A DNA stretch of 64,000 nucleotides from assembly GCA_944392335.1 (NCBI GenBank), contig CALXWJ010000005.1, positions 9-64,008 on the forward strand, given 5' to 3'. Below are positions 1 through 64,000 of this stretch, piece by piece (positions within the stretch are counted from its first letter, which is position 1; each line of letters opens with the position of its first letter). The notes under the pieces are model-generated. The model did not search any database and had not been told where the DNA came from. It saw only the letters and a program-made list of their open reading frames with translations. The position numbers were made by a program, and so were the translations under genes. This DNA is from an uncultured Clostridia bacterium (lineage in GTDB: Bacteria > Bacillota > Clostridia > UBA1381).

Positions 1-85
1 TGATTATTCTAATTATCGTTGCTGTGATAAAAAATGCAATCATTCTTTCTTCCAAGCCAAACCTACAGTAAAAATTCCACCTTCC

Positions 86-817
86 ATGTCTAACATCTTT
101 GGCAAAAATGACTTCAAGCGTATGCGACATAGCATTCATCTTGTTATTACTGCTCTTGTGATGTTCTACATAGGCGGTACTTCTTTCCGTAAGATCGCTT
201 TAAGCCTGAGACTGTTGTATAATATTAAAATCTCTCACGTCACTATCAGTGATTGGTGCAAAAAGTTTGCTCCTATCTTCCATACCAAAATGATTACTTT
301 AATGCCCGCTTTAGACTTTAACTCTAATGAGTGGCACGCTGATGAAACTGTTGTTAAAATCAAAGGTGTAAAGCATTATATCTGGTTTATTATTGACAGT
401 GAAACACGTTTTGTTTTAGGCTTTCATTTATCACCGCATAGAGATTCTCCTCAAGCCTTTTCTTTGTTTGATAGTGTAAAAGATTACGGGAAACCCAATT
501 CTATTGTTTCTGACCGTTATTCTGCTTACAAGGTACCAACAAAGTCAATATTTGGTGTTCGTCATATTCGTGTTGCAAGCTTCAAAGATGATATATCCAA
601 CAATGTTATTGAAGCCTTTAACAAACAGTTCAAATACTGGTACAAAACTCGTTATGGCTTTAATTCATTTGAAAGTGCTAACAGTATGATTATGATGTTT
701 GTTTTCTTTTACAACTTCATAAGACCTCACAGTTCACTTTCTAATCTAACCCCTGCTGAAGTTGCCGGTTTTAAATGTTCAGAACGTCAGCGAAACTCTT
801 TGCTACTCGTTAGCTGA
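86..817 (+). CDS. IS6-family DDE transposase
   Basis: 243-aa ORF. DDE-context motifs WHADETVVKIKG, IVSDRYSAYK and NNVIEAFNKQFK resemble IS6/IS26/IS257-type transposases. Terminal inverted repeats could not be located; the left end may lie outside the window. Confidence 0.85.
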   Translation: MSNIFGKNDFKRMRHSIHLVITALVMFYIGGTSFRKIALSLRLLYNIKISHVTISDWCKKFAPIFHTKMITLMPALDFNSNEWHADETVVKIKGVKHYIWFIIDSETRFVLGFHLSPHRDSPQAFSLFDSVKDYGKPNSIVSDRYSAYKVPTKSIFGVRHIRVASFKDDISNNVIEAFNKQFKYWYKTRYGFNSFESANSMIMMFVFFYNFIRPHSSLSNLTPAEVAGFKCSERQRNSLLLVS

Positions 818-1426
818 TTTTTGCCTTAATTAATATACAAATGGTCGCACTGTGATTTGTCATAGGGCGTGCTTTGGCACGTTCATTTTACCCTTGACAA
901 ATTTCAGTCGAGCATTTAAAAGCTATTTGGCAAAAATCGGCGGAATTTCGTGAAATCATTATGCTATTTTTTCATTTTAACTTTACAAAACTATCCGGAA
1001 AATTTTCCGGAATAAACCGGCTCATGGAATTACCCGGAGACTGTTTCAAATTGTACTTTTGAATAGTCTGCTTTAAATCGTTATACACAGACTGCATTTC
1101 CTTTTCAGATATTGTATCGAATGGCCTGATCCGGAAAAGTCTCTGCTGCTGATATAGAGTGCGAGCAATTTCCAGAACTCCAGAGGCACATCACCATCAA
1201 AATATCCGTTCACCATACCGTATGCTCGGATGCCTTCATTCTGGAAGCAACAAAATCAGCCTACTTTGCAATCCCGCCATTATTTATAATAATCTATTTA
1301 GCGTGTTCTCTGGTGTTCACGCATTCACCTTCTTTATAAAAATTCACGCTCTATATAAATTTATTATAACAGGTAAACTAATGAATTACAATAAAAATAC
1401 ACATTTTTTCAAAAAGTGTGTAAGAT

Positions 1427-1671
1427 TATAACCTAAGTGCAGATGCCCCCCGCCGTTATCGGCGGCGGGTTCTATATTTTAATCAGTGAGAGTTCAATCT
1501 CTCACTGATTACAGCGCAGGCGTTGCGTGTGTTCTTGTCCTCGCCCAAGACGGGGCAAGCCCCTTATTGAATCTCCCGCCGAAACCCTGAGGAGCTAACG
1601 CTCCCTGCACAGGTTGCAATCTGTCGCAATTTCTGCTCCTTGCAAGCAAAACAGGAGCGTTGCTCCGATTT
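1427..1671 (+). repeat. Structured intergenic repeat, copy 1 (long form: about 145-nt core 1427-1571 plus 100-nt 3' extension 1572-1671)
   Basis: Starts TATAAC. Contains hairpins CCGCCG-TTAT-CGGCGG and TAATCAGTGAGAG-TTCAAT-CTCTCACTGATTA plus the CTTGTCC..GGGGCAAG stem, and ends CCTTATTGAA. The extension is near-identical to 60456-60555. Confidence 0.9.
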
Positions 1672-1681
1672 GAAATATATG

Positions 1682-1710
1682 TTGCAAAATTAAATACTTT
1701 GCGCTATAAT
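1682..1710 (+). promoter_or_regulatory. Sigma-A-like promoter (TTGCAA-17 nt-TATAAT)
   Basis: Hexamers at 1682-1687 and 1705-1710 with a 17-nt spacer. Found by sequence inspection only. Confidence 0.4.
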
Positions 1711-2234
1711 ATATTTGATGATACAAATCTTTTTGCAAATATTTTGGCTTTGCAAACGATAGTGTTATCAATCCTGATAAAAATTTGATAACATTGCGTC
1801 AGATAAGGCGGATAATATGAATGATATCAAATAGTACAAATACGAGAGCAAATATCTCCTATATAAATTTGTTTAAGTTTTGGATTTGAACGAAGAGTGG
1901 GAATGATGTTAAAAATGAAATTTTCGGCTTAAGCATACGATGTTTGTGATGTTAGTATCTTGAGCGGCAACGTCTTGACGTATTTGAATTATTCATTAAG
2001 AAATAGCTAACTGATTTTTACCGGTTAGCTTTTAACATATGTGCCGAGCAAAGCTTTACATGGCTTTGGTGTTCCAAACGACAATCTCGATTGTTTCGTA
2101 TTTAGGGAAAACCTGATATCACAAAAATGAAAATAAGCTTTTTAAAATTTTTATTATTGCCTGCCATGTTTATTTTTAGCTGTTTATTGGAATATTATGG
2201 ATATGAGTTAAATAATAAAAAGGAGCTGCAAGCT

Positions 2235-5200
2235 ATGCTTCAGATTAAGCACATTTGTAAACAATATAAAACCGGAAGTTTGGTGCAGAATGCTTTAAAC
2301 AACGTCAGTCTGAATCTTCGTGATAATGAATTTGTGGCCATTCTTGGTCCAAGCGGTTCCGGAAAAACCACCCTGCTCAATATTATAGGAGGACTTGACC
2401 GTTACGACAGCGGAGACCTCATTATTAACTCAATCTCCACAAAAAAATACAAAGACAGGGATTGGGATTCTTACAGAAATCATACTATTGGTTTTGTTTT
2501 TCAAAGTTATAACCTGATCCCCCACCAGACGGTACTGTCCAATGTGGAGCTTGCCTTGACCATTTCCGGTGTATCCAAGGCTGAGAGGAAAAAACGGGCA
2601 AAACGGGCTTTAGAGCAGGTAGGGTTAGGGGAGCAGCTGTATAAGAAGCCCAATCAGATGTCAGGCGGTCAAATGCAGCGTGTCGCCATTGCACGAGCTC
2701 TTGTAAACGACCCGGATATTTTGCTTGCCGACGAGCCTACAGGCGCATTGGACAGCGAAACCAGCGTTCAGGTTATGGAATTATTGAAAGAGGTGGCAAA
2801 AGACCGCCTGGTTGTCATGGTGACCCACAATCCGGAGCTTGCCGAGCGTTATGCTACAAGGATCGTGAATCTGAAAGATGGAACAATCCGTTCGGACACT
2901 GATCCATATGAGGTCAACGAGACCGATCAAAGTGCACCTGTCCATAAGAATATGGGAAAATCGTCAATGTCTTTGCTGACAGCGCTTTCCCTCAGCTTTA
3001 ACAATCTGCGGACGAAAAAGGCCAGGACAATTCTGACCTCCTTTGCAGGCTCTATCGGCATTATTGGAATTGCCTTGATCTTATCGATCTCCAATGGTGT
3101 AAACGGCTATATTAAAACGTTGGAAGAAGACACGCTTTCTGAGTACCCGCTTCAAATTCAAAACTCAACCATGGACCTTGCCTCCATGATGTCCGGCTCT
3201 TCTGCAAGCCGATCAGAAGACAGAATTGGAGAGGTCACGGTTTCCCAAACGTTGAGCAATATGTTCTCAAAGGTGGAACCCAATGACTTGGAATCTCTAA
3301 AACAATATTTTGACAGCGGCAGCAGTGGAATAGAACCATATACAAAGGCAATTGAGTATTCTTATAACATAGCGCCTCAAATTTTCAGCGTAGATGATGA
3401 CAGTGTCCGGCAGGTAAACCCCGACCGATCTTTTTCTGCATTGGGCATTGGCACAGATTCCGGAAGCTTCATGTCCTCACTGATGAATACGGATGTATTT
3501 TATCAAATGCCTGAGAACACAGAATTGTTTCGGGAGCAGTACGACGTAAAGGCCGGGCGCTGGCCGCAGAGTTATAATGAATGTGTGGTCGTCCTTTCTT
3601 CCAACGGCAGTGTCAGCGATTTTATGCTGTATACGCTGGGGCTTAGAGACCATATCGAATTGGATGAAATGATCCGGTCATTTCTTGAGGATGAAGCAGT
3701 AGATGCACCGGAAAATATGGGCTCGTACCGGTATGATGATTTCCTTGGCATCACTTTCAAATTGGTAAATGTATCGGATTATTATGAATATGACAATAGC
3801 TATAATGTGTGGAAGGATAAGTCGGATGATAAAACGTATATCCGGAATTTGGTCAGCAGCGGCGAAAACATTTCTATTGTTGGCGTAGTGCAGCCTGCGC
3901 AAGATGCCTCGGCCGCTATGCTCAGCATGGGTATTGCGTATCCGGCTTCTTTGACAGAACATATAGTGGAGCAAGCCGCAGTCAGCCCGATCGTTCAGGA
4001 ACAGATGCAAAATCCCGACATCAACGTGCTGACGGACAGCTCCTTTGGTGAGGACAGCCAACAGAGCCGTTTTGATGTAAACACTCTGTTTACAATTGAC
4101 GAAGATGCTTTGAAGAATGCGTTTTCATTTGATACCAACGTATTGAATGTTGATCTGTCGGACTATTTGGATATGGACAGCAGTTCTCTAAACCTGTCTG
4201 ATATGATTGATTTTGATAATATTACTTTTGATTTATCGGATTTGCCGGAGACGGACTTGGGCGATCTCATGGGGCAATTGGAACTTTCCATCTCACCTAA
4301 AGAGATTCAGCAGCTTGCGGCCGATCTCTTTCAAGGATATGATTCTTATGTATCAGAACATCCGGAGGCGGACTATTCCAGACTGAATGAATATTTCATA
4401 GCATATTTGCAAACGCCGCAGGTGCAACAGAGCATAAAAGACGAAATTGGACAAATTATCCAATCGGAAGCGGATGTGACCGTATTTCCGGAACAGCTGC
4501 AGATGTTGATACAGGATATTATGTCCGGATTCCGGGAGTATGCGTCTGCTAACGGGCTGACCGATCCGAAGCACTTTGGCGAATATCTGACAGAGTATTT
4601 GCAAACACCTGAAGTACAACAAAAGATCACAGAGGGCGCCGCTGATATTTTGCAGATAAGCGGCGATATTACGGCTTTTTCAGAGCAAATGCAGTTGTTG
4701 GTCAGCAATATTGTGACCGGCTATCAGGAATATGCCGCCGCGAATCAACTTCCAGACCCCAGAAAAATGGGTGAACATTTTGCCGCCTATTTAGAGACGT
4801 CGCAGGCCCGGCAGCAGATTGCCGATGGAACGGCCTCTCTTCTGGATATGGAAGCATTGCAGGCACAGATTTCCAATGTGTTAAGCGGTGTGCCCTCTTA
4901 CACCAATGCGATGACTCAGGCGATGCAAAATCAAATTTCCTCCGTTATGCATCAGGTAATGGGACAAATGTCGGCAAGTATGGGAAGTACTATACAGCAG
5001 GCGATGGGTCAATTGGAAAGCAATATGGAAAATGCTTTTCAATTTGACACAGACGCCTTTGCCGATGCCATCCGGATGAATATGAGTGAAGGCGAACTGG
5101 CCCAACTGCTGCGTTCGCTTATGTCCGGTGAAGATACGTCCTATAACACAAATCTAAGAAGCTTCGGGTATGCCGATTTAAAGAACCCAAGTCAAATCTC

Positions 5201-5762
5201 TATTTATCCGTATGATTTTGAGAGCAAGGCGGCTATCACTGAAATTCTTGATAATTATAACAGCCTCATGGAAGCACAGGGAGATGAAGGCAAGATGATC
5301 AGCTATACGGATATAGTGGGGACACTGATGTCCTCCGTAACTAAAATCGTGGACACTATCTCTTATGTCTTGGTTGCGTTTGTTGCGATTTCGCTTGTTG
5401 TGTCGTCTATTATGATAGGTGTCATTACTTATATCAGCGTTTTGGAGAGGAAAAAGGAAATAGGTATTCTGCGTGCCATCGGTGCATCTAAACAAAATGT
5501 TTCGCAAGTATTCAATGCGGAAACCTTTATTATTGGCTTGTGTGCCGGCGTAATCGGTATTGGGCTGACGTTGATCCTTTTGGTCCCGGGAAATGCTCTC
5601 ATACATTCTCTTGCCGGGACAACTAATATCAATGCATCGCTCCCTGCTGCTTATGGAGCTATTCTGATTGTACTCAGTGTGGTTTTGACACTGATCGGCG
5701 GTCTGATCCCATCCAAAAAAGCGGCCAAGAGCGATCCGGTCACAGCATTGAGGGCAGAATAA
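2235..5762 (+). CDS. Fused ABC ATPase / FtsX-type (MacB-like) permease with a very large extracytoplasmic domain
   Basis: Walker A GPSGSGKTT, signature MSGGQMQR and Walker B ILLADEPT, followed by TM1, a soluble region of about 760 aa, and three C-terminal FtsX-like TM helices. Start moved from the ORF-track 2127 to ATG 2235 (MLQIKHI...) behind RBS AAAGGAG. Confidence 0.85.
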   Translation: MLQIKHICKQYKTGSLVQNALNNVSLNLRDNEFVAILGPSGSGKTTLLNIIGGLDRYDSGDLIINSISTKKYKDRDWDSYRNHTIGFVFQSYNLIPHQTVLSNVELALTISGVSKAERKKRAKRALEQVGLGEQLYKKPNQMSGGQMQRVAIARALVNDPDILLADEPTGALDSETSVQVMELLKEVAKDRLVVMVTHNPELAERYATRIVNLKDGTIRSDTDPYEVNETDQSAPVHKNMGKSSMSLLTALSLSFNNLRTKKARTILTSFAGSIGIIGIALILSISNGVNGYIKTLEEDTLSEYPLQIQNSTMDLASMMSGSSASRSEDRIGEVTVSQTLSNMFSKVEPNDLESLKQYFDSGSSGIEPYTKAIEYSYNIAPQIFSVDDDSVRQVNPDRSFSALGIGTDSGSFMSSLMNTDVFYQMPENTELFREQYDVKAGRWPQSYNECVVVLSSNGSVSDFMLYTLGLRDHIELDEMIRSFLEDEAVDAPENMGSYRYDDFLGITFKLVNVSDYYEYDNSYNVWKDKSDDKTYIRNLVSSGENISIVGVVQPAQDASAAMLSMGIAYPASLTEHIVEQAAVSPIVQEQMQNPDINVLTDSSFGEDSQQSRFDVNTLFTIDEDALKNAFSFDTNVLNVDLSDYLDMDSSSLNLSDMIDFDNITFDLSDLPETDLGDLMGQLELSISPKEIQQLAADLFQGYDSYVSEHPEADYSRLNEYFIAYLQTPQVQQSIKDEIGQIIQSEADVTVFPEQLQMLIQDIMSGFREYASANGLTDPKHFGEYLTEYLQTPEVQQKITEGAADILQISGDITAFSEQMQLLVSNIVTGYQEYAAANQLPDPRKMGEHFAAYLETSQARQQIADGTASLLDMEALQAQISNVLSGVPSYTNAMTQAMQNQISSVMHQVMGQMSASMGSTIQQAMGQLESNMENAFQFDTDAFADAIRMNMSEGELAQLLRSLMSGEDTSYNTNLRSFGYADLKNPSQISIYPYDFESKAAITEILDNYNSLMEAQGDEGKMISYTDIVGTLMSSVTKIVDTISYVLVAFVAISLVVSSIMIGVITYISVLERKKEIGILRAIGASKQNVSQVFNAETFIIGLCAGVIGIGLTLILLVPGNALIHSLAGTTNINASLPAAYGAILIVLSVVLTLIGGLIPSKKAAKSDPVTALRAE

Positions 5763-5780
5763 AAAGGAGGAGTGTGTACT

Positions 5781-7028
5781 ATGGCTTATAATGAGCTTAT
5801 AAAGAATTTTGAAAAGGTCAGAACATATATGCGTGAGTTTTATGTGTATGGCTTCAAGAGTAGAACTGAATATGATGCCAAAAGCGCACGCTCCTATGAT
5901 GATGAGCGTCGCCGGCTTGAGAGCTGGCTGGGAGACTATATGCGCTTTACTCAAACTGCTGAAGGTAAAAATGTCTTCTTATCGGTTGACAGCCGTGTCA
6001 CTCGAAAGAATCCCTTTTATAAAGCGTGGAAAGCAAAGAGCTTTACGGATGGAGATATCGCACTGCACTTTGCGATCTTTGATATCCTGTATACACCGGA
6101 AATCAAGAAAACTCTTACTGAGCTTATTGAGGAAATCGACGAGCGTCTGTCCTTGGGAATGACCTTTGATGAATCTACCCTCAGAAAGAAACTGAAGGAG
6201 TATGCCGGGGAGGGTATCATTCAGATTGAAAAAGAGGGACGTAAGGTTTTATACAGCAGAAGCCCGGATACCGATATTTCGGCGTTGGACGATGTGATTG
6301 ACTTTTTCAGCGAGGTGGCTCCCTGCGGAGTTATCGGTTCTTTCCTGCAGGACAAGCGTCCCGAACACGATGAGCTATTCTCGTTCAAGCATCATTACTT
6401 AACTCAGGCTATGGACAGTGATGTGATGGCAGAACTCTTTGAGGCGATCCATGAGCACAGATACATTACCATCGACAATCTGGAAAAGCGCTCGGGCAAA
6501 GTGAGGGCAATTTGCCTGGTACCTCTCAAAATCTTTATAAGTGCTCAGAACGGCCGCCAGAATCTGATTGCATTCCATGAGAAAACTAACCGCCTTAACT
6601 CATACCGATTGGATCATATATACAATGTCCGGATCGAGAACGAGACCTGTGAGAAGTTTGATGATTTGCGGGAGGCTCTTTGCAAGGCGGAATGTTATAT
6701 GTGGGGTGTGAATGGCAAATGGAACATTAAGCATGCGGAACATGTGGAGTTTGAAATCAAGATCGAAGACGACGAGCAATTCATAGTTCGCAGATTAGAG
6801 CGTGAGAAGCGATGCGGCCGTATTGAAAAAATTGACGGGAATCATTATCGTTACATAGCGGATGTGTTTGACACAACGGAAATGCTGCCATGGATTCGTA
6901 CCTTTATTTCTCGTATTACAAAAATGAACTTTTCTAACCGGACAGCTGAGAACAAATTTAAGTCTGACATCCGGGAAATGTATCGTATGTACGGTATTGA
7001 CGGAGGTGACGATCATGATATTCAGTGA
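5781..7028 (+). CDS. WYL-domain transcriptional regulator (HTH-WYL-WCX architecture), paralog 1
   Basis: WYL-like segment VPLKIFISAQNGRQNLIAFHEKTNRLNSYRLDHIYNV followed by a C-terminal WCX-like domain. ATG 5781 lies 10 nt after GGAGG and 18 nt after the ABC stop codon. Confidence 0.7.
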   Translation: MAYNELIKNFEKVRTYMREFYVYGFKSRTEYDAKSARSYDDERRRLESWLGDYMRFTQTAEGKNVFLSVDSRVTRKNPFYKAWKAKSFTDGDIALHFAIFDILYTPEIKKTLTELIEEIDERLSLGMTFDESTLRKKLKEYAGEGIIQIEKEGRKVLYSRSPDTDISALDDVIDFFSEVAPCGVIGSFLQDKRPEHDELFSFKHHYLTQAMDSDVMAELFEAIHEHRYITIDNLEKRSGKVRAICLVPLKIFISAQNGRQNLIAFHEKTNRLNSYRLDHIYNVRIENETCEKFDDLREALCKAECYMWGVNGKWNIKHAEHVEFEIKIEDDEQFIVRRLEREKRCGRIEKIDGNHYRYIADVFDTTEMLPWIRTFISRITKMNFSNRTAENKFKSDIREMYRMYGIDGGDDHDIQ

Positions 7029-7923
7029 GTTATACTCTGCCTATTATAATACGGTTGCAAAAATTATTGAGGCATCATTTGATCCGGAGGCTACAGAGAA
7101 AGACCTTCAGATGTGCGTTGTCAAGGAGGCTTTCTCTGAAAGTGTGCTGACCATTTTACCTGCATTGAAATCGGGTAAATGGCCGTTGCTGAAAGAAGAC
7201 CTTTCTCCTGTTCTGCTCCATAAGCCGACAATGCCGCTGACTATCCTTGAAAAGCGATGGCTAAAAGCGATTGCTGATGATCCGAGAGTAAAGCTGTTTG
7301 GTATTGAGTTTCCTGAGTTGGATGATGTAGAGCCTCTTTTCACAAGGGATGATTACAAAATTTATGATCAGTATGCGGATGGGGATCCTTTCGAGGATGA
7401 GAGCTACATCAGGAATTTCCGGCTGATGCTCTCGGCGATCAAGAATGACCGTCCCGTTAGAATCACAATAATGAACAGACACGGAAAAGAAGTGCGGGTC
7501 CGGTTCTATCCCAAGGGCTTTGAATATTCCGTAAAGGATGACAAGCTCCGTATAATTGCCACAGGATGCAAATTCAAGCAGTTCAACCTGGGAAGAGTGG
7601 TAAGCTGTGATTTCTACAATGGATATGGCCCGTGGAGAGAGAAGCCGCGGGTTGAATGCCGGAAGGAGCTTACCTTGCTGATAACAAATGAGCGTAATGC
7701 GCTGGAAAGAGCGATGCTCCACTTTGCGCATTTTGAAAAGCAGGCTGAACGCCTTGAGGACAATAAGTACATACTGCGTTTGAAGTATTATGAAAATGAT
7801 GAAACCGAAATCGTTATTCGTGTGCTTTCATTCGGACCATATGTGAAGGTTTTAGAGCCTCAAAGCTTCGTAAATTTAATAAAAGAACGATTGATTTCTC
7901 AAAAAAGTTGCGAATTAAGATGA
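7015..7923 (+). CDS. WYL-domain protein, paralog 2 (PafB/PafC-like pairing)
   Basis: WYL-like segment VRVRFYPKGFEYSVKDDKLRIIATGCKFKQFNLGRVVSCD plus a WCX-like C-terminus. ATG 7015 follows GGAGG and overlaps the upstream gene by 14 nt. Confidence 0.65.
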   Translation: MIFSELYSAYYNTVAKIIEASFDPEATEKDLQMCVVKEAFSESVLTILPALKSGKWPLLKEDLSPVLLHKPTMPLTILEKRWLKAIADDPRVKLFGIEFPELDDVEPLFTRDDYKIYDQYADGDPFEDESYIRNFRLMLSAIKNDRPVRITIMNRHGKEVRVRFYPKGFEYSVKDDKLRIIATGCKFKQFNLGRVVSCDFYNGYGPWREKPRVECRKELTLLITNERNALERAMLHFAHFEKQAERLEDNKYILRLKYYENDETEIVIRVLSFGPYVKVLEPQSFVNLIKERLISQKSCELR

Positions 7924-7939
7924 GTTCGCAACTTTTTTT
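7907..7939 (+). terminator. Intrinsic terminator after the WYL pair
   Basis: GTTGCGAA-loop-(G)TTCGCAAC hairpin followed by T7. It overlaps the stop codon of the second WYL gene. Confidence 0.7.
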
Positions 7940-7941
7940 CC

Positions 7942-7970
7942 GTGAAATAAAAGGTTATGATCTGTATAAT
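7942..7970 (+). promoter_or_regulatory. Candidate promoter of the ncRNA-array/rtcB transcript (GTGAAA-17 nt-TATAAT)
   Basis: Perfect -10 at 7965-7970 preceded by TG. The -35 at 7942-7947 is weak. Confidence 0.4.
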
Positions 7971-8012
7971 AATAGTCGTAAGATGCAGACAACAAATGGC
8001 AGCCACGTGCAG

Positions 8013-8100
8013 AAGGTACTTACAGCAATCCTTCCAATCACAGAGAAGAATTAAAGATATTTGGAGTCGGCGGGCAAAAGTCCGTTAAAGAATGTACCTT
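8013..8100 (+). ncRNA. Stem-closed RNA module A (Y-RNA-like candidate)
   Basis: Closing stem AAGGTAC (8013-8019) / GTACCTT (8094-8100). The 5' arm is followed by the ACAGCAAT box shared with modules C, D and E. Confidence 0.4.
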
Positions 8101-8108
8101 GTTGTTAA

Positions 8109-8188
8109 AGATGCATACAAAAACCGTAGTCAATGATGACACGCTTCTCCTTGAGTTGGCGTGAGGGTGATGCCGAAAGACTGCATCT
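8109..8188 (+). ncRNA. Stem-closed RNA module B
   Basis: Closing stem AGATGCA / TGCATCT and internal hairpin CACGC..GCGTG followed by a GAGGGTGATG box also present in module D. 8181-8188 can alternatively pair with 7981-7988. Confidence 0.35.
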
Positions 8189-8191
8189 GAA

Positions 8192-8286
8192 AAGGCACCG
8201 ACAGCAATGACGAATAGCTAAGTGGTTATAGCAGGCGGTTTATATCCGTCCCTCGCGGGTCCGAATCCCGCTTCAAATGGTGCCTT
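8192..8286 (+). ncRNA. tRNA-mimic RNA module C (YrlA-like candidate)
   Basis: Closing stem AAGGCACC / GGTGCCTT with an ACAGCAAT box. Contains a D-arm-like GCTA-AGTGGTTA-TAGC, an anticodon-arm-like GGCGG-TTTATAT-CCGTC, and a T-arm GCGGG-TCCGAAT-CCCGC (8255-8271). The acceptor-like region pairs by only 3 bp and there is no CCA. Confidence 0.6.
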
Positions 8287-8295
8287 GTTTTATAA

Positions 8296-8413
8296 AAGAC
8301 GCGAACAGCAATTACATATTTTATATTACTGAATATTGACCTGATGACCGGTACTTGCTTTCGGGGCAAGCGAGGGTGATGTAAATGTCATCACATGTAA
8401 AAAAGCGCGTCTT
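8296..8413 (+). ncRNA. Stem-closed RNA module D
   Basis: Closing stem AAGACGCG / CGCGTCTT with an ACAGCAAT box. Internal hairpins CTTGC..GCAAG and GTGATG-TAAATGT-CATCAC, plus a GAGGGTGATG box. Confidence 0.45.
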
Positions 8414-8420
8414 GTAATTA

Positions 8421-8533
8421 AAGGCATCTACAGCAATGAATTGGAAAGATATGTCGGAGCACATCCATTGCCGCGATCGGTAACACTTGACACCGACGAA
8501 CTATTATACGGGTTCAAATCCCGGTGATGCCTT
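8421..8533 (+). ncRNA. tRNA-mimic RNA module E (YrlA-like candidate)
   Basis: Closing stem AAGGCATC / GATGCCTT with an ACAGCAAT box. Canonical T-arm CGGG-TTCAAAT-CCCG (8509-8523) sits directly before the 3' strand of the closing stem. The module ends 31 nt before the rtcB ATG. Confidence 0.6.
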
Positions 8534-8564
8534 GCAGAAAAAATGTGCAGAAAGGAGCAGCACA

Positions 8565-9773
8565 ATGTTTGAAATCAAAGGAAAATCAAATACCGCGATA
8601 TGCTATGCTACAGTAGTTGAAGATGAAGCCATTGAGCAGATCCGGAGAATGTGTGACTATGATTTTACAAGCGGATCCAAGATCCGGATTATGCCGGATG
8701 TCCATGCCGGAAAGGGATGTACAATCGGTACTACTATGACGATTACAGACAAAGCAGTACCCAACATCGTCGGCGTCGATATAGGATGCGGCATGTATAC
8801 CGTGGAGCTCGGACAGGTCAATATTGATTTTGAGAAAGTAGACGAAGCTGCTCACTTTATTCCCGGCGGCAGAGATGTCTGGGAGGGCCGTATGGAGCGT
8901 TTCGATCTTACCGGCCTTTGCTGTTATAGAAATTTGAAGAATACAAAGCGTCTGGAAAGGAGTTTGGGTACTTTAGGCGGCGGCAACCATTTTATCGAGA
9001 TAGACGCTTCATCAGACGGCACCAAATATCTGGTTATACACTCCGGCAGCCGTAACTTGGGTAAGCAGGTCGCTGAGTATTATCAGCAGCTTGCCATTGA
9101 CCTGAATTCCGGAAAGGAAGACTACTTTAAAAAGAAAGATGAGCTGATACTTACTTATAAAGAGCAAGGCCGTCGTGCGGAGATTCAGACTGCTTTGAAG
9201 GCTATGGAAAAGGAGTGGCAAGCAAAAGAGCCTACTATTCCTGCAGATCTTTGCTACCTTTACGATTCCTATCTGGAGGATTATTTGCACGATGTTGAGA
9301 TCTGCCAGCAGTTTGCAAAGCGCAGCCGTGAAAGAATGGCACAGATCATCTTAGAGCATACCGGAATGGCTGCTCTGTCAGCGTTTCACACAATACATAA
9401 TTATATCGATACTGAGGAGATGATCCTGCGTAAGGGCGCAATTTCTGCACATAAAGATGAGCTTGTTTTGATCCCTATCAATATGAGGGACGGAAGCGTG
9501 CTGGCAAGAGGAAAGGGAAATCCTGATTGGAACTTCTCCGCGCCGCATGGCGCCGGCAGGATCATGTCAAGAGCCAAGGCAAGGGAGACGCTTGACCCGG
9601 AGGAATACAAGATGACAATGGAAGGTATTTATACCACTTCCGTAAATGAAGCAACAATCGACGAAGCGCCGATGGCGTATAAGTCTCTTGCCGATATCAT
9701 AGGTGATATCCGGGAGTCCGTCGATGTGGTAGAAATTTTGAAACCTATTTATAACTTTAAGGCGTCGGACTAA
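8565..9773 (+). CDS. rtcB: RtcB-family RNA 3'-phosphate/2',3'-cyclic phosphate ligase
   Basis: Motifs MPDVHAGKG, GVDIGCGM, GGGNHFIE, HSGSRNLG and PHGAGR. Start set to ATG 8565 (MFEIKG...) behind RBS AAAGGAG; the ORF-track extension from 8487 runs through RNA module E. Confidence 0.92.
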   Translation: MFEIKGKSNTAICYATVVEDEAIEQIRRMCDYDFTSGSKIRIMPDVHAGKGCTIGTTMTITDKAVPNIVGVDIGCGMYTVELGQVNIDFEKVDEAAHFIPGGRDVWEGRMERFDLTGLCCYRNLKNTKRLERSLGTLGGGNHFIEIDASSDGTKYLVIHSGSRNLGKQVAEYYQQLAIDLNSGKEDYFKKKDELILTYKEQGRRAEIQTALKAMEKEWQAKEPTIPADLCYLYDSYLEDYLHDVEICQQFAKRSRERMAQIILEHTGMAALSAFHTIHNYIDTEEMILRKGAISAHKDELVLIPINMRDGSVLARGKGNPDWNFSAPHGAGRIMSRAKARETLDPEEYKMTMEGIYTTSVNEATIDEAPMAYKSLADIIGDIRESVDVVEILKPIYNFKASD

Positions 9774-9810
9774 TGGATTCTGACGGGCTGTATATGAACG
9801 GAGGGAAAAA

Positions 9811-11274
9811 ATGTTAAACTATTTGAAAGAAGAATCTGATATGACTCTGACCGAAAACGGTGCAGCAGCCTATAAAAGCACCTCATCCTGTTGTTTGGAT
9901 CTGTTTGCCGTCATTGGTGCAATCCGCAGAGAGTCTGAGAAGGAGATCATTGACCGGTTTATAAAGGCGTATGCTGAGAACAGCGATATCGCGATGAAAA
10001 TCCTGTTTTTCGGCCGTGATGTGCGCGGAGGTTTGGGTGAGCGCCGGGTGTTTCGTGTTATCCTGAACTGGCTGGCAGATCACGAGCCGGAGTCTTTGCG
10101 TAAAAATATCGCATTGATTCCGGAGTACGGCCGATTTGATGACCTGGCGTCCTTGATTGGTACTGCATGCGAGGAGGATGCAATGAAGGTGATCCGTGAT
10201 CAGTTAAAAAAGGATATGGAGAAAGATGCAGAGGTTTCTTTACTTGCAAAATGGCTTCCTTCTGTCAACGCGACCAACAAGGAGACTGTACATATTGGTA
10301 AACGAATCGCCCGTTATCTTGGCATGAGCGATGCTCAGTATCGTAAGACCCTCGTGGGGCTGCGCAAAAAAATCCATATCGTGGAGAACAACCTGCGTGA
10401 AAAAGATTACTCTTTTGACTACTCCAAGCAGCCGTCAAAAGCAATGTTTAAGTATCGAAAAGCGTTTGCAAGAAACGACGGTGAGCGTTACCGGCAGTTT
10501 CTGGAGCAGGTGCAAAACGGTACAGCCACCATACATACCGGTACTTTGATGCCGTATGATATCATCGCTCCATGCTTTGGAGACTTGTCTGCAAGACGCA
10601 GAATACCTGAATCCGAACGCAGAGCAATGGATGTTTCATGGAATTCTTTAGAGGATTTCGGTACAAACGAGAATGCTCTCGTAGTTGTTGACGGTTCAGG
10701 TTCTATGTATGCCTATGACGGGCCTATGCCGATAGCAGTGGCATTGTCTTTGGGAATTTATTTTGCAGAGCGTAATACCGGAGTATTTCGTAACCATTTT
10801 ATTACTTTTTCCGAAAGACCTCAGTTGGTGGAGATCAAAGGAAGGGATATAGTTGAAAAGGTCAGGTACTGTGCTGAGTATAATGAGGTCGCAAACACTA
10901 ATCTTCAAGCTGTGTTCGAGCTGATTTTAAAGGCTGCGGTAAAACATTCTGTTTTGCAGGAGGAGATGCCTAAAAAGCTTTATATCGTTTCGGATATGGA
11001 GTTTGATAGTTGTATATGCAAAGCAGATGTCACCAACTTTTCATATGCGAAGAAGTTATTTGAAGACAATGGATACCATTTGCCTGAGATAGTGTTTTGG
11101 AATGTGGCAAGCAGAAATAGGCAGCAGCCTGTCACAAAAAATGAGATGGGTGTGGCGCTTGTTTCGGGCTGTACCCCAAGACTCTTTTCAATGGTAGCCG
11201 GTGGCGCAGCTTCCCCTTATACCGTGATGATGGAGATCATCGAGTCAGAGCGTTATGCGGTTATTTCCGCATAA
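9811..11274 (+). CDS. DUF2828-like protein with C-terminal vWA domain (possible divergent Ro/TROVE analogue)
   Basis: N-terminus LTENGAAAYKSTSSCCLDLF and FGRDVRGGLGER match my recollection of the DUF2828 family. MIDAS-like VVVDGSGSM at mid-protein, and VSDMEFD. RBS GGAGGG upstream. Confidence 0.65.
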   Translation: MLNYLKEESDMTLTENGAAAYKSTSSCCLDLFAVIGAIRRESEKEIIDRFIKAYAENSDIAMKILFFGRDVRGGLGERRVFRVILNWLADHEPESLRKNIALIPEYGRFDDLASLIGTACEEDAMKVIRDQLKKDMEKDAEVSLLAKWLPSVNATNKETVHIGKRIARYLGMSDAQYRKTLVGLRKKIHIVENNLREKDYSFDYSKQPSKAMFKYRKAFARNDGERYRQFLEQVQNGTATIHTGTLMPYDIIAPCFGDLSARRRIPESERRAMDVSWNSLEDFGTNENALVVVDGSGSMYAYDGPMPIAVALSLGIYFAERNTGVFRNHFITFSERPQLVEIKGRDIVEKVRYCAEYNEVANTNLQAVFELILKAAVKHSVLQEEMPKKLYIVSDMEFDSCICKADVTNFSYAKKLFEDNGYHLPEIVFWNVASRNRQQPVTKNEMGVALVSGCTPRLFSMVAGGAASPYTVMMEIIESERYAVISA

Positions 11275-11293
11275 TCCGGTCAAGCCTGTCTTT

Positions 11294-11326
11294 AAAGAGG
11301 TGATGGATGCAAGCATCACCTCTTTT
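11294..11326 (+). terminator. Intrinsic terminator after the rtcB-DUF2828 pair
   Basis: AAAGAGGTGATG-loop-CATCACCTCTTT hairpin followed by a short T run. Confidence 0.7.
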
Positions 11327-11581
11327 GGTATCAAGAACGAAACATTCCAAAAAGAAAGCAGGAGATGATTATGAGACCCGGGAACAAGAAAGCTGATAAA
11401 AAAGATTTGCACCTTTTTGAGCAGCTGCTGCCGTTACAGAAGATATTCTTGCTTTATTAATGATATTGCTGATTAACAGCATTCAAAAAAAGCAACAGAG
11501 ACAGTACACATATATTTTTATATCAAAGGTAAAAGCCTCCAGCATAAAAGCAGGCGGCTTGATTACATACAGCAATTGGTT

Positions 11582-12478
11582 TTAATGATTTTTTTTGTAT
11601 TCTTTCGGCAGCATTTGAAAGTAGCCTTTAAAAGCAGTTGAAAATTTGCTTTGACTGTCATAACCCACAGCTGATGCGACTTCAGCAATACTCATATTTG
11701 ATTCCAGCAGCATTTTAGCCGCTTCCCTCATCCGGTGTTCTTTCATATGTGCGGCAATAGATGTCCCGTAAACAGATTTAAACAACGATTTCATTGTAGT
11801 AGGATTGATGAAATATTGCTTTGATAATTCCTCAATGGTGAAACGCCGGTTGAGATTGTGCAAAAGTTGTTCATGAATTTTGCGTATTACTTCTATTTGA
11901 TCAGTTTGATACCCTGTTATACGATGACCGGAGATATTTTCTGCTTGATAAAGATAAAGCAGCAGCTCAAGCACCTTTATTTTTTGATATGCCAATTGCA
12001 TATTCATCGGTTGATTGTAAAAAAACTGAAAGATACATTCTGTCTGTTCATTTCCCGTCAGAGAGATAAAAGTCTCATTTTTACATAGTTTTTCATACAG
12101 TGTAGTGCCGGTGATCCCTGTTTCAAGCAACAGCTGCGGCGGATTTTTTGTCAACTCATTCAAATCAATATAAATCATAATGCCTTCATAACAGTTATTT
12201 GGCAGGTTAATTTCAGAGTCAGCACATAATTTCATTGTATGGATAGAAAAGTCTCCAGCACCTAGATAAACATAGTTTCCTTTTTCCAACTTCCAACCGA
12301 TTCGCCCGCTGTGACAATAATTAATTACCATAATATGGTCGTATTGTTTATGATGAATGGAAAAATTATTCCCTGTAAGGGATAAATAACGCAATTCTAT
12401 TCCCGAAAAGAGGAGAATTGTGTTTATATCCTCAATACAAGACAACTTTTGTTGTATTTGACTTAGTTCTTGTTTCAT
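11582..12478 (-). CDS. AraC-family transcriptional regulator (N-terminal cupin-like sensor)
   Basis: C-terminal double HTH (..FTIEELSKQYFINPTTMKSLFKSVYG.. / ..SIAEVASAVGYDSQSKFSTAFKGYF..). Start set to MKQELSQ behind AGGAG. Confidence 0.8.
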   Translation of the reverse strand: MKQELSQIQQKLSCIEDINTILLFSGIELRYLSLTGNNFSIHHKQYDHIMVINYCHSGRIGWKLEKGNYVYLGAGDFSIHTMKLCADSEINLPNNCYEGIMIYIDLNELTKNPPQLLLETGITGTTLYEKLCKNETFISLTGNEQTECIFQFFYNQPMNMQLAYQKIKVLELLLYLYQAENISGHRITGYQTDQIEVIRKIHEQLLHNLNRRFTIEELSKQYFINPTTMKSLFKSVYGTSIAAHMKEHRMREAAKMLLESNMSIAEVASAVGYDSQSKFSTAFKGYFQMLPKEYKKNH

Positions 12479-12494
12479 TGTTGTATCTCCTAAA

Positions 12495-12863
12495 TTATCG
12501 GTTTGGACAGGCAACCTCAATAACCTTCTCTATCATTTTATGAAGCAAGCGGCTTTGCTCCGTGTCTGATGCGTGATAATAAACCTCTTTTCCATCTCGA
12601 CGGCTTGTAACTAACCCGCTGCTGCGAAGCAGCCGCAGGTGATGTGAAACTGCCGGGCTGGATATATCCAGCATTGCGGAAATATTGATAACACATTCTT
12701 CACAGTGGCATAAAAGCCAAAAAAGCCTGATTCGTGTTGTGTCACCCAATTGCTTAAAAATGTCAGCAATCATTTGAAATTTCTCAATATTGTTTAATTC
12801 TTTCTTTATGCTGCGAGAAATGGTTTCATCGTTGTGCTTGTGTGGTAATATATTATTTTTCAT
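12495..12863 (-). CDS. ArsR/SmtB-family metal-sensing repressor (CadC-like)
   Basis: Motifs LGDTTRIRLFWLL, CEECV and ISSPAVSHHLRLLRSSGLV. Start set to MKNNILP behind AAGAGG. Divergent from the metal ATPase genes. Confidence 0.8.
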   Translation of the reverse strand: MKNNILPHKHNDETISRSIKKELNNIEKFQMIADIFKQLGDTTRIRLFWLLCHCEECVINISAMLDISSPAVSHHLRLLRSSGLVTSRRDGKEVYYHASDTEQSRLLHKMIEKVIEVACPNR

Positions 12864-13028
12864 ATTTATACCTCTTTTTCTCCCGATTAGAAATGCTTTT
12901 CTCCCTTTCGGCAAGAAGAACATTCAAAGTATTGACTTCTTTGCATATTGATATTATACTATAGATACAACAATTAAACAAGTATTTAATCGTAAAATTA
13001 ATAAAAAATTCAGAAAGGAAGATCATAA

Positions 13029-13247
13029 ATGAAAAAAACTTATAAAATTGAAGTGGACTGTGCAAACTGTGCTAATCTGATGGAAGATGCTGCCCGTAAA
13101 ACAAACGGCGTACAGAACGTTACAGTAAACTTTATGACACAGAAAATGATCGTTGAGTTTGACGACGGACAGGAGCAGCAGGATGTTATGCAGAGAGTTA
13201 TCGCTGCCTGCAAAAAAGTAGAGCCGGACTGTGAAATTTTTATGTAA
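13029..13247 (+). CDS. Heavy-metal-associated (HMA) domain protein
   Basis: 72-aa ferredoxin-like fold pattern with a metal site DCANCA. Sits immediately upstream of the P1B ATPase. Confidence 0.7.
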   Translation: MKKTYKIEVDCANCANLMEDAARKTNGVQNVTVNFMTQKMIVEFDDGQEQQDVMQRVIAACKKVEPDCEIFM

Positions 13248-13358
13248 TATAGACTGTTTTTGACTAATGCACTTTGAATACGGTCATGGCAGTTTTAAGG
13301 TGTTATTTTCACTGCACAACAATTAAACAATTGAGCAATTTTTGAAGGGAGTTTTTAT

Positions 13359-15374
13359 ATGCAAGAACTAATAATAAACATATTGTTAGGTGTTGTTATC
13401 TTAACAGCTCTGATACTTCTTGCCGTTATCGGCAGCCGCAAGAATGGTATGACAAAAAAACAAAAAACGATTATGGTGCGTATTTTGATTTCTTCAGCTA
13501 TGCTGTTGGGATTGCAGTTTCTCTCGTCAGAAATGTTTTCACAGCTTGACGAATATCTGTTTTTGTCAGCAGGACGTTGGATGCGCTTTATTTTATATTT
13601 GATCGACTATTTTATTATCGGTTATGATATTTTGAAAAAAGCTTTCAAAGGAATACTTAATCGCCGGGTATTTGATGAAAATTTTTTGATGGCAGTTGCA
13701 ACTGTAGGGGCATTGGCATTAGCGGTGTATGAAAACGGAGATTATTTGGAAGCTATTGCGGTTATGTTGTTTTACCAAATCGGAGAATGGTTTCAGAGCT
13801 ATGCTGTAGGAAAAAGCCGCCGAAATATCAGCGATCTGATGGATATCCGCCCTGATTACGCTAATATTGAGAGAAATGGAACGATAGAACATGTTGCTCC
13901 TGATGAAGTTGGAATTGGCAGCGTAATCGTAGTGCAGCCGGGTGAAAAGGTGCCGATTGACGGTATTATTGTTGAAGGCAATTCCAGCTTGAATACAAGT
14001 GCTTTGACAGGCGAGAGTATTCCTCGTGAGGCTAAGGCCGGCGATGAGATAATCAGCGGCTGTATCAATATGACCGGCGTTTTGAAAATTCAAACTACAA
14101 AAGAATTTGAAGAATCCACGGTTTCCAAAATATTGGATTTGGTTGAGAATGCCAGTTCCAGGAAGTCCAGGTCAGAGAGCTTTATTTCAAGATTCGCAAA
14201 AATTTATACGCCTGCTGTGTGTTACAGCGCGTTGGCTTTAGCAATTTTCCCTCCGTTGATCCGTATGCTTGCAATGGGATTATCTGCTGATTGGGGAACG
14301 TGGATATACAGAGCTTTGACATTCCTTGTAATAAGCTGTCCGTGCGCGCTTGTTATCAGTATCCCTCTTAGCTTTTTTGCCGGAATCGGCGGAGCAAGCC
14401 AGGCAGGAATTTTAGTAAAAGGCTCTAACTATCTGGAAACGCTTTCAAAAGTAAAAACAGTTGTATTTGACAAAACGGGAACACTTACACAGGGCGTTTT
14501 TGAAGTAAACGGAATTCATCATAATGAAATGGAAAATGCAAAGCTCATTGAGTATGCTGCACTGGCGGAAAGCGCCTCGTCGCATCCAATCAGCAAGAGC
14601 TTGCAGCGGGCTTACGGAAAAGAGATCGATCGTTCCCGTGTAAGTGATATTCAGGAAATCAGCGGCAACGGTGTTATTGCTAAAGTAGACGGTATCGAGG
14701 TTGCCGCAGGCAATGATAAACTGATGAAGCAGCTCAACATCGCATATATAGACTGCCATAGTACGGGAACGATCATTCATATGGCAATCGGAGGTGAATA
14801 CAGCGGACATATTGTTATTTCCGATATTGTAAAGCCCCATTCGAAGGAAGCGGTTTCTTCTTTGAAGGCAGAAGGTGTTGAAAAAACGGTTATGCTGACC
14901 GGTGATGCAAAAAAGGTTTCTGAGCAGGTTGGTGCATCTCTTGGTATTGATACCGTTTACAGTGAGCTTCTTCCTGCGGATAAGGTGTCTAAGGTTGAAG
15001 ATTTACTGAAGACGAAAACCCCAAATGCAAAATTGGCTTTTGTAGGTGACGGTATCAATGACGCACCGGTATTGTCAAGAGCAGATATTGGAATCGCAAT
15101 GGGCGCACTGGGATCGGATGCCGCAATCGAGGCGGCAGACATTGTTTTGATGGACGATGATCCTATAAAAATCTCAAAAGCAATTAAAATTTCGAGAAAA
15201 TGTTTACGAATTGTATATGAGAATATTGCTCTGGCATTGGGAATCAAGTTTGCCTGCTTAATATTGGGCGCTTTAGGTATAGCAAATATGTATTTGGCAA
15301 TTTTTGCTGATGTAGGCGTAATGATTATTGCGGTACTCAACGCGATTCGCTGTCTGTACGTGAAAAAGCTGTAA
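13359..15374 (+). CDS. P1B-type heavy-metal (Cd/Zn/Co-type) translocating ATPase
   Basis: Motifs TGES, SCPCALVISIP (CPC), DKTGTLT and GDGINDAP. Confidence 0.9.
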   Translation: MQELIINILLGVVILTALILLAVIGSRKNGMTKKQKTIMVRILISSAMLLGLQFLSSEMFSQLDEYLFLSAGRWMRFILYLIDYFIIGYDILKKAFKGILNRRVFDENFLMAVATVGALALAVYENGDYLEAIAVMLFYQIGEWFQSYAVGKSRRNISDLMDIRPDYANIERNGTIEHVAPDEVGIGSVIVVQPGEKVPIDGIIVEGNSSLNTSALTGESIPREAKAGDEIISGCINMTGVLKIQTTKEFEESTVSKILDLVENASSRKSRSESFISRFAKIYTPAVCYSALALAIFPPLIRMLAMGLSADWGTWIYRALTFLVISCPCALVISIPLSFFAGIGGASQAGILVKGSNYLETLSKVKTVVFDKTGTLTQGVFEVNGIHHNEMENAKLIEYAALAESASSHPISKSLQRAYGKEIDRSRVSDIQEISGNGVIAKVDGIEVAAGNDKLMKQLNIAYIDCHSTGTIIHMAIGGEYSGHIVISDIVKPHSKEAVSSLKAEGVEKTVMLTGDAKKVSEQVGASLGIDTVYSELLPADKVSKVEDLLKTKTPNAKLAFVGDGINDAPVLSRADIGIAMGALGSDAAIEAADIVLMDDDPIKISKAIKISRKCLRIVYENIALALGIKFACLILGALGIANMYLAIFADVGVMIIAVLNAIRCLYVKKL

Positions 15375-15629
15375 GGAATGATGATTTATTATTACACAGA
15401 ATTTAAGTGATAAGAATTAGATGTGACTGACAGGCTTCTTTTATATCACCGGTTATGCGGTTCGTAAAAGGCTATTGTATTCAGGTGAAGAAAACCGTAT
15501 AGCATGACGGATAAGCTTTTATGTATAGCAGAATAACAGAAAGAATACTCAGTAATATCAGAACAGATATAGAAATGAAAAATTTATCCCCCGTAACATA
15601 TCAACACATAATTGTTACAGGGGAATTTT

Positions 15630-15947
15630 TCATTTCATCTTTTCTTTATAAGCTGTACCCCACTCGACCATAGAATCCAAAATCGGTTTTAAACTATAGC
15701 CTGTTTCAGTGAGAGTATATTCAACCCGCGGCGGTACTTCGGGAAAAACCTTTCTTGTCAAGAGACCGCTTTCCTCCATAGAACGTAAATTGGCGGTGAG
15801 CACCTTTTGAGATATCGATCCTACAGATTTTTTCAGTTCTCCGAACCGCTTTGTCCCCTCTAACAAATCACGTATAATAAGTACCTTCCAACGGTCTGAA
15901 ATAAGCATTAAAGTGGTTTCGACAGGGCAAGCCGGTAATTCTTTTTG
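15630..15947 (-). CDS. HxlR-family winged-helix transcriptional regulator
   Basis: CPVETTLMLISDRWKVLIIRDLL..KRFGELKKS..ISQKVLTANLRSMEESGLL..PPRVEYTLT. Start set to MQKELPA behind AAGGAG. Confidence 0.85.
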   Translation of the reverse strand, partial: QKELPACPVETTLMLISDRWKVLIIRDLLEGTKRFGELKKSVGSISQKVLTANLRSMEESGLLTRKVFPEVPPRVEYTLTETGYSLKPILDSMVEWGTAYKEKMK

Positions 15948-16062
15948 CATAATAAGCTCCTTTCTCTTTTGTATCAATAAGAAACCAAATATCTATTATG
16001 CTATAAGTATAACACTGATACGCCCTGTTGTCAAGACTGAAAACATCTATGGTTTCCAAAGA

Positions 16063-16118
16063 GTAACTATACCACAAAAAAGTGCTTACTTTACAAAAAA
16101 AACTGTTTAAAGTATAAT
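16063..16118 (+). promoter_or_regulatory. 35-bp shared box (16063-16097) overlapping promoter TTTACA-17 nt-TATAAT of the macro/SirTM operon
   Basis: 33/35 nt identical to 17837-17871. The -35 lies inside the box with the same geometry at both sites. Confidence 0.5.
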
Positions 16119-16151
16119 AAAAATAATATATGAATATGGAAGGCGATAGAT

Positions 16152-16922
16152 ATGACACAAAACGAAAGACGTTTATTTTTGCTTGATTATTTGATAAACG
16201 AGTCAACACAATACAAAGATTTATATATTCCCAAAAAAGAACGGGAACAAAAACAACTTTTACGTGCTTTACTGAATGTCCGCCCGGCAAAAATGAGTTC
16301 AGATACATTTTTGGAAATACAGGACGAATATTTACAGCATGAAATTCAGCACAAGGGAATAACAGACTGCAAAGATTTGCCCTTTGTGCGTGAGAAAATC
16401 AGTATATGGCAGGGGGATATTACCACTCTTCGATGCGGTGCGATTGTGAATGCCGCGAACTCGGCAATGCTCGGATGCTTTGTCCCTTGTCATGGCTGTA
16501 TTGACAACGCAATACATACATATGCAGGTATACAGCTTCGCATGGAGTGTCATGATATTATGCGGAAACAAGGCAGCGCGGAGCCTACAGGACATGCAAA
16601 AATTACAAGAGCATATAATTTGCCATGTGAGTATATTTTGCATACGGTAGGTCCGGTGATAACAGGCAAGCTTACCGAAATGGACTGTGATTTACTTGCG
16701 TCCTGTTATTGGTCCTGTCTGCAATTGGCGGAGGAACACAATGTGAGATCGGTTGCATTTTGCTGTATTTCAACGGGTGAATTTCATTTCCCCAATGAAA
16801 AGGCGGCTGAAATCGCGATAGAAACTGTTACAAAATATCTTAAAAAATCCAAAATAGAAAGGGTGATTTTTAATGTTTTCAAAGACTCTGACAAAGCAAT
16901 CTACGAAAGATTATTGGGATAA
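16152..16922 (+). CDS. Macrodomain protein-ADP-ribose hydrolase (SirTM-associated type)
   Basis: Motifs WQGDIT..GAIVNAANS..GCIDNAIH..ILHTVGPV, and the about 90-aa N-terminal extension typical of Firmicutes macro proteins paired with SirTM. Confidence 0.8.
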   Translation: MTQNERRLFLLDYLINESTQYKDLYIPKKEREQKQLLRALLNVRPAKMSSDTFLEIQDEYLQHEIQHKGITDCKDLPFVREKISIWQGDITTLRCGAIVNAANSAMLGCFVPCHGCIDNAIHTYAGIQLRMECHDIMRKQGSAEPTGHAKITRAYNLPCEYILHTVGPVITGKLTEMDCDLLASCYWSCLQLAEEHNVRSVAFCCISTGEFHFPNEKAAEIAIETVTKYLKKSKIERVIFNVFKDSDKAIYERLLG

Positions 16923-17742
16923 GATCGATCAGCTTAAAAATCTGCTGCATGAGGAAAATGCTGTAGTGATAGGTGCGGGTGCGGGGCTTTCAGCTTCTGC
17001 CGGTTTTGAATATACGGGAGAAAGGTTTAATAAATATTTTTCTGACTATAAGGCAAAATATGGCTTTAATGATATGTATTACGGTGGTTTTTATCCTTAT
17101 CGGACACAGGAAGAATTTTGGGCATATTGGTCGAGATACATTATGGTAAATCGGTATATGGACGCACCAAAGCCTGTATATTCCGAATTGCTGTCAATTG
17201 TAAAAGATAAGGACTATTTTGTGCTGACAACGAATGTAGACCATCAATTTCAAAAGGCGGGATTTGATAAAAAACGTCTGTTTTATACGCAGGGGGATTA
17301 CGGCTTGTTTCAATGTTCAAAACCGTGCCATGATAAAACCTATGACAATGAAGAAATCATAAAAGAGATGTTAAAAAAACAACAGGACATGAAAATCCCG
17401 TCAGAGCTTATTCCCAAATGTCCTGTATGCGGTGAGTCTATGACAATGAATTTACGTTCGGATGATACTTTTGTGCAGGATAAAGGATGGTATCAGGCTG
17501 CCGCGCGTTATGAGGATTTCATAAAGCGTAATCATTCGGCAAAAATTCTGTTTTTGGAGCTTGGCGTCGGCGCAAATACCCCGATAATTATAAAATATCC
17601 GTTCTGGCAAATGACCGCTGAGAATAAAAATGCCGTTTATGTCTGTATTAACCAGGGCGAGGCAGTATGCCCTGCCGAAATTGAGAAGCGGTCAATTTGT
17701 ATCAATAATGATATAGGTGCAGTGTTGAAAGCGTTGAAATAA
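16873..17742 (+). CDS. Class-M sirtuin (SirTM-like, ADP-ribosyltransferase type)
   Basis: Motifs VVIGAGAGLSASAG, TTNVDHQF and FYTQGDYGLFQC (Gln where deacetylase sirtuins have the catalytic His), plus zinc-like CxxC..CPVCG. Overlaps the macro gene by 50 nt; no alternative start upstream of the Rossmann strand. Confidence 0.75.
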   Translation: MFSKTLTKQSTKDYWDKIDQLKNLLHEENAVVIGAGAGLSASAGFEYTGERFNKYFSDYKAKYGFNDMYYGGFYPYRTQEEFWAYWSRYIMVNRYMDAPKPVYSELLSIVKDKDYFVLTTNVDHQFQKAGFDKKRLFYTQGDYGLFQCSKPCHDKTYDNEEIIKEMLKKQQDMKIPSELIPKCPVCGESMTMNLRSDDTFVQDKGWYQAAARYEDFIKRNHSAKILFLELGVGANTPIIIKYPFWQMTAENKNAVYVCINQGEAVCPAEIEKRSICINNDIGAVLKALK

Positions 17743-17836
17743 AAAATTTAAATTTTTTTAATTTGTTAAAAGGTGTGAAAATCCCTTTATTTACACAAAA
17801 GTTTCCATTAAGTAACCACCCAATAGTATCTTATAG

Positions 17837-17892
17837 GTAACTACAGCACAAAAAAGTGCTTACTTTACAAATAGAATAAAAGCTGTTATACT
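17837..17892 (+). promoter_or_regulatory. Second copy of the 35-bp box (17837-17871) overlapping promoter TTTACA-17 nt-TATACT
   Basis: See 16063-16118. The box sits upstream of the 17944 gene. Confidence 0.5.
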
Positions 17893-17943
17893 GAATTCAA
17901 GAGCTGAGGGTAACGCCTCAAAATTTGAAAGGAGCGAAACACT

Positions 17944-18741
17944 ATGAACAAAAACACATTTACAAAAATCAATTTAACAAAAGGTGAGGTCAATGTATAC
18001 GATTTCGGAGAACTGAAACTCCATGCGTATAAAACAAACGACTTGATCGACGATGAGGTATTTATAGTAGAAAAAAACTTAAAAGCGGTCGTTATTGAAT
18101 CTCCTTGTTTTTTTGATAACAATTCAGAGCTTGAAAAATATATTGCTGATAACGGCATGAATGTGCAGGGTATGCTGTTGGCATATCATATGGCAGGGGC
18201 GGGATTTTTGCCCAATGTAAAGAAGTATGCCACAAAAAATGCTGATGAATATGGTCACAGCGGCGGCGGTAAAGGTCTAATTGATAACTTCACAAATGCA
18301 TTTGGAGATATTTTCGACAACAGTATTCACACAATTACCGATTATATTGAGGAAGGCACGATAACAATCGGCGGTATCAAGCTTAATATTACACAGACGC
18401 AAGAAGCCTATGATATTGAAATCCCCGAAATCAATGCGGTATATACGCATATGCTCGGTCATGACTGCCATTCCATTGTTGCCGGTATGGGTCATGCCGA
18501 CGCGATTATCAATCAGCTTAATACTTATTTGGAAAAAGGGTATACACTGATACTTACTTCACACTATACGCCGGAAGATTTGAAGGATGTAAAAACAAAA
18601 ATCGCATATTTGGATAATCTGAAAGCGATCGCGGGAAAATGCGGCAATGCGCAGGAATTTAAAGAAGAGGTTCAAAGGCAATATCCTCAATACAGCGGTG
18701 AAAATTATCTGGATATGACGGCGGGATTCTTCTTCGCATGA
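17944..18741 (+). CDS. Hypothetical protein (weak resemblance to an MBL-fold hydrolase)
   Basis: 265-aa ORF with a good RBS (AAGGAG). His/Asp-rich segments (HMLGHDCH, GMGHAD) but no clean HxHxDH motif, so function is uncertain. Confidence 0.45.
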   Translation: MNKNTFTKINLTKGEVNVYDFGELKLHAYKTNDLIDDEVFIVEKNLKAVVIESPCFFDNNSELEKYIADNGMNVQGMLLAYHMAGAGFLPNVKKYATKNADEYGHSGGGKGLIDNFTNAFGDIFDNSIHTITDYIEEGTITIGGIKLNITQTQEAYDIEIPEINAVYTHMLGHDCHSIVAGMGHADAIINQLNTYLEKGYTLILTSHYTPEDLKDVKTKIAYLDNLKAIAGKCGNAQEFKEEVQRQYPQYSGENYLDMTAGFFFA

Positions 18742-18859
18742 GCTTGTCTGAGATGAAAATATATAGAAAAAACAGCGGATTTGTGTTTTCAATTCCGCTG
18801 TTTTTTATTGGGAAATTTATTTGTGCATTGCTGTTTGCAGCCCTTTTAAAGTTGTACGT

Positions 18860-19002
18860 TATAACTGCGGACAAGATGTCCGCCGCCGTAATCGGCGGGG
18901 GTTGCATATTTGTAATCAGTGAGAGTACAATTTCCCGCTGATTACAGCAAAGCACAGCCTGCGCGCTTGTCCTCGTCCAAGATGGGACAAGCCCTTATTG
19001 AA
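18860..19002 (+). repeat. Structured intergenic repeat, copy 2
   Basis: TATAACTGCGGACAAGATGTCC.. then H1 CCGCCG-TAAT-CGGCGG and H2 TAATCAG..CTGATTA, ending ..GGGACAAGCCCTTATTGAA. Confidence 0.9.
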
Positions 19003-19145
19003 AAATGAAAGTCAATTGTGGAGGGTAAGGATAATAAATTGTATTTTATCCTATATGGTATTTTTTAATAAAAAATAAAAAATCATGTCACCTTTTGTGT
19101 TTTGTATGCATCTATATTTTAGAACAGCGAAACGGTGGTGTGATA

Positions 19146-20540
19146 ATGGTATTCAGCAGCATAGAATTTATTTTTGTTTTTGTTCCGATATTTTTTGGAT
19201 GTTACTATCTTGTACCTGACGGTATCAAAAATATTATATTACTTATAGGAAGCTTATGTTTTTATTTTATAGGCACAATACATAATCCTGAATATTTTAT
19301 ACTGTTCTTAATAAGCATTATTATTGATTATATGATAGGATTACTCATTGAAAAAAATACAAAATATAAAAAGCTATATCTTATGACTGGGATTGCTTTT
19401 CATGTGATCTGTCTTTGCGCTTTTAAGTATTTGGGATTTATAATTGGGGAAATCAACCGATTTATACCAACCCTTAATGTCAGCATTGATATACTGCTGC
19501 CCATAGGTATATCATTTTATACCTTTCAAGGCATATCTTACATTGTTGATGTTTACAGGGGAGCAGAAAAAGCAGAAAAAAGCCTTATTAGATATGCCGT
19601 GTATATATCAATGTTTGAACAGCTCATTGCAGGCCCCATAGTAACCTACGGTCAGGTCAAAAAAGAGCTGTATCACAGAAGGATCAGCATATACTCCGTA
19701 TTCAACGGCATCAGGATTTTTATTTTCGGTTTGGGTTTAAAAGTACTGCTTGCAAATCCTATCGGAAAACTGTGGACCCAGGTTTGTTCGATCGGCTTTG
19801 AAAGCATATCAACGCCTCTTGCATGGATGGGGATAACAGCATATTCATTTCAAATATATTTTGATTTTTTCGGTTATTCTCTGATGGCAATAGGACTTGG
19901 TAAGATGCTGGGGTTTGATCTTCCGAAAAATTTTGATCATCCGTATGTTAGCTGTTCTATGACAGAGTTTTGGCGGCGATGGCATATTACGTTAGGGACA
20001 TGGTTTAGAGAATATGTATATATCCCGCTCGGCGGGAACAGAAACGGAAATATTGCAACGATCAGAAATTTACTTGTTGTATGGTTGTTAACAGGAATAT
20101 GGCATGGTGCGGGATATAATTTTATAATGTGGGGAATGGTCTTGTTTATAATCATAATAATTGAAAAATTCTTTATAGGGGGATTTTTACAAAAAGTCCC
20201 GGTTATCGGCCATGTATATATGATTTTGCTTATTCCTTTGACTTGGGCAATATTTGCAATCAATGATTTTGAGCAGCTTAAAATATTCTATACTCGTCTT
20301 TTTCCATTTTTCGGTCAAGGAGTTTGGTCGGTTTTTCGATATGATTATCTGAAATACTTAAAAATGTATTATCCGTTTTTTGCAGCCGGAATATTATTTT
20401 CAACCCCGCTCCTATTTCGCATGTTAAAAAAAATAAAAAATCAAACTGTTATATGGCTGCTGCTTATTGTAATATTTATTGCCTGTGTATATTGTATGTA
20501 TAGTGGTTTAGATGACCCATTCCTATATTTTAGATTTTGA
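19146..20540 (+). CDS. MBOAT-family membrane O-acyltransferase (AlgI/PatA/DltB-like)
   Basis: Polytopic protein with N-terminus MVFSSIEFIFVF and the conserved region FWRRWHITLGTWFREYVYIPLGGNR with catalytic His. Confidence 0.85.
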   Translation: MVFSSIEFIFVFVPIFFGCYYLVPDGIKNIILLIGSLCFYFIGTIHNPEYFILFLISIIIDYMIGLLIEKNTKYKKLYLMTGIAFHVICLCAFKYLGFIIGEINRFIPTLNVSIDILLPIGISFYTFQGISYIVDVYRGAEKAEKSLIRYAVYISMFEQLIAGPIVTYGQVKKELYHRRISIYSVFNGIRIFIFGLGLKVLLANPIGKLWTQVCSIGFESISTPLAWMGITAYSFQIYFDFFGYSLMAIGLGKMLGFDLPKNFDHPYVSCSMTEFWRRWHITLGTWFREYVYIPLGGNRNGNIATIRNLLVVWLLTGIWHGAGYNFIMWGMVLFIIIIIEKFFIGGFLQKVPVIGHVYMILLIPLTWAIFAINDFEQLKIFYTRLFPFFGQGVWSVFRYDYLKYLKMYYPFFAAGILFSTPLLFRMLKKIKNQTVIWLLLIVIFIACVYCMYSGLDDPFLYFRF

Positions 20541-20553
20541 GAGGTAAAGAATA

Positions 20554-21408
20554 ATGAGAAGAACAAATTTAATCACACTTTTGTCTATGGTAATTTTACT
20601 AACTGTCGCTACAGTGTTAATCTTTTTTGGCGAGAAACCTTCTGTGAGGGCGGGAACAGAAAAATACAATAATACTTTACAAAATGACAATACAAAAGAA
20701 ATGCCGGTATCAGCCGATAAGAATACAGAAACGGCTGACTCAACCGATACTGACACAGAGCCGTCTGAATCAGACGCTGTAAATCTAACTGAAAATAAAA
20801 CTCCGCTTACAGACAGTTCTGAGATTTCAATGGACGATGCATTATTTATTGGTGATTCAAGAACTGTAGCTCTTTCGGAATATTCCGGTATAGAAGGTGC
20901 TGATTTTTTTGCGGAGATTGGTATGAGTGTGTATAATATTTATAAAAAGTCTGTTTCTGTCCCATCTGTGGGTAAAGTTACGTTAAAAGAATTGCTGAAT
21001 AATAAAAAGTATGGTAAAATATATATTATGCTTGGTATCAATGAAATAGGATATAAATTTGACAAGACTATAGCCAAATATAGTGAATTGATTAAATTCA
21101 TACAAGAAAAACAGTCGGATGCTGTCATTATAATACAAGCCAATCTGCATGTTACAAAAAGCCGTTCGGACGGGGATAAAATAATAAACAATAATGCTAT
21201 TAATGAACTTAATGCCGGACTGGCTGAACTTGCAGACGGAAAAAATATCTTTTATATTGATGCCAATGCTATCTTTGATGATGAAAACGGTGCTTTACCG
21301 GCTGATAAATCTGAAGATAATGTACATCTTTATGCGAAATACTGTATTCAGTGGGGTGAATGGATCGTAAGCCAGACAGCTTCATTGATAAGGGAGGGTC
21401 GATTTTGA
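20554..21408 (+). CDS. Membrane-anchored SGNH/GDSL-type partner protein (PatB/AlgX/DltD-like)
   Basis: N-terminal TM helix, a low-complexity linker, then block I FIGDSRT and the late D..H motif (EDNVHL). Confidence 0.65.
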   Translation: MRRTNLITLLSMVILLTVATVLIFFGEKPSVRAGTEKYNNTLQNDNTKEMPVSADKNTETADSTDTDTEPSESDAVNLTENKTPLTDSSEISMDDALFIGDSRTVALSEYSGIEGADFFAEIGMSVYNIYKKSVSVPSVGKVTLKELLNNKKYGKIYIMLGINEIGYKFDKTIAKYSELIKFIQEKQSDAVIIIQANLHVTKSRSDGDKIINNNAINELNAGLAELADGKNIFYIDANAIFDDENGALPADKSEDNVHLYAKYCIQWGEWIVSQTASLIREGRF

Positions 21409-21884
21409 TAGATAAAAATAAGTTTTGTGAATATATACGGCTTTGTGAGAGAGCAATGTATTATCTGGCTTTTTCTATCGTAAGAAATGATGCAGATGCA
21501 GGGGAGGTTATAAGCGAATCGATATACCGTGCATATAAAAACCTTGATACGCTTAAAAACGAAAATTCTTTTAAGCCATGGATGCTGCGCATTGTTCACA
21601 ATACGGCAGTTGAAATGATTCGCAAAAATTCAAAAATAATATCGATGGAAGAAATGAAAGATATTAATATTAACGGAAACGAGAATGAGATATCAACAAA
21701 GCTGGATCTGCGTGATGCTGTGGAAAGCTTAAGACAACCATATCGTGTAGTTGTTGTACTTTTCTATTATGAAGATCTGCCTGTATCAAAAATTGCACAA
21801 ATAACAAGCACAAATGCTGTTACCGTAAAAAAACAACTTTCCCGTGCAAGAAAAATGCTCAGAGAAATATTAAAGGAGGATTGA
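21405..21884 (+). CDS. ECF-type RNA polymerase sigma-70 family factor
   Basis: Region 2 (FKPWMLRIVHNTAVEMIRK) and region 4 HTH (LPVSKIAQITSTNAVTVKKQLSRARKML). TTG start at 21405 lies 6 nt after GGGAGGG and overlaps the upstream stop (TTGA). Confidence 0.8.
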   Translation: MIDKNKFCEYIRLCERAMYYLAFSIVRNDADAGEVISESIYRAYKNLDTLKNENSFKPWMLRIVHNTAVEMIRKNSKIISMEEMKDININGNENEISTKLDLRDAVESLRQPYRVVVVLFYYEDLPVSKIAQITSTNAVTVKKQLSRARKMLREILKED

Positions 21885-21889
21885 GATAT

Positions 21890-22783
21890 ATGAATGATTT
21901 TGATAAATATATAAAAAAGAAAGTATTAGAGGAAAAAACAGATATTCCTGATCGAATTAAAATTCAAGTAGAGCAAACCCTTGATAATTTGCCGGAAAAA
22001 ACAATCGCTATAAAACCGGCGCAAAGATTTTCTCATGTGGCAGCTGCTGCAGCCTGTTTCCTTTTTATAACGTTGTTTTTGCTACCTAATGTCAGCTCAA
22101 CGTATGCACAGGCATTAGAACAAATACCTGTTATAGGTAAAATTGTCCGGGTAATTACGATAAGAAATTATTTTTATTCTGATAAGTACCATGAGATGGA
22201 TATTAATGTGCCGGAACTGGAAGAAGGAAACAGCAATGCATTAGGGTTGATAAACAAAGATATAAGTGATCTTACACAAGTACTGGTCAACAGGTTTTAT
22301 GAAGACCTTGAAGCTATAGGAGACGATGCACATGGTTCGGTTTATGTTGATTATGAAACTGTGACCGACAATAATAATTGGTTCACCTTAAAGATTAGAG
22401 TCAATGAAGTTGTCGGAAGCAGTAATACTTATTTTAAATATTATCATATCAATAAAATGACAGGTGATATTGTAAAATTGGGAGATATGGCAAAGGATGA
22501 TGATTTTTATGATATTCTGGAACAGGAAATAAAAAGGCAGATGAAAGAAGAAATGGAAAAAGACAGTAATGTGATTTATTGGTTAGATGACAGTATAATA
22601 GGACAGGACTTTGTGTCGATATCGGATGATCATAATTTTTATTGGAATGAAAACGGAGGTTTGGTGATTCCGTTTGATAAATACGAGGTGGCTCCTGGAT
22701 CTATGGGGACGCCTGAATTTACAATAGATAAAAAAATTGTGGCAGATATTGTAAAACCTGAGTTTTCAAAAATAATTCCGTAA
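21890..22783 (+). CDS. Anti-sigma factor, RsiV-like (TM + DUF4163/DUF3298-type ectodomain)
   Basis: Short cytoplasmic N-terminus and a TM helix (AAAACFLFITLFLL). The ectodomain ends ..LVIPFDKYEVAPGSMGTPEFTI, typical of DUF3298. ATG 21890 lies 10 nt after AAGGAGG. Confidence 0.65.
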   Translation: MNDFDKYIKKKVLEEKTDIPDRIKIQVEQTLDNLPEKTIAIKPAQRFSHVAAAAACFLFITLFLLPNVSSTYAQALEQIPVIGKIVRVITIRNYFYSDKYHEMDINVPELEEGNSNALGLINKDISDLTQVLVNRFYEDLEAIGDDAHGSVYVDYETVTDNNNWFTLKIRVNEVVGSSNTYFKYYHINKMTGDIVKLGDMAKDDDFYDILEQEIKRQMKEEMEKDSNVIYWLDDSIIGQDFVSISDDHNFYWNENGGLVIPFDKYEVAPGSMGTPEFTIDKKIVADIVKPEFSKIIP

Positions 22784-22919
22784 TATTATTAAAAATAAAA
22801 CTTATATTAAAATTTTTTGCTTAGGTTATATCATAACAATTGTATTAATTTTACAATTTTTTTGCGGAAGTACAACATCTTTTTGTACATTTACAAAACA
22901 AAAAAATTTTGATTTCTAC

Positions 22920-22948
22920 TTGACAAATTCGTAAAATAATGATACACT
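22920..22948 (+). promoter_or_regulatory. Promoter TTGACA-17 nt-TACACT upstream of amt
   Basis: Perfect -35 at 22920-22925 and -10 at 22943-22948. Confidence 0.5.
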
Positions 22949-22959
22949 ATTGGTAAAAG

Positions 22960-23000
22960 AGAGCAAAGATGTTCCCGGGAGACGTCTTTGCTCTTTTTTG
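22960..23000 (+). terminator. Intrinsic terminator hairpin in the amt leader (possible attenuator)
   Basis: 13-bp stem AGAGCAAAGATGT / ACGTCTTTGCTCT with a 9-nt loop, then TTTTTTGTTTT. Ends 37 nt before the amt start codon. Confidence 0.6.
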
Positions 23001-23036
23001 TTTTATTATTTAAATCTAATTAGAGGTGGTGCTTGT

Positions 23037-24779
23037 ATGATGGAATATTCTTTAATTGATACGTTATGGGTGTTCTTATCAGCGATTCTGGTGTTTTTTA
23101 TGAATTTGGGTTTTGCTAGCGTAGAAGCAGGTTTTGCCCGGTCAAAGAACACGGTTAATATTTTGTCAAAAAACTTCATAGTATTTGCTGTTTCATCAAT
23201 TGGGTTTATGTTGCTTGGCTGGGGTATCATGTTTGGTGGCGATAATCCCTTTATTGGCACAGAGAACTTATTTATACTTGGTAACCGGGATTTGTCGGCT
23301 TACGATCAAACATTGACGTCTTCCGTTCCATTTTGGGGCAAATTCTTTTTCCAACTTGTATTCTGCGGTACAGCAGCGACCATTGTATCGGGTGCTGTAG
23401 CAGAACGTGTAAAATATATATCGTTTATTATATTTTCCTTCGTTTTAACCCTGATAATATACCCAATTGTCGGACACTGGGTTTGGGGCGGCGGCTGGCT
23501 TGCAGATCTTGGATTTATGGATTTTGCGGGAGATTCGGTCGTTCATTCTCTCGGCGGTTGGGCAGCACTTGCAGGTGCTATGATTCTTGGACCGCGTATC
23601 GGAAAGTATGATAAAAACGGAAAATCAAAGGCGATCCCCGGACACAGCATGTCATTGGCAGTTATCGGTTTATTTGTTTTATGGCTGGGTTGGTTTGGGT
23701 TTAATCCGGGATCTACTATGAGTTTTCAGAATCCGTCAGATGTATTTCACATACTGGTGACAACCAATACATCGGCAATCGCTGCGGTTTTGACTTCAAC
23801 TGCTACATCATGGATTGTTCAAAAGAAGCCGGATCTCGGTATGACGGTCAACGGTTGTTTGGCAGGTTTGGTTGCTGTTACAGGCGGATGTGCTTATGTT
23901 ACTATTGAAGTATCCCTGCTTATTGGTGCAATCGCCGGTATTTTGGTTGTATTTGCGGTTTTGTTCTTCGACAAGGTAAAGATTGACGATCCGGTTGGCG
24001 CAACATCTGTTCATCTTTGCTGCGGTGTTTTTGGAACGATCTGCGTCGGTCTTTTTGCTAAGGAAGGTGTAACAACCTTGTCCACGGCTAACGGGTTGTT
24101 TTATGGAGGAGGCGTTGGCCTTTTGGGTGTTCAATTATTGGGTATACTTGCTATAGGAGCATTCTCTTTTATTGCATCGGGTATTGTATGGTTCATTCTT
24201 AAAAAGACAATTGGAATTCGTGTTTCCAGAGAGGAAGAGATACAAGGCTTAGACATTGGAGAACACGGCAACATTGCTTATCCGGATTTTGCGCTCGTTG
24301 CTGAATCAGTTAATCCGGACGATATTCCAGCGGTTGTAAAGCCCGAATATAAGCATCCGGCTGTCAGCGTAGAAAAAGCAGTTCCAGTTGAACATCATGA
24401 GACTAATGGTGTTAAAATTACTAAAGTAACTATTTTAACTAATCAAAGCAAATTTGCTGAACTCCAGGAGTCGCTTGATAATCTAGGAATTACAGGTATC
24501 ACAGTTACAAACGTATTCGGCCATGGTCTGCAAAAGGGTCATCCGCTGTACTTTAGAGGAAGTCCTGTTTCATCTCGCTTGTTGCCTAAGGTCAAAATTG
24601 ATATTGTTGTATGTAAGATTCCCGTCGAGACATTAGTAAAAACTGTACAGGATACCTTATATACAGGAAATATCGGTGACGGTAAAATCTTTATTTATGA
24701 CGTTGAAGATGTTGTAAAAATTCGAACCGGTGAACGGGGATATGATGCTTTGCAGGACGAAGTGTCAGGTGATGACTAA
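23037..24779 (+). CDS. amt: Ammonium transporter fused to a C-terminal P-II (GlnB/GlnK-like) domain
   Basis: Amt core (..FMNLGFASVEAGF.., DFAGDSVVHSLGGW, HLCCGVFGT) followed by a linker and a P-II-like domain of about 110 aa (KITKVTILTNQSKF..GITVTNVFGHG..KIDIVV). Start set to MMEYS behind AGAGGTGG. Confidence 0.85.
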   Translation: MMEYSLIDTLWVFLSAILVFFMNLGFASVEAGFARSKNTVNILSKNFIVFAVSSIGFMLLGWGIMFGGDNPFIGTENLFILGNRDLSAYDQTLTSSVPFWGKFFFQLVFCGTAATIVSGAVAERVKYISFIIFSFVLTLIIYPIVGHWVWGGGWLADLGFMDFAGDSVVHSLGGWAALAGAMILGPRIGKYDKNGKSKAIPGHSMSLAVIGLFVLWLGWFGFNPGSTMSFQNPSDVFHILVTTNTSAIAAVLTSTATSWIVQKKPDLGMTVNGCLAGLVAVTGGCAYVTIEVSLLIGAIAGILVVFAVLFFDKVKIDDPVGATSVHLCCGVFGTICVGLFAKEGVTTLSTANGLFYGGGVGLLGVQLLGILAIGAFSFIASGIVWFILKKTIGIRVSREEEIQGLDIGEHGNIAYPDFALVAESVNPDDIPAVVKPEYKHPAVSVEKAVPVEHHETNGVKITKVTILTNQSKFAELQESLDNLGITGITVTNVFGHGLQKGHPLYFRGSPVSSRLLPKVKIDIVVCKIPVETLVKTVQDTLYTGNIGDGKIFIYDVEDVVKIRTGERGYDALQDEVSGDD

Positions 24780-24951
24780 ACATACGGTTGTGTTTTTCGT
24801 AATTTTCCTGCACAGAGCAACAGGTCATGCTAAGGTTCATCAAATCGAGCAGAGGCTAACTCATAATGAGTTTCATCTCTCTCATATCACCGTAAATGCC
24901 GTTAGGTATACGGCGGTTCAATTTATATTTTAGTATGTACGTTTACATAGT

Positions 24952-24979
24952 GGTCTGTTAGTGATAGCAGACCTCTTTT
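24952..24979 (+). terminator. Candidate terminator downstream of amt
   Basis: GGTCTG-loop-CAGACC followed by TCTTTT. Confidence 0.4.
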
Positions 24980-25185
24980 CTTTAGGCTTTTTGTCAATAG
25001 TTGGGGTAAAATAATTAAAATGAGATTTTGCAGCAAGCAGTTGTCATCAGGAAGCTGATTGTTCATTTATTGTTTTTTTAATAATTTTTCTCGGACAAGA
25101 AAATTCCCGTACTCCGGCATTACCCAATTATGAGAGAGCCGGGATACGGGGATTATTTTATCGGCTTGTCGGAGCGGGGGACAAG

Positions 25186-27117
25186 TTAATCCAACTCCAG
25201 TGTGCCGGTGTATAGTTGATAGTATGTGCCTTTTAGCTTGAGGAGTTCCTCGTGGGTTCCGCGTTCAATGATACGACCGTGATCCAATACCATAATAGCG
25301 TTGGCGTTCCGTACTGTAGAGAGACGGTGAGCAATAATAAACACAGTACGTCCGGTCATCAGTGCGTCCATGCCGCGCTGTACAATGGCCTCGGTGCGTG
25401 TGTCGATCGAGCTGGTCGCCTCGTCCATGATCATGACAGGCGGGTCGGCCACGGCTGCACGCGCGATAGCAAGCAGCTGGCGCTGACCCTGACTGAGGTT
25501 TGCACCGTTGCCGTGCAGCATTGTGTTGTAACCCTCCGGTAGACGGCGGATGAAGTTATCCGCACCGGCAAGCTCTGCCGCGGCAATACATTCCTCATCA
25601 CTCGCATCCAGATTGCCGTATCGGATATTTTCCATTACTGTGCCGGTGAAAAGATTCGTATCTTGCAGTATGATGCCCAGACTGTGACGAAGATCCGATT
25701 TCTTGATCTTATTGATATTGATGCCATCATAGCGTATCTTGCCATCGTTGATATCGTAGAAACGGTTGATAAGGTTTGTGATCGTGGTTTTGCCGGCGCC
25801 GGTTGAGCCGACGAAAGCCACCTTCTGACCGGGCTTTGCGTACAGCGAGATGTTATGCAGCACGGTTTTCTCCGGCGTGTAACCAAAGTTAACGTCATAA
25901 AAACGTACATCGCCCTGCAGGCGGGTATATGTGATAGTGCCGTCGTGGTGCTGATGCTTCCATGCCCAGACATTAGTACGCTCTTTGCACTCGCTCATAC
26001 TGCCGTCAGCATTTTCCTTAGCATTTACCAAGGTAACATAACCCTCGTCAGTTTCTGGTTGTTCATCCATCAGAGCGAAGATACGGTGTGCACCTGCAAG
26101 CCCCATGATAACCATGTTTATCTGGTTGGACACCTGTCCGATGGCGCCGGCAAATTGTTTTGTCATGTTCAAAAACGGTACAACAATGCTGATACTGAAA
26201 GCCATGCCGGAGATACTTATGTTGGTTACGTTTGACAACATCAATGCGCCGCCTGCCAGGGCAACCACAACGTACATTATGTTGCCGATATTACTCAGCA
26301 GGGGCATTAGGATGTTAGCAAAGCGGTTGCCGTTTCGGGCATTATAGAAAATTTCGCCGTTGACTTTGTCAAAATCGGCCTTAGCGCTTTCTTCATGACA
26401 AAAAACCTTGATTACTTTCTGCCCTGTCATCATCTCTTCCATAAAGGCCTCGGCCTTGGCGAGTGTGACCTGCTGGCGCAGAAAGTATTTAGAAGAGCGG
26501 TTGGTAATAGCACGAGCTGCAAACACCATGCAAATAACGCCAACAACAACAATCAGCCCTAAAATCACACTGTAATACATCATGATACAGAACACCGTCA
26601 ACAGCGTCACACATGAGATCAGAATCTGCGGCAGACTCTGGCTGATAAGCTGACGCAGAGTGTCTACGTCATTGGTGTAATAGCTCATGATATCGCCGTG
26701 ACCGTTGGTGTCGAAGTACTTAATGGGCAGATCCTGCATATGGCTGAACATTTTTTCACGCATTTTTTTCAAAGAGCCCTGGGTAATGATAGCCATCATC
26801 TGTGTGTAAAATGTTCCTGCAACGAGACTGATAATATACATCACGATCAGAACAGCCACGTAAGTGATAATACGCCCGGACACAGACGCCCAGTCGCCGC
26901 TCTTGTAGCTATCATCGACAATGGCAATAATATTCTGCATAAATATCGCGGGTATAGAACTGACAATGGCGTTAATGAGGATGCACACCAGTGTGATAGG
27001 CAACAACACCGGATAGAATTCAAACAAAGTACGCAGTAACCGGCGCAGCACACCTTTTGGCGCACGCTGACCCCGGGAAGTAGTAGTGGGAGCAGTATTG
27101 GTTTTATTCTTTGTCAT
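25186..27117 (-). CDS. ABC exporter, fused TMD-NBD half-transporter (heterodimer partner 2)
   Basis: Six-TM domain plus NBD with GSTGAGKTT, LSQGQRQLLAIARA and IMIMDEATS. Start set to MTKNKTN, overlapping the upstream gene by 14 nt. Confidence 0.9.
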   Translation of the reverse strand: MTKNKTNTAPTTTSRGQRAPKGVLRRLLRTLFEFYPVLLPITLVCILINAIVSSIPAIFMQNIIAIVDDSYKSGDWASVSGRIITYVAVLIVMYIISLVAGTFYTQMMAIITQGSLKKMREKMFSHMQDLPIKYFDTNGHGDIMSYYTNDVDTLRQLISQSLPQILISCVTLLTVFCIMMYYSVILGLIVVVGVICMVFAARAITNRSSKYFLRQQVTLAKAEAFMEEMMTGQKVIKVFCHEESAKADFDKVNGEIFYNARNGNRFANILMPLLSNIGNIMYVVVALAGGALMLSNVTNISISGMAFSISIVVPFLNMTKQFAGAIGQVSNQINMVIMGLAGAHRIFALMDEQPETDEGYVTLVNAKENADGSMSECKERTNVWAWKHQHHDGTITYTRLQGDVRFYDVNFGYTPEKTVLHNISLYAKPGQKVAFVGSTGAGKTTITNLINRFYDINDGKIRYDGININKIKKSDLRHSLGIILQDTNLFTGTVMENIRYGNLDASDEECIAAAELAGADNFIRRLPEGYNTMLHGNGANLSQGQRQLLAIARAAVADPPVMIMDEATSSIDTRTEAIVQRGMDALMTGRTVFIIAHRLSTVRNANAIMVLDHGRIIERGTHEELLKLKGTYYQLYTGTLELD

Positions 27118-28861
27118 CTTGATCACCTGCCTTGTTTTGGGAAGTGTATACTTCACGATAGATTTCGTTGGACTTCATCAATTCTTCATGGTTGCCGATA
27201 GCGCTAATACGTCCGCCGTCCATAACGATAATGCGGTCTGCATCCTGTACGGAGGCTACTCGCTGTGCAATGAGTATCTTTGTGGTTTCAGGGATATATT
27301 TACGGAAGCCCTGACGGATCAATGCATCGGTACGTGTGTCAACGGCGCTGGTGGAGTCGTCCATAATCAGCACCTTAGGTTTTTTCAAAAGGGCACGCGC
27401 GATACAAAGACGCTGCTTCTGACCGCCGGAAACATTGGCGCCGCCCTGTTCGATCCATGTGTCGTATTTGTCTGGGAATTGCTGGATGAACTCGTCGGCC
27501 TGTGCCAGTTTACAGGCCTCCAGCATCTCTTCGTCAGTAGCATCGGGGTTGCCCCAGCGCAGATTATCTTTAATAGTACCGCTGAACAGTACATTCTTTT
27601 GCAGCACCACAGCTACGCTGTTACGCAGGGTTTCCAGATCATATTTGCGTACGTCTATGCCGCCTACTTTGACGCAGCCTTCAGTAACATCGTACAAACG
27701 TGGGATCAGTTGAACCAGTGTGGATTTAGACGAACCGGTGCCGCCGAGAATGCCGATGAACTCACCGGACTTGATATGTAGATCCACATCGGCAAGTGCC
27801 ATGCGTTCGGCCTTTTTTGAATATTTAAATCCAACATTCTCAAAATCAATTGAGCCGTCCTTAACCTCGGTGATGGCATTTTCGGGACTGGTTAGGCTGC
27901 TTTTTTCCGTAAGAACTTCAACGATACGTTCGGCTGATTCCATTGACATGGTAATCATTACGAATACCATGGAGAGCATCATCAGGCTCATAAGTATTTG
28001 AAAGCTATAAGTAAGAATGGCTGACATCTGACCTACGGCGATTTCAAGACCTTGACTGGTGATAACAGCATAAGAACCGAAAGATAATACAAATGCCATG
28101 CCCGCGTAAACGCAGAACTGCATCATGGGATTGTTAAGAGCCATAATGCGCTCGGCACGGGTAAAGTCCTTACAAACGTCCTCAGCAGCGGTGGTAAATT
28201 TCTTTTTCTCGTATTCCTCACGTACATAGCTCTTTACTACACGCATAGCCTGTACATTCTCTTGTACAGAGTCATTCAGCGCATCGTATTTGCGGAATAC
28301 CCGGCGGAAAATCGGTGTGGCCGCACGGATGACCAGTATCAGACCAATGCTGAGCAGCGGTATGGTAACAAAAAAGATCATTGCCAGCCGGCCTCCCATG
28401 GCAAAGCCCATGATAAACGAGAAAATCAGCATCAGTGGACCGCGGATGGCTACTCGGATGATCATCATGAAAGACATCTGCACATTCACGACGTCGGTAG
28501 TCATACGGGTGACCAGGCTGGACACTGAGAATTTATCAATGTTCTCAAAAGAATAATCCTGGATACGGTAGAACATGTCTCCGCGCAGGTTACGTGCAAA
28601 GCCTGTGGAGGCTGTGGCGCAAGTGTTTCCGGCCGCAACACCGAAAACCAGCGAAAGAATGGCCATAACAATCAACTGGATTCCATAATTTATAATGACG
28701 TCCATACCGCAGCCGGCCTGCATTTCGTTCACCAGGTTGGCGATAATAAACGGAATGATACATTCCAAAATTACTTCTACAATAACTAGAAGCGGCGTTA
28801 AAATGGAAGTCTTTTTATACTCGCGTATACTGCGAGCAAGAGTTTTTATCATATGTGACAT
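27104..28861 (-). CDS. ABC exporter, fused TMD-NBD half-transporter (heterodimer partner 1)
   Basis: NBD motifs GGTGSSKST, VSGGQKQRLCIARA and VLIMDDSTS. Confidence 0.9.
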   Translation of the reverse strand: MSHMIKTLARSIREYKKTSILTPLLVIVEVILECIIPFIIANLVNEMQAGCGMDVIINYGIQLIVMAILSLVFGVAAGNTCATASTGFARNLRGDMFYRIQDYSFENIDKFSVSSLVTRMTTDVVNVQMSFMMIIRVAIRGPLMLIFSFIMGFAMGGRLAMIFFVTIPLLSIGLILVIRAATPIFRRVFRKYDALNDSVQENVQAMRVVKSYVREEYEKKKFTTAAEDVCKDFTRAERIMALNNPMMQFCVYAGMAFVLSFGSYAVITSQGLEIAVGQMSAILTYSFQILMSLMMLSMVFVMITMSMESAERIVEVLTEKSSLTSPENAITEVKDGSIDFENVGFKYSKKAERMALADVDLHIKSGEFIGILGGTGSSKSTLVQLIPRLYDVTEGCVKVGGIDVRKYDLETLRNSVAVVLQKNVLFSGTIKDNLRWGNPDATDEEMLEACKLAQADEFIQQFPDKYDTWIEQGGANVSGGQKQRLCIARALLKKPKVLIMDDSTSAVDTRTDALIRQGFRKYIPETTKILIAQRVASVQDADRIIVMDGGRISAIGNHEELMKSNEIYREVYTSQNKAGDQDDKE

Positions 28862-28936
28862 TCCTCCTTTACAGTATTACATAACAGCGCGCATGCGCGC
28901 TGTATTTTTTATAAAAATATATAATCCGGACACCGG

Positions 28937-29362
28937 CTATCCATCAAGATTATCGCACATACGCGCGGCAGTTTCCATGAACAGTTCAAGCTGCGTACTT
29001 GATAAGCCCTGTGTGAGACACTGTTCGGTCTGACGAAGAGACTCACCGATTTGCTCACCCAGATGTGCCGCTTTTTCCGTAGGGATCAGACTCTTTAAGC
29101 GCGCATCACTGACCACGCTCTTTCGTATGATCAGACCGTTCTTTTCCATCAACCCCAAAATGCCGGTGGCTGTGGAACGGCTCAAGCCAAATGCACTTTC
29201 TACATCACGCTGGTACACAGGAGAATCAGCGCACCTCATAAGGATGTAGTACATCACTCGGCTCTGCACACCGGTAAGCCCCAGGCTTTGCATATTGGCA
29301 TTCACGCGCTTTCTTAGCTTATGGGATAAAATATTGATCCATAGCCCACAGTTCTTTTCCAT
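28937..29362 (-). CDS. MarR-family transcriptional regulator
   Basis: Winged-helix pattern (LTGVQSRVMYYIL..RDVESAFGLSRSTATGILGLMEKNGLI). First gene of the exporter operon. Confidence 0.85.
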   Translation of the reverse strand: MEKNCGLWINILSHKLRKRVNANMQSLGLTGVQSRVMYYILMRCADSPVYQRDVESAFGLSRSTATGILGLMEKNGLIIRKSVVSDARLKSLIPTEKAAHLGEQIGESLRQTEQCLTQGLSSTQLELFMETAARMCDNLDG

Positions 29363-29407
29363 TTGATTTTTTCCTCCTTTCCAACTGAGTGTATGCGATA
29401 CCTTTTA

Positions 29408-29433
29408 AAAATTGTTCGGATACAAACAATTTT
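29408..29433. promoter_or_regulatory. Palindrome AAAATTGTT-N8-AACAATTTT upstream of marR (candidate operator)
   Basis: Perfect 9-bp inverted arms about 45 nt upstream of the MarR start codon. Confidence 0.4.
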
Positions 29434-29689
29434 ATCGCATGAAAGAAAAAAAGTCAATATAATATTTAAAATTTTTATAATTTTTGTTCAAATACAATGA
29501 TAAATTTGCATATAGACATACTGAATTTTTTGAAGTTATATATACAAATGGCTGCTGAATGATGTAATGACAAAGTTAACGTATCTAAATGTAATGCCTA
29601 TGGCTGTCAAAACTTCAAAAGATTTCGTAACAGGATACAGCATATGTTTTACTGCGAGCACAAAAATTTAATACTACCATGCGCAAGTA

Positions 29690-29834
29690 TCTAACTGTGG
29701 ATAAGATATCCCCCCGCCTCTGCCGGCGGCGGATTCCATATGTGTAATCAGTGAGAGTACAATCTTCCGCTGATTACAGCAAAGCACAGCCTGCGCTTTT
29801 GGCCTCGCCCAAGACGGGACAAGCCCTTATTGAA
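29690..29834 (+). repeat. Structured intergenic repeat, copy 3
   Basis: ..CTAACTGTGGATAAGATATCC.. then the H1, H2 and H4 hairpins, ending GGGACAAGCCCTTATTGAA. Confidence 0.9.
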
Positions 29835-30005
29835 TAAAATAGCTTTCAATCAGGAAAAGCTATTCAATTATTAATTTTTCAAGATTCTCACACATCCATT
29901 TGGTTATCTTTTTATGCACACTAAAAAGGTATCTATAGATATTGGTTATTGAAAATAGCATATTAATGTGGTATAATAATATAAAACCGAAAGGGGGCGG
30001 CCAAT

Positions 30006-30893
30006 GTGGAGCTTCGAACACTCCGGTATTTTTTGGCGGCGGCGCAGGAAGAAAACATCACCAAAGCCGCGGATATTTTGTATGTGACTCAGCCGACCCT
30101 GAGTCGCCAGATGATGGACTTAGAAAAAGAACTGGGCACCACGTTGATGCTTCGGGGGAAAAACGGGCTGACACTGACCGATGATGGTATCTTTTTCCGC
30201 CAGCGGGCAGAAGAGATTGTTGCGTTGGCAGACCGTTTGGAACAAGCTTTTGCAGAAAAGAATACGAATGTCAGCGGTGTTATTTCTATTGGCGCTACCG
30301 AGGCTGTGGGCAGCCGACTGTTTGCCAAGCTCATCAGGCAGTTTTCAGAAAAATATCCGTTGGTACAGTTCAATTTATACAACGAAATGGCAGATTATAT
30401 TAAAGACCGCATGGACAAAGGACTGATTGACGTAGGTTTACTGTTAGAGCCGATCGATACTTCAAAATATGATTTTATCCGTCTTTCTCAAAAGGAGACT
30501 TGGGGAGTGCTCATACGGGATGATCATCCTTTAGCGGAGAGGGAGTCTATTTCGCCGGATGAAATTGCGGAATATCCACTGATCCTTCCAATACGTGAGC
30601 GGGTACGTGCTGAAATTTTGAACTGGCTGAATCGGGAGGAAAAGGACTTACATATCCCATTGAGTTATACGCTTCTTTCCAACGCTGTGCTGCTTGTGGA
30701 AGAGGGGATGGGATGTGCCTTTTGTCTTGACGGTGCTTTGGCTATTCACAGCAGTTCTTGTCTGCGGTTTATTCCCATTCATCCGGAACATACAACGCGC
30801 AGTGTTCTGGTATGGAAGAAAAACTATCTGTTTGCTCCTGCAACTTCTTTATTCATTCAAGAAATCAATATGCTTCGGGCAAGAATGGAATAG
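30006..30893 (+). CDS. LysR-family transcriptional regulator
   Basis: N-terminal HTH MELRTLRYFLAAAQEENITKAADILYVTQPTLSRQMMDLE plus a substrate-binding domain. GTG start. Confidence 0.88.
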   Translation: MELRTLRYFLAAAQEENITKAADILYVTQPTLSRQMMDLEKELGTTLMLRGKNGLTLTDDGIFFRQRAEEIVALADRLEQAFAEKNTNVSGVISIGATEAVGSRLFAKLIRQFSEKYPLVQFNLYNEMADYIKDRMDKGLIDVGLLLEPIDTSKYDFIRLSQKETWGVLIRDDHPLAERESISPDEIAEYPLILPIRERVRAEILNWLNREEKDLHIPLSYTLLSNAVLLVEEGMGCAFCLDGALAIHSSSCLRFIPIHPEHTTRSVLVWKKNYLFAPATSLFIQEINMLRARME

Positions 30894-30912
30894 TGTTGTT
30901 ATAATATGTTTT

Positions 30913-30952
30913 AAGGACCTCTAAGGTAATTTGACTTGGAGGTCTTTATTTG
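30913..30952 (+). terminator. Candidate terminator after lysR
   Basis: AAGGACCTC-loop-GAGGTCTT(T) followed by a T-rich tail. Confidence 0.45.
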
Positions 30953-31116
30953 TATTATCCATACACAAAACACATTGAAAAAAATAAAAAATAGGTATTG
31001 GACATTGAAGCAAAACTGCACTATAATAAAAACGGAAACATAAAAAGGTTCTTGTTCTGAAATCAGCCCCGCGGATTCATAATGGATTTATGCGGTAGAG
31101 ACAGGAGGCAGTATAA

Positions 31117-31824
31117 ATGAAAAAATTTTTTTTTGTATTTTTAACAGCGGTCATGTTTTTTTCAGTTGCAGCATGCGACACAACGGAAAATGATAATAGT
31201 ACCTCCGGATCCACAGAAACGGAAACTCCTATTTCGGAGTCGGAGACATTGGGCTCCGGTAAAGAAACCGGTGGTGAAGCGCAGGGCGGCAACATTCTGG
31301 TGGCATATTTCTCCTGGGCGGATAACGCTGTTTTGGCGGATGATGTGGATGCAGTGTCCTCTCCCAGTGTGATCCCGCCCGGAAATGTGCAGCAGCTGGC
31401 AGGTTGGGTGCAGGAGGAAACTGGCGGCGACCTGTTTCCCATCCGGATCACCGATCCCTATCCCAGTGATTGGGATGAATGTTTGTCCCGGGCTAATCAG
31501 GAACGGGGCGATAACGCACGACCGGATTTGGCGGAAAACGTAGATAACATGGATCAGTATGACACGGTATTCTTGGGATACCCCAACTGGTGGTACGGTG
31601 TGCCTATGGCGTTGCTTTCCTTCCTGGAGCAAAATGATTTTTCTGGAAAGCAGATATACCTATTTTGCTCTCATGGCACCGGTGGTCTTGCCAACAGTGT
31701 AGAACTGATTACCGAAGCTATTCCTGATGCGGCAATCTCTGATAATATCTTCGACTGCTATGAAGAAGATGCGTCTTCTTCTCAAGAAGCTATTCAAAGC
31801 TGGGTCACTGAACTCGGTTATTGA
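31117..31824 (+). CDS. Exported (lipoprotein) flavodoxin-like protein
   Basis: Signal peptide with lipobox VAAC, a Ser/Thr/Glu linker, then a flavodoxin-like domain (ILVAYFSWADN.., LGYPNWWYGVP, FCSHGTGG). Confidence 0.75.
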   Translation: MKKFFFVFLTAVMFFSVAACDTTENDNSTSGSTETETPISESETLGSGKETGGEAQGGNILVAYFSWADNAVLADDVDAVSSPSVIPPGNVQQLAGWVQEETGGDLFPIRITDPYPSDWDECLSRANQERGDNARPDLAENVDNMDQYDTVFLGYPNWWYGVPMALLSFLEQNDFSGKQIYLFCSHGTGGLANSVELITEAIPDAAISDNIFDCYEEDASSSQEAIQSWVTELGY

Positions 31825-32044
31825 TGAAAAGCGATGCATATGAGAAAGGTTTTAGATAGAATCTTCGCAGATGGTTGTACAGTTTGAGAAAAATACAGTC
31901 ATTTATGAATTGAATATCTGTAAAGACATGCTGTGTTAGAACCGACTGTTGAGTAGATTGAAATGATAGAGCGTCTGGACGGTGAAACACCGCTGAACGT
32001 CGTCCGCTATTGGGAAAAGGAAATGAAGTAAGGAGGTGCAGAAA

Positions 32045-32581
32045 ATGAGAATAGTCGTTTTAGAAGGAAGTCCTAATAAGAAAGGTTCTTCAAATATTTT
32101 GGCGGACTGCTTCCGCCAAGGTGCGGAGGAGGCCGGTCACACTGTTGAGATCATTGACACAGCCTATGCCGATATCCACCCCTGTACCGGATGTATCCAC
32201 TGTGGATACGAAGGCCCCTGCGTGCAGAAGGACGATGTAGAGAGCATTCGAAAGAAGATTCTGGATGCAGACATGATGGTATTTGTCACTCCGCTGTATT
32301 ACTATGGGATGTCTGCCCAGCTGAAAACTATGATCGACCGGTTCTGTGCATTTAATAGCTCCATCCAGCGCAAGCATATGAAGTCTGCCTTGCTTACCGT
32401 CGCATGGAACAGTGATGATTGGACATTTGAGGTGTTGGAAGCGCATTATAAGACCTTAGTACGGTACTTAAATCTTGAGGACATGGGCATGGTGCTGGGT
32501 ATCGGCTGCGGTGCACCATCCATGACCCAGCACTCCGAGTTTCCGCAGCAGGCGTACAATTTAGGAAACCGCTTAAAGTAA
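32045..32581 (+). CDS. NAD(P)H-dependent FMN reductase / iron-sulfur flavoprotein-like flavodoxin-family protein
   Basis: MRIVVLEGSPNKKGSSN.., Cys cluster CTGCIHC..C, and VFVTPLYYYGMSAQLK. ATG 32045 follows AAGGAGG. Confidence 0.75.
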   Translation: MRIVVLEGSPNKKGSSNILADCFRQGAEEAGHTVEIIDTAYADIHPCTGCIHCGYEGPCVQKDDVESIRKKILDADMMVFVTPLYYYGMSAQLKTMIDRFCAFNSSIQRKHMKSALLTVAWNSDDWTFEVLEAHYKTLVRYLNLEDMGMVLGIGCGAPSMTQHSEFPQQAYNLGNRLK

Positions 32582-32585
32582 GGCA

Positions 32586-32682
32586 GTTATTATATCAGTG
32601 TGAGAGTACAATATCCCGCTGATTACAGCGCTGCTGTGCAGTGCTCTTGTCCTCTCCCAAGACGGGTCAAGCCCTTATTGAA
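32586..32682 (+). repeat. Structured intergenic repeat, copy 4 (5'-truncated, lacks H1)
   Basis: ATCAGTGTGAGAGTACAATATCCCGCTGATTACAGC...CTTGTCCTCTCCCAAGACGGGTCAAGCCCTTATTGAA. Confidence 0.85.
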
Positions 32683-32771
32683 TACTCATGTGAAACAAAG
32701 CAATCAAACAAAAAGTCAATCAGGGTGACAATAAAGCGGTTGCCCTTTGATAAAAGAAAGGAATGGTTAAT

Positions 32772-33434
32772 ATGAAAAAATTGTTATATCTCCTGTTATC
32801 CATGACATTGGCATTTTCTCTTGCTGCATGTAGTGGAGGGACTAAGCCGTCAAGCGAGAATGGTGAATCTCAGCCGCCCTCTGAGGCATCCGTTGAATCT
32901 GAGGAGTCTTCCGATTCTGAGATGCAGGATGAATCAGCAAAACCTGCAAATGGAGCCGGTGACACGCTGATTGCATACTTCTCATGGTCCGGCAATACCG
33001 AGCAGATGGCACAGATGATCCGGACCGAAACCGGTGGTGATCTGTTTGAGATCATGCCGGCTACCCCGTATACCGATGACTACGACGCCCTATTGGATGT
33101 TGCACAGCAGGAACAGCGCGACAATGCCCGTCCGGAGCTGGCTGCCCAGGTAGAAAACTGGGATAGTTACGACGTGGTGTTTGTGGGGTATCCCGACTGG
33201 TGGAGCGATGCTCCTATGCTGATATATTCGTTCCTGGAATCCTATGATTGGGAAGGCAAAACCCTTGTTCCCTTCTGCACCAGCGGCGGAAGCGGATTTG
33301 GCCGCAGTCTGGATAAATTGCCTGACAGTGCGCCGGAAGCCACAATTTTAGAGGGACTTCATGTATCCGGAAGCAGCGTAGAGGGTGCCGGTGAAGATGT
33401 ATCTGACTGGATCAACAGTCTGAATTTGGATTGA
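32772..33434 (+). CDS. Exported (lipoprotein) flavodoxin-like protein, second copy
   Basis: Lipobox LAAC, an acidic Ser/Glu linker, then [12 protein letters not shown].., [11 protein letters not shown] and FCTSGGSG. Confidence 0.75.
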
Positions 33435-33459
33435 TTTTGAAAGAGAGGAGGGAGAGCCC

Positions 33460-34152
33460 ATGAAGCCAAAAGTCATTTTCAAAATTGCAGTGGATGCTTT
33501 GATGACCTTGGCTCTGCTATTTTTGATGGGATACCAGTTTTGGGGCGATGTTGCCCATGAGTGGGTGGGAGCCGGGATGTTCAGTATATTCATTGTCCAT
33601 CACATTCTCAACGGAAACTGGTATAAAAACCTGTTTCACGGGAAGTATTCCCCCTCCCGCAGCTTTCAGTTGATTGTAGATATAATGGTATTTATTGCCA
33701 TGATTGGACTCATGGTCAGCGGGATCATACTCTCTAATCATGTTTTTGTCCGGTTGAACATTCAGGGAGGAATGTCGTTCGCCCGTCTGCTGCATATGGC
33801 CGCTTCCTATTGGGGCTTTGTGCTTATGGCGCTGCATCTCGGAATTCACTGGGGAATGTTTTTGGGACTTTTCAAAAAGGCGCTGCACTTGAAGCAGCCA
33901 TCCCGTTTGCGTAAGATCCTGCTGTCCATTCTTGGAGCCGGGATAGCACTTTATGGTCTGACAGTATTCATAAAGCGGGATTTACTCACATATATGCTGG
34001 TGCGTACCCAATTTGTGTTTTTGGATTTCAGAGAATCGGTTCCGCTTTTCTATTTGGACTATCTGGCGATGATGGGTACATTCATTTTTCTGGCTTATTA
34101 TGCTTCTAAACTTTTTCGAAAGCTGTCAGGGAAAAAGGTCGGACACAAATGA
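33460..34152 (+). CDS. DUF4405-type polytopic membrane protein (cytochrome b-like, His-rich TM helices)
   Basis: N-terminus ..[48 protein letters not shown] with about 5-6 TM helices and conserved His residues. Confidence 0.65.
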
Positions 34153-34154
34153 GA

Positions 34155-34323
34155 TTCAATAAGGGCTTGTCCCGTCTTGGGCGAAGACAAGAGCGAAACA
34201 GGCGATTCGTGAATCGCTCCTATGGTGCTGCGCTGTAATCAGTGGAAGATTGTATTTTCACTGATTACAAATATGGAACCTGCCGTCGATTACAGCGGGG
34301 GGGACAACATGTGCGCAGTTATA
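34155..34323 (-). repeat. Structured intergenic repeat, copy 5 (inverted orientation, about 30-nt insertion in the variable middle)
   Basis: The reverse complement reads TATAACTGCGCACATGTTGTCC...TAATCAGTGAAAATACAATCTTCCACTGATTA...GGGACAAGCCCTTATTGAA. The extra palindrome GGCGATTCGTGAATCGCC lies in the middle. Confidence 0.9.
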
Positions 34324-34369
34324 AGACAGTAAATTACAAACGATTATTATTTTTAGGAGGCAACTTATC

Positions 34370-34924
34370 ATGAAAAAGAACATTGGAAATTCTTTGGCGT
34401 TGTATCCCACGCCGCTTGTGGTGGTAGGGGCAATGGTAAACGGGAAGCCTAACTGGCTGTTGGTAGGACATTTAGGTATTATGGGGCATGATCATGTAAT
34501 GGTCAGTCTGGCAGCAGCCCATTATACCAATCAGGGCATAAAAGAAAGTAAGAAATTATCAATTAACATTGTGGATGAGGAGATGCTCGAAAAAGCCGAC
34601 CGTTCCGGCTGTGTCAGCGGCAGCAAGGAAGATAAATCCACACTGTTTGATTATGTGATGGACGATTCGGGCGTGCCGATGATTACACATGCCCCGGTAA
34701 CAATGGTGTGCAGCGTGGAGGATATCTACGAGACGAAGGGGTTTGAGAACTTTATTTGTACAATTGATGCTACCTACGCTGATGAAAGCGTGTTGAATGA
34801 GACCGAAAAGATCGACTACCACGTTCTGAAACCTGTGCTGTTTGAAATGCCCACCTATGAATATCTGAAAACCGGTGACGTGATCGGCAAGTGCATGTCC
34901 TTCGGAAAGGAAAAGAAGGCATAA
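34370..34924 (+). CDS. Flavin reductase-like FMN-binding domain protein
   Basis: ..LALYPTPLVVVGAMVNGKPNWLLVGHLGI.. pattern of the flavin reductase-like family. Confidence 0.65.
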   Translation: MKKNIGNSLALYPTPLVVVGAMVNGKPNWLLVGHLGIMGHDHVMVSLAAAHYTNQGIKESKKLSINIVDEEMLEKADRSGCVSGSKEDKSTLFDYVMDDSGVPMITHAPVTMVCSVEDIYETKGFENFICTIDATYADESVLNETEKIDYHVLKPVLFEMPTYEYLKTGDVIGKCMSFGKEKKA

Positions 34925-35022
34925 GTTATGATTGATACCATGGGACATAATCAATACAATAAGCTGCGTGAAAAGCTGCCCTTTCCATACAGACAAATTT
35001 CCCGAACAGGACGGTGAGGCTG

Positions 35023-35538
35023 ATGAGCATACAAAACCAGGCAACAACCACAACGAACGGTTCACTGATCATCTCTTACTCTTATTCGGGGAATACCCAT
35101 CAAATTGCACAAGGAATTCAGGCTATTACCGGCGGCGACTGGTGTGAGATCCACCCATGGCAGCCCTATCCCACGGCGTTTCCGGAATTGCTGGAACAGG
35201 TGAAACGGGAGGTTCAGTCCGGATACCGCCCACAGCTTCTTCCCGGTTCCCGTTCTCCTCGTCCTTATAAGGTAATTTTTGTCGGTTCTCCCAACTGGTG
35301 CGCAACGATCGCCCCGCCGTTGTCTGCATGGCTATACAAAAATGACTTATCAGGAAAGATTATTCTTCCCTTCTATTCACACTGCGGCGGGGTCAGCGGA
35401 GATCTTCGGGGAGATATTGTCAAGCTATGCCCGAAGGCGGATGTATGTGAGGCGCTGGGTGTGATCAATGATGGAGGCCGCGAGCTTCCGGAGATTATTA
35501 ATAAATGGTTTATCAAAACCGGTATAGCAGATATTTAA
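35023..35538 (+). CDS. Flavodoxin-like protein (cytoplasmic, no signal peptide)
   Basis: SLIISYSYSGNTHQIAQ.., VGSPNWCATIAP and FYSHCGG. Start set to MSIQNQ. Confidence 0.7.
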   Translation: MSIQNQATTTTNGSLIISYSYSGNTHQIAQGIQAITGGDWCEIHPWQPYPTAFPELLEQVKREVQSGYRPQLLPGSRSPRPYKVIFVGSPNWCATIAPPLSAWLYKNDLSGKIILPFYSHCGGVSGDLRGDIVKLCPKADVCEALGVINDGGRELPEIINKWFIKTGIADI

Positions 35539-35759
35539 TCTGTTCAAAATGGTAAAAGAGGGACATTTATCTGTTACATGTCTAAAGAGGTTAGCAAAAT
35601 GTAAACGGCAACATCAAACTCAGTTACTTTGCAGAAATCGTCTGACCAAGAAAAACAGTCAGAACCGAAGCGGGTGCTTGTCACAGAGGCCGACGGTCTC
35701 GTCAGGCTTTTTAAAAATATTAGAATGAGAAAATTTTTATTTAATAGGAGGAGAAGAAC

Positions 35760-36800
35760 ATGATGCAGTACACAAAATTAGGAAATTCTAATCTTACTGT
35801 TTCCCGTATCTGTATGGGATGCATGGGTTTTGGCGACGCCAAAAATGGTCAGCACAGCTGGACATTGGACGAAGAACATTCCCGCGGGATTATCAAACGG
35901 GGGCTGGAGCTTGGAGTTAATTTCTTTGATACGGCTATCGGTTATCAAAGCGGCACCAGTGAGCAATATGTGGGATGTGCGCTGCGGGATTTTGCAAAGC
36001 GTGACGAAGTCGTTGTAGCTACCAAATTCCTGCCCCGTACAAATGAAGAGATAGACGCCGGAATTACCGGACAGCAGCACATTGAGAGGATGGTGGATAA
36101 AAGTCTGGAAAATTTGGGAATGGACTATATCGACTTGTATATCTATCATATGTGGGATCACAGAACTCCTATCCATGATATTCTGGACGGGTTGAACAAT
36201 GCGGTCAAGGCCGGAAAGGTACGTTATATCGGCATATCCAACTGCTTTGCGTGGCAGCTTGCAAAGGCTAACGATCTGGCAGAGAGTGAAGGTTTTGCGA
36301 AATTTGTGTCCATTCAGGGACACTATAATTTGATCTTCCGCGAAGAAGAACGGGAAATGGCGCCGCTTTGCGCTGAAGACAATATCGCAATGACCCCGTA
36401 CAGCGCATTGGCAGGAGGCAGACTTTCCAAGCATCCCGGAGAGAAATCAAAACGTTTACAGGAGGACAGCTATGCCAAGTTCAAGTATGACGCCACTGCA
36501 CAGCAAGACAGTGTGATTGTCGACCGTGTTGCCGAAGTGGCAGAAAATCATGGCGTGAGCATGACGGAGGTTTCTCTGGCGTGGCTTTTGACAAAGGTCA
36601 CTTCTCCCATTGTAGGCGCAACCAAACTGCATCATATCGATGGCGCGGCAAAATCGGTTGACCTTGTGCTGACGGACAGTGAGATTGCTTATTTGGAGGA
36701 AGCTTATGTTCCCCACAAACTGGTAGGAGTGATGGCACAGAATACAGCGGCATCGTCCGGTACTGCACATGTCTGGTCTTCCGGAAACCAAAAAATATAA
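35760..36800 (+). CDS. Aldo/keto reductase
   Basis: LGNSNLTVSRICMGCMGFG.., FFDTAIGY, DLYIYHMWD and GISNCFAWQL. Confidence 0.88.
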   Translation: MMQYTKLGNSNLTVSRICMGCMGFGDAKNGQHSWTLDEEHSRGIIKRGLELGVNFFDTAIGYQSGTSEQYVGCALRDFAKRDEVVVATKFLPRTNEEIDAGITGQQHIERMVDKSLENLGMDYIDLYIYHMWDHRTPIHDILDGLNNAVKAGKVRYIGISNCFAWQLAKANDLAESEGFAKFVSIQGHYNLIFREEEREMAPLCAEDNIAMTPYSALAGGRLSKHPGEKSKRLQEDSYAKFKYDATAQQDSVIVDRVAEVAENHGVSMTEVSLAWLLTKVTSPIVGATKLHHIDGAAKSVDLVLTDSEIAYLEEAYVPHKLVGVMAQNTAASSGTAHVWSSGNQKI

Positions 36801-36882
36801 ATAAAAAACTACGAGGATGCCATAACGATGTACGTAAAGGGCGTCCATCCAAAAAAGAATCAAAATAAGAGAGGTGTTAAAA

Positions 36883-38682
36883 TTGAAAAAATTGTTATCC
36901 TTGCTTTTATGCATATCATTATGCATTTGCGGTATCATTGGCTGCGCAGCAGAAGGTACGGATAATTTGACGATTGTTCTTCAAATAAATGATCCTGTAA
37001 TGCTTGTAAATGGAGTGGAACAGGAGATCGACCCCGGAAGAGGAACAACGCCTATCATTCAAAATGACAGAACGCTTCTGCCGATCCGTGCGGTAGTTGA
37101 GGAAATGGGAGGCAGCGTAGGCTGGGACGAAGAGGCACAAGAAGCAACGCTTACGTTAGGTGAAGATATCATTCGCCTTACAATAGGCAGTACAACTGCT
37201 TATGTAAATGATGAAGCACATACGCTTGATGTTGCGCCGATCGTGGTGAATGATCGAACGATGCTTCCTATCCGTTTTATTGCAGAGAGCTTTCAGTTTG
37301 ATGTAGCGTGGGATAATGCCGCGCGAGAAGTTCAAATTACAAAGATCCCCGAATCATCCGGTACTACGGTACCGGTCGAAGACGATGATATGGTGCTGAT
37401 CAGCGGAGGGACGTTTACCATGGGAAGCCCCGAAAATGAAGCAGAACGTGATACTGACGAAGTGCAGCACGAGGTAACCGTCAGCGACTTTTATATTGCA
37501 AGAACAGAGCTGACACAGGAAGAATACCAAGCGGTCATGGGCAATAATCCCAGCGAAAACCAGGGAGGAAATCTGCCTGTTGAAAATATAACATGGTATG
37601 ATGCAATCGAGTATTGTAATGCATTGAGTGAAGCAGAGGGCCTTACTCCCTGTTATACTGTCACTGACAGCACGGTGGTATGGGACAGAAGTGCGGATGG
37701 ATACCGCTTGCCCACAGAAGCAGAATGGGAATATGCCGCAAGAGCAAATACCGAAACGCCGTTTCATTTCGGCGATTATGTATATGATGAAAATGCAAAT
37801 TGCTACAATGCCTACGGTTATAACAACAACGCAAGCGGAAGCTGGGTAAACGGGTACATTTCCCATACCGTAGACGTTACGGATTATGAACCAAATGCGT
37901 ATGGATTATACAATATCCATGGTAATGCGGCTGAGTGGGTATGGGATTGGTACGGTGCGTACAACATACAAGAAACTGAGGATCCCACAGGGCCGGAGCC
38001 GGGCAATTATAAAATTGCACGGGGCGGCGGATGGAACGATTTTCCAAAGCATATCCGCAGCGCATACCGCAGTGCTTATCCGGCAGACGCCCCTCTTTAC
38101 AGCATTGGCATGCGTTTGGTGAGAAACGCAGAACCTATACAGGAAACTGTGACAAGTACAAATACTGCAACTGCTGTGAGTAACGGCAGCACATTGATTG
38201 TTTACTTCTCACAGACTGGTAACACGGAAGGTTTAGCGGAAATTATTGCAGAGATGACGGGCGCAGATGTGTTCCGTATTGAGCGTGAAACGCCATATTC
38301 ATCAACGCAGAATTCACAGGGCTTATACGCAGAGGCATTGACGGAGTATAGAGAGAACGCGATTCCGAATCTGCGTACTTATTTAGAGGACGAGGGTCTT
38401 GATATCAATCAATATGATACGATTTTACTCGGCTATTGCAACTGGTGGGCATCCATTCCGGCACCGGTGCGCAGTTTCTTAACACATTACGATTTGAGCG
38501 GTAAAACAATTATTCCGTTTTGCAGTATGGGAGGCGGACGTTTTGGTCAGACGATCAGCGCAGTTGCAAAGCTTGCTCCCGACAGTACTATTAAAGCAGG
38601 ATTGGATATTACATATTCTTCATATGACAGGGATAAAATTGCGCAATGGCTTACACAAAGCGGAATAGAAATTATAAATTAA
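36883..38682 (+). CDS. Exported tri-domain protein: copper-amine-oxidase-N-like stalk repeats + FGE/SUMF1-type domain + flavodoxin-like domain
   Basis: Signal/lipobox IIGCA. Stalk-domain repeats (..NDRTLLPIRAVVEEMGG.., ..NDRTMLPIRFIAESF..). FGE-sulfatase-like core (MVLISGGTFTMGSP.., RLPTEAEWEYAAR, RGGGW). C-terminal TLIVYFSQTGNT..LGYCNWWASIP..FCSMGGG. TTG start at 36883 is preferred over GTG 36874 because of RBS spacing. Confidence 0.75.
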   Translation: MKKLLSLLLCISLCICGIIGCAAEGTDNLTIVLQINDPVMLVNGVEQEIDPGRGTTPIIQNDRTLLPIRAVVEEMGGSVGWDEEAQEATLTLGEDIIRLTIGSTTAYVNDEAHTLDVAPIVVNDRTMLPIRFIAESFQFDVAWDNAAREVQITKIPESSGTTVPVEDDDMVLISGGTFTMGSPENEAERDTDEVQHEVTVSDFYIARTELTQEEYQAVMGNNPSENQGGNLPVENITWYDAIEYCNALSEAEGLTPCYTVTDSTVVWDRSADGYRLPTEAEWEYAARANTETPFHFGDYVYDENANCYNAYGYNNNASGSWVNGYISHTVDVTDYEPNAYGLYNIHGNAAEWVWDWYGAYNIQETEDPTGPEPGNYKIARGGGWNDFPKHIRSAYRSAYPADAPLYSIGMRLVRNAEPIQETVTSTNTATAVSNGSTLIVYFSQTGNTEGLAEIIAEMTGADVFRIERETPYSSTQNSQGLYAEALTEYRENAIPNLRTYLEDEGLDINQYDTILLGYCNWWASIPAPVRSFLTHYDLSGKTIIPFCSMGGGRFGQTISAVAKLAPDSTIKAGLDITYSSYDRDKIAQWLTQSGIEIIN

Positions 38683-38698
38683 ATAACAGGAGGAAACT

Positions 38699-39076
38699 GA
38701 AGTAAAAAAAATTTCATCTTTGTTGATTACCGTCAATGTACTGATGATAAATCTGTGCGGTGTTGTGCAGGCGGCGGAAACCTTTGAGGCTGTTTTGTAA
38801 ATAGATAATCTAATAATGAAAGTAAATGGCGTGGAAAAAGAAATCAATCCCGGGAGAGGGACAACGCCTATCATTCAAAACGGCAGAACGCTTCTGCCGA
38901 TCCGTGCACCGGTCGAGGAAATCGGCGGCAGCGCAAGCTGGGACGAAGATGAACAGGGAGCAACGCTGCATAGCTGTGCTTCCTTATTGAATATAGCAAA
39001 GCACAGGAATATCAAGTGGTGTAAAAAATCGTCCAGAGCGTTCACGGGCAAAAAGCTTGATTGTACTTGCTTTTAA
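38699..39076 (+). pseudogene. Decayed partial duplicate of the stalk-domain N-terminus of the upstream gene
   Basis: A signal-peptide-like reading frame without a start codon, an in-frame stop, then ..NGVEKEINPGRGTTPIIQNGRTLLPIRAPVEEIGGSASWDEDEQGATL. About 38825-38967 is highly similar at nucleotide level to about 37009-37152. The reading frame then degenerates. Confidence 0.6.
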
Positions 39077-39292
39077 CGTTTCAAAAAAAATTTAAAATAC
39101 TCCTTAAATGTAGAAAATCCACCTTTTTGGCGGATTTTCTGTGTTTATGCCCTTGCATTACGAACGAAAATCACCCTCGGAGTATGCCAATACGCCGTCG
39201 GGCAAGGTTTACAGCGTCGGCTGCGATCGCTACTGTAAACTGATTTTCGCCCGTTCTGAACGATTTTTTTGGACATCTCATACGCACTCATT

Positions 39293-39472
39293 TTATACGT
39301 CGAGTTTTTTTACAGCTCCCAGCTTCTCAATTGCTTTTAGTAAAAACTCACTTCTGCTCAGATCGTTTGATTTGCAATAATTATCAATGAGATTAAAAAG
39401 CTCCGGTTTTATCTGAACATTAAACTGTTTATATGCTTTTTTATTGTAGCGAGCCTTTACTTGTTTGTATAA
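39293..39472 (-). pseudogene. Ribbon-helix-helix (CopG/Arc-like) protein remnant lacking a start codon
   Basis: 59-codon open frame ..KARYNKKAYKQFNVQIKPELFNLIDNYCKSNDLSRSEFLLKAIEKL.. bounded upstream by a stop codon, with no ATG/GTG/TTG. Confidence 0.3.
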
Positions 39473-39540
39473 TTACATATATAAAATGGTGCAAAGAACA
39501 ATATATAATTGTAATAAAGTAATAAATATTAAAAAAAGTA

Positions 39541-39592
39541 TTGACATGAATCCGAAATCGGAGTATAATAACTTGCAGAATCCGAAATCGGA
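39541..39592 (+). promoter_or_regulatory. Consensus promoter (TTGACA-17 nt-TATAAT) carrying two identical palindromic operators TCCGAAATCGGA
   Basis: -35 at 39541-39546 and -10 at 39564-39569. The palindromes at 39551-39562 (in the spacer) and 39581-39592 (around +1) have centres 30 bp apart. Confidence 0.6.
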
Positions 39593-39624
39593 TTAATAAA
39601 ACATCAATTGAGGACACTAAGCCT

Positions 39625-39966
39625 ATGCAGCCAAAAGAATTTTATTATACCCCATCTACTCACAAAGAGTGGAAAAAAATAATGAATAGCAAGCTCCAAA
39701 CGGCAAAGACCTTTGAGATTCATTGCTGGAATGAGGAAATAGACTGGATCGAGTTTGCATTAAAATTTGGTAAATTGAAAGATTTTAATTGGAGGTATGG
39801 AAAAGTAATATCAGGAGATGTTACAAAAGATTTTGTAGGTATGCTTTTGAATATGCCTAAACCAATGGATATTGAAATCTATAATAAGATGACGCCGTTC
39901 TTTTCTATTTTTCTTGATAATGGATTTGCGTCAGCACACTATGGCACAGAATTAATTCAGCACTAG
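39625..39966 (+). CDS. Hypothetical protein (113 aa)
   Basis: ORF downstream of the dual-operator promoter. No family recognised. Confidence 0.5.
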   Translation: MQPKEFYYTPSTHKEWKKIMNSKLQTAKTFEIHCWNEEIDWIEFALKFGKLKDFNWRYGKVISGDVTKDFVGMLLNMPKPMDIEIYNKMTPFFSIFLDNGFASAHYGTELIQH

Positions 39967-40038
39967 GTATCACATTTGATGAAATCAGATGAATGTATAA
40001 TTTGATAAGATAGAAAACCAGAATCACGGAGGGTATGT

Positions 40039-40488
40039 ATGCAATACAAACAAAGTCATGAGTTGCAAGAATTTTCTCGGCTATATCGGGAATTAGACGG
40101 CTTTTATCATATATTGGCAATGCGGTCGGGATTGTCTGACAGCGCATTTCTGATTCTTTATGCAATGATCGAGTTTGGAGAAGGATGCCTTCAAAAAGAG
40201 ATTGCAAACCTATATTCTATCAGTCCGCAGACCGTCAATTCTTCTGTTCGGACCTTGGAGAAGAAAGGGTATATATATCTTGAAGCCGGAAAAAAACGAG
40301 ATATGCACATTTATTTGACTGATTTAGGAAAGCAGATAATTAAGGAAAGGTTAGACCCCATTGTTGAATTTGAAAACAGCATTTTCAAAGCAATGCCGCC
40401 GAATGAAAGTCAAGAACTTTTACGCCTTACACGAAAGTATCTTGATTTATATCGGCAAAAATTAAATATTGTTTCATCGGAGGACTGA
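40039..40488 (+). CDS. MarR-family transcriptional regulator
   Basis: ..LSDSAFLILYAMIEFGEGCLQKEIANLYSISPQTVNSSVRTLEKKGYIYL.. Confidence 0.8.
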   Translation: MQYKQSHELQEFSRLYRELDGFYHILAMRSGLSDSAFLILYAMIEFGEGCLQKEIANLYSISPQTVNSSVRTLEKKGYIYLEAGKKRDMHIYLTDLGKQIIKERLDPIVEFENSIFKAMPPNESQELLRLTRKYLDLYRQKLNIVSSED

Positions 40489-40752
40489 ACATCGCAATGT
40501 TCTGCCGGACTTTGTTTTCGGTCCAAGTCGGATAAGGTGACGAGTGCGCTCGGTTATTTTAACAATAATCGAGCGCACTTTTTATTTTATAAGGAGGATG
40601 AGATTTTATGAAAACAAGAAAAAATTTAATTTACATTATCATCGGTGTTATCACAGCAATGGCATCAATATCCGGGATAATATACATTATATATTCCCGT
40701 AAGAAAACATCTGTCTGCACCAATGATTCAGAGGTGGGATCATGAACACTGT

Positions 40753-40897
40753 TATAGCTGCGCACATGTTGTCCCCCGCCGTAATCGGCGGCGGGTTCCA
40801 TATTTGTAATCAGTGAGAGTACAATCTCCCACTGATTACAGCAAAGCACAGCCTGCGCTCTTGTCCTAGTTGAATGACAGGACAAGCCCTTATTGAA
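40753..40897 (+). repeat. Structured intergenic repeat, copy 6
   Basis: TATAGCTGCGCACATGTTGTCC, then CCGCCG-TAAT-CGGCGG and TAATCAGTGAGAG-TACAAT-CTCCCACTGATTA. H4 CTTGTCC-TAGTTGAATGACA-GGACAAG has a different loop but keeps the stem. Ends CCCTTATTGAA. Confidence 0.9.
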
Positions 40898-40939
40898 ATG
40901 ATATATATTCTCGCATTGCGCGAACTTTAGGAGGATCCT

Positions 40940-42667
40940 ATGTTAAAACTAATTAAATTTCTGTCACCATATAAAGGCAGGGTGACAGCCATGCTTATTT
41001 TACTTTTTTTACAGGTGTTGGGAACGTTGTATATTCCTACCCTGACAGCCGATATTGTTAACAACGGCATTGTAGCCGGAGATCTTAACCACATTTGGAA
41101 AATCGGCGGATTTATGCTGGCGGTGGCTGTTTCCATTGCAGCGGTTTCCCTTACGGAAACCTATTTGTCTACTACCATATTTTCAAGAATGGGCCGAGAT
41201 ATCCGCAACGCGCTGTTTGAAAAGTCGCAGAAGCTGACTATTGACCAGTTCAATCAGTTTGGCCCTGCATCTATGATCACCCGCAGCACCAACGACATTA
41301 TGCAGATCCAGATGGCCTACATGGCCGGAACGGAGATGATTCTACCCGCCCCTATTATGACCATAGCGGGACTCTTTCTTGCCTTTTCCAAAAGCCCAGC
41401 TCTTGCAATGGTTATTGTCGTTGCCATGCTGGTAGTCTGCATATTTACTATTTTTCTTGCCGCAAAGGTTATGCCGCTGTTTTCCAAGCTGCAAGCTCTG
41501 CTAGATAAGATCAACCGCACTCTGCGTGAAATGCTTACAGGAATCCGGGTGATCCGTGCCTTCAACCGCTCTAAATTTGAGCAGGAGCGTACTGATAAAT
41601 CCTTTGTTGATTATGCGCAGAGCGCCATTCGTATTAATAAAATTTTTGCTGTGATGATGCCGGTTATTATGTTGATTATGAATATCTGCACAGTCATTAT
41701 CTTGGCAAACGGCGGCCAGCAGGTTGCCGATGGCGCGATGGAGATCGGCGACATCATGGCTCTGACAGAGTATGCTATTATGATCCTGATGTACCTCATT
41801 ATGGGCATTATGGTCTTTATGATCTTCCCAAGAGCGCAGTCCTGCGCCAACCGTGTCAACGAGGTGCTGGCTGTCAACACAGATACGGCTAAAAGCCGGC
41901 AAAATCCCCGGCAACATTTTGCCAAAGCCAAGCTGGAATTCCGCAATGTTACCTTCCAGTACAAAGGTGCCGAGGAACCGGTGCTTAACAATATCAGCTT
42001 TACGGCGGACATTGGTAAAACAACAGCGATTATCGGCGGCACCGGTTCAGGTAAATCCACCATTGCAAACCTGATCCCTCGTTTTTATGATATACAAAGC
42101 GGTACGATCCGAATCGACGGGGTGAATATCCTGCGTATGTCCAAGCAGGTTCTGCGGGATAAGATCGGTTTTGTACCACAGAAGGCATTTCTGTTCAGCG
42201 GCACCATTCTGGATAATTTCCACCACGGGAAAAAGGACGCGACTATGGAAGAAATCCGCCACGCAGCCGAAATTGCACAGATCGGCGATTTCATTGAAGG
42301 GCTGGAGGACGGGTACAACACTCGCGTCGCCCAAGGTGGTAACAACTTCTCCGGCGGTCAGAAGCAGCGCCTGGCCATTGCACGTGCTCTGGTGAAGAAA
42401 CCGGAAATTTATATTTTTGACGACAGCTTCTCGGCGCTGGACTTTAAAACAGACGCAAAGCTGCGTGCAGCCTTGAAAGGCGAAGTAACAAATGCCGCAG
42501 TCATTCTGGTTGCCCAGCGTATCAGCACGATAATGGATGCTGACCAGATTGTCGTACTGGATGAGGGACGGGTAGCCGGGATTGGCACACATAAAGAGCT
42601 GATGGAATCCTGCACTGTTTACCGGCAGATTGCACGTTCGCAGCTCAGTGAGGAGGAATTAGTATGA
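40940..42667 (+). CDS. ABC exporter half-transporter (TMD-NBD), partner 1
   Basis: NBD motifs GGTGSGKST, FSGGQKQRLAIARA and IYIFDDSFS. Confidence 0.9.
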   Translation: MLKLIKFLSPYKGRVTAMLILLFLQVLGTLYIPTLTADIVNNGIVAGDLNHIWKIGGFMLAVAVSIAAVSLTETYLSTTIFSRMGRDIRNALFEKSQKLTIDQFNQFGPASMITRSTNDIMQIQMAYMAGTEMILPAPIMTIAGLFLAFSKSPALAMVIVVAMLVVCIFTIFLAAKVMPLFSKLQALLDKINRTLREMLTGIRVIRAFNRSKFEQERTDKSFVDYAQSAIRINKIFAVMMPVIMLIMNICTVIILANGGQQVADGAMEIGDIMALTEYAIMILMYLIMGIMVFMIFPRAQSCANRVNEVLAVNTDTAKSRQNPRQHFAKAKLEFRNVTFQYKGAEEPVLNNISFTADIGKTTAIIGGTGSGKSTIANLIPRFYDIQSGTIRIDGVNILRMSKQVLRDKIGFVPQKAFLFSGTILDNFHHGKKDATMEEIRHAAEIAQIGDFIEGLEDGYNTRVAQGGNNFSGGQKQRLAIARALVKKPEIYIFDDSFSALDFKTDAKLRAALKGEVTNAAVILVAQRISTIMDADQIVVLDEGRVAGIGTHKELMESCTVYRQIARSQLSEEELV

Positions 42668-44511
42668 GTATGGAAAAAGATACCCGTGAAACAACGGTAG
42701 ATACCTTTGATAATGATATGAGCGCGGAAAGGGCGAAAAATGTCAAAGGCACGGCGCTCCGGCTGTTAAAAAAGCTGATGGAGCAAAAATGGAAGCTGCT
42801 GGTAATCGTCCTCAGTATCATTGTAAGCTCCCTGTTTAACATTCTGTCCCCGAAGGTGATGGGAATCGCCATCAACGACATTTTTGACGGTGTTAAAAAT
42901 GCCGTTGCAAACGGACAGGCTTTTCAGGTGAATCTGGAAACAATGGGGGTTGTCCTGCTGGGACTTCTGGGGCTATATCTGCTGTCATCGCTGTTTTCGT
43001 ATATTCAGCAGAACACCATGGCCAGCGTTTCCCAGACGCTGACCCTTACCCTTCGCCGGGAAATCAGCGCCAAGCTGAACCGTTTGCCTTTGCGTTATTT
43101 TGATCAGCATAAAAAAGGCGAAGTATTGAGCCGCGCTACCAGCGACCTTGAAAAAGTGGCCGATACCCTGCAGGAAGGTTTGTCACAGTTGGTAACCGCG
43201 TTTTTTGGTATTGTAGGAGCTTTCGTGATGATGCTGCTGATCAGCCCTACACTTACTTTGATTGCGCTGGGCACTATTTTTGTCAGTCTGATTGTCGCTG
43301 CACTGGTATCGGGTCGAACGCACCGCTACTTTGCCGCTAATCAAGAGGCGCTTGGACGTCTCAACAGCAGCATTGAAGAAAGTTTTACAGGAAATATTGT
43401 GATAAAGGCCTTTAACTTGGAACAATCGACTGTGGATAACACGAAAGTACTCAACGAGAATTTGTTCCGTGCCAGTAAAAAGGCAATGTTTATGAATTAT
43501 ATGATCAGCCCGATCATCCGTTTAATCAATCAATTTGGTTATGTAGCTGTAGCGGTCGGCGGTGCTTTATCAGTTATACGCGGTACGATCTCCATTGGCG
43601 ATATTCAGGCGTTTATTCAGTATGTCAATCAGGCTTCGGAACCGGTTACACAGATTTCCTACACCGTAAACTCTCTTCAAGGCGCTATCGCCGCGGCAGA
43701 GCGTGTGTTTCAGTTGCTGGATGAAGAGGAGGAAATACCTGACGCGGTCAGACCTGTAAGAATAGATGCTCCAAAAGGTAATGTACGTTTTGAACATGTC
43801 CGTTTTGGTTACAGCGACGACCATATCCTGATGCAGGACATTTCTTTCGATGTGAAAGCAGGAAGTAAAATTGCTATTGTCGGCCCCACAGGTGCAGGCA
43901 AGACCACCCTTGTCAATCTGTTGATGCGCTTTTATGAACTGCAGGGCGGACGTATTACCATAGATGGTGCGGACATTTCCAAGATGACGCGCAGCCACCT
44001 GCGTTCTCTGATGGGAATGGTATTGCAGGACACGTGGCTGTTTGGCGGGTCGATTCGTGACAATATTGCGTACAGCAAGGAAAACGCCACGGACGAGGAA
44101 GTATATAAGGCGGCAAAAGCAGCCCGGGCCGATCACTTTATCCGCACTATGCCCGACGGCTACAGCACTGTTTTGAGCGATGAAATTGCCAGCCTGTCAC
44201 AGGGACAGCGGCAGCTTCTTACTATTGCCCGTGCGATTCTTGCCGATCCTGCTATCCTGATTCTGGATGAGGCGACCTCCAGCGTAGACACACGCACAGA
44301 ATTAGAAATCCAGAAAGCAATGGACGCGCTGATGAAGGGACGTACCAGCTTCATTATCGCCCACCGGCTTTCTACTATCAGGGATGCCGATCATATCCTT
44401 GTGATGAAGGACGGTACAATTATTGAGCAAGGAAATCACGATGAATTGATGAAGCTGGGCAAATTCTACGCCGACCTATACAACAGTCAATTTGCTTCAA
44501 AAGCCGGATAA
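42664..44511 (+). CDS. ABC exporter half-transporter (TMD-NBD), partner 2
   Basis: NBD motifs GPTGAGKTT, LSQGQRQLLTIARA and ILILDEATS. Overlaps the upstream gene by 4 nt. Confidence 0.9.
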   Translation: MSMEKDTRETTVDTFDNDMSAERAKNVKGTALRLLKKLMEQKWKLLVIVLSIIVSSLFNILSPKVMGIAINDIFDGVKNAVANGQAFQVNLETMGVVLLGLLGLYLLSSLFSYIQQNTMASVSQTLTLTLRREISAKLNRLPLRYFDQHKKGEVLSRATSDLEKVADTLQEGLSQLVTAFFGIVGAFVMMLLISPTLTLIALGTIFVSLIVAALVSGRTHRYFAANQEALGRLNSSIEESFTGNIVIKAFNLEQSTVDNTKVLNENLFRASKKAMFMNYMISPIIRLINQFGYVAVAVGGALSVIRGTISIGDIQAFIQYVNQASEPVTQISYTVNSLQGAIAAAERVFQLLDEEEEIPDAVRPVRIDAPKGNVRFEHVRFGYSDDHILMQDISFDVKAGSKIAIVGPTGAGKTTLVNLLMRFYELQGGRITIDGADISKMTRSHLRSLMGMVLQDTWLFGGSIRDNIAYSKENATDEEVYKAAKAARADHFIRTMPDGYSTVLSDEIASLSQGQRQLLTIARAILADPAILILDEATSSVDTRTELEIQKAMDALMKGRTSFIIAHRLSTIRDADHILVMKDGTIIEQGNHDELMKLGKFYADLYNSQFASKAG

Positions 44512-44643
44512 GAAATATTAAAATCACTTGCTAAATAAAAGTCCAACCTAAAGCTTCGAGGATTAGTATGTCAGGTGATCTTATGCTAAACATATACCAT
44601 AATTCCATCTATTAAAGAAGTTAAATATTTAACTTGAAAGAAA

Positions 44644-44677
44644 GTCATAGAGCCTGTGGGTTTTCTATGGCTTTTTT
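44644..44677 (+). terminator. Intrinsic terminator after the ABC exporter pair
   Basis: GTCATAG..CTATGGC hairpin followed by T6. Confidence 0.6.
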
Positions 44678-45171
44678 ATACATGTATTTGAGCGCCTCCG
44701 AAATAAATTACAAATCGCAAAAATTGATGGTTGTGAATTTTAATTTATATTTGTTCCCTACATGAGCGACCAAGAAACACCGGCATTCCATTGAGGAGAC
44801 GAGAACTCGAAAGACAAAAGGGATAAATGTATCTCAAATCAATTTGGAGGCTTTTGCTCAAGAGTTTTGAAAAATGAAGCGTACAATATTTATGCTGAAT
44901 ATGAAAGGCGAAAGGGACGAGAGAAATCTTTTGGGGAGCTGACGAACAATGAACTGCTGCAGTTATCATCAGATGACAAATATTTTACTGAGGAACATAT
45001 AGAGAACTTTGAGCTAAATTGCCCACAGCAATTATAGCCTTTATGAAGGAGATTTCCGACAGCGAAGAAGAATATAATTACTTAACTTTGAAGGTAATTA
45101 AATTTTTAAGCTATATTGATTACAAAGACGCAAACTCAGATGATGAATGGGATGAAGAAAATGAATAATAA

Positions 45172-45210
45172 TAAAAAAGGACCGCCGAATATTAGGAGAT
45201 ATTACGGCGG
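45172..45210 (-). terminator. Hairpin CCGCCGAATAT..ATATTACGGCGG with a T-run on the minus strand
   Basis: On the minus strand the stem is followed by TCCTTTTTTATT. It would stop read-through from rpmB/tRNA-Pro. Confidence 0.45.
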
Positions 45211-45530
45211 AAAAAAATTTTGAAATATACATATAGCTATATTATAGCATATATGCTGTGATATGTCAATAGAAGAAGGAAAATTTTCACGGAAAGGATC
45301 AGAACGCTTATTGGTTAGCAAGAAAAGCACTCGACTATATGAGGCGTAGAGACTAAAATGCCGGAGGGGAATCCCTCCGGTTAAAACTTGCTTTTTAAAA
45401 TACACTTTGATTATCTGACTAACTTTCTTATGCTTTTTTATGTTTTTTTTATGCCATTTTTTGATGTCTTTAAAAGTAAAAAAAATCGCATAAACACTAA
45501 CATTTCAAGTATTTATGCAACTTTTTTAAA

Positions 45531-45607
45531 TGGTCGGGATGACAGGATTTGAACCTGCGGCCCCTACGTCCCGAACGTAATGCTCTACCAAACTGAGCCA
45601 CATCCCG
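45531..45607 (-). tRNA. tRNA-Pro (anticodon CGG), CCA encoded
   Basis: The reverse complement CGGGATGTGGCTCAGTTTGGTAGAGCATTACGTTCGGGACGTAGGGGCCGCAGGTTCAAATCCTGTCATCCCGACCA folds as a cloverleaf: 7-bp acceptor stem, GCTC/GAGC D stem, anticodon loop TTCGGGA, and T loop TTCAAAT. Confidence 0.95.
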
Positions 45608-45855
45608 ATTATAACGAGCACATTATAACATAAAATAAAAAAAAAGTCAAGAAAAATTTATTGCTTTGTTGTACTTCTTTATTTTAATGTTAATAGTTAA
45701 AGCTTTTTAAGTACTGATTGATGAAAGTATATATTTCATGATAAAAATTCATTTAAAAATATCTTTTACGTAATAATTTTCCTAATAAACTAAGAACAAT
45801 CGAAAAAAGAAAAACAGAGAATGTTAAATTCTCTGCATATAATCTTAAAATTTAA

Positions 45856-46044
45856 TCAGACAGCACGGGTAACCTTTCCTGAACGCAAACATCTGGTACA
45901 TACATTAACCGATTTCGGTGCGCCGTTTACGATAGCTCTAACTTTTCTTACATTAGGCTTCCATGTTCTGTTCGATCTTCTGTGTGAGTGGCTGACTTTT
46001 ATACCGAAAGCAACACCCTTGCCGCAGATTTCACATTTTGCCAT
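45856..46044 (-). CDS. rpmB: 50S ribosomal protein L28
   Basis: MAKCEICGKGVAFGIKVSHSHRRSNRTWKPNVRKV.. is the canonical L28 sequence. Start set to MAKCE. Confidence 0.93.
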   Translation of the reverse strand: MAKCEICGKGVAFGIKVSHSHRRSNRTWKPNVRKVRAIVNGAPKSVNVCTRCLRSGKVTRAV

Positions 46045-46418
46045 GATAAACACCTCCTAAAACATTCAATCATCAAAACATATTTATTTTAACACAAAAA
46101 AAGGTAATTTGCAATAGTTTTTTAGAAAAAAATAAAAAAATATAAATAATATTATTTCAGATGTTTTGTTTTAATAAAAAAGTATATGATATTTAACTGT
46201 GTTTTCATAAAAAATATATGATAACGGATAAAAATAAATAATAATATCAAGATAATAAAAAATATTTTCTAAAATTGAAAAATACTATTTAAAATTCGGA
46301 AAAAATATTGTATAATATATTATGGAAGAATTTGCAGTAATGTACCGAACCGTAATGATAAAACTATGATAAACAAAAAGAAAAGAGCGGCAGAAACCGT
46401 TTGAAAGGATGATGAACA

Positions 46419-47363
46419 ATGTCGGAGATCAAGTTTAGTATACCGTTGAGCAAGGTGGTGGATGATTTTCAATTTGAAAAGCTGTATTGTTCAAAGGATT
46501 ATGAAGATATAGTAATTGTAAGTGCGGATATAAACCGCCCCGGTCTACAGCTGATAGGCTTTTATGATTATTTTGATAATAACAGAATTCAAATATTGGG
46601 AAAGGTGGAGCTCACATATTTAGATCAGTATGGATATGAACAAAGGTATAAAATGCTTGAAACTCTTTTTCACAGTGATGTTCCGGCAATAATAATAACA
46701 AGAGGTATGCAAATCGGGCCGGAAATGTTTGAGCTGGCGGAAAAGTATGATATGACGCTTTTGAGAACGGAAGATTCTACATCAAATCTTATGAGCGCTT
46801 TGATCAGCTATCTGAATGTACAGATAGCCCCGAGAATAACACGTCATGGAGTGCTTGTTGAGGTATACGGCGAAGGGATCCTGATTATGGGTGAGAGCGG
46901 CGTCGGAAAGAGTGAAGCTGCTATAGAATTATTGAAAAGAGGACATCGGCTTGTAGCAGATGATGCTGTGGAAATAAAAAGGGTATCAAATAAAACATTG
47001 GTTGGATCCTCTCCCGAGATCATCAGGCATTTTGTTGAATTAAGAGGTATAGGTGTTATAGACGTAAAAGAAATATTCGGAATCGGGGCGGTAAAGGACA
47101 CTGAAAGCATAGACCTGATAATTCATCTTGAGCCATGGAAAGAAGGAAAACAGTATGACAGGCTTGGAATGGTTGATGAATATACCAATATTATGGGTAT
47201 TAATATACCGAGTATGACCGTACCGGTTAAAATAGGAAGAAATATTGCCGTAATTATTGAGGTGGCGTCAATGAATAACAGGCAAAAGAGAATGGGATAT
47301 AATGCTGCTATAGAGCTTAATAACAGATTAATGAAAAGAATGCAGGAACAATCAGAATATTAA
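46419..47363 (+). CDS. hprK: HPr kinase/phosphorylase
   Basis: HGVLVEVYGEGILIMGESGVGKSEAAIELLKRGHRLVADDAVE, plus the ELRGIG motif. Confidence 0.93.
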   Translation: MSEIKFSIPLSKVVDDFQFEKLYCSKDYEDIVIVSADINRPGLQLIGFYDYFDNNRIQILGKVELTYLDQYGYEQRYKMLETLFHSDVPAIIITRGMQIGPEMFELAEKYDMTLLRTEDSTSNLMSALISYLNVQIAPRITRHGVLVEVYGEGILIMGESGVGKSEAAIELLKRGHRLVADDAVEIKRVSNKTLVGSSPEIIRHFVELRGIGVIDVKEIFGIGAVKDTESIDLIIHLEPWKEGKQYDRLGMVDEYTNIMGINIPSMTVPVKIGRNIAVIIEVASMNNRQKRMGYNAAIELNNRLMKRMQEQSEY

Positions 47364-47547
47364 TTTTAACAATACAGGTATTACAGACGGCAAATATGCA
47401 TAAGATTTTTATAATAAAGCCGGATTGTCATGCTATGGCGGAAAATAATAAATATTTTTTATAAACTATGATTATTCAATAGGGGATTGCCCGGTTATAA
47501 TACGTCGTACAGGGATAGTCTTTATTTGATAATATTCGGAGGTAATT

Positions 47548-48447
47548 ATGAACATTAAAGAAAAGCTTTTGAAGGTTTGTGAGAATGTGTGTTTTTGCGA
47601 GCCGATGAAAAAACATACAACATTCAAAGTAGGCGGACCTGCCGACATTTTTTGTGAGCCGAAAAATATTGAAGAAATAAAGAATATTATGGATGTATTA
47701 AAAGATGAGAAAATAAATTATTTAATCATAGGAAACGGTTCGAATTTATTGGTCGCGGATAAAGGGCTCAAAGGTGCAGTAATCAGAATTGGTGATAAAA
47801 TGAGTGATATAAAGGTTTGCGGTACGAGAATGTATGCACAGTCGGGAGCGTTATTATCAAAAACAGCCAATATGGCATTAAAAAACAGCCTCACGGGAAT
47901 GGAATGTATTTCAGGTATACCCGGCAGCGTAGGAGGTGCGGTATATATGAATGCAGGTGCGTATGGGACAGAAATGTCACAGATCGTGAACAGCGTAACA
48001 TATATGAGCGCAAAAGGGGAAATTAAAACCATTCTCAATAAAGATATCGGATTCGGATATCGAAAAAGCTTTTTTACCGACAGCGATAATATTATTTTAT
48101 ACTGTGAATTACAGCTTGAAGAAGGAAAAGCCGAAGAAATAAGTGCAAGGATGAAAGAAGTAAGCATAAAAAGAACGTCAAAGCAACCGCTGAGCGTACC
48201 GAGTGCAGGAAGTGTATTTAAAAGACCAGAGGGATATTTTGCAGGTAAGCTGATCGAGGAATGCGGACTGAAAGGGTTCTCGGTAGGCGGGGCGGAGGTG
48301 TCGCAGCTGCATGCGGGATTCATAATAAACAAAGGTGACGCAACAGCCGCGGACGTTATGGCGGTGATAAAACATGTGCAGGAAGAAGTTTATAAAAAGT
48401 TTGGAATAATTTTAGAAACAGAAGTAAAAATTTTGGGGGAACATTAA
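47548..48447 (+). CDS. murB: UDP-N-acetylenolpyruvoylglucosamine reductase
   Basis: HTTFKVGGPAD.., IIGNGSNLL, GIPGSVGGAVYMNAGAYG and PSAGSVFKRP. Confidence 0.92.
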   Translation: MNIKEKLLKVCENVCFCEPMKKHTTFKVGGPADIFCEPKNIEEIKNIMDVLKDEKINYLIIGNGSNLLVADKGLKGAVIRIGDKMSDIKVCGTRMYAQSGALLSKTANMALKNSLTGMECISGIPGSVGGAVYMNAGAYGTEMSQIVNSVTYMSAKGEIKTILNKDIGFGYRKSFFTDSDNIILYCELQLEEGKAEEISARMKEVSIKRTSKQPLSVPSAGSVFKRPEGYFAGKLIEECGLKGFSVGGAEVSQLHAGFIINKGDATAADVMAVIKHVQEEVYKKFGIILETEVKILGEH

Positions 48448-48487
48448 GATATACAGCTGTTAAAGAGAGAAAGTAGAGGATAAAGAT

Positions 48488-49354
48488 ATGAAATTTACAG
48501 TTGTTACCGGGCTTTCCGGGTCAGGTAAAACACAGGTGTTAAAGTTTTTGGAGGATCATGGTTATTTTTGCATAGATAATCTCCCTCCTGTGCTTATACC
48601 AAAGCTTACGGAATTATTTTTTTCAACGAATGGAAAATTTGAAAAGATAGCTATTGTAATAGATATGAGAGTGGGAGAAATGATAAATGAGCTTTTGGAT
48701 AATTTAAACAGTCTCAAAGAAAAAGGATATAATTATACAATGCTTTTTGTCAATGCGAATGACGATGTACTTGTAAAAAGGTACAAGGAAACAAGACATG
48801 CCCATCCTATTGAAAGTGACGGAGGACTTCTCGGAAGTATAAGACTTGAAAGAAAGATGCTGGAAAAAATTTATAATGAAGCGGACTATGTAATAAATAC
48901 TTCCGCATTGACAATAGCTCAGCTACATGAAAAATTGAAAAATATATATTTAGACGGCGAAGATGATGAAAGCAAAATAAAGGTAGATATCATTCCGTTC
49001 GGCTTTAAATACGGCCTGCCGCTTGACGCGGATCTGGTATTTGATGTAAGATGCTTTCCGAATCCTTTTTATGTTCCGGAGCTTAAGGAAAAAAACGGGA
49101 ACGATAAAGAGGTTCAGGAGTTTGTAATGAAATCTCCTCAAACGCAGAAGTTTTATAAACAAATGTATGAAATGGTATTTGACCTGCTGCCCCTTTATTA
49201 TACCGAAGGAAAGCAATCGGTAACAATAGCGATAGGATGTACGGGCGGTAAGCACAGGAGTGTTACTCTTGCGAACAAGCTGGGAGAGGCTTTGATAAAA
49301 GATGGATATATTGTCAGTATAATATACAGGGACATCGAAAAGGGGAAAAAATAA
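48488..49354 (+). CDS. rapZ: RNase adapter / nucleotide-binding protein RapZ (YvcJ)
   Basis: VVTGLSGSGKT.., DNLP, FGFKYG.P.DADLVFDVR and IGCTGGKHRSV. Confidence 0.92.
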   Translation: MKFTVVTGLSGSGKTQVLKFLEDHGYFCIDNLPPVLIPKLTELFFSTNGKFEKIAIVIDMRVGEMINELLDNLNSLKEKGYNYTMLFVNANDDVLVKRYKETRHAHPIESDGGLLGSIRLERKMLEKIYNEADYVINTSALTIAQLHEKLKNIYLDGEDDESKIKVDIIPFGFKYGLPLDADLVFDVRCFPNPFYVPELKEKNGNDKEVQEFVMKSPQTQKFYKQMYEMVFDLLPLYYTEGKQSVTIAIGCTGGKHRSVTLANKLGEALIKDGYIVSIIYRDIEKGKK

Positions 49355-49444
49355 ATCAAAAGTGCAAATAATGTTTTGATGCTTAAGTGCTGTTTAAAAT
49401 ATATTTTTTTGTTTGCATTTAAACATCAGATTGGAGATTATAGT

Positions 49445-50392
49445 ATGATTTCTGATAAAAAGATAGTAGCAATAGGCGGAGGTACCGGATTGTCCGTTAT
49501 GCTGAGCGGTCTCAAAGAATCCTTTAAGGATATGACGGCAATAGTTACTGTTGCAGATGACGGAGGTTCCAGCGGAAGGCTGAGAGAAGAGCTGGGTATG
49601 CTGCCTCCGGGAGATATAAGAAACTGTCTTTGTGCATTGGCAAACAATGACCTAAAAGATATAATGAATTACAGATTTACCAAAGGAGAACTGAAAGGAC
49701 ATCCTTTCGGCAATTTAGCAATTGCGGCTGTTAATGAAATGAGTGACAGCTTTGTTGACGCGGTAAAAAAAATGAATCATCTGCTGGATACGGACGGTTT
49801 GGTAATTCCGGTAACCAATGAAAATGTGAAGTTATGTGCATATCTTGAAAACGGCGACATAGTATGGGGGGAATCCAATATAGGAAAAAGGATCGGAAAA
49901 GAAAGGATAGACCATGTGGAATTAAGGCCGCGAAAACCTTCTGCCGTTAAAGAAGCGATCAAAAAAATCAATTGTGCCGATGCTGTTATTTTTGGCCCGG
50001 GAAGCCTTTATACAAGTATTATCCCGAATCTGCTTGTTGAAGGAATCACTGATGCGATAAAACACAGCAATGCAATCAAGATTTATGTATGTAATATTAT
50101 GACACAGCCCGGAGAGACAATAGGCTATAGTGCCTACGATCATTTAAAGGCAATTGAAAAGCATACATATGAGGGTATTATGGATTATATAATTGCAAAT
50201 GACGAGGGTGTTAATGATGATATATTAAAACGTTATGAATCAGAGGGAGCGCAATATGTTAAAGCAGAGCCTGAGCTGTTTAAAAATTCATCAACAAAGC
50301 TGATACTTGGGAACCTTGTTGCGGACAACCCGGAGCTGTTAAGACATGATGTTGATGAACTTATCAGAATTATAAAAAAATGTATTGAATAA
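49445..50392 (+). CDS. yvcK: YvcK/GlmR-family (CofD-like) gluconeogenesis factor
   Basis: IVAIGGGTGLS.., VTVADDGGSSGRLR, GDIRNCL and GPGSLYTSIIPNLLV. Start set to MISDKK behind GGAG. Confidence 0.9.
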   Translation: MISDKKIVAIGGGTGLSVMLSGLKESFKDMTAIVTVADDGGSSGRLREELGMLPPGDIRNCLCALANNDLKDIMNYRFTKGELKGHPFGNLAIAAVNEMSDSFVDAVKKMNHLLDTDGLVIPVTNENVKLCAYLENGDIVWGESNIGKRIGKERIDHVELRPRKPSAVKEAIKKINCADAVIFGPGSLYTSIIPNLLVEGITDAIKHSNAIKIYVCNIMTQPGETIGYSAYDHLKAIEKHTYEGIMDYIIANDEGVNDDILKRYESEGAQYVKAEPELFKNSSTKLILGNLVADNPELLRHDVDELIRIIKKCIE

Positions 50393-50405
50393 GGAGAAGA
50401 TAAAA

Positions 50406-51305
50406 GTGTCGTTTTCATCTGATATAAAAGAAAAGATTTCTGTTATCGAAACCGATTGCATAAACTGTAAGAGGGCGCAGCTTCTTGCGATGATAAGATA
50501 TACCGGACGTATAAAGGACAATACGGTCATGCTTGTAACCGAAAATGAATCGGTTGCAAGGTGTCTTGTAAGGTTGATATATGAAAATTTTGATTATAAA
50601 ACTGATTTTGAATATAAAGAAAAGAGCAGGTTATATGAAATTGTTGTTTATGATGAAGAAATAATCAATTCAATAATTGGATTGTTGACCATGACAAAAG
50701 ATGATCATACAGAAATAACACCCAAAATTTGCTGTCGTGATTCATATGCTAGAGGGGCTTTTTTGGGAGGGGGATCAATATCCGACCCTCATAAAAGTTA
50801 TCATTTGGAATTTGATGCAAGATATGAGCCTGAGGCAGACAGGCTGTGCAATTTATTTAACAGTATCGGAATAGGGGCAAAAACCACTTGCCGTAAAGGC
50901 CGTTATATCGTATATATAAAGGAATATGATGCAATTGCCGACGTCTTGGGAATGATAGGAGATACGAACGCGGCGCTTGATATATACAACATATCCGTTG
51001 AAAAAGATATCAGAAACAATATAAACCGGCAAATAAACTGTGAAAATGCAAATATGGATAAGGTCGCCGATGCATATATGAAGCATCTTGCTGCAATTGA
51101 AAAGATAAAAAAGACGATCGGGATGGATAAATTACCCGAAACCTTGCAGGAGATCGCAAATGTCCGAGTCATGTATCCCGAAGCAAGTTTAAAACAGCTT
51201 GGTGAACGGCTTGAAAATCCCATAGGGAAATCGGGTGTAAATCATAGGTTAAACAGAATTATTGAAATAGCAGAATCCATAAAGGAAAAGACCGCAGCCA
51301 AATAA
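50406..51305 (+). CDS. whiA: DNA-binding protein WhiA
   Basis: (V)SFSSDIKEKIS.. N-terminus, a LAGLIDADG-like core (RGAFLGGGSISDPHKSYHLEF) and a C-terminal HTH (GVNHRLNRI). GTG start at 50406 follows AAGGAG. Confidence 0.9.
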   Translation: MSFSSDIKEKISVIETDCINCKRAQLLAMIRYTGRIKDNTVMLVTENESVARCLVRLIYENFDYKTDFEYKEKSRLYEIVVYDEEIINSIIGLLTMTKDDHTEITPKICCRDSYARGAFLGGGSISDPHKSYHLEFDARYEPEADRLCNLFNSIGIGAKTTCRKGRYIVYIKEYDAIADVLGMIGDTNAALDIYNISVEKDIRNNINRQINCENANMDKVADAYMKHLAAIEKIKKTIGMDKLPETLQEIANVRVMYPEASLKQLGERLENPIGKSGVNHRLNRIIEIAESIKEKTAAK

Positions 51306-51319
51306 AGCTGCGGCCTTTT
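51292..51319 (+). terminator. Terminator overlapping the whiA stop
   Basis: CCGCAGC-loop-GCTGCGG followed by CCTTTTG. Confidence 0.55.
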
Positions 51320-51571
51320 GCGGTGGGTAATAATTAAAATGGAAATATTTTAATTTGTTTACATTGCATAAAAATTATTTAAAGCAATAAAATGCTTTAT
51401 CATTTTATGCAATATACATAGTAATTTCTTTAAAATATATCACCGTCTTTAATCTTCTTTACAGGGACCGGTATTTCGCGGGTTGTGCCGACGTCGGGCT
51501 TTATATAGGTAATGATGCGAAATACCGTACCTGCAATTAAAACCTGCCGTAAGGCAGAATTGTCACATATT

Positions 51572-52108
51572 TTAAACCGACTCGATCAAAGCATAATATC
51601 CGTCGTTTCTTTTATAAACAACATTCATTTCATCGGTGTCTTTATTTCTGAAAACGAAGAAATTGTGACCCAACAAATTCATCTGTAAAACCGCTTCTTC
51701 AGCGCTCATAGGTTTAATATGGAATCTTTTGCGTTTTACTATTTTAAATTCCGAATCGTCCTCTCCGTCGATATAATCGTTTCCGTTTATAAGAACGTTA
51801 TCGGAAACAGCTTCTCTCTTGATTTTCTTTTCAAGTCTTGTTTTGTTTTTGCGGATCTGTCTTTCAATAACATCTACGATTTTGTCTGTAGCGCAAAAGA
51901 CGTCGCTTTCGATCACCTCAGCCCTGTAAATCATTCCGGCTGCATAAACGGAAGCCTCAACATATTCTTTTTCTTTAATTGCTCCTATCACTACTCTTGC
52001 TTCCGATTCTTCCCTGAAAAATTTATCCAGCTTTCCCAGTCGTTTTTCAATGTACTCCTTATGTTTATCCGTAACTTCAATTTTACGGCCTATAATGTTG
52101 AACTTCAT
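51572..52108 (-). CDS. hpf: Ribosome hibernation promoting factor (long form)
   Basis: MKFNIIGRKIEVTDKHKEYIEKRLGKLDKFF.. plus the C-terminal dimerisation domain (..KPMSAEEAVLQMNLLGHNFFVFRN..). Start set to MKFNI. Confidence 0.9.
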   Translation of the reverse strand: MKFNIIGRKIEVTDKHKEYIEKRLGKLDKFFREESEARVVIGAIKEKEYVEASVYAAGMIYRAEVIESDVFCATDKIVDVIERQIRKNKTRLEKKIKREAVSDNVLINGNDYIDGEDDSEFKIVKRKRFHIKPMSAEEAVLQMNLLGHNFFVFRNKDTDEMNVVYKRNDGYYALIESV

Positions 52109-52244
52109 ATGATCATCTCCCGGGTGTAAATTTAAGAATTTTGTTATTCTTATTAAATATATACCCATTTTTTTCATTTTTAAACATTTTTATATTGAAA
52201 TTTTTTAAAAATTTTAGTATAATTTTAAAATAAGAATAAACTAC

Positions 52245-52386
52245 TATAACTGTGGATAAAAATCCCTCCCTCTGTAAGCGACAGGCGCCGTATTTGCAGT
52301 CAGTGCGAGAGTATGGTATCCCCTGTATTACACCGCTGCTATGCAGCGCTCTTGCCCTTGTTGAATAACCTGACAACCTTATTGAA
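52245..52386 (+). repeat. Structured intergenic repeat, copy 7 (degenerate)
   Basis: TATAACTGTGGATAAAAATCC...CAGTGCGAGAGTATGGTATCCCCTG...CTCTTGCCCTTGTTGAATAACCTGACAACCTTATTGAA. Same order of modules with many substitutions. Confidence 0.7.
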
Positions 52387-52433
52387 TAACACAAAAAATG
52401 CCGGCAAGGTCTGCCGGCGGAATGGAGAGTTAA

Positions 52434-55400
52434 ATGCTTATCAGTTCTGTATTGACGGCATTATATGTTGTTTTTTGTATTTTCATACTTAATTATATAA
52501 TAAAAAAAGATAAATCTATAAAGCCAAAGGTGAATGTTTTTGTATTTTCCGCGGTAATCGGATTGATTTTAAGAATAATAATAGGATATATTATCCCGGG
52601 TCATTCCACCGATATGGGGTGTTTCAGCTCGTGGGCGGATATGCTGTATAAAGATGGGATCTCTGCATTTTATGAGTCGGATCAATTTACCGACTATCCT
52701 CCGGGATATATGTATATACTTACATTATTGGGCTACATTAAAAATACTTTCAATGCAGCTGCAGGGTTAAGTAATGTTATTATAAAATTACCTGCAATGC
52801 TTGCGGATATTCTGACCGGATTTTTTATATACAGAATTTCATGCCGGAAATTCACAAAAGGAGCTGCTCAGATTATCGGTAGTATTTATATTTTTAATCC
52901 TGCCGCAATAATAAATTGCGCGGCATGGGGTCAGGTGGATTCCGTTTATTTGTTTATAGTCATCGGTGCATTGTATTTGCTGAGCGAAAAGAAAATGATA
53001 TTTTCGTATATTATTTTTGGTTTGGCGGTGATATTTAAACCTCAGGCGCTGATTTTCACACCGGTTTTCATATTTGACGCATTTTCGGGACTGTATAACA
53101 GTACAAACAGGGGAAGATATACAGTTAAGATCATAATATCATTGACAGCGGCATTGATATTTGCAGTATTGCTGATAATGCCGTTTGGGATCAATAATGT
53201 TTTGCGCCAGTATATCGATACACTGTCGTCTTATCCCTACGCAACCGTCAATGCCTTTAATGTATGGGCGCTTGCCGGCATGAATTGGTTTGAACTAAAC
53301 GGCGTAATAACAATGATAGGCTATGCCTTTATTTTGTTGATCTGTGTCTTTGCGGGAATTATATTTTATAAAATCAAAGACAAGTCAAAATATTTTATAA
53401 CCGCGGCATTTCTTTGCTTTGCGACTTATATGCTGTCGGTCAAGATGCATGAACGGTACGCGTTTTGTGCTATGGCACTGATCTTATTGGGATTCTGTTA
53501 TCAAAATCAAAGAAAAAATTTTTTGCTGTATATATTCCTTACAGTTTCGCAGGTGGTAAATGTTGCATGGATATTGTTTGTATACGATAAGGATACATCA
53601 AAATATTATCAAAGTGCATTTGTTTATATCGCATCCTTTGTAAACGTTGTAATATTTGTATATATGATAATATGCCTTATTAAAAATGCAGACAGCAGGC
53701 TGTTTGCCCCGCCACCGATAAATAATTATATCAAATCTGAGAAAAAAATAACGGTCACAAGGAAAGATGTTGTCTTAATCGCAGTGATAACCGCGGTATA
53801 TTCAGTTATTGCCCTGTTTAATCTTGGGAGCAGAGAAGCCCCAGAGACCGGTGAATATATGGAATCGGGAGATGAAATCATAATTGAATTTGATAAAATG
53901 TATGACATATCAAAATTTTGTTTATTTAACGGTGTGAAACCAATTGATGAAGATAATATATTGAAAGTAAGTCTGTATGACGAAAATAATCAGTTTTTAA
54001 AGGCTTTTGAGCTTGATGACTGTGAGGTGTTTGTATGGCATTTTCAGCCGGTTGAGGGGCTTTGGACAAGGTATGTAAAAATAGAAGCTCAGAAGACGAC
54101 CGAAATAAAGGAAATGGCATTTTTCGACGCCTTTGACACAAAAATAGATCTGAGCGCGTGTACCGATTTGAAAATTGCGGATGAACAGGATATTGTCCCA
54201 AAAAGGGAAAGCTATTATAACAGCGCTTACTTTGACGAGGTGTATCATGCAAGAACAGGATATGAATTTATTAACGGTATAGATGTCTATGAATGGACTC
54301 ATCCGCCGCTCGGAAAGATTTTTATTGCCTTGGGAATAAAAATCTTCGGTATGACACCCTTTGGGTGGCGTATTGCAGGAACGGTTTTCGGTATACTAAT
54401 GCTGCCTTTTATTTATTTGTTTGCAAAAAAATTAACAAAGAAAACATGGCTTTCGGCAATAACCTGTATTATATTTGCTTTTGATTTTATGCATTTTACT
54501 CAGACAAGAATAGCCACAATAGATGTGTATATAACCTTTTTTGTGATACTTATGTATTATTTTATGTATTCATATTACAATACGAGCTTTTATGATACAA
54601 AATTATCAAAAACCTTTGTGCCGCTGCTTCTGTCAGGCGTATGCTTCGGGCTGGGAGTCGCTTGTAAATGGACCGGCATATATGCCGGCGCGGGGCTTTG
54701 TGTGCTATTTTTTATGACGATCCACAAAAGATTCAAGGAATATATTTTTGCCAAAGAAAGAATGGAAACAGAAGAGGACAGATATATAGCGGAAAATTTT
54801 ATTAAAAAAACATTAGAGACCTTTGCATTTTGTGTTTTTGCATTCATTTTGATACCTGTCATAATATATATGCTGTCATATATTCCGTATTTAAGATGTG
54901 AGGGCGGAGGATTGGAGGCAATAATAAAAAATCAGAAGGACATGTTTATATATCACAGCCAAACGGTTCTTGATGCTACGCACCCGTATTCCTCAAAGTG
55001 GTATGAATGGATAATAATGAAAAGGCCTATATGGTATTATTCGGGCACTATCAATGAAAATCTAAAAGAAGGTATAAGCGCTTTCGGGAATCCGCTTGTT
55101 TGGTGGTGCGGGATACCGGCCGTTTTGTTTATGATATATTCTGCGGCAATAAAAAAAGATGTTAAAGCGATTTTTATTGTAACGGGATATTTTGCACAGC
55201 TTATTCCATGGCTGTTTGTAGACAGAGTGGTATTTATTTATCATTACTTCCCTTGCACGGTCTTTTTGGTCTTAGCAATAGCCTACAGTATAAAGCTATT
55301 ATATGATAAAAACAGAATATTTAAAAAAATTGCCGTTATTTATGCATTTGCCGCAGTATTTATGTTTGTGATGTTCTATCCGGTTTTATCGGGATTGGCA

Positions 55401-55460
55401 ATAGATCCAAGATACGTGGATCTGTTTTTGAGATGGTTTGATAGTTGGGTATTGATATAA
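52434..55460 (+). CDS. Double GT-C-fold membrane glycosyltransferase (N-terminal DUF2029/PIG-V-like module + central beta-sandwich-like insert + C-terminal GT39/PMT-like module)
   Basis: About 20 or more TM helices. The N-half has a QFTDYPPGYMY loop. The central soluble region is about 150 aa. The C-half has YFDEVYHARTGYEF..WTHPPLGK (PMT loop-1 DE motif) and a PMT C-terminal TM bundle. Confidence 0.75.
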   Translation: MLISSVLTALYVVFCIFILNYIIKKDKSIKPKVNVFVFSAVIGLILRIIIGYIIPGHSTDMGCFSSWADMLYKDGISAFYESDQFTDYPPGYMYILTLLGYIKNTFNAAAGLSNVIIKLPAMLADILTGFFIYRISCRKFTKGAAQIIGSIYIFNPAAIINCAAWGQVDSVYLFIVIGALYLLSEKKMIFSYIIFGLAVIFKPQALIFTPVFIFDAFSGLYNSTNRGRYTVKIIISLTAALIFAVLLIMPFGINNVLRQYIDTLSSYPYATVNAFNVWALAGMNWFELNGVITMIGYAFILLICVFAGIIFYKIKDKSKYFITAAFLCFATYMLSVKMHERYAFCAMALILLGFCYQNQRKNFLLYIFLTVSQVVNVAWILFVYDKDTSKYYQSAFVYIASFVNVVIFVYMIICLIKNADSRLFAPPPINNYIKSEKKITVTRKDVVLIAVITAVYSVIALFNLGSREAPETGEYMESGDEIIIEFDKMYDISKFCLFNGVKPIDEDNILKVSLYDENNQFLKAFELDDCEVFVWHFQPVEGLWTRYVKIEAQKTTEIKEMAFFDAFDTKIDLSACTDLKIADEQDIVPKRESYYNSAYFDEVYHARTGYEFINGIDVYEWTHPPLGKIFIALGIKIFGMTPFGWRIAGTVFGILMLPFIYLFAKKLTKKTWLSAITCIIFAFDFMHFTQTRIATIDVYITFFVILMYYFMYSYYNTSFYDTKLSKTFVPLLLSGVCFGLGVACKWTGIYAGAGLCVLFFMTIHKRFKEYIFAKERMETEEDRYIAENFIKKTLETFAFCVFAFILIPVIIYMLSYIPYLRCEGGGLEAIIKNQKDMFIYHSQTVLDATHPYSSKWYEWIIMKRPIWYYSGTINENLKEGISAFGNPLVWWCGIPAVLFMIYSAAIKKDVKAIFIVTGYFAQLIPWLFVDRVVFIYHYFPCTVFLVLAIAYSIKLLYDKNRIFKKIAVIYAFAAVFMFVMFYPVLSGLAIDPRYVDLFLRWFDSWVLI

Positions 55461-55600
55461 CCCAAGGAAAGATGTCCCCGTTGTAATCGGCGGCGGGTTC
55501 CATATCTGTAATCGGTGTGAGAGTATGAGCTTGCGCTGATTACAGAGCAGCACGGCAGTGTTCTTGCTCTCGTTGAATAACGGGACAAGCCCTTATTGAA
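55456..55600 (+). repeat. Structured intergenic repeat, copy 8
   Basis: TATAAC overlaps the GT-C stop codon. H1 is CCGTTG-TAAT-CGGCGG (G-U pairs) and H2 is TAATCGGTGTGAGAG..GCGCTGATTA. Ends GGGACAAGCCCTTATTGAA. Confidence 0.88.
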
Positions 55601-55682
55601 TCGTTAAATGAAAAAAGTACTTGGACAGCCATAGGCTGATTGGAAACTTATGTAAGGAATATGTGGAGGGAATATAACAGAA

Positions 55683-56525
55683 ATGAGAGTAATCAATTCA
55701 GATGAAATAACAAAAAGAGTAGAGCAGATGTGTATTAAAGCAAACTGTTGTCTGAACAATGATATAATGGACGCGTTAAAGAAAGCTGAGGATGAAGAAG
55801 CTTCCGAAGTCGGGAAAGAAATAATAAAAAAGCTTGAAGAAAATGCTTTGATAGCTGCAAAAAAGGAAATGCCTATTTGCCAGGATACGGGCATGGCGGT
55901 GTTTTTTGTAAAAATCGGAAAGGATGTACACGTTGAGGGGGACAGCATCACAGACGCCATAAACAAGGGTGTTGCTTTGGGCTATACAAAAGGTTATTTG
56001 AGAAAATCGGTTGTTGCAGATCCGTTAAAACGCGTAAACACTAATGATAATACACCGGCTGTTATTTATTATGATTTCCGCGATGGGGACAGGATAGAAA
56101 TAACCTTTGCCCCGAAAGGTTTTGGGAGTGAAAATAAATCAGGAATAAAAATGCTTAATCCGTCCGATGGGATCAACGGGGTTATAAATTTTGTTGTTGA
56201 AACAGTAGAAAAAGCGTGTGGGAATCCCTGCCCGCCCATGATTGTTGGAGTAGGAATAGGCGGAACAATGGATAAGGCTGCGTATCTTTCGAAAAGAGCG
56301 CTGACAAGAAGTATTGACGAAAGAAATCCAGATCCGCTGTACGCAGAGCTTGAAAATAAACTTCTTGAACAAATAAATTTAACAGGCATCGGCCCGCAGG
56401 GCATGGGAGGCACCACAACCGCATTGGCAGTTAATGTGGAGGTATATCCGACACATATTGCTGGCTTGCCGGTTGCCGTAAACATTAACTGCCATGCAAC
56501 CAGACACGCGACTGAAATTATATAA
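55683..56525 (+). CDS. Class I (Fe-S) fumarate/tartrate hydro-lyase, alpha subunit
   Basis: ..PICQDTGMAVFF.., GFGSEN, VGVGIGGT and NINCHATRH. No beta-subunit gene is adjacent. Confidence 0.85.
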   Translation: MRVINSDEITKRVEQMCIKANCCLNNDIMDALKKAEDEEASEVGKEIIKKLEENALIAAKKEMPICQDTGMAVFFVKIGKDVHVEGDSITDAINKGVALGYTKGYLRKSVVADPLKRVNTNDNTPAVIYYDFRDGDRIEITFAPKGFGSENKSGIKMLNPSDGINGVINFVVETVEKACGNPCPPMIVGVGIGGTMDKAAYLSKRALTRSIDERNPDPLYAELENKLLEQINLTGIGPQGMGGTTTALAVNVEVYPTHIAGLPVAVNINCHATRHATEII

Positions 56526-56646
56526 AATATTCGGCTCATATATGACAATATACATATGTGGAGCAAAATTTTTAACAGAATTGTATAAAATATTTAATAT
56601 ATATAAAAAAAATAAAAAAAATTGTTCAATTTATTACAAAATACTA

Positions 56647-56674
56647 TTGACATAGTATGAAAAAATGGTATAAT
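56647..56674 (+). promoter_or_regulatory. Promoter TTGACA-16 nt-(TGG)TATAAT of the sugar ABC operon
   Basis: Consensus hexamers at 56647-56652 and 56669-56674. Confidence 0.5.
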
Positions 56675-56749
56675 ATATACATGGTATATCAGCATTATTT
56701 TTAATGCTTATGTATAAAAAAATTGAGAAAGAAAAAGGAGAAAGAGAAA

Positions 56750-58234
56750 ATGAACAAAAAAAGACTTATCACTGGACTGTTGTGTCTTGCAACAGTTGGA
56801 ACAATGGCAGTTGGATTAAGCAGCTGCGGAGAAGGATCAAGCGGAGATACTTTGGTATGGTATACATTTGAAGACAGACCGGAAGATCTTGATACAGTTT
56901 TGGCGAAAGCAAATGAAATAATTGAGCCTGAAATAGGAATGAAGCTTGATATGCAATATATTGACAGTGCTTCTTATCAGGAAAAAATGAAGTTGAAAAT
57001 GGCTGCCGGAGAGGAATATGATCTTGCATTTACAGGGTACATAAATAACTATCAGACAGCTGTAAGCCTTGGTGGATTGTATGATATTACAGATTTAATT
57101 GATGAAGTGGGATTAAGAGAGGTTATTCCGGAGTTTTATTTTGATGCTGCTACTGTTGACGGAAGAATTTACGGTGTACCTAATATACAGGTTGTTTCAA
57201 ATCCGGTATGCTTACAGATGGATAAAGAACTTGTTGCTCAGCTTGGAATTGATTTGAATGCTATTCAGGAAGCTGCACAGAATGCAAAAAATATTGATGA
57301 TATAAAAGCATATGCTGCAATGTTGGATGATTTATTTGCAACAGTGCATGAGGCCCAGCCTGACAAATATGTATATAACCCTACATATAATTTGATTACA
57401 AGTCCAATGTATGAAGAACTTTTACCGGGTATTTGTATTAGAAGAGACGGTTCATCAACAGAGCTTCAGAAATGGATTGACACTGAAGAATGGAACTACG
57501 GAGTTGAAAAAATCCGTGAATGGTATCAGAAGGGATATATCAGAAATGATATAGCAAGTAAGGGTACTTCATTGACAACAAACGAAGAATACAGACAAAT
57601 TATTGTATCTGCCGGAACATGGAAGCCGGGACAGGATCCTTATGTAATGGAAAGAGATGGTTATGAACCTGCATATGCATTACTACACGTACCTTATGTA
57701 GGCAGAACAAGTGCATTGGCTACCATGAACTCAGTAGGTGCAAATACAAAACATCCTAAAGAAGCAGTTGAATTTTTGAAACTTATTAACTCAAATAAAG
57801 AGTTATTCAATATTATTTGTTGGGGAATAGAGGGTGTTCATTATACCAAGAATGAAGACGGAAAAATAAAAGAAATCGAAAATTCCGGATATAATGGTCT
57901 TGGTAAAAATGCATGGAAATACGGTAATCAATTTAACGCACTCTTGTTAGAAGATCAAGAGGATGGAATTTGGGAAGAAACAGAAGAAATGAATAATACC
58001 GCTATGCAGTCTCCTATGCTCGGATTTGTTCCTGATACTGATGTAATCACAAACGAACTTGCAAATATTACAAATATAAACAGTGAATATACGGCAAGAA
58101 TTGTGTTTGGTACAGAAGATCCGTCAGTTTATATGGATGCGTATAAGAATCAGCTTGAATCAGCAGGATTAACAAAAGTATTGGATGAATTACAGAAACA
58201 ATATGATGAATTTCTTGCATCAAAAGAAGACTGA
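56750..58234 (+). CDS. Extracellular solute-binding lipoprotein of a carbohydrate ABC transporter (LplA-like)
   Basis: Signal peptide with lipobox LSSCG and a large (about 490 aa) family-1 SBP. Start set to MNKKRLI. Confidence 0.85.
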   Translation: MNKKRLITGLLCLATVGTMAVGLSSCGEGSSGDTLVWYTFEDRPEDLDTVLAKANEIIEPEIGMKLDMQYIDSASYQEKMKLKMAAGEEYDLAFTGYINNYQTAVSLGGLYDITDLIDEVGLREVIPEFYFDAATVDGRIYGVPNIQVVSNPVCLQMDKELVAQLGIDLNAIQEAAQNAKNIDDIKAYAAMLDDLFATVHEAQPDKYVYNPTYNLITSPMYEELLPGICIRRDGSSTELQKWIDTEEWNYGVEKIREWYQKGYIRNDIASKGTSLTTNEEYRQIIVSAGTWKPGQDPYVMERDGYEPAYALLHVPYVGRTSALATMNSVGANTKHPKEAVEFLKLINSNKELFNIICWGIEGVHYTKNEDGKIKEIENSGYNGLGKNAWKYGNQFNALLLEDQEDGIWEETEEMNNTAMQSPMLGFVPDTDVITNELANITNINSEYTARIVFGTEDPSVYMDAYKNQLESAGLTKVLDELQKQYDEFLASKED

Positions 58235-58318
58235 AATGTACATTGAAAATTGAATAAATAACCGTACTCATACAGAGTTATGTATGAGTACGGTTAAGCA
58301 GATGAAAGGAGATTATAT

Positions 58319-59293
58319 ATGGCGTCAAAACAAAATGTTTCTGCAAAAAGCATGACAACACTAAGCAGAAAGAAAAGGAAACTTACAACCAGTGACTGGC
58401 AGTTATATTCTTTATGTTTAATTCCTGTATTGTTGGTTTTTATATTTAATTATATTCCTATGTTCGGTGTTATACTGGCATTTAAGAATTATAAGTTTAA
58501 TTTAGGTATATTGGGAAGCCCGTGGGTAGGCTTTTCAAACTTTGAATTTTTCTTTAAATCAAATGTATTTACACAATTGATATGGAATACCATATCCAAT
58601 AACTTCTTATTCATTGTATTTGGTATTATTGCTTCACTTATAGTCGCAATTCTGCTATTTGAATTGAAAAGCAGAAATGCAACAAAAACATTTCAGACAA
58701 TGTTGATAACACCGCATTTTATGTCGTGGGTTATCGTATCATATATGGTATATGCAATATTAAATCCTAATTACGGTTATTTAAATCAGCTTTTAGCTTT
58801 GTTTGGTATTGAAAAAATCGATTGGTATTCAAAGCCATATGCATGGCCTGTCATACTTACAATTACGTCAATATGGAAAAATGTTGGTATGGATTCTGTT
58901 GTTTATTATGCTTCACTTATGGGTATTGATACATCATTGTTTGAGGCTGCCGAAGTTGACGGGGCAAATAAATTCCAAAGAACCATACATATTGTATTAC
59001 CGAGCCTTGTTCCTTTGGTAACTATTCTAACGATCTTAAAAATAGGCGGAATCTTCCGTGCAGACTTTGGTTTGTTCTATACCGTAACACAGGATGGCGC
59101 CAGCGGTAACTTGTATGAAACAACAAACGTTATTGATACATACATATTCAGAACATTTAAAGATAACGCAACAGGTAACTCCTATGGTTTGACATCAGCG
59201 GTAGGTCTTTTACAATCTGTAGTCGGCATGATATTAGTAATTGCAACAAATGCATTGTCGAAAAAGGTTGATAAAGATTTGGGATTATTTTAA
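58319..59293 (+). CDS. Carbohydrate ABC transporter permease (LplB-like)
   Basis: Six TM helices with an EAA-type loop (EAAEVDGANKFQRTIHIVLP). Confidence 0.88.
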   Translation: MASKQNVSAKSMTTLSRKKRKLTTSDWQLYSLCLIPVLLVFIFNYIPMFGVILAFKNYKFNLGILGSPWVGFSNFEFFFKSNVFTQLIWNTISNNFLFIVFGIIASLIVAILLFELKSRNATKTFQTMLITPHFMSWVIVSYMVYAILNPNYGYLNQLLALFGIEKIDWYSKPYAWPVILTITSIWKNVGMDSVVYYASLMGIDTSLFEAAEVDGANKFQRTIHIVLPSLVPLVTILTILKIGGIFRADFGLFYTVTQDGASGNLYETTNVIDTYIFRTFKDNATGNSYGLTSAVGLLQSVVGMILVIATNALSKKVDKDLGLF

Positions 59294-59310
59294 TAGGAGG
59301 TACAAAAATA

Positions 59311-60189
59311 ATGAAAAGACAAAATAAAATTCAGCAAATAGTATTGATCATATTTTTTTCTCTTTTGTGCCTGGGTATAATTTTCCCATTTTGGCTATTG
59401 CTCAGTGCATCATTTTCAAACGAGGGTGTAATCACAACACAGGGTTATCAGATTTGGCCGAATCCTTTTGATATTTCGGCATATGAATATGTTTTCAGAA
59501 ATCCTGATCAAATTTTAAGAGCATATGGTCTTACTTTTGTATTTTCAATCAGTGCAATGGTTTTATCTGTTTTACTTATGTCAATGATTGCATATCCTTT
59601 GGCAAGAAGTAATTTGAAGGGTAAGAGTGTTATTAACTTTTATTTATATTTTACCATGCTGTTCAACGGAGGTCTTGTTCCTACATATCTTTTGGTATCA
59701 AGAACATTACATCTAAATGATACAATATGGGTATATATTCTGCTGGGATTGATTAATCCATGGTATGTATTTATGATAAGAACATTCTTTAAGGGTATTC
59801 CGGGTGAAATTGTGGAATCGGCAACTATAGATGGGGCGTCGGAATATACTATATTTGTTAGAATGATTCTTCCTCTTTCAAAGCCTGTATTGGCAACAAT
59901 TGCACTTTTTGTGTTCCTAGGCAAGTGGAATGACTGGAATACGGCGCTTATTTATATTACAAAACCTGAATTATACAGCTTACAGTATTTGCTGCAAAAA
60001 ATTATGGAAGATATTAATATTTTAAAACAAAATCAAGAGTTAGGTGGTATGTTATCCGTTTCAGACATACCTGCGGAAACAGTTCGTATGGCCATGGCAA
60101 TTATTGTTGCTGGTCCTGCATTAGTTGTATTCCCATTCTTCCAGAAATACTTTGTTAAAGGTCTTACTGTAGGATCGGTTAAAGGTTAA
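59311..60189 (+). CDS. Carbohydrate ABC transporter permease (LplC-like)
   Basis: EAA-type loop ESATIDGASEYTIFVRMILPLSKP. Confidence 0.88.
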   Translation: MKRQNKIQQIVLIIFFSLLCLGIIFPFWLLLSASFSNEGVITTQGYQIWPNPFDISAYEYVFRNPDQILRAYGLTFVFSISAMVLSVLLMSMIAYPLARSNLKGKSVINFYLYFTMLFNGGLVPTYLLVSRTLHLNDTIWVYILLGLINPWYVFMIRTFFKGIPGEIVESATIDGASEYTIFVRMILPLSKPVLATIALFVFLGKWNDWNTALIYITKPELYSLQYLLQKIMEDINILKQNQELGGMLSVSDIPAETVRMAMAIIVAGPALVVFPFFQKYFVKGLTVGSVKG

Positions 60190-60203
60190 TATTTGAAAAA
60201 ATC

Positions 60204-60235
60204 ACGGATGATTATTAAAATCATCCGTTTTTTTC
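60204..60235 (+). terminator. Intrinsic terminator after the sugar ABC operon
   Basis: ACGGATGA-loop-TCATCCGT followed by T7. Confidence 0.75.
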
Positions 60236-60237
60236 TT

Positions 60238-60555
60238 TATAATCTAAGTGCAGATGTCCCCTGCCGTTATCGGCGGCGGGTTCCATTTCAGAATTTCAGT
60301 GGGAGGTATAACTGCTGACAAGATGTTCCCCCCCCTGCCGTTATCGGCAGTGGGTTCCATATTGTAATCAGTGAGAGTTCAATCTCTCACTGATTACAGC
60401 GCAGGTGTTGCCTGCGCTCTTGTCCTCGCCCCAGACGGGGCAAGTTCCTATTGAATCTCCCACTCAAACCCTGAGGAGCTAACGCTCCCCGCACAGGCTG
60501 CAATCTGTCGCAATCTCTGCTCCTTGCAAGCAAAGCGGGAGCGTTGCTCCGATTT
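60238..60555 (+). repeat. Structured intergenic repeat, copy 9 (long form with nested/tandem partial 5' copy)
   Basis: 60238-60315 is a partial copy (H1 plus a truncated H2). It is followed by a complete core (about 60312-60455, starting TATAACTGCTGACAAGATGTTCC) and the 100-nt extension 60456-60555, which matches 1572-1671. Confidence 0.9.
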
Positions 60556-60581
60556 AAAAATGTATTTTGTATAAATAATTT

Positions 60582-62348
60582 CTAAACTGCAATAAAGTTA
60601 TCATTGGATTTTGTTATTATAGGAATTATTATTTTTACAGTTGTAACATTATCTGCAGAAGTTATTGAACATCCGTAATCATTACCGAATATAAGTTTAA
60701 TTCTTTGGTTTACATTTCTCAGCCCGATATGATTATTTTCGGGGATATCATCAACGCAGATAAGTGACTGCTGAATTTCAATAAGGCGTTGAGGAGGTAT
60801 GGTGGGGCCGTTATTTGTAACGGCAAATACAATATTTGAATTTTCTGTTTTAGCCGAAATGGTAATGATACCATTTTCATTTCGTAACAGTTTAACTCCG
60901 TGAGTTATTGCATTTTCTATTATGGGCTGCAAAATCATTTTAAGAGTATAATATTCATATATATTATCATCTATATCAAAAATAAAATCTATAGAATTGG
61001 CATGTTTAATGTTTTCTATTTCAATATATTTTTGAGTAGTGTCAAGTTCTTCTTTGATTTTTATAATAAAGTTTTTTGTATTAAGACATGAACGCAATAT
61101 ATCTGAGAGCTTGTCTATAATAACAACAAGCGGACTGTCACCCTGTCCTGATTCAAGAGCATAACTCGCAATTAAATTTAATGAGTTAAAAAGAAAATGA
61201 GGATTGATTTGTGTTTGCAGTGCTAAGGCTTGATATTTTTTTAGTTTTTGGATTTTATCCGCGAGTGAATCTTTGGACTTATCATCACAGTCAACTCTTG
61301 ACATCATGTTTTTTGTCAAATATACAAATTCACTGTATGAGTTATTGTCAGACGACGGCATTTCAATATAAGCAAAAGCATTGGAAATGGAATTATATAA
61401 CTTAAAAGTCCCTGCTATTGATAATACCGCCAATGCCAAAAATATAAACAAAAAATATAAGATCGTATTGGTTATAAAAGGATAAAATGCAGTAAAATAT
61501 ATCATTTTTGTCACTGAATATACAAGGATATAGTTTTCATATATCAATCTTGTTGACATGCATACATAATCCGAATTTTTGCTTATTTCATAGCTGCCGT
61601 ACCGGCTTTTTTGAATATCAGGAAGATCACTTAAAATATTATCGTCGGATGACATTATAAATTTTCCTTCATTGTCTGTAAGCAGAAGCGTTCCTGAAGA
61701 AGAATTTATTCCTGTTAATGAAGGGAGAAGCTTTTCAATATTAATATTAAAAAATACGGCGCCTTCGTTATTATATCCTTTATTTACAATATAACATAAA
61801 GTCATAATATTGTTTTTCCCTAATTTCCTGGCAGTTACACAACTGATACCATTACAGTTTTTGTAAATGGTATAACATTCGGAATCATAAAAATGATGTG
61901 AGAAATTACTGTTTTCGCTCGATAGGAAATAATCATTTGTTTTACTGTATATATGAATGGAATCAAGATAATTTAATGAAATATTTGTATTAATAAGCTG
62001 ATCAATAATTTCAGAGCTTGAGGTATATGTATTGTAACCGTTATCTTGTAAAAAAAAGTCATTCAGCAGAAATGTTTTAACATTACTGTTTGAAATTATA
62101 GATTCATAGTTTTTGTACAAAACATCAAATAACGTATCAAGAGCGGTTACGCTTCGTGACAAAATTTCAGTTGAACTGTATTTGAATGCAGCTTCGGTTG
62201 AACGTAAATTATATATAAATAAAACAATGTAAAAAAGTATAAAGGGGATTGTAAGTATACCGAACAACCCTTTCCAATAGTGTTTGAAAAGACTGTTTTT
62301 TGTATATTCAAAAAAATCATAATGTTTTTTTTTAAAAAACTTATTCAT
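60582..62348 (-). CDS. Sensor histidine kinase (YesM-like, LytS/YehU-type His-kinase domain)
   Basis: Two TM helices flank an extracytoplasmic domain, followed by QINPHFLFNSLN (H box) and an HATPase_c domain. Confidence 0.85.
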   Translation of the reverse strand: MNKFFKKKHYDFFEYTKNSLFKHYWKGLFGILTIPFILFYIVLFIYNLRSTEAAFKYSSTEILSRSVTALDTLFDVLYKNYESIISNSNVKTFLLNDFFLQDNGYNTYTSSSEIIDQLINTNISLNYLDSIHIYSKTNDYFLSSENSNFSHHFYDSECYTIYKNCNGISCVTARKLGKNNIMTLCYIVNKGYNNEGAVFFNINIEKLLPSLTGINSSSGTLLLTDNEGKFIMSSDDNILSDLPDIQKSRYGSYEISKNSDYVCMSTRLIYENYILVYSVTKMIYFTAFYPFITNTILYFLFIFLALAVLSIAGTFKLYNSISNAFAYIEMPSSDNNSYSEFVYLTKNMMSRVDCDDKSKDSLADKIQKLKKYQALALQTQINPHFLFNSLNLIASYALESGQGDSPLVVIIDKLSDILRSCLNTKNFIIKIKEELDTTQKYIEIENIKHANSIDFIFDIDDNIYEYYTLKMILQPIIENAITHGVKLLRNENGIITISAKTENSNIVFAVTNNGPTIPPQRLIEIQQSLICVDDIPENNHIGLRNVNQRIKLIFGNDYGCSITSADNVTTVKIIIPIITKSNDNFIAV

Positions 62349-63802
62349 TAATTTTCTCCTCTATATTTCTTTCTGTACTCCAAAGGTGTAAGCCCTGTTG
62401 CATTTTTAAATATTTTATAAAAATAATTTGTATCCCGAAAGCCGGACATTTCAGCAACATCAGGGATTTTGACATTTGTATCTTTTAGAAGCTGACGTGC
62501 TTTCTGAAGCTTTACGTTGGCAAGATAATCGCTGTATTTTTCCCCGGTTTGCTTTTTAAAATAAGAACTAAAATATATAGGGTTTAAAAATACATGTTTT
62601 GCCACATCATTTAAGGTAATATCATTTGCAAAATTATTATTGATAAACCGGCAGGCATTTTCTATAATATCATCCCTTGAATTGTTTGAAAGGCTGTCAT
62701 ATTTAATATTATTAATTTCCGAAATAACTGTATTTAACAGTTTTTCAGATGAGCAGTCATCAATAATAATATTCTTTTTCGTATAATTTGAAATATGAGA
62801 TAATATATGATTATATACAAGCTTTGACTGGTTTTCGTCAAAAATAGCTTTTATGGCTTCCGCACATCGTATTGCAGCATCAAAATCATTATTGTAAATA
62901 TATGATATTATATTTTTTGCCTGCTCTTCACATGTATAATATTGGCGTTGAGCTTTGTTAAATTCGTCTATATTATTAAAAAAGTTAAGGGCTTTGATGT
63001 CAACCGTCGTTTTAAGAATATTTTTAATATCCTGAATGATATCTTGAATATAAGCTGATACAGTATCTTTAAATTCATCCATATTTGTTTGCATTTTACT
63101 GAAAATAAAAACAGTTATAACATTTGAGGAATAATTAAACAGTACGCAATATATGCTTGAATTGTTCCGTGCAACTATTTTTGCGGCGATTTGATATAAT
63201 TCATCTTTTGAATGCGAAGGTTTTTCTTTGAGTAAATCAAACAGACCGTTAAGAATAAGAGAAACTGCTGAACACATACATGTATCATAACTTAAAACCA
63301 CATCATTTTTTTTCATTTCCTCAAAAAATTCATTATAATTTCCGTAAAAATTTGAGAGCAAGTTTAAAATGGTCTGCTGACGGTTTAAGTTTACCAATGA
63401 TGCAACGAATCCTTCCGGTTTTTCATCACGTGAGATCCTTTTCGATAGCTTATTTAAAAGAACTTCAAGCTTTGATAGTGTTATTGGTTTTAAAACATAA
63501 TGGACTACTTCTAAATCTATAGCTTTTTGCGCATATTCAAAATTATCATATGCACTTAAAATTGCAAATTTAATATTGGGGTAATGTTTATGACAATATT
63601 CACACAATTCAATACCCGTCATTTCGGGCAGCTGAATATCGGTTATAATTGCATCTACCGCATTGTTTTTTAAATATTCAATGGCATCGCTCGGGTGCGT
63701 AAATGCGGCAACAACTTCAAAATCATTTCGAATACCTGATAAAATCTTATTTAATTGGCGAAGAACTTGAATATCATCTTCAATAAGCATAATTTTAAAC
63801 AT
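62348..63802 (-). CDS. Response regulator with AraC-type HTH output (YesN-like)
   Basis: N-terminal receiver domain (MLIEDD..DAIITDIQLPEMTG) and C-terminal AraC HTH (..DVAEMSGFRDTNYFYKIFKNATGLTP). The stop/start overlaps the kinase gene by 1 nt. Confidence 0.88.
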   Translation of the reverse strand: MFKIMLIEDDIQVLRQLNKILSGIRNDFEVVAAFTHPSDAIEYLKNNAVDAIITDIQLPEMTGIELCEYCHKHYPNIKFAILSAYDNFEYAQKAIDLEVVHYVLKPITLSKLEVLLNKLSKRISRDEKPEGFVASLVNLNRQQTILNLLSNFYGNYNEFFEEMKKNDVVLSYDTCMCSAVSLILNGLFDLLKEKPSHSKDELYQIAAKIVARNNSSIYCVLFNYSSNVITVFIFSKMQTNMDEFKDTVSAYIQDIIQDIKNILKTTVDIKALNFFNNIDEFNKAQRQYYTCEEQAKNIISYIYNNDFDAAIRCAEAIKAIFDENQSKLVYNHILSHISNYTKKNIIIDDCSSEKLLNTVISEINNIKYDSLSNNSRDDIIENACRFINNNFANDITLNDVAKHVFLNPIYFSSYFKKQTGEKYSDYLANVKLQKARQLLKDTNVKIPDVAEMSGFRDTNYFYKIFKNATGLTPLEYRKKYRGEN

Positions 63803-64000
63803 TGATAAAAATCCCTGCCTTTCATAAGAATGTAATATTCATAAAAAATAATGGTCATAATATCAGAAATATTAAAAATAATAAAACATTTCATAAGACA
63901 GGTACAAGGATTTTTATACGTAAATTAAAATCCTTGCACCATTTAAAAATCAAATATTAACATATAGCACAGTTTAAAAATCAAATTTTTATAAAACATA

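Follow-up and report, generated by a model that had tools for sequence, protein, structure and literature searches.

Does a stretch of gut Clostridia DNA carrying two WYL regulator genes, a leader without open reading frames, a gene for the RNA ligase RtcB and a gene for a DUF2828-type vWA protein encode an RNA-repair or RNA-surveillance system built, as in Salmonella, around a Ro-type protein and its small RNAs? This was the suggestion of a first-pass annotation of the window (the whole 64,000-nt stretch that was analysed), and it is largely supported: the open reading frames and the leader without any, the hairpin and promoter-like site, and the motifs of RtcB and of the MIDAS all lie where they had been placed (Table 1), and on the three points named in advance as capable of overturning it, namely the fold of the vWA protein, the conservation of the leader and the synteny of the genes, the results came out in its favour. 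The locus is, in our judgement, probably an inducible RNA-repair or RNA-surveillance operon around a Ro-like ribonucleoprotein (RNP); as regards binding, processing and function, we infer a WYL-controlled, Ro/Y-RNA-like RNP together with RtcB.

Table 1 Features of the locus, in window coordinates
Feature	Position	Strand	Remarks or basis
WYL1, 415 aa	5781..7028	+	conserved N-terminal ~90 aa; winged HTH ~100-185; WYL ~215-285; WCX
WYL2, WYL-WCX protein, 302 aa	7015..7923	+	overlaps WYL1 by 14 nt
Hairpin GTTGCGAA-N9-TTCGCAAC, then T7	7908..7939	+	read directly from sequence
21-nt element TTCGCAACTTTTTTTCCGTGA	7925..7945	+	candidate WYL-pair operator or upstream promoter element
Promoter: -35-like GTGAAA (7942-7947), 17-nt spacer, -10 TATAAT (7965-7970)	7942..7970	+	scan, 10/12 positions match
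Degenerate handle 5' strand AAGATGCAG-ACAACAA	7980..7995	+	predicted transcript start
Module A, handle AAGGUAC / GUACCUU, ACAGCAA 8022-8028, two-hairpin cargo	8013..8100	+	MFE fold
Module A' (degenerate), AAGAUGCAU-ACAAAAA ... UGCAUCU-G	8108..8189	+	MFE fold
Module B, handle AAGGCACC / GGUGCCUU, ACAGCAA 8201-8207, tRNA-like cargo	8192..8286	+	Rfam, fold
Module C, handle AAGACGCG / CGCGUCUU, ACAGCAA 8305-8311, long hairpin cargo	8296..8413	+	fold z-score -2.5
Module D, handle AAGGCAUC / GAUGCCUU, ACAGCAA 8430-8436	8421..8533	+	MFE fold
RtcB RNA ligase, 402 aa	8565..9773	+	Pfam RtcB 1.5e-56; phrog_1075 6e-130
Ro60-like protein (predicted fold), 487 aa, DUF2828 helical region + DUF7788 vWA, complete MIDAS	9811..11274	+	Pfam, AF2, Foldseek
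Likely operon terminator, hairpin GAGGTGATG...CATCACCTC, then TTTT	~11294..11326	+	read from sequence

Gene order, regulators and promoter

Across 80 Clostridia loci the gene order is WYL1-WYL2, then the leader, then the RtcB and DUF2828 genes in either order, and conservation extends jointly to the four proteins, the RNA array and the promoter element. Of the 54 loci with enough flanking sequence, 43 have the WYL pair. RtcB is frequent yet not obligatory, being adjacent in 48 of 66 loci and absent from the other 18. In the window it is preceded by a ribosome-binding site (AAGGAG, 8552-8557), and its motifs MPDVHAG, GVDIGCG, GGGNHF, HSGSRNLG and PHGAGR align with the catalytic motifs of P. horikoshii RtcB, as had been claimed.

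The two WYL reading frames and their 14-nt overlap hold up, the ortholog alignments beginning at MAY... and MIFSELY respectively, but their description as a paralogous HTH-WYL-WCX pair does so only in part. A winged HTH (wHTH) is supported for WYL1, and hhalign links the two ortholog alignments, in the WYL region only (Prob 82%, E 1e-5); BLASTP, however, finds no similarity between the two proteins, and no HTH was detected in WYL2. WYL1 matches Pfam WYL (4e-5) and WYL2 Pfam WCX (9e-6), while the PADLOC WYL model matches both (5e-12 for WYL1; 6e-9, residues 125-293, for WYL2). Among orthologs, the WYL match is found in 18/18 for WYL1 (with a weak PaaX-type wHTH match in 12/18) and in 6/18 for WYL2, for which the WCX match is found in 18/18. 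A profile search with WYL1 gave weak matches to the WYL region of PafB/PafC and to ArsR-type wHTH proteins, and its AF2 model (pLDDT 58, rising to 80-89 in the wHTH and WYL regions) matches DriD, CapW, BrxR and PafBC (E 7e-9 to 1e-5). WYL1 thus has the wHTH-WYL-WCX architecture of these regulators, and the two genes are adjacent, as in pafB/pafC; unlike them, however, WYL1 carries an extra conserved N-terminal region, WYL2 is without a detectable HTH, and the target would be an RNA-repair operon instead of DNA-damage or defence genes.

A candidate binding site for the pair is the 21-nt element, which is unique in the window even when up to 3 mismatches are allowed. All 55 loci that have the WYL pair carry it, and it is also found with divergent WYL genes; of the 9 loci that lack the pair and have enough upstream sequence, none carries it. 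In 59 of ~69 instances, 19 nt separate it from the -10 box. The GTGAAA-17-TATAAT site proposed earlier is confirmed, and the consensus over 60 loci is ...CCGTGAnA-N16-GTAnAAT. As the element overlaps the -35 region, it may be likened to the sites in the activation complexes of PafBC and DriD, where the binding site likewise overlaps the -35 region (PDB entries 7P5X, 9FND, 9PFV).

This bears on the hairpin at 7908-7939, which had been taken for a terminator. It is certainly present in the sequence, but its 5' arm lies within the last WYL2 codons (KSCE), while its 3' arm and T-run form part of the conserved promoter/operator element; it may nevertheless also terminate WYL transcription. The scanner admits loops of up to 8 nt, and the longer loop here is probably why the hairpin was passed over. 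The terminator proposed at the end of the operon can be seen in the sequence, though the scanner did not flag it.

RNA modules of the leader

No ORF of at least 50 aa lies within 7924-8486, and the leader folds, as had been proposed, into five stem-closed modules, each keeping its closing helix in the MFE fold; apart from the degenerate one at 8108-8189, all are canonical. The pattern AAGRYRCNNACAGCAA, with at most one mismatch, matches 5 times in the 64-kb window, all in 7980-8436, against 0.09 expected. The degenerate strand at 7980-7995 can pair with CTGCATCT at 8181-8188, and in two relatives (L011, L016) a canonical first module stands at its position; the counterpart of module A' is likewise canonical (ACAGCAA, CUUG) in close relatives.

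T-arms had been reported in two modules, and both were found. The cargo of module B consists of a D arm, an anticodon-like arm, a T arm and a 3-bp acceptor stub; the Rfam tRNA model matches it at 8212-8274 (40.9 bits), but only over model positions 5-66, so that the acceptor stem is truncated. Its fold has a z-score of -2.7, and 11 of 21 pairs show compensatory changes in a 13-sequence alignment. The second T-arm (8509-8523) ends the cargo of module D and abuts the handle, this type of cargo being shared with L008, L011, L012, L014 and L016.

Over the Clostridia loci the modules, of which there are 1-7 per leader, follow a common design: 5'-A-AAGRYRCNN-ACAGCAA-(variable cargo)-NNGYRYCUU-G. Since a 7-bp helix was used to define modules, only four observations serve as independent tests. 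Firstly, the 7-bp closing helix occurs at 199 of 207 ACAGCAA occurrences (96%), as against 9% of random positions; secondly, an eighth pair, which played no part in the selection, forms in 73% of handles and shows four Watson-Crick types; thirdly, G directly follows the closing helix in 196/199; and fourthly, all 189 full modules in 884 kb share the strand of the genes, the opposite strand having 0. Handle pairs 4-6 are GC in some handles and AU in others. The modules, 184 of the 189 lying upstream of the operon, are kept in orthologous loci with compensatory base changes; the closing helix covaries, the single-stranded ACAGCAA is invariant, and an A...G flanks the module. In Rfam 15 no family matches the handle, tRNA being the only model that matches the module RNAs, and the ACAGCAA handle appears to be undescribed so far.

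An array lying between a promoter and the first downstream gene, with no terminator between, might of course act in cis as a 5' UTR (attenuator or riboswitch-like) for rtcB and the DUF2828 gene, or might represent operator arrays or mobile repeats acting at the DNA level. We regard this as very improbable: the number of copies ranges from 1 to 7, the cargo of one module bears no relation to that of another, some modules lie downstream of the gene or in phage tRNA arrays, away from a 5' UTR, and compensatory changes together with complete strand specificity speak for RNA structure rather than DNA sites.

Comparison with Ro60 and Y RNAs

The DUF2828-like N-terminus and vWA MIDAS of the 487-aa protein are borne out by Pfam (DUF2828 1e-38, DUF7788 2e-45) and by the invariance of D294-x-S296-x-S298, T363 and D395 in 38 homologs; the protein also matches phrog_850, ‘RNA-binding protein’ (2e-134). 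Sequence comparison, whether with Pfam TROVE or by a PDB profile search, brings up no match to Ro. However, the protein's AF2 model (pLDDT 74.5, moderate confidence) supports a Ro60-like fold: the best 13 Foldseek PDB matches are all Ro60/TROVE (E 6e-9 to 2e-4; TM ~0.5), in alignments of 500-570 columns that include the helical region as well as the vWA. Full-length matches include 9kop (6e-9), 9l5y, 2nvo, 1yvr, 2i91, 1yvp and 9nf8; whole-length matches are to Ro60/TROVE only, vWA-only matches beginning at E 5e-3. Like Xenopus Ro (1YVR/1YVP) and D. radiodurans Rsr (2NVO), the protein is predicted to have helical repeats and a C-terminal vWA with MIDAS, its predicted fold is matched over the full length by the Ro60 of Thermus phage phiLo (9KOP/9L5Y), and its gene adjoins candidate RNA partners on the same strand; unlike these proteins it is shorter, and sequence identity to them is just 10-14%.

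The Salmonella rsr-yrlBA-rtcBA operon is induced by damaged tRNA (PMC7790460). Like the window, where the ring is a predicted one, it combines a Ro-type ring-plus-vWA protein with RtcB (PMC7790460, PMC4201824), and it likewise has several small RNAs with 5'/3' closing stems, one of them tRNA-like, and a dedicated regulator with a ligand-sensing domain. The window differs in having DUF2828/DUF7788 instead of Pfam TROVE, no RtcA, and a WYL-WCX pair with a sigma-70-type promoter where Salmonella has sigma-54 and the CARF-containing RtcR.

The rules of Ro-Y RNA interplay (PMC4201824, PMC12135203) are a precedent as well. With Y RNAs and YrlA (PMC4201824) the modules share a 5'/3' terminal stem, conservation of an unpaired motif on its 5' side, an ‘effector’ domain that is modular and mimics tRNA, and the occurrence of several RNAs per locus. 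The earlier description of a Y-RNA-like array stands as far as stem-closed modules and tRNA-like cargo are concerned; membership of the Y RNA/YrlA family is rejected by sequence, the motif being ACAGCAA and not GNCGAA, the helix consensus also differing and no Rfam model but tRNA matching. Arrays of up to 7, and handles that can enclose complete tRNAs, are further differences. Mimicry of the YrlA type holds similarly in part: the cargo is tRNA-like, but in the window it is entered via the acceptor stem and is not permuted, whereas some phage relatives have the YrlA order (T arm, closed acceptor, D arm).

Phage relatives and possible function

The handle also lies beside DUF2828 genes in 6 of 8 cultured phages from eight host genera, a seventh (Vibrio nt-1) having one weak module candidate. 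Phage handles are often inside tRNA arrays, their cargo being tRNA-like, sometimes permuted as in YrlA and sometimes a real tRNA. In IMG/VR, 52 of 120 stretches matching a 14-base handle pattern have a full module (~2% expected by chance), and a broader scan found modules in 54 stretches, 18 of them with a DUF2828 gene (36-45% identity), none being found in the other two thirds within the short stretch fetched. The T5 tRNA array has no modules, nor was DUF2828 found in the 50 kb examined. Phage records of phrog_850 family proteins number 710, at 27-66% identity; this is the family of the phage ‘Ro-like RNA binding protein’, whose gene likewise adjoins tRNA arrays but, unlike in the window, has no RtcB or WYL pair nearby. 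The association of handle RNA with DUF2828 recurs in bacteria and phages that are very distant from one another. The module first proposed for this locus is present in Clostridia, but its RNA and DUF2828 core reaches well beyond them. Because RtcB is missing from phage loci as well as from the 18 bacterial ones, ligation is not intrinsic to the RNP.

The position of phage handles around bona fide tRNAs with encoded CCA (L188, L196, L089) could mean that the handle marks tRNAs and tRNA-like RNAs for processing or chaperoning, with DUF2828 as a maturation or quality-control factor instead of a Y-RNA-type scaffold. Modules abut, as in processed arrays, and Ro60 itself binds misfolded precursors (cf. 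the titles of PDB entries 2i91 and 9nf8). We nevertheless think this improbable, as most cargo would be unusable as tRNA (acceptor stems are truncated or closed, or the cargo is permuted or a plain hairpin), the window leader yields no tRNA call by ARAGORN, and arrays are kept in bacterial loci without any true tRNA.

Unlikely, too, but overlapping the main explanation rather than excluding it, is a decoy or sensor role, in which tRNA-like and tRNA-bearing modules would be bait for anticodon nucleases and other ribotoxins, held by the DUF2828 protein; cleavage products would feed back on the WYL sensors, RtcB would reseal, and the phage RNP would be a counter-defence protecting or replacing tRNAs. 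Consistent with this, the anticodon-like loops of the cargo vary widely, handles occur in phage tRNA arrays, and the WYL domains of DriD and CapW, structural matches of WYL1, bind single-stranded nucleic acids. Moreover, Bas63 gp130, described as Ro60-like, lies just upstream of tRNA genes and counters Ppl defence (bioRxiv 10.1101/2024.10.10.617714), and the related phage SUSP2 and other Felixounavirus records have DUF2828 at a similar position. On the other hand, the cargo of many modules is something other than tRNA, the loci share no conserved toxin or nuclease gene, and cargo cleavage is a supposition of the model.

In the WYL-controlled Ro/Y-RNA-like RNP that we favour, the WYL1/WYL2 pair would bind the 21-nt element at the -35 region and switch the promoter on when a signal of nucleic-acid damage occupies its WYL domains, on the pattern of DriD, PafBC and CapW. 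The transcript would start at the first handle and take in the array, rtcB and the DUF2828 gene, and abutting modules (...CUUG/AAAAGG...) might be cut apart into RNAs of 50-130 nt. Helix and ACAGCAA handle would bind each RNA to the DUF2828 protein, like Y RNA stems on the Ro60 rim, while the cargo, which varies and in at least one module resembles tRNA, would recruit or mimic tRNA-handling factors; the RNP might thereby present or screen broken tRNA-like RNAs for ligation by RtcB. As to phages, the PhageMaP authors' guess was that some of the neighbouring ‘tRNAs’ are Y RNAs; for the Ro-like proteins, for which earlier phage reports define no RNA partner, the handle RNA is a candidate.

The leader and its RNA handle

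Within the window two WYL regulator genes (WYL1 and WYL2) are followed by a leader, by RtcB and by the gene for a DUF2828/DUF7788 protein (the “Ro-like protein”, 487 aa), and when the locus was re-read all of the coordinates proposed for it in the first-pass annotation were found to be correct. The 14-nt overlap between the WYL genes, a promoter-like GTGAAA-17-TATAAT site and the distal hairpin, taken to be a terminator, are likewise present.

Coordinates of features in the window and of related elements in phage loci
Feature	Position	Strand	Remarks
WYL1	window 5781-7028		wHTH, WYL and WCX
WYL2	window 7015-7923		WYL and WCX
Hairpin + T7	window 7908-7939		T-run shared with 21-nt element
21-nt element	window 7925-7945		candidate operator, overlapping the -35 region
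Decayed handle strand	window 7980-7995	+	at predicted transcript start
Canonical module A	window 8013-8100	+	handle; folds individually
Decayed module A'	window 8108-8189	+	individual fold with closing helix
Canonical module B	window 8192-8286	+	handle; folds individually
tRNA-like cargo of module B	window 8212-8274		Rfam tRNA, 40.9 bits
Canonical module C	window 8296-8413	+	handle; folds individually
Canonical module D	window 8421-8533	+	handle; folds individually
RtcB	window 8565 (ATG start)	+	AAGGAG ribosome-binding site ahead; mechanically called TTG at 8487 is not the start
DUF2828/DUF7788 gene	window 9811-11274	+	Ro-like protein
Distal hairpin	window about 11294-11326		
Wyatt2 modules	L203 5450-5710		permuted cargo; motif variant GCAGCAA, helix base GUG...AGU
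Handle around tRNA-Ile	L188 1024-1139		ARAGORN tRNA
Handle around tRNA-Arg	L196 8184-8295		ARAGORN tRNA
Handle around tRNA-Tyr	L089 870-977		ARAGORN tRNA

The leader had been described as free of ORFs (there is indeed none of 50 aa or more in the 640 nt after WYL2) and as built from stem-closed modules, each of which does fold alone, with a closing helix and an unpaired 7-mer, ACAGCAA, that can be seen by eye to recur, each time after a short purine-rich strand. As the fold of the whole leader has a z-score of only -1.5, single-sequence folding at that scale is uninformative, and the case for modules is carried by module-wise and comparative analyses. For comparison, 80 loci (mostly from Oscillospiraceae, Lachnospiraceae, Christensenellales and other Clostridia) were taken from GTDB genomes encoding relatives of the Ro-like protein at 56-75% identity, and ahead of the first structural gene nearly all of them carry ACAGCAA, in 1 to 7 copies. 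The closing helix, which served as the criterion for module detection, was defined as the 7 nt ending two bases before ACAGCAA paired with a strand 12-330 nt downstream; a perfect 7-bp helix was found at 199 of 207 occurrences, as against 9% of random positions, and a G follows directly 3' of it in 196 of the 199. The resulting handle, i.e. the 7-mer after its 5' helix strand together with the closing 3' strand, has the consensus 5'-A-AAGRYRCNN-ACAGCAA-[cargo]-NNGYRYCUU-G-3', a module being the handle with its enclosed variable cargo. The middle pairs of the helix alternate G-C/A-U (or C-G/U-A), an eighth pair that played no part in detection is kept in 73% of handles and takes all four Watson-Crick types, and the flanking A and G are juxtaposed in 164 of 184 distinct handles. 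Over 884 kb of loci complete modules occur 189 times on the gene strand and 0 times on the opposite strand, with 184 of the 189 directly upstream of the operon, while in the 64-kb window the handle pattern has 5 matches, all within 7980-8436, where 0.09 would be expected; that the leader should have a purely cis-regulatory or DNA-level role is unlikely.

The decayed handle strand, AAGATGCAG-ACAACAA, can pair with CTGCATCT (8181-8188), which is the 3' strand of the decayed module, and the alternative pairings of CTGCATCT amount to nested or mutually exclusive helices around module A. Close relatives have this same arrangement, with a canonical first module in its place in two other loci (L011 and L016).

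The cargo is from 17 to 298 nt long (median 65) and is of many unrelated types. The commonest, seen in at least 26 loci, is tRNA-like, with D and T arms, an anticodon-like arm of 5 bp and an acceptor stub of 3 bp; in an alignment of 13 such sequences, including that of module B, compensatory changes are found in 11 of 21 consensus pairs, and the anticodon-like loops vary from locus to locus. One tRNA-like element, the cargo of module B, is recognised by Rfam in the window; most of its acceptor stem is gone, and ARAGORN finds no tRNA in the leader. A search for membership of the Y RNA/YrlA family gave a negative answer, the only Rfam match to the module array at E ≤ 1 being tRNA; at permissive E-values the window region and six phage loci together gave only tRNA, plus ROOL in phage A511, with none on the handles, and no family in Rfam 15 matches any handle in the loci scanned.

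The Ro-like protein, its neighbours and a candidate operator

In Pfam the Ro-like protein matches DUF7788 (2e-45) and VWA_2 (0.003), and the vWA MIDAS proposed for it is fully supported, residues D294, S296, S298, T363 and D395 being invariant among 38 homologs. There was no match to Pfam TROVE (PF05731) at E ≤ 0.01, nor did a PDB search using a profile of these homologs retrieve any Ro chain, so that only comparison of folds links the protein to Ro. For this comparison, which the first-pass annotation had recommended, an AlphaFold2 model was calculated from the 38 homologs (pLDDT 74.5, pTM 0.59), and its best 13 Foldseek matches in the PDB are all Ro60/TROVE structures (Thermus phage phiLo Ro60, D. 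radiodurans Rsr, and Xenopus and human Ro60), with E-values from 6e-9 to 2e-4, 500-570 aligned columns and TM-scores of about 0.45-0.55; vWA-only proteins come later in the list, at 5e-3 or worse. With moderate confidence, then, the model predicts a Ro-like fold comprising a helical-repeat region and a C-terminal vWA domain. The Ro-likeness of the family was already known to annotators, as homologs in cluster-L mycobacteriophages are annotated “Ro-like RNA binding protein”; PHROGs phrog_850 (“RNA-binding protein”) matches at 2e-134, and a literature search found no paper analysing the Ro-likeness of the DUF2828 family. DUF2828 also occurs in plants, with plant papers among those matched and a note of similarity to Arabidopsis in the record for phage Aeh1.

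A survey of gene neighbourhoods, also recommended earlier, revealed conserved synteny across the Clostridia loci: RtcB is adjacent to the Ro-like gene, before or after it, in 48 of the 66 loci with enough flank, while 43 of 54 have the WYL pair. Since both are variable, and the phage loci gave matches to neither, the invariant core consists of the Ro-like protein and the handle RNAs, with RtcB and the WYL sensor as a frequent bacterial add-on. Where RtcB is lacking, the genes downstream of DUF2828 have unrelated housekeeping or restriction-modification functions, and no alternative ligase came to light among them. RtcB is visibly decayed in two loci, being internally deleted in L012 (5160-5564) and cut down to its first 51 residues in L026 (7534-7686), with the Ro-like gene, WYL pair and RNA array remaining in each. 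In the window the catalytic residues of RtcB are intact by Pfam and motif alignment, the metal-binding and guanylylation motifs of P. horikoshii RtcB being retained as claimed, and neither RtcA nor RtcR was found by Pfam among the four ORFs of the operon.

Regarding the regulators, the description of a paralogous HTH-WYL-WCX pair needs some qualification. Both proteins have WYL and WCX domains and their WYL regions are related by profile comparison (BLASTP of WYL1 against WYL2 finds no similarity), but a winged HTH was detected only in WYL1, with WYL and WCX alone detected in WYL2. The AlphaFold2 model of WYL1 is of low quality overall (pLDDT 58); for this reason its Foldseek result was used at family level only (matches to DriD, CapW, BrxR and PafBC) and the domain arrangement was set aside. 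In Brotocaccenecus cirricatena (L008) the tblastn-derived WYL1 interval 1980-3206 translates with one internal stop codon, which could reflect a pseudogene, a frameshift or a coordinate artefact; the WYL1 coordinates in Yeguia hominis (L014) are identical to those in L008.

The hairpin and T-run at the end of WYL2 had been read as a terminator. Both are present, but the T-run is part of a 21-nt element, TTCGCARCTTTTTTTCCGTGA, that is much better conserved than the DNA around it, and as this element is retained both where WYL2 has its own separate terminator after it and where the WYL genes are divergent (Butyricicoccus loci), it must be more than a terminator. It has no second copy in the window. 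In 59 of about 69 instances a TAnAAT -10 box follows it at a distance of 19 nt, and it occurs in 55 of 55 loci with the WYL pair as against 0 of 9 without it (counting those with adequate upstream sequence), which is a correlation only; four loci without a detected WYL pair carry it also. Such a pattern is what an operator of the WYL pair would be expected to give, making the element a candidate for that role, and the activators PafBC and DriD use similarly placed sites. The expected transcription start is followed within a few bases by the first handle in many loci, so that the 5' end of the first RNA would be the start of the handle. The 5' arm of the hairpin encodes the conserved C-terminus of WYL2, Q-K-S-C-(E) (window 7904-7923), and the 3' arm is the conserved promoter element; conservation of the peptide may come partly from constraint on the DNA or RNA.

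As to the flanks, a fused ABC ATPase and FtsX permease (MacB-like, 1211 aa, window 2127-5762) has its stop 18 nt ahead of the WYL1 start, with no obvious promoter or terminator in this gap, and the WYL regulators may be co-transcribed with this transporter in this genome. Downstream (window 11582-15374) lie genes for an AraC-family regulator, an ArsR-type repressor, a small HMA metal-binding protein and a P-type heavy-metal ATPase, which appear unrelated to the operon; an ACAGCAA at 11572 has no handle context and is taken to be a chance occurrence.

Relatives in phages

When IMG/VR was scanned for one common variant of the handle, AAGGCACNNACAGCAA, 120 stretches were returned, 52 of which hold a complete module (helix and G) as against about 2% expected by chance; a broader scan of the same stretches found modules in 54. 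A DUF2828 gene (36-45% identity) was found in 18 of the 120, an association limited by the shortness of the stretches fetched. In phages, modules mostly sit within arrays of tRNA genes and share their strand. A complete tRNA with encoded CCA is enclosed by some of the handles, and ARAGORN calls tRNAs within the three listed in the table (CCA being encoded in one), so the same handle can flank real tRNAs in phage arrays. It is conceivable that the Ro-like protein chaperones such handle-flanked tRNA precursors, a role overlapping in part with the main mechanism set out below, but we consider this improbable. Permuted cargo having the topology of YrlA (T arm, closed acceptor hairpin, D arm) occurs in five IMG/VR stretches (L108, L115, L116, L136 and L180) and in Wyatt2.

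Among cultured phages the DUF2828 family is present in 710 of 50,697 records. Eight such phages, from eight host genera, were examined, and two to four modules lie directly beside the DUF2828 gene in SUSP2 (E. coli), A511 (Listeria), Wyatt2 (a mycobacteriophage), a Fletchervirus (Campylobacter), Chewbecca (Bacillus) and 6ec (Staphylococcus), with short modules of about 57-61 nt in SUSP2 and 6ec; Vibrio phage nt-1 has one weak candidate, and Aeromonas phage Aeh1 has no module within 4 kb of its DUF2828 gene. The base of the helix varies by lineage (AAG...CUUG, AG...CUG, GUG...AGU), while ACAGCAA, the helix and the trailing purine are kept. A 50-kb segment of T5 with its 25 tRNAs, taken as a negative control, contains no DUF2828 gene, and its array is free of handles.

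These phage contexts favour a reading of the cargo as a decoy or sensor, as does the PhageMaP finding that the Ppl defence is counteracted by Bas63 gp130, a Ro60-like protein whose gene lies upstream of tRNA genes (bioRxiv 10.1101/2024.10.10.617714); we regard this reading, which again overlaps partly with the main mechanism, as possible but doubtful.

Some other RNAs were encountered in these regions. In A511 (DQ003638.2) tRNA-Pro is followed by a ROOL match (L202 4495-5046, + strand; 87.5 bits, E 2.4e-16, short of the gathering score, 99.1) and then, about 650 nt further downstream, by three modules and the DUF2828 gene gp57, an arrangement that hints at a possible link between ROOL and the Ro-like RNP region. 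In Aeh1 an odd tRNA-like cluster (L204 7865-8330), including an annotated 122-nt “tRNA-Val” and several GGTTCGA-type T-arm motifs, lies 2.5 kb downstream of the DUF2828 gene. The tRNA region of T5 (L212, NC_005859 28-42 kb) contains eight annotated “stable RNAs with unknown functions”, some of them tRNA-like, and the ACAGCAA handle occurs in none of the eight.

Relation to Ro/Y RNA systems and proposed role

The locus would work like a Ro/Y RNA/RtcB module, yet by sequence it is outside the families that define one. The Ro-like protein lacks the TROVE sequence signature but has the predicted fold and the MIDAS of Ro60. The handle RNAs have ACAGCAA where the terminal stem of Y RNAs has GNCGAAN0-1G, or else GGUCCGA within a bulged helix; what they share with Y RNAs is a terminal stem, encoding within a few kb of the Ro gene on the same strand (189 of 189, and in cultured phages also) and, in at least one RNA, tRNA mimicry. 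In YrlA the topology is permuted (T arm, closed acceptor, D arm, with the Ro-binding stem replacing the anticodon stem), whereas module B is entered from the acceptor side and keeps its anticodon-like arm. RtcB is shared with rtcBA/RtcR operons, but here a WYL pair stands in place of the sigma-54/CARF regulator RtcR, and the operon lacks RtcA.

The Burroughs and Aravind survey of 2016 reportedly connects RtcB with Rot/TROVE-vWA proteins and also treats WYL sensors, so that the architecture at the protein level (RtcB, Ro-like vWA, WYL) may already be on record. Neither Rfam nor any paper found in a literature search on the DUF2828 family, Ro-like proteins and YrlA has the handle RNA with its modular cargo, its presence across tRNA arrays of phages, or the operator linked to the WYL pair.

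For expression, processing, binding and function of the operon and its RNAs, all of which we infer, the main mechanism would run as follows. A damage signal sensed by the WYL domains would switch on the promoter; the RNA array and the two structural genes would be transcribed as one, and the abutting modules cut apart; each module would bind the Ro-like protein through its helix and ACAGCAA, while the cargo, especially the tRNA mimics, would recruit or imitate tRNA-handling partners; and broken RNAs would be dealt with by the Ro-like RNP together with RtcB. There is a parallel in the Salmonella rsr-yrlBA-rtcBA operon, which is induced by damaged tRNA (PMC7790460), and in the rules for Ro/Y RNA complexes (PMC4201824, PMC12135203).

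More broadly, the handle ranges from gut Clostridia to phages of Escherichia, Listeria, Staphylococcus, Bacillus, Campylobacter and Mycobacterium, with the weaker candidate in Vibrio, and we see about an even chance that the DUF2828 Ro-like branch as a whole has its cognate partners in the ACAGCAA-handle RNAs, which would form an undescribed and very widespread class of modular RNP RNAs in which one protein-binding handle cages swappable cargo (tRNA mimics, permuted mimics or real tRNAs), and which bacteria couple to RtcB and WYL sensors for RNA repair while phages set the RNP in tRNA arrays as counter-defence. The handle is short, invariant and easily mutated, so binding and function are directly testable.

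To our knowledge, the cause of the link between Ro/Y RNAs and bacterial RtcB repair operons is poorly understood. The present locus shows the link in a second and independent form, in which the Ro-like family, the RNA signature and the sensor are all different, and this argues that the link is functional rather than accidental. The handle also provides a candidate RNA partner for a phage protein family labelled only “RNA-binding protein” or “Ro-like” in 710 cultured phage genomes, Bas63 gp130 being a putative phage relative of such a kind, and it marks unannotated small RNAs within phage tRNA arrays; a prokaryotic RNA partner for DUF2828 could, in addition, help in studying the eukaryotic members of the family.

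What the first reader, a model, noticed from the sequence alone, without database searches (positions are those of the whole stretch)
7977..8540. Five tandem stem-closed RNA modules in the rtcB leader, four sharing an ACAGCAAT box and two mimicking tRNA
Directly visible modules and their closing stems:
- A, 8013-8100: AAGGTAC/GTACCTT.
- B, 8109-8188: AGATGCA/TGCATCT.
- C, 8192-8286: AAGGCACC/GGTGCCTT.
- D, 8296-8413: AAGACGCG/CGCGTCTT.
- E, 8421-8533: AAGGCATC/GATGCCTT.

Shared elements:
- In A, C, D and E the 5' strand of the closing stem is followed within 1-2 nt by ACAGCAAT. B has ACAAAAAC at the same place.
- C contains D-arm-like GCTA-AGTGGTTA-TAGC, anticodon-arm-like GGCGG-TTTATAT-CCGTC and T-arm GCGGG-TCCGAAT-CCCGC.
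- E contains T-arm CGGG-TTCAAAT-CCCG directly abutting the closing stem.
- B and D share a hairpin followed by GAGGGTGATG.

The order (A, then B-C, then D-E) suggests duplication of a two-module unit. There is no ORF with an RBS in the region. The ORF-track N-terminal extension of RtcB runs through module E and is not credible. A closing stem plus a tRNA-like domain is the established layout of bacterial YrlA-type Y RNAs, but an array this large upstream of rtcB is unusual.
Basis: seen in the sequence. Interest (0 to 1): 0.8.

Follow-up and report, generated by a model that had tools for sequence, protein, structure and literature searches.

The report
Array of Y-RNA-like RNA modules
Four intact small stem-closed RNAs and one decayed copy, one of them shaped like a tRNA, lie in front of an RNA-ligase gene and a Ro60-like protein gene, and the same RNA signature (7-bp stem, 2 nt, ACAGCAA) accompanies that protein family in gut Clostridia and in phages of six host phyla, which points to a Ro/Y-RNA-type particle that I could not find described.

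Summary
All five closing stems and four ACAGCAAT boxes are present. Module C (8192-8286) passes Rfam's tRNA threshold over its D, anticodon and T arms.

The modules are not a cis-acting rtcB leader. They form a conserved RNA family:
- The core is A-AAGRYRC-NN-ACAGCAA ... A-rich ... GYRYCUU-G around a variable insert.
- I catalogued 310 copies in 79 of 81 sources, 1-9 per locus, always on the gene strand upstream of a DUF2828 gene.
- With fixed geometry, 205/312 boxes have a perfect 7-bp partner, against 0-6/312 at control offsets.
- In tRNA-like modules, 17/25 pairs show compensatory changes.

The DUF2828 protein models as a Ro60 fold (TROVE plus vWA). Its 12 best PDB matches are all Ro60.

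The same box and geometry, with different stem sequences, flank DUF2828 genes in eight of nine sampled phages. These loci often lack RtcB and the WYL regulators. A true TROVE Ro60 phage locus instead carries YrlA RNAs with GNCGAA-type motifs.

Best reading: a Y-RNA-like array that partners a Ro60 paralog, co-transcribed with rtcB-DUF2828.

Module B is a degenerate copy. The proposed two-module duplication is not supported. Binding, processing and function are inferred.

The parts
5772..7028 (+). WYL-domain protein (418 aa), first of a tandem, overlapping regulator pair
   Evidence: Pfam WYL 4.2e-5. A homologous pair lies next to the array in 66 of 80 homologous loci, in either orientation. No PDB or NCBIfam match. 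The regulator role is inferred.
6997..7923 (+). WCX-domain protein (308 aa), second of the pair
   Evidence: Pfam WCX 9.3e-6. Syntenic with the first protein. No PDB or NCBIfam match.
7908..7939 (+). Terminator-like hairpin GTTGCGAA...TTCGCAAC plus a run of seven T, ending the WYL pair
   Evidence: Read from the sequence. Its 3' half is part of the conserved upstream motif.
7924..7970 (+). Conserved upstream motif GTTCGCAACTTTTTTTCCGTGA (7924-7945) plus a promoter-like site, GTGAAA 7942-7947, 17 nt, TATAAT 7965-7970
   Evidence: Promoter scan scores 10/12. The motif GTTCGCA[AG]CTTTTTTTCC[GA]TGA followed about 17 nt later by a -10-like hexamer precedes the first module in most loci. This holds also where the WYL genes are divergent. 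Its role as operator for the WYL pair is inferred.
8013..8100 (+). Module A: closing stem AAGGTAC/GTACCTT, box ACAGCAA at 8022, inner hairpin GGCGGGC-AAAA-GTCCGTT
   Evidence: R1 match of 22.0 bits. Orthologue at the same array position in L024.
8109..8188 (+). Module B: degenerate copy, with box ACAAAAA and 3' end GCATCT-G lacking one T
   Evidence: Alignment with the canonical orthologues L024 4509-4591 and L022 1717-1799 shows GC->AA in the box and loss of one T. Not among the 300 listed R1 matches.
8192..8286 (+). Module C: tRNA-like. It has an 8-bp closing stem, box at 8201, a 3-bp acceptor-proximal stem GAA/TTC, a D arm, an anticodon arm with loop UUUAUAU, and a T arm
   Evidence: Rfam tRNA 40.9 bits at 8212-8274. 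R1 match of 102 bits. All five helices are supported by covariation in 27 homologues.
8296..8413 (+). Module D: closing stem AAGACGCG/CGCGTCTT, box at 8305, hairpin CTTGC/GCAAG, distal hairpin GTGATG/CATCAC
   Evidence: R1 match of 29.0 bits. In 11 positional orthologues the distal 6-bp hairpin has compensatory changes at 5 of 6 pairs.
8421..8533 (+). Module E: closing stem AAGGCATC/GATGCCTT, box at 8430, T arm CGGG-TTCAAAT-CCCG (8509-8523) 2 nt from the 3' strand
   Evidence: R1 match of 30.4 bits. Short 65-66-nt orthologues at L003 4658-4722 and L004 3989-4054.
8565..9773 (+). rtcB (402 aa), preceded by RBS AGGAG at 8553-8557
   Evidence: Pfam RtcB 1.5e-56. tblastn matches begin at residue 1 in nearly all loci.
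9811..11274 (+). DUF2828/DUF7788 protein (487 aa): Ro60-like fold (helical TROVE-like domain plus vWA with DxSxS); proposed protein partner of the modules
   Evidence: Pfam. PHROG 850 'RNA-binding protein'. AlphaFold2 pLDDT 78, pTM 0.63. The top 12 Foldseek PDB matches are all Ro60/TROVE, E 7e-8 to 2.4e-4, 500-547 aligned columns. D294, S296 and S298 are invariant.
11295..11326 (+). Terminator-like hairpin AAGAGGTGATG...CATCACCTCTT plus TTTT, the likely end of the operon
   Evidence: Read from the sequence. Not listed by the consensus scan.

Best explanation
The region encodes a tandem array of modular non-coding RNAs analogous to Y RNAs. A promoter at about 7942-7970 would transcribe them with rtcB and the DUF2828 gene.

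Each module has a constant part and a variable part.
- Constant part: a 7-8-bp basal helix made by its 5' and 3' ends, two spacer nucleotides, the single-stranded box ACAGCAA on the 5' strand, an A-rich 3' side, and an unpaired G after the helix.
- Variable part: a tRNA-like body with an intact anticodon arm in C, a T arm in E, and other conserved hairpins in A and D.

Inferred steps:
- The constant part is the binding platform for the Ro60-like DUF2828 protein, as the conserved 5' strand of the Y-RNA stem is for Ro60.
- The modules are cut apart in the short (3-9 nt in this window) AU-rich spacers.
- The variable parts recruit or imitate substrates. The tRNA-shaped ones act as tRNA mimics or baits, in an RNA (probably tRNA) repair or surveillance pathway that uses RtcB.
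- The upstream WYL/WCX pair switches the operon on.

Shown here: conservation, covariation, geometry, gene linkage and the protein fold. Inferred: binding, processing and physiological role.
For: 1. The family is real.
- 310 modules in 79 of 81 sources, forward strand only, upstream of DUF2828/rtcB.
- Fixed-geometry closure in 205/312 boxes against 0-6/312 at control offsets.
- The stem covaries: AAGGCAC 77, AAGACGC 42, AAGGCGC 37, AAAGCAC 28, AAGATGC 27, and others, each with the matching 3' strand.
- In 27 tRNA-like modules 95.4% of cells pair, against 38-46% when the partner is slid. 17/25 pairs change on both sides.

2. The partner protein has a Ro60 fold. The best 12 PDB matches are all Ro60, over the full length. 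SEA-PHAGES annotates homologues as 'Ro-like RNA binding protein'.

3. The RNA follows DUF2828, not RtcB or WYL.
- The same box and geometry with unrelated stem sequences flank DUF2828 in phages of Bacillus, Listeria, Mycobacterium, E. coli, Campylobacter, Staphylococcus and Sinorhizobium. 17/31 same-strand boxes are closed and all 17 are followed by G. A Synechococcus phage has two stem-closed modules with a variant box, UCAGCAA, beside the gene.
- Of 120 viral-metagenome stretches, 45 contain a closed module. 15 of those 45, plus 3 others, contain DUF2828. None contains RtcB or WYL.
- 22 of 80 bacterial loci have no RtcB in the fetched stretch, and most of them, including L026, L059 and L063, still have arrays.

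4. Parallel with known biology.
- Y RNAs have a stem made by the 5' and 3' ends, and only the 5' strand is conserved.
- Rsr, YrlA/B and RtcB share an operon.
- A true TROVE Ro60 phage locus carries tandem YrlA-like RNAs with a different motif, GGCCGA(A/G), and no ACAGCAA module.

5. One transcription unit. A conserved promoter and upstream motif sit just before the first module. No terminator lies between the array and rtcB. A terminator-like hairpin follows DUF2828.
Against: - No expression, end-mapping or binding data exist for any member.
- 30 of 45 viral-metagenome stretches with closed modules have no DUF2828 in the DNA fetched (1-15 kb of contigs up to 400 kb). Linkage there is unproven.
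- DUF2828 has no sequence-level match to TROVE or to any solved structure. Its Ro60 likeness rests on one AlphaFold2 model with TM 0.4-0.57 and rmsd 8-12 A.
- Single-sequence folding z-scores are weak.
- The bacterial loci were selected through DUF2828, so the bacterial set cannot show that the RNA is absent where the protein is absent.
- In the phage set, shifted-offset controls closed 11/124 times, more than expected, probably because of AT-rich sequence.
Confidence: 0.7

Rival explanations
1. The array is a cis-acting regulatory leader, such as a riboswitch, a T-box-like tRNA sensor or a protein-dependent attenuator, that controls rtcB expression.
For: It lies between a promoter and the rtcB start in this window. 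tRNA-like shapes in a leader recall tRNA-sensing systems.
Against: - There is no terminator/antiterminator or RBS-sequestering element. Folding of the whole leader is not unusual (z -1.18).
- Copy number varies from 1 to 9, and modules come and go between close relatives.
- The same modules lie downstream of DUF2828 (Staphylococcus and Mycobacterium phages) or among tRNA genes (E. coli phage Alf5, Bacillus phage Tsamsa), where they precede no gene.
- No Rfam cis-regulatory family matches.
Confidence: 0.07
2. The modules are substrates or signals for the enzymes and regulators of the operon rather than partners of DUF2828. For example, they could be bait RNAs that are cut and re-sealed or circularised by RtcB, or whose fragments are the ligand of the WYL regulators.
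For: - rtcB is adjacent in 58/80 loci and the WYL pair in 66/80.
- tRNA fragments activate the analogous RtcR system.
- Module C keeps a full anticodon loop, and homologues keep realistic loops such as CUGAAAA and CUCAUAC.
- This idea is compatible with DUF2828 also binding the modules.
Against: - Phage loci carry modules with DUF2828 but without RtcB or WYL. The exception is Listeria phage LMLPA3, which has an RtcB-type ligase 1.3 kb downstream of DUF2828.
- Only about a quarter of modules contain any tRNA-like element, yet all share the box.
- The box and helix geometry are what is conserved, which points to a dedicated binding protein.
Confidence: 0.12
3. The region is a decayed tRNA gene array (tRNA pseudogenes), or tRNA-derived repeats without a function of their own.
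For: C passes the Rfam tRNA threshold. Some homologous arrays contain genuine tRNA genes, for example tRNA-Phe(GAA) with encoded CCA at L012 5796-5871. In phages the modules sit within tRNA arrays.
Against: - 225 of 310 modules have no T-loop or D-arm motif.
- The non-tRNA features (box, basal helix, trailing G) are the most conserved parts, and they are conserved across phyla.
- Compensatory changes maintain all helices. Pseudogenes would not keep them.
Confidence: 0.05
4. The feature is a chance arrangement of inverted repeats, or a small-protein coding region.
For: Single-sequence folding z-scores are only -1.1 to -2.6. Short ORFs of 20-48 aa exist.
Against: Controls show an enrichment of 30-fold or more over shifted offsets and the opposite strand. 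The feature is conserved in 79 of 81 sources. No ORF is conserved, and some phage annotations place tiny 'hypothetical proteins' over such RNAs.
Confidence: 0.01

Closest known systems
YrlA/YrlB bacterial Y RNAs with Rsr (Ro60), for example the Salmonella rsr-yrlBA-rtcBA operon (Chen et al. 2014, PMC4201824; Wang et al. 2018, bioRxiv 10.1101/312249)
   Same: - Modular small RNAs encoded in tandem next to a Ro60-fold protein and RtcB, on the same strand.
- A stem made by the 5' and 3' ends, with conservation on the 5' strand.
- A tRNA-like effector domain in at least one RNA per locus.
- Also found in phages.
   Different: - The protein is DUF2828/DUF7788, not Pfam TROVE/vWA_Ro60.
- The conserved motif is ACAGCAA, 2 nt after a 7-bp helix, not GNCGAAN0-1G.
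- In this window and in most Clostridial copies the tRNA-like domain is not circularly permuted and keeps an anticodon loop. Permuted T-AS-D versions do occur in phage members.
- Arrays reach 9 modules.
- The regulators are a WYL/WCX pair, not RtcR.
Metazoan and Deinococcus Y RNAs (Ro60 RNPs)
   Same: Stem plus internal-loop architecture, a protein-binding module separate from an effector module, and several paralogous RNAs per genome.
   Different: There is no GGUCCGA-type bulged helix. No Rfam Y_RNA match appears even at E<=10. The protein family differs.
b7a-tRNA (Band-7-associated tRNA-like RNA next to RtcB), as cited from Burroughs & Aravind 2016
   Same: A nearly authentic tRNA shape encoded next to RtcB repair genes. 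A Band-7-like gene lies 1 kb upstream of the DUF2828 gene in Mycobacterium phage Tyson.
   Different: I could not read the original description, because the paper is not held. The modules here are defined by the box and basal helix. Most are not tRNA-like, and no Band-7 gene lies in this window's operon.
tRNA genes and phage tRNA arrays
   Same: D, anticodon and T arms with tRNA-like loops in module C. Tandem packing with very short spacers. In phages the modules are interleaved with tRNA genes.
   Different: No 7-bp acceptor stem with discriminator and CCA. ARAGORN does not call it. It has an extra box and basal helix.

Membership tests
YrlA-type bacterial Y RNA | Encoded within about 4 kb of, and on the same strand as, a Ro60 orthologue with a TROVE domain | tested here: inconclusive
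   Same strand, 1.3-1.8 kb upstream of a protein with a Ro60 fold by Foldseek. Pfam assigns it to DUF2828/DUF7788, not to TROVE/vWA_Ro60. A genuine phage Ro60 does hit TROVE at 9e-50.
YrlA-type bacterial Y RNA | GNCGAAN0-1G motif near the 5' end (proposed Rsr contact) | tested here: not met
   The conserved motif is ACAGCAA. GACGAA in module C is followed by UAG and is not conserved in homologues. The true Ro60 locus of phage McGee shows GGCCGAAG and GGCCGAGAG instead.
YrlA-type bacterial Y RNA | Long stem formed by pairing of the 5' and 3' ends | tested here: met
   A 7-8-bp closing helix in every module, with covariation.
YrlA-type bacterial Y RNA | tRNA-like domain that is circularly permuted (T arm, closed acceptor-like hairpin, D arm) and has no anticodon loop | tested here: not met
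   Module C and 26 homologues have the order D-anticodon-T with a 7-nt anticodon loop. Permuted versions exist in phage relatives: L201 4239-4361, L203 about 7519-7640, L204 8420-8545.
YrlA-type bacterial Y RNA | Bound by Ro60/Rsr in vivo | not testable with these tools
   Needs RIP, EMSA or a structure.
tRNA (Rfam RF00005) | Cloverleaf with D, anticodon and T arms scoring above the gathering threshold | tested here: met
   Module C scores 40.9 bits against a threshold of 29, over model positions 5-66.
tRNA (Rfam RF00005) | 7-bp acceptor stem with a free 3' end (discriminator, CCA encoded or added) | tested here: not met
   Only 3 bp (GAA/TTC), then an internal loop and the closing helix. No CCA. 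ARAGORN makes no call.
Cis-regulatory leader (riboswitch, T-box, attenuator) | Fixed position 5' of the regulated gene, with an expression platform | tested here: not met
   No terminator or sequestering element. Modules occur downstream of genes and within tRNA arrays elsewhere.
Any curated Rfam 15 family other than tRNA | Covariance-model match | tested here: not met
   Nothing credible at E<=10 in 7850-8650. Only tRNAs at gathering threshold in nine phage loci that contain modules.
Ro60 (TROVE + vWA) protein family, for the partner protein | Helical TROVE ring domain followed by a vWA domain with a DxSxS MIDAS motif | tested here: inconclusive
   The fold matches over the full length. D294, S296 and S298 are invariant. 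There is no sequence-profile match to TROVE or to PDB Ro60. TM is only 0.4-0.57.

The most novel reading that the evidence does not exclude
ACAGCAA-box RNAs and DUF2828 form a second, previously undescribed Ro/Y-type ribonucleoprotein lineage. It runs parallel to Ro60/YrlA and is spread through gut Clostridia and phages of at least six host phyla. DUF2828 is encoded in 710 cultured-phage records, including Felix O1-like, A511/P100-like, Tsamsa-like, KVP40-like and cluster L mycobacteriophages. Its tRNA-shaped modules, which unlike YrlA keep authentic anticodon loops and in six loci sit next to a real tRNA-Phe gene, serve as decoys or sentinels for anticodon nucleases. This would couple toxin or phage attack on tRNA to RtcB repair and to WYL-controlled induction.
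Probability: 0.3. Interest if true: 0.9.

Novelty: new variant of a known kind. Interest (0 to 1): 0.8.

Why it matters
DUF2828 (PHROG 850, 'RNA-binding protein') is encoded in 710 of the 50,697 phage records searched and in thousands of Clostridial genomes and metagenomes. No RNA partner or function is recorded for it in the libraries I could search.

A defined, easily mutated RNA signature (7-bp helix, 2 nt, ACAGCAA, trailing G) next to the gene turns the protein into a testable RNP. This can be done in tractable systems: Felix O1-like phages, Listeria A511/P100-like phages, Staphylococcus phages and cluster L mycobacteriophages.

It would also extend the Ro/Y-RNA principle to a second protein lineage. 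It supplies natural variants with up to nine cargo domains per locus. It provides a non-permuted tRNA mimic with an anticodon loop, which bears on the open question of what Ro-type RNPs do beside RtcB in RNA repair and in phage-host conflict over tRNAs.

A practical point: genome annotations currently leave these RNAs blank or cover them with tiny hypothetical ORFs.

Tried and rejected
- Rfam at permissive thresholds over the region and at gathering threshold over nine phage loci gave only tRNA.
- A sequence profile of DUF2828 against the PDB gave nothing. The WYL/WCX proteins had no hit in PDB or NCBIfam, so I make no claim beyond the Pfam domains. A PafBC-like heterodimer is only an analogy.
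- Folding of the whole leader was not informative.
- BLAST of the module inserts against the module catalogue found orthologues only for the tRNA-like part. Insert sequences evolve too fast, so subtypes had to be followed by position and structure.
- Literature searches on DUF2828, YrlA, Ro-like, b7a-tRNA, and Ro60 with phage found no description of these RNAs.
- Burroughs & Aravind 2016 and Sim et al. 2020 are not held, so earlier mention there cannot be excluded.
- I looked for a TROVE or DUF2828-like protein in viral stretches that have modules but no DUF2828, and found none. A recurrent 335-aa ORF next to such arrays is unrelated to DUF2828.
- A relaxed scan (G-U pairs allowed, three offsets) gives about 0.75 chance closures per box. 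I therefore discarded those hits and kept only perfect Watson-Crick closures at fixed geometry.
- The source organism could not be named. The window's proteins occur only on unnamed metagenome contigs. The nearest loci are from Oscillospiraceae, Christensenellales and other Clostridia.
Full report
**1. Observation**

- There are five units, each closed by a 7-8-bp inverted repeat at the stated coordinates.
- Four units have ACAGCAAT beginning 9 nt after the start of the 5' strand (8022, 8201, 8305, 8430). B has ACAAAAAC at the equivalent place.
- Each closing stem forms in the minimum-free-energy fold of the isolated module. Single-sequence z-scores are modest, -1.1 to -2.6. The fold of the whole leader is unremarkable, z -1.18.
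- Rfam's tRNA model matches 8212-8274 with 40.9 bits against a gathering score of 29. The match covers model positions 5-66, that is the D, anticodon and T arms without an acceptor stem. ARAGORN calls no tRNA there.
- No other Rfam family matches credibly even at E<=10. The T arm of E gives a weak tmRNA T-arm match.
- The region holds only 20-48-aa ORFs.

**2. Gene context**

- Upstream lie two overlapping genes, 5772-7028 with a WYL domain and 6997-7923 with a WCX domain.
- Downstream lie rtcB (ATG 8565, RBS AGGAG, 402 aa) and a 487-aa DUF2828/DUF7788 protein (9811-11274).
- A hairpin plus T-run at 7908-7939 ends the WYL pair.
- A promoter-like site follows: GTGAAA, 17 nt, TATAAT at 7942-7970.
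- No terminator lies between the array and rtcB.
- A terminator-like hairpin follows the DUF2828 gene at 11295-11326.

**3. Homologous loci**

The DUF2828 protein has thousands of homologues, mostly from Clostridia. I fetched 80 loci from one genome per species.
- 66 of them have the WYL/WCX pair and 58 have rtcB. rtcB and DUF2828 occur in either order. A gap of 0.2-1.8 kb precedes the first of the two.
- ACAGCAA is concentrated in that gap, on the gene strand only, with 1-8 copies per locus.
- In a fixed-geometry test I took the 7 nt ending 2 nt before the box and asked for a perfect Watson-Crick complement 25-250 nt downstream. It succeeds for 205/312 boxes. At offsets outside the helix it succeeds for 0-6/312, and for reverse-strand boxes 1/94.
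- The resulting catalogue holds 310 modules in 79 of 81 sources, 47-232 nt long with a median of 84. The two sources without modules, L032 and L047, are contigs cut off at or just upstream of the first of the two genes.
- The consensus is A-AAGRYRC-NN-ACAGCAA-H ... A-rich ... N-GYRYCUU-G-U.
- The helix covaries: AAGGCAC 77, AAGACGC 42, AAGGCGC 37, AAAGCAC 28, AAGATGC 27, AAGGTGC 21, and so on, each with the matching 3' strand.

**4. tRNA-like modules**

I aligned 27 modules of the C type (A3) and tested a structure of five helices: an 8-bp closing helix, a 3-bp acceptor-proximal helix, and the D, anticodon and T arms.
- 95.4% of cells pair, against 38-46% when the 3' partners are slid.
- 17 of 25 pairs have changes on both sides.
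- No shuffle reached the observed value in four of the five measures.
- The arm order is that of a normal tRNA.
- Anticodon loops look authentic. CUGAAAA and C/UUCAUAC recur, and the window's own loop is UUUAUAU.

A covariance model from this alignment (R1) gave these results.
- It finds 44 matches of at least 60 bits in the bacterial set.
- Through local alignment of the shared core it also finds the non-tRNA modules.
- In the window it scores C 102 bits, E 30.4, D 29.0 and A 22.0. B is not among the 300 listed matches.

**5. The other modules**

Close relatives keep the order A-B-C-D-E with modules present or absent.
- L024 has A-B-C and a D that is truncated and fused to the rtcB RBS.
- L022 has B-C-D-E.
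- L066 has C-D.
- L001 has two other modules followed by D-E.

Individual modules:
- B's orthologues in L024 and L022 have a canonical ACAGCAA and GCATCTTG. The window's B has GC->AA in the box and has lost one T. It is therefore a degenerate copy.
- D belongs to a subtype whose distal 6-bp hairpin, with loop UGAAAnn in most members, has compensatory changes at 5 of 6 pairs in 11 positional orthologues.
- The B-D identity GAGGGTGATG is not conserved. Pairwise similarity does not support duplication of a two-module unit: B-D z 2.2, and C-E z 6.2, which I attribute (by inspection) mainly to the shared core and T arm.

**6. The protein**

- A sequence profile finds no solved relative.
- An AlphaFold2 model from 54 homologues has pLDDT 78 and pTM 0.63.
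- Against the PDB its 12 best matches are all Ro60/TROVE proteins: 9kop, Deinococcus Rsr 2nvo, Xenopus Ro 1yvr/2i91/1yvp, Thermus phage Ro60 9l5y, and human Ro60 9nfa/9nep/9nf8.
- These matches have E 7e-8 to 2.4e-4 over 500-547 columns. Matches to vWA domains alone start at E 3e-3 over about 200 columns.
- A DxSxS motif is invariant.
- PHROG 850 calls the family 'RNA-binding protein'. SEA-PHAGES annotates mycobacteriophage homologues as 'Ro-like RNA binding protein'.
- The Ro likeness of the protein is thus already recognised at annotation level. It is not a finding of this work.

**7. Which protein does the RNA follow?**

DUF2828 occurs in 710 cultured-phage records. In six of the nine loci I fetched, the gene lies within about 1.5 kb of annotated tRNA genes. 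In Tsamsa, LMLPA3 and Alf5 it adjoins a large tRNA array. Tyson has no tRNA gene in the stretch.

In those nine loci, 17 of 31 same-strand ACAGCAA boxes have a perfect 7-bp closure at the same geometry, and all 17 are followed by G. The opposite strand gives 1/4. Shifted offsets give 11/124, higher than expected, probably because of AT-rich sequence.

The stems are unrelated between lineages:
- AAGACAC in Bacillus phage Tsamsa.
- AGGAATC, AGAGAGC and AGGAAGC in Listeria phage LMLPA3.
- TGAGCGC and TGGTCAC in Mycobacterium phage Tyson.
- AGACCGT and AGACCAA in E. coli phage Alf5.
- ATGGTAC and AGGGTAT in Campylobacter phage NCTC12673.
- AAGACAC, AAGTCTC and AAAGGAC in Staphylococcus phage S-CoN_Ph6.
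- AAGCGGC in Sinorhizobium phage phiN3.

Synechococcus phage B23 has no exact ACAGCAA closure on the gene strand. It does have two stem-closed modules with the variant box UCAGCAA beside the gene.

Some phage modules carry a permuted T-hairpin-D domain like YrlA.

A pattern scan of viral metagenome contigs for AAGGCACNNACAGCAA returned 120 stretches.
- 45 contain a perfectly closed module.
- 15 of those 45, plus 3 others, contain DUF2828.
- None contains RtcB or WYL.
- In these contigs the modules are interleaved with tRNA genes.

Among the bacterial loci, 22 have no RtcB in the fetched stretch, and most of them still have arrays. DUF2828 is therefore the constant companion. A caveat applies: 30 of the 45 viral stretches have no DUF2828 within the short stretch available.

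**8. Contrast with true Ro60**

Mycobacterium phage McGee gp233 matches Pfam TROVE (9e-50) and vWA_Ro60 (4e-54). The 'Ro-like' proteins of phages Tyson and Alf5 match DUF2828/DUF7788.

Upstream of McGee gp233 lie what I read as three tandem YrlA-like RNAs, marked by three GGCCGA-type motifs.
- They have GGCCGAAG- and GGCCGAGAG-type motifs, the GNCGAAN0-1G class of Chen et al..
- The T-hairpin-D tRNA-like domain is evident in the middle one.
- No stem-closed ACAGCAA module occurs there. The three ACAGCAA strings on that strand lie inside annotated genes further downstream.

Two Ro-like protein lineages thus each have their own RNA signature.

**9. Comparison with the literature**

- Y RNAs are modular. 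A stem formed by the 5' and 3' ends carries the Ro60 site, Ro60 contacts mainly the 5' strand, and only that strand is conserved among bacteria. The constant part described here fits this pattern.
- YrlA is a circularly permuted tRNA mimic without an anticodon loop. It is not cut by the anticodon nuclease that activates the Salmonella operon, and it was proposed as a competitive inhibitor.
- Module C differs in that it keeps the anticodon arm.
- In six loci (L009, L012, L014, L019, L021, L061) a tRNA-Phe(GAA) gene lies in the array beside a module. In L012 it carries an encoded CCA and sits one nucleotide before a module whose anticodon arm also reads CUGAAAA.

**10. Conclusion**

The best-supported reading is an array of Y-RNA-like modular RNAs that partner a Ro60 paralog and are co-transcribed with rtcB and the paralog gene.
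- A conserved upstream motif, GTTCGCARCTTTTTTTCCRTGA plus a -10-like hexamer, precedes the first module in most loci. This holds also where the WYL genes are divergent. It probably responds to the WYL/WCX pair.
- Binding, processing at the short spacers and the physiological role are inferred, not shown.
- I found no description of these RNAs in Rfam 15 or in the searchable literature. Two key papers could not be read.

Noticed in passing
window 7924-7970; same position in most of L001-L080: The motif GTTCGCA[AG]CTTTTTTTCC[GA]TGA, followed about 17 nt later by a -10-like hexamer, precedes the first module in most loci. This includes loci where the WYL genes are divergently oriented, so it is more than the WYL2 terminator. 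It is a candidate operator/promoter for the WYL/WCX pair.
   Followed up: partly
L012 5796-5871; also L009 12-87, L014 5771-5846, L019 1170-1245, L021 509-584, L061 5789-5864: tRNA-Phe(GAA) genes called by ARAGORN lie inside the arrays beside a module. In L012 the tRNA has an encoded CCA and sits one nucleotide before a tRNA-like module whose anticodon arm also reads CUGAAAA.
   Followed up: partly
L024 about 4700-4758: The 5' part of a D-type module (AAGACGCGAACAGCGATTATATATCTTTATATTACTAA) is fused directly to the rtcB RBS. This looks like a deletion that removed the rest of D and all of E, and it shows that arrays are remodelled by deletions.
   Followed up: no
L207 6510-6599 (Staphylococcus phage S-CoN_Ph6 CDS0028); L214 61-475 (Mycobacterium phage McGee gp231, gp232): Tiny 'hypothetical protein' CDSs in GenBank records lie over what appear to be ACAGCAA-box modules (S-CoN_Ph6) or YrlA-like RNAs (McGee). 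They are probably mis-annotations.
   Followed up: no
L106 503-1507, L140 3-962, L168 10557-11561 (-), L176 3983-4987 (-): A recurrent ORF of about 335 aa (cut to 320 aa by the contig end in L140) sits immediately upstream of module/tRNA arrays in viral metagenome contigs that show no DUF2828 in the fetched stretch. The two copies scanned have no Pfam match, and one compared by profile is unrelated to DUF2828.
   Followed up: partly
L202 8836-12557 (Listeria phage LMLPA3); L203 4095-4973 (Mycobacterium phage Tyson): The Listeria phage DUF2828 gene is followed within 5 kb by an RtcB-type ligase, a 'tRNA amidotransferase' and a second RNA ligase. The Tyson DUF2828 gene has a band-7-like membrane protein gene 1 kb upstream, which recalls the Band-7/b7a-tRNA/RtcB linkage cited in the YrlA structure preprint.
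   Followed up: no
L068 2827-6991: One Clostridiales locus has modules on both sides of DUF2828, followed by 14 tRNA genes in two clusters within about 2.6 kb. This is a phage-like arrangement on a contig labelled as bacterial.
   Followed up: no
window 2127-5762: A single 1211-aa ORF joins an ABC-transporter ATPase domain to a C-terminal FtsX-like permease domain, directly upstream of the WYL pair.
   Followed up: no
window 11582-15374 and 45531-45607: Downstream of the operon lie an AraC-type and an ArsR-type regulator on the minus strand and a P-type ATPase, with an HMA-domain ORF in the identical metagenome contig. The window's only bona fide tRNA is tRNA-Pro(CGG) at 45531-45607 on the minus strand.
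   Followed up: no

Follow-up and report, generated by a model that had tools for sequence, protein, structure and literature searches.

Copy 6 of a family of short repeats lies between a MarR terminator and the next start codon, that of an ABC transporter gene, in a 64,000-nt stretch of DNA from an uncultured Clostridia bacterium (hereafter the window). With this copy (40753-40897) as the blastn query against the window, nine loci were recovered with E values from 1e-8 to 1e-49, all of which align to one another along their entire length. A covariance model built from the window loci scored them at 84-162 bits per locus and found nothing further of full length there. All nine loci listed in an earlier, sequence-only reading of this DNA were therefore recovered by both methods, and its description of the copies as intergenic and structured was borne out. 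Two further copies come from other contigs of the same species. One, on L094, was traced through a spurious open reading frame call: a search with a profile of the element's open minus-strand frame gave two proteins and this one new copy. The other, copy 10, measures 124 nt, lacks the first hairpin (H1) and lies between frr and uppS. The sample comprises 12 copies in all (Table 1).

The copies are not genes. Across the element the reading frames are disrupted by indels, which leaves no sign of small-peptide coding, and P0001, a 72-aa “protein” called over copy 6 (40631-40885, minus strand) in at least seven metagenome assemblies, is the translated repeat. The genes flanking the copies are unrelated to one another. 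The only transposase in the window belongs to the IS6 family of DDE enzymes (DDE_Tnp_IS240; 86-817) and is encoded 600 nt upstream of locus 1, with no sign of a link to the repeats.

Several other features of the window were recorded. An apparent RNA-repair cluster at 5772-11274 contains WYL-domain and WCX-domain proteins, an RtcB ligase (8487-9773) and a DUF2828/DUF7788 protein; just upstream of rtcB there is a tRNA-like Rfam match (8212-8274, 40.9 bits, model positions 5-66), at which ARAGORN calls no tRNA. A 177-nt direct repeat with 81% identity is found at 36975-37151 and 38791-38967, the second copy being part of a short open reading frame (38816-39076) with a partial Cu_amine_oxidN1 domain, which looks like a duplicated piece of gene 36874-38682, from its 5' part. 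A 40-nt repeat, 90% identical (GTAACTA..CACAAAAAAGTGCTTACTTTACAAA; 16063-16102 and 17837-17876), precedes a macro-domain gene and gene 17944-18741, respectively, and may be a shared regulatory site.

Table 1. Positions of the repeat copies, their parts and the associated signals
Feature	Position	Strand	Description
Copy 6, target motif (TAM)	40753..40757	+	TATAG, variant of TATAA
Copy 6, type B	40758..40897	+	140 nt; MarR terminator 40542-40580, ABC transporter start 40940
Copy 6, variable linker	40758-40772
Copy 6, H1	40773-40795
Copy 6, H2	40805-40840
Copy 6, H3 region	40841-40858
Copy 6, H4	40860-40886
Copy 6, terminal TTGAA	40893-40897
Locus 1, composite	1427..1674	+	TATAA, A-type left end fused to B-type H2-H4 (to 1571)
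Locus 1, A-type 3' module	1572-~1674	+	ends GATTTGAA
Copy 2	18860..19002	+	TATAA plus 138-nt element, 93 nt upstream of MBOAT gene
Copy 3	29690..29834	+	target TCTAA; between divergent MarR and LysR genes
Copy 4	32582..32682	+	5'-truncated, begins in the 3' arm of H1; adjoins FMN-reductase stop codon (32579-32581)
Copy 5	34155..34323	-	sole minus-strand copy in the window; target TATAA 34319-34323 (minus strand)
PMT promoter	52195-52223		TTGAAA-17-TATAAT
Copy 7, degenerate	52245..52386	+	after TATAA, ~22 nt downstream of the conserved PMT promoter
Copy 8	55456..55600	+	TATAA 55456-55460 is the native PMT end incl. TAA stop; insert 55461-55600
Locus 9	60238..60558	+	type-A element with a type-B copy inside
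Locus 9, type A, left piece	60238-60311		left end, 5' arm of H2, TATAA loop
Locus 9, type-B copy (9b)	60312-60455		inserted after the loop TATAA
Locus 9, type A, right piece	60456-~60558		3' arm of H2 and 3' module
Copy 10	L106 2986-3114		just past the right end of the window; L106 - strand = window + strand

Hairpin anatomy and the nested loci

The repeat had been described as a unit of about 145 nt. The repeat itself stands, but its opening TATAA is the host target, and the inserted unit measures 140 nt (e.g. 55461-55600). Hairpins H1, H2 and H4 are real, as indicated by the minimum free energy (MFE) z-scores of copy 6 against shuffled controls, which are -6.2 for the top and -8.7 for the bottom strand with RNA parameters, and -6.0 and -7.1 with DNA parameters; folding thus beats the controls by far on both strands with either set. 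Between H2 and H4 a variable segment of about 20 nt had been reported. Its sequence does change, but the segment itself folds as a hairpin, H3, whose sequence varies by subfamily: it reads GCGCTGC/GCAGYGC in copies 4 and 7 and GCGCAGGT/GCCTGCGC in copy 9b, and in copy 5 it is a longer hairpin, GCGATTC-ACG-GAATCGC. Likewise, the H4 loop of copy 6, previously taken as a replacement, does differ but is a subfamily variant that copies 7 and 8 share and to which the loop of the L094 copy is related. An alternative pairing proposed for the GACAAG motifs near the two ends did not survive inspection of all copies, since only copies 2 and 9b have the exact 5' motif (copy 3 reads GATAAG), which is hence not conserved.

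The element occurs in two types with a common left end and different right-end hairpins. Type B is the standard form, of ~140 nt, and its H2 loops read TACAAT, TTCAAT or TATG.., never TATAA. Type A, of ~185 nt, has the same left ~70 nt, an H2 of its own and a different 3' module of ~105 nt ending in GATTT[G/A]AA. Loci 1 and 9, which had been listed as plain copies, do exist but are both composites of the two types. At locus 9, where the target of the A element directly follows a terminator (60204-60228), a standard B copy sits after the TATAA that forms the loop of the H2 of A, and removing 60312-60455 restores a 12-bp hairpin, TTTCAGTGGGAG-GTATAAT-CTCCCACTCAAA. Locus 1 can be aligned with locus 9 over its full length, the one gap being a 74-nt deletion between the two direct left-end repeats, and the extensions of the two loci are 92% identical. 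This alignment shows that the composite itself was copied to a second site, one that also starts with TATAA.

The surroundings of locus 9 differ among assemblies. L106 and L107, two independent assemblies of this species, agree with the window at 99.9% identity over 60457-64000. Below 60457 they join the inverted 3' half of a copy-5-like element at the H2 palindrome (L106 8130-8430; L107 8240-8402), and then carry a transglutaminase gene in place of copy 9b, 9a and perm2. Other assemblies of the species lend no support to the join of perm2, copy 9 and a histidine kinase, and the difference reflects either a strain rearrangement with its breakpoint at or near the H2 palindrome or a chimera in one assembly.

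Insertion sites, empty sites and strand

Every copy was inserted precisely at the 3' edge of a host 5'-TATAA-3', without duplication, and ends in 5'-TTGAA-3'. The clearest case is copy 8, for which the gene order S30AE(-), PMT(+), FumA(+) is kept in relatives. The PMT-FumA spacer measures 222 nt in the window vs 82 nt in the sister species (83%; NCBI MAG GCA_034101885.1 plus one Logan contig), and the difference of 140 nt is exactly copy 8 minus its TATAA. Ten of the 14 relatives checked end PMT in ...SWVL[LI]*; therefore the ATA TAA end of the window gene (...GTA TTG ATA TAA) is native host sequence, and the empty site of the sister species reads ...AATATAA|TGACTG. The copy thus lies immediately 3' of a pre-existing TATAA, and nothing is duplicated. 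Copies 7 and 8 are missing from both sister loci (L095, L096), which are fully syntenic; at the site of copy 7 they have AATAA|TAA. The comparison of filled and empty orthologous sites that the sequence-only reading had suggested accordingly yields precise empty sites for copies 7 and 8, and no target duplication was seen at either junction.

In nine of 14 relatives the PMT-FumA spacer is 10-22 nt long, and it ranges from 39 to 211 nt in the other five. A 75-nt spacer in L007 (8895-8972) contains a long palindrome unrelated to the repeat family, and a 211-nt spacer in L012 (9354-9567) contains an unrelated structured insert; with these inserts of other species, the junction seems to be a recurrent landing site. 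For copy 6, an orthologous empty site was sought through the downstream ABC transporter gene (40940-42667, the first of an adjacent pair spanning 40940-44511 of the window) and was not found, the closest homologues (87-92% identical) lying in unrelated contexts. These homologues are also paired, some of them near an IS110-family transposase and an integrase (L098, L099), and their occurrence as pairs in unrelated contexts suggests a horizontally moving cassette.

Over the whole sample, TATAA is the 5'-adjacent pentamer in 9/11 insertion sites, the exceptions being TCTAA and TATAG, and the first element base is C in ten of the 11. TTGAA forms the 3' end of every B copy and is unlike TATAA at two positions; the host base that follows it is T in 9/12 cases. 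The element ends, TATAAC... and ...TTATTGAA, are non-complementary, so that there are no terminal inverted repeats. The earlier observation that inverted ends, target duplication and an adjacent transposase are all lacking was confirmed. That the repeats are mobile insertions after TATAA is very likely.

Insertion signatures of the kind that would make the family a plain MITE are therefore largely present, but they are of a single-strand type without terminal inverted repeats (TIR) or target-site duplication (TSD), and not of the DDE type. Classical bacterial MITEs end in inverted repeats and are usually flanked by a duplication of TA or of a longer sequence. Correia/NEMIS, ERIC, RUP, BOX and bcr1 elements are 100-200 nt long, intergenic and folded, often overlap stop codons and are co-transcribed with their neighbours, and the present family resembles them in size, intergenic position and folding, but the inverted ends and the duplication are absent here. 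REPs, in turn, span 20-40 nt, bear a conserved tetranucleotide as their head and come singly or in inverted doublets. Small, intergenic, palindrome-rich and multi-copy as the repeats are, they might be classical MITEs of the DDE type or palindromes of the REP/BIME type that a RAYT has spread, and REP/BIME with RAYT (TnpA-REP) offer a parallel as high-copy intergenic palindromes handled as single-stranded DNA (ssDNA) by HUH Y1 enzymes. Both readings are highly improbable. The exact empty sites show no duplication, and the only DDE transposase of the window is the IS6-family enzyme (86-817), 600 nt from copy 1. The repeats have no GTAG-type head; they are 140-nt units in which four distinct hairpins are combined with a defined target motif and a defined terminus, instead of a 20-40-nt palindrome or doublet, and the window contains no RAYT gene.

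The insertions also favour one strand of the chromosome. Ten of the 11 insertion events (copies 1-4, 6-8, 9a, 9b and 10) are on the + strand, copy 5 being the sole exception. The earlier statement that eight of nine copies are co-oriented with the flanking genes holds for the DNA strand, on which eight of the nine do lie, but not for the genes, since copies 3 and 7 are between divergent genes and copy 9 is between convergent ones. Copy 10 is antisense to the pyrH-frr-uppS-cdsA operon and yet on the common strand; orientation therefore follows the chromosome strand and not transcription. TATAA is equally frequent on the two strands of intergenic DNA (50 vs 47), which means that target supply does not explain the bias. 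GC skew is positive over almost the whole window, and thus, with replication direction inferred from skew only, the + strand is the leading-strand sequence and corresponds to the lagging-strand template. An orientation bias towards the lagging-strand template is therefore present, as a modest statistic from a small sample whose replication direction is taken from skew.

The family appears to be confined to this lineage. Proteins identical to those of the window are found only in a few ENA metagenome assemblies (BRZ_N*, ONAT22), and in the nearest species representatives the fumarase is only ~76% identical. The covariance model found no copy in ~840 kb of fumarase loci of relatives, in the loci of the sister species or in the loci of the ABC-transporter homologues; the only matches in these loci, of ~18 bits, fall inside a coding gene and are not copies. 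The repeat is absent from about 1 Mb of syntenic DNA of relatives. Exact-pattern scans with the H2 hairpin, the left end and the right end found none in 185,579 species genomes, JGI metagenomes and IMG/VR, a single match in L097 being a chance one inside a coding gene. A blastn search of plasmids and phages with copy 6 and the long form returned nothing meaningful, a search for records of the exact protein products of the left edge of the window, made in the hope of more copies, found none, and the literature searched contained nothing relevant on literal repeat sequence strings or on TATAA with TnpB or IS605. As the sequence-only reading had anticipated, there is no Rfam match either: only tRNA matches reach the gathering score in Rfam 15, permissive scans give sub-threshold chance matches (miRNA and similar), and likewise nothing was found in any sequence collection searched. 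The best explanation is that the elements have recently multiplied in one uncultured gut Clostridia lineage.

Folding on both strands and a possible RNA role

The strong predicted structure, together with the position of several copies within mRNAs, would fit a structured non-coding or cis-regulatory RNA, whose transcript folds and acts as a terminator or antiterminator, a stabiliser or an sRNA. Copy 7 follows a conserved promoter and copy 8 is located at an operon junction, and from such promoter-proximal and operon-junction positions several copies must be transcribed passively. Copy 9 comes just after a terminator. Copies 5 and 10, on the other hand, are antisense to neighbouring genes, and the neighbours of the family as a whole have nothing in common, which also counts against a regulatory RNA. 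In the sister species the corresponding genes have no copy beside them, and their regulation can therefore do without the family. As for a terminator, the T-run expected after H4 is absent and no hairpin has a terminator-like T-run behind it, and the search for an internal sigma-70 promoter gave merely weak 9-of-12 promoter-like matches in the element.

An RNA-level structure had been argued from substitutions that keep the hairpins only as G-U pairs on the element strand. The single examples are correct, but the argument fails when all stems are counted. With the core stems H1, H2 and H4 defined in ten aligned copies without favouring either strand, the stem cells comprise 240 Watson-Crick, 23 G·T, 19 A·C and 18 other pairs, and since G·T and A·C are so nearly equal there is no excess of mismatches tolerated on the element strand only. 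The consensus H2 itself holds an A·C pair, which is G·U on the opposite strand, and the opposite strand has the lower RNA MFE in six of the ten copies. G·T pairs are tolerated in single-stranded DNA hairpins too, so that even a true excess cannot separate RNA from ssDNA, and leading-strand C-to-T mutation pressure would by itself yield a G·T excess.

The covariation that had been proposed as a check is weak. Five pairs are changed on both sides vs 2.4 in shuffles, and the covariation score is equalled in 6/500 shuffles, a level that unconstrained related sequences often reach. A few compensatory changes speak for the RNA reading, namely H1 C-G to T-A in copy 9b (T·G in 9a) and H2 G-C to A-T in copy 5. 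Taken with the symmetry of the mismatches and the better folding of the other strand, they leave a selected RNA quite improbable.

Routes of mobilisation

The geometry of insertion was read directly from filled and empty sites; from it we infer an enzyme that moves the elements by the single-strand peel-and-paste of IS200/IS605-type (HUH, Y1) transposons, a reading towards which we lean. Subterminal hairpins of the top strand would be recognised by a transposase whose gene lies elsewhere in the genome, the candidate hairpins being H1 on the left side and H4, which stands 11 nt before the right end. Cleavage by this enzyme after TATAA and after TTGAA would free a single-stranded circle, which would then be pasted after a TATAA exposed as ssDNA, on the lagging-strand template or in hairpin loops. 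The hairpins would thus primarily be recognition and structure elements at the DNA level, and any effects on read-through RNAs, in 5' UTRs and at operon junctions, would be secondary.

The family shares many features with IS200/IS605 elements (IS608, ISDra2, ISGst) and with their gene-less copies, which are documented and are called PATEs, for palindrome-associated transposable elements (PMC10055086). Like them, it inserts 3' of an unduplicated motif of 4-5 nt, has no inverted ends and leaves scarless empty sites. The target-adjacent and transposon-encoded motifs (TAM and TEM) of IS200/IS605 elements differ at two positions (PMC10055086), and the internal terminal motif is likewise two bases off the target here (TTGAA/TATAA). 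The left hairpin of IS608 is 19 nt and the right one 10 nt from the cut (PMC3597680, PMC5934647), and here H1 follows a variable linker of 15-20 nt and H4 lies 11 nt from the right cut. An orientation bias for the lagging-strand template is documented for the IS200/IS605 family (PMC5027513), which matches the bias seen here. One copy of the present family, moreover, is inserted in a hairpin loop, in agreement with a single-stranded target. Taken together, these features make up the signature published for peel-and-paste transposition of IS200/IS605 elements and for their PATEs (PMC10055086, PMC5027513, PMC3597680, PMC5934647).

There are also differences. The repeat family has no known cognate transposase, and neither the window nor ~30 kb of contigs from the same species yielded a Y1 transposase, a TnpB or a complete element bounded by these ends. 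A TATAA target has no report for IS200/IS605 in the literature searched, and none of the elements in the collections searched is similar to the repeats in sequence. In IS608 and ISDra2 the left and right hairpins resemble each other, whereas H1 and H4 are unlike each other here. The subterminal palindromes thus stand at IS608-like distances but differ in sequence, the right hairpins of types A and B differ as well, and copy 10 has no H1; the occurrence of two types with one left end and unlike right ends is a further departure from IS200/IS605. A single-strand element class with unlike ends, moved by an enzyme other than a Y1 transposase, is a further, unlikely reading. The guide-target pairing rule of IS608 is not a simple complement (PMC3597680, PMC5934647). 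In the present repeats ATATT stands just 5' of the foot of H2 and GATGT/GATAT stands 5' of H1, and it is speculation that these motifs take part in an IS608-like guide-target pairing.

Other machinery without terminal inverted repeats is rather unlikely, whether an IS91/ISCR-like rolling-circle enzyme (Y2 HUH) or an IS110-type recombinase acting on a 2-nt core. The one left end with two right ends, A and B, recalls rolling-circle elements that acquire new terminators, and the junctions TATAA|C...TTGAA|T have AA in common, which fits a core exchange with TAT-AA-T as the target and TTG-AA-C as the donor junction. IS110 elements, however, typically have longer, highly specific targets. Only 5-6 nt are conserved here (TATAA and a weak +1 T) and the 3' flanks are unrelated, so that the very short target argues against an IS110-type mechanism; the long target (>10 nt) on both sides of a 2-nt core that a bridge-RNA system would show is not seen. 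The window contains no gene for such machinery. The strand bias and the insertion in a loop suggest that the target is single-stranded, but they do not discriminate between Y1 and Y2.

An unlikely extension of the IS200/IS605-type reading concerns the right ~95 nt of the element, from H2-H3-H4 to TTGAA, which might serve as an omega-RNA-like guide scaffold for a TnpB/IscB-type nuclease supplied in trans and so secure retention of the copies. Transcripts of the individual copies would run into the respective 3' flanks and end there, and these RNAs would program the nuclease, with TATAA as TAM, to cut emptied sites. The omega RNAs of TnpB and IscB are similar in being structured RNAs of ~100-150 nt that end at the right boundary of the transposon, with the target motif as TAM (PMC10055086); they differ in that for the present repeats nothing points to transcription, to an associated TnpB gene or to a resemblance with any known scaffold, and the parallel is purely a possibility.

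The family is real and previously undescribed, and is best placed in an established group, the non-autonomous transposons of the single-strand type without terminal inverted repeats, and not in a new class of RNA. It represents a recent burst of such an element, confined to one uncultured gut lineage, that accounts for ~2.5% of the window and lands in promoter-proximal and operon-junction sites of housekeeping genes. It also accounts for several spurious small open reading frame calls, such as P0001, and for at least one assembly breakpoint or strain rearrangement. The finding is otherwise an ordinary one, but a partner transposase or nuclease with a TATAA motif, if found, would add a new specificity to the IS200/IS605/TnpB toolbox, and the guide-scaffold reading, if true, would make the repeat a 140-nt parasite that secures its own retention.
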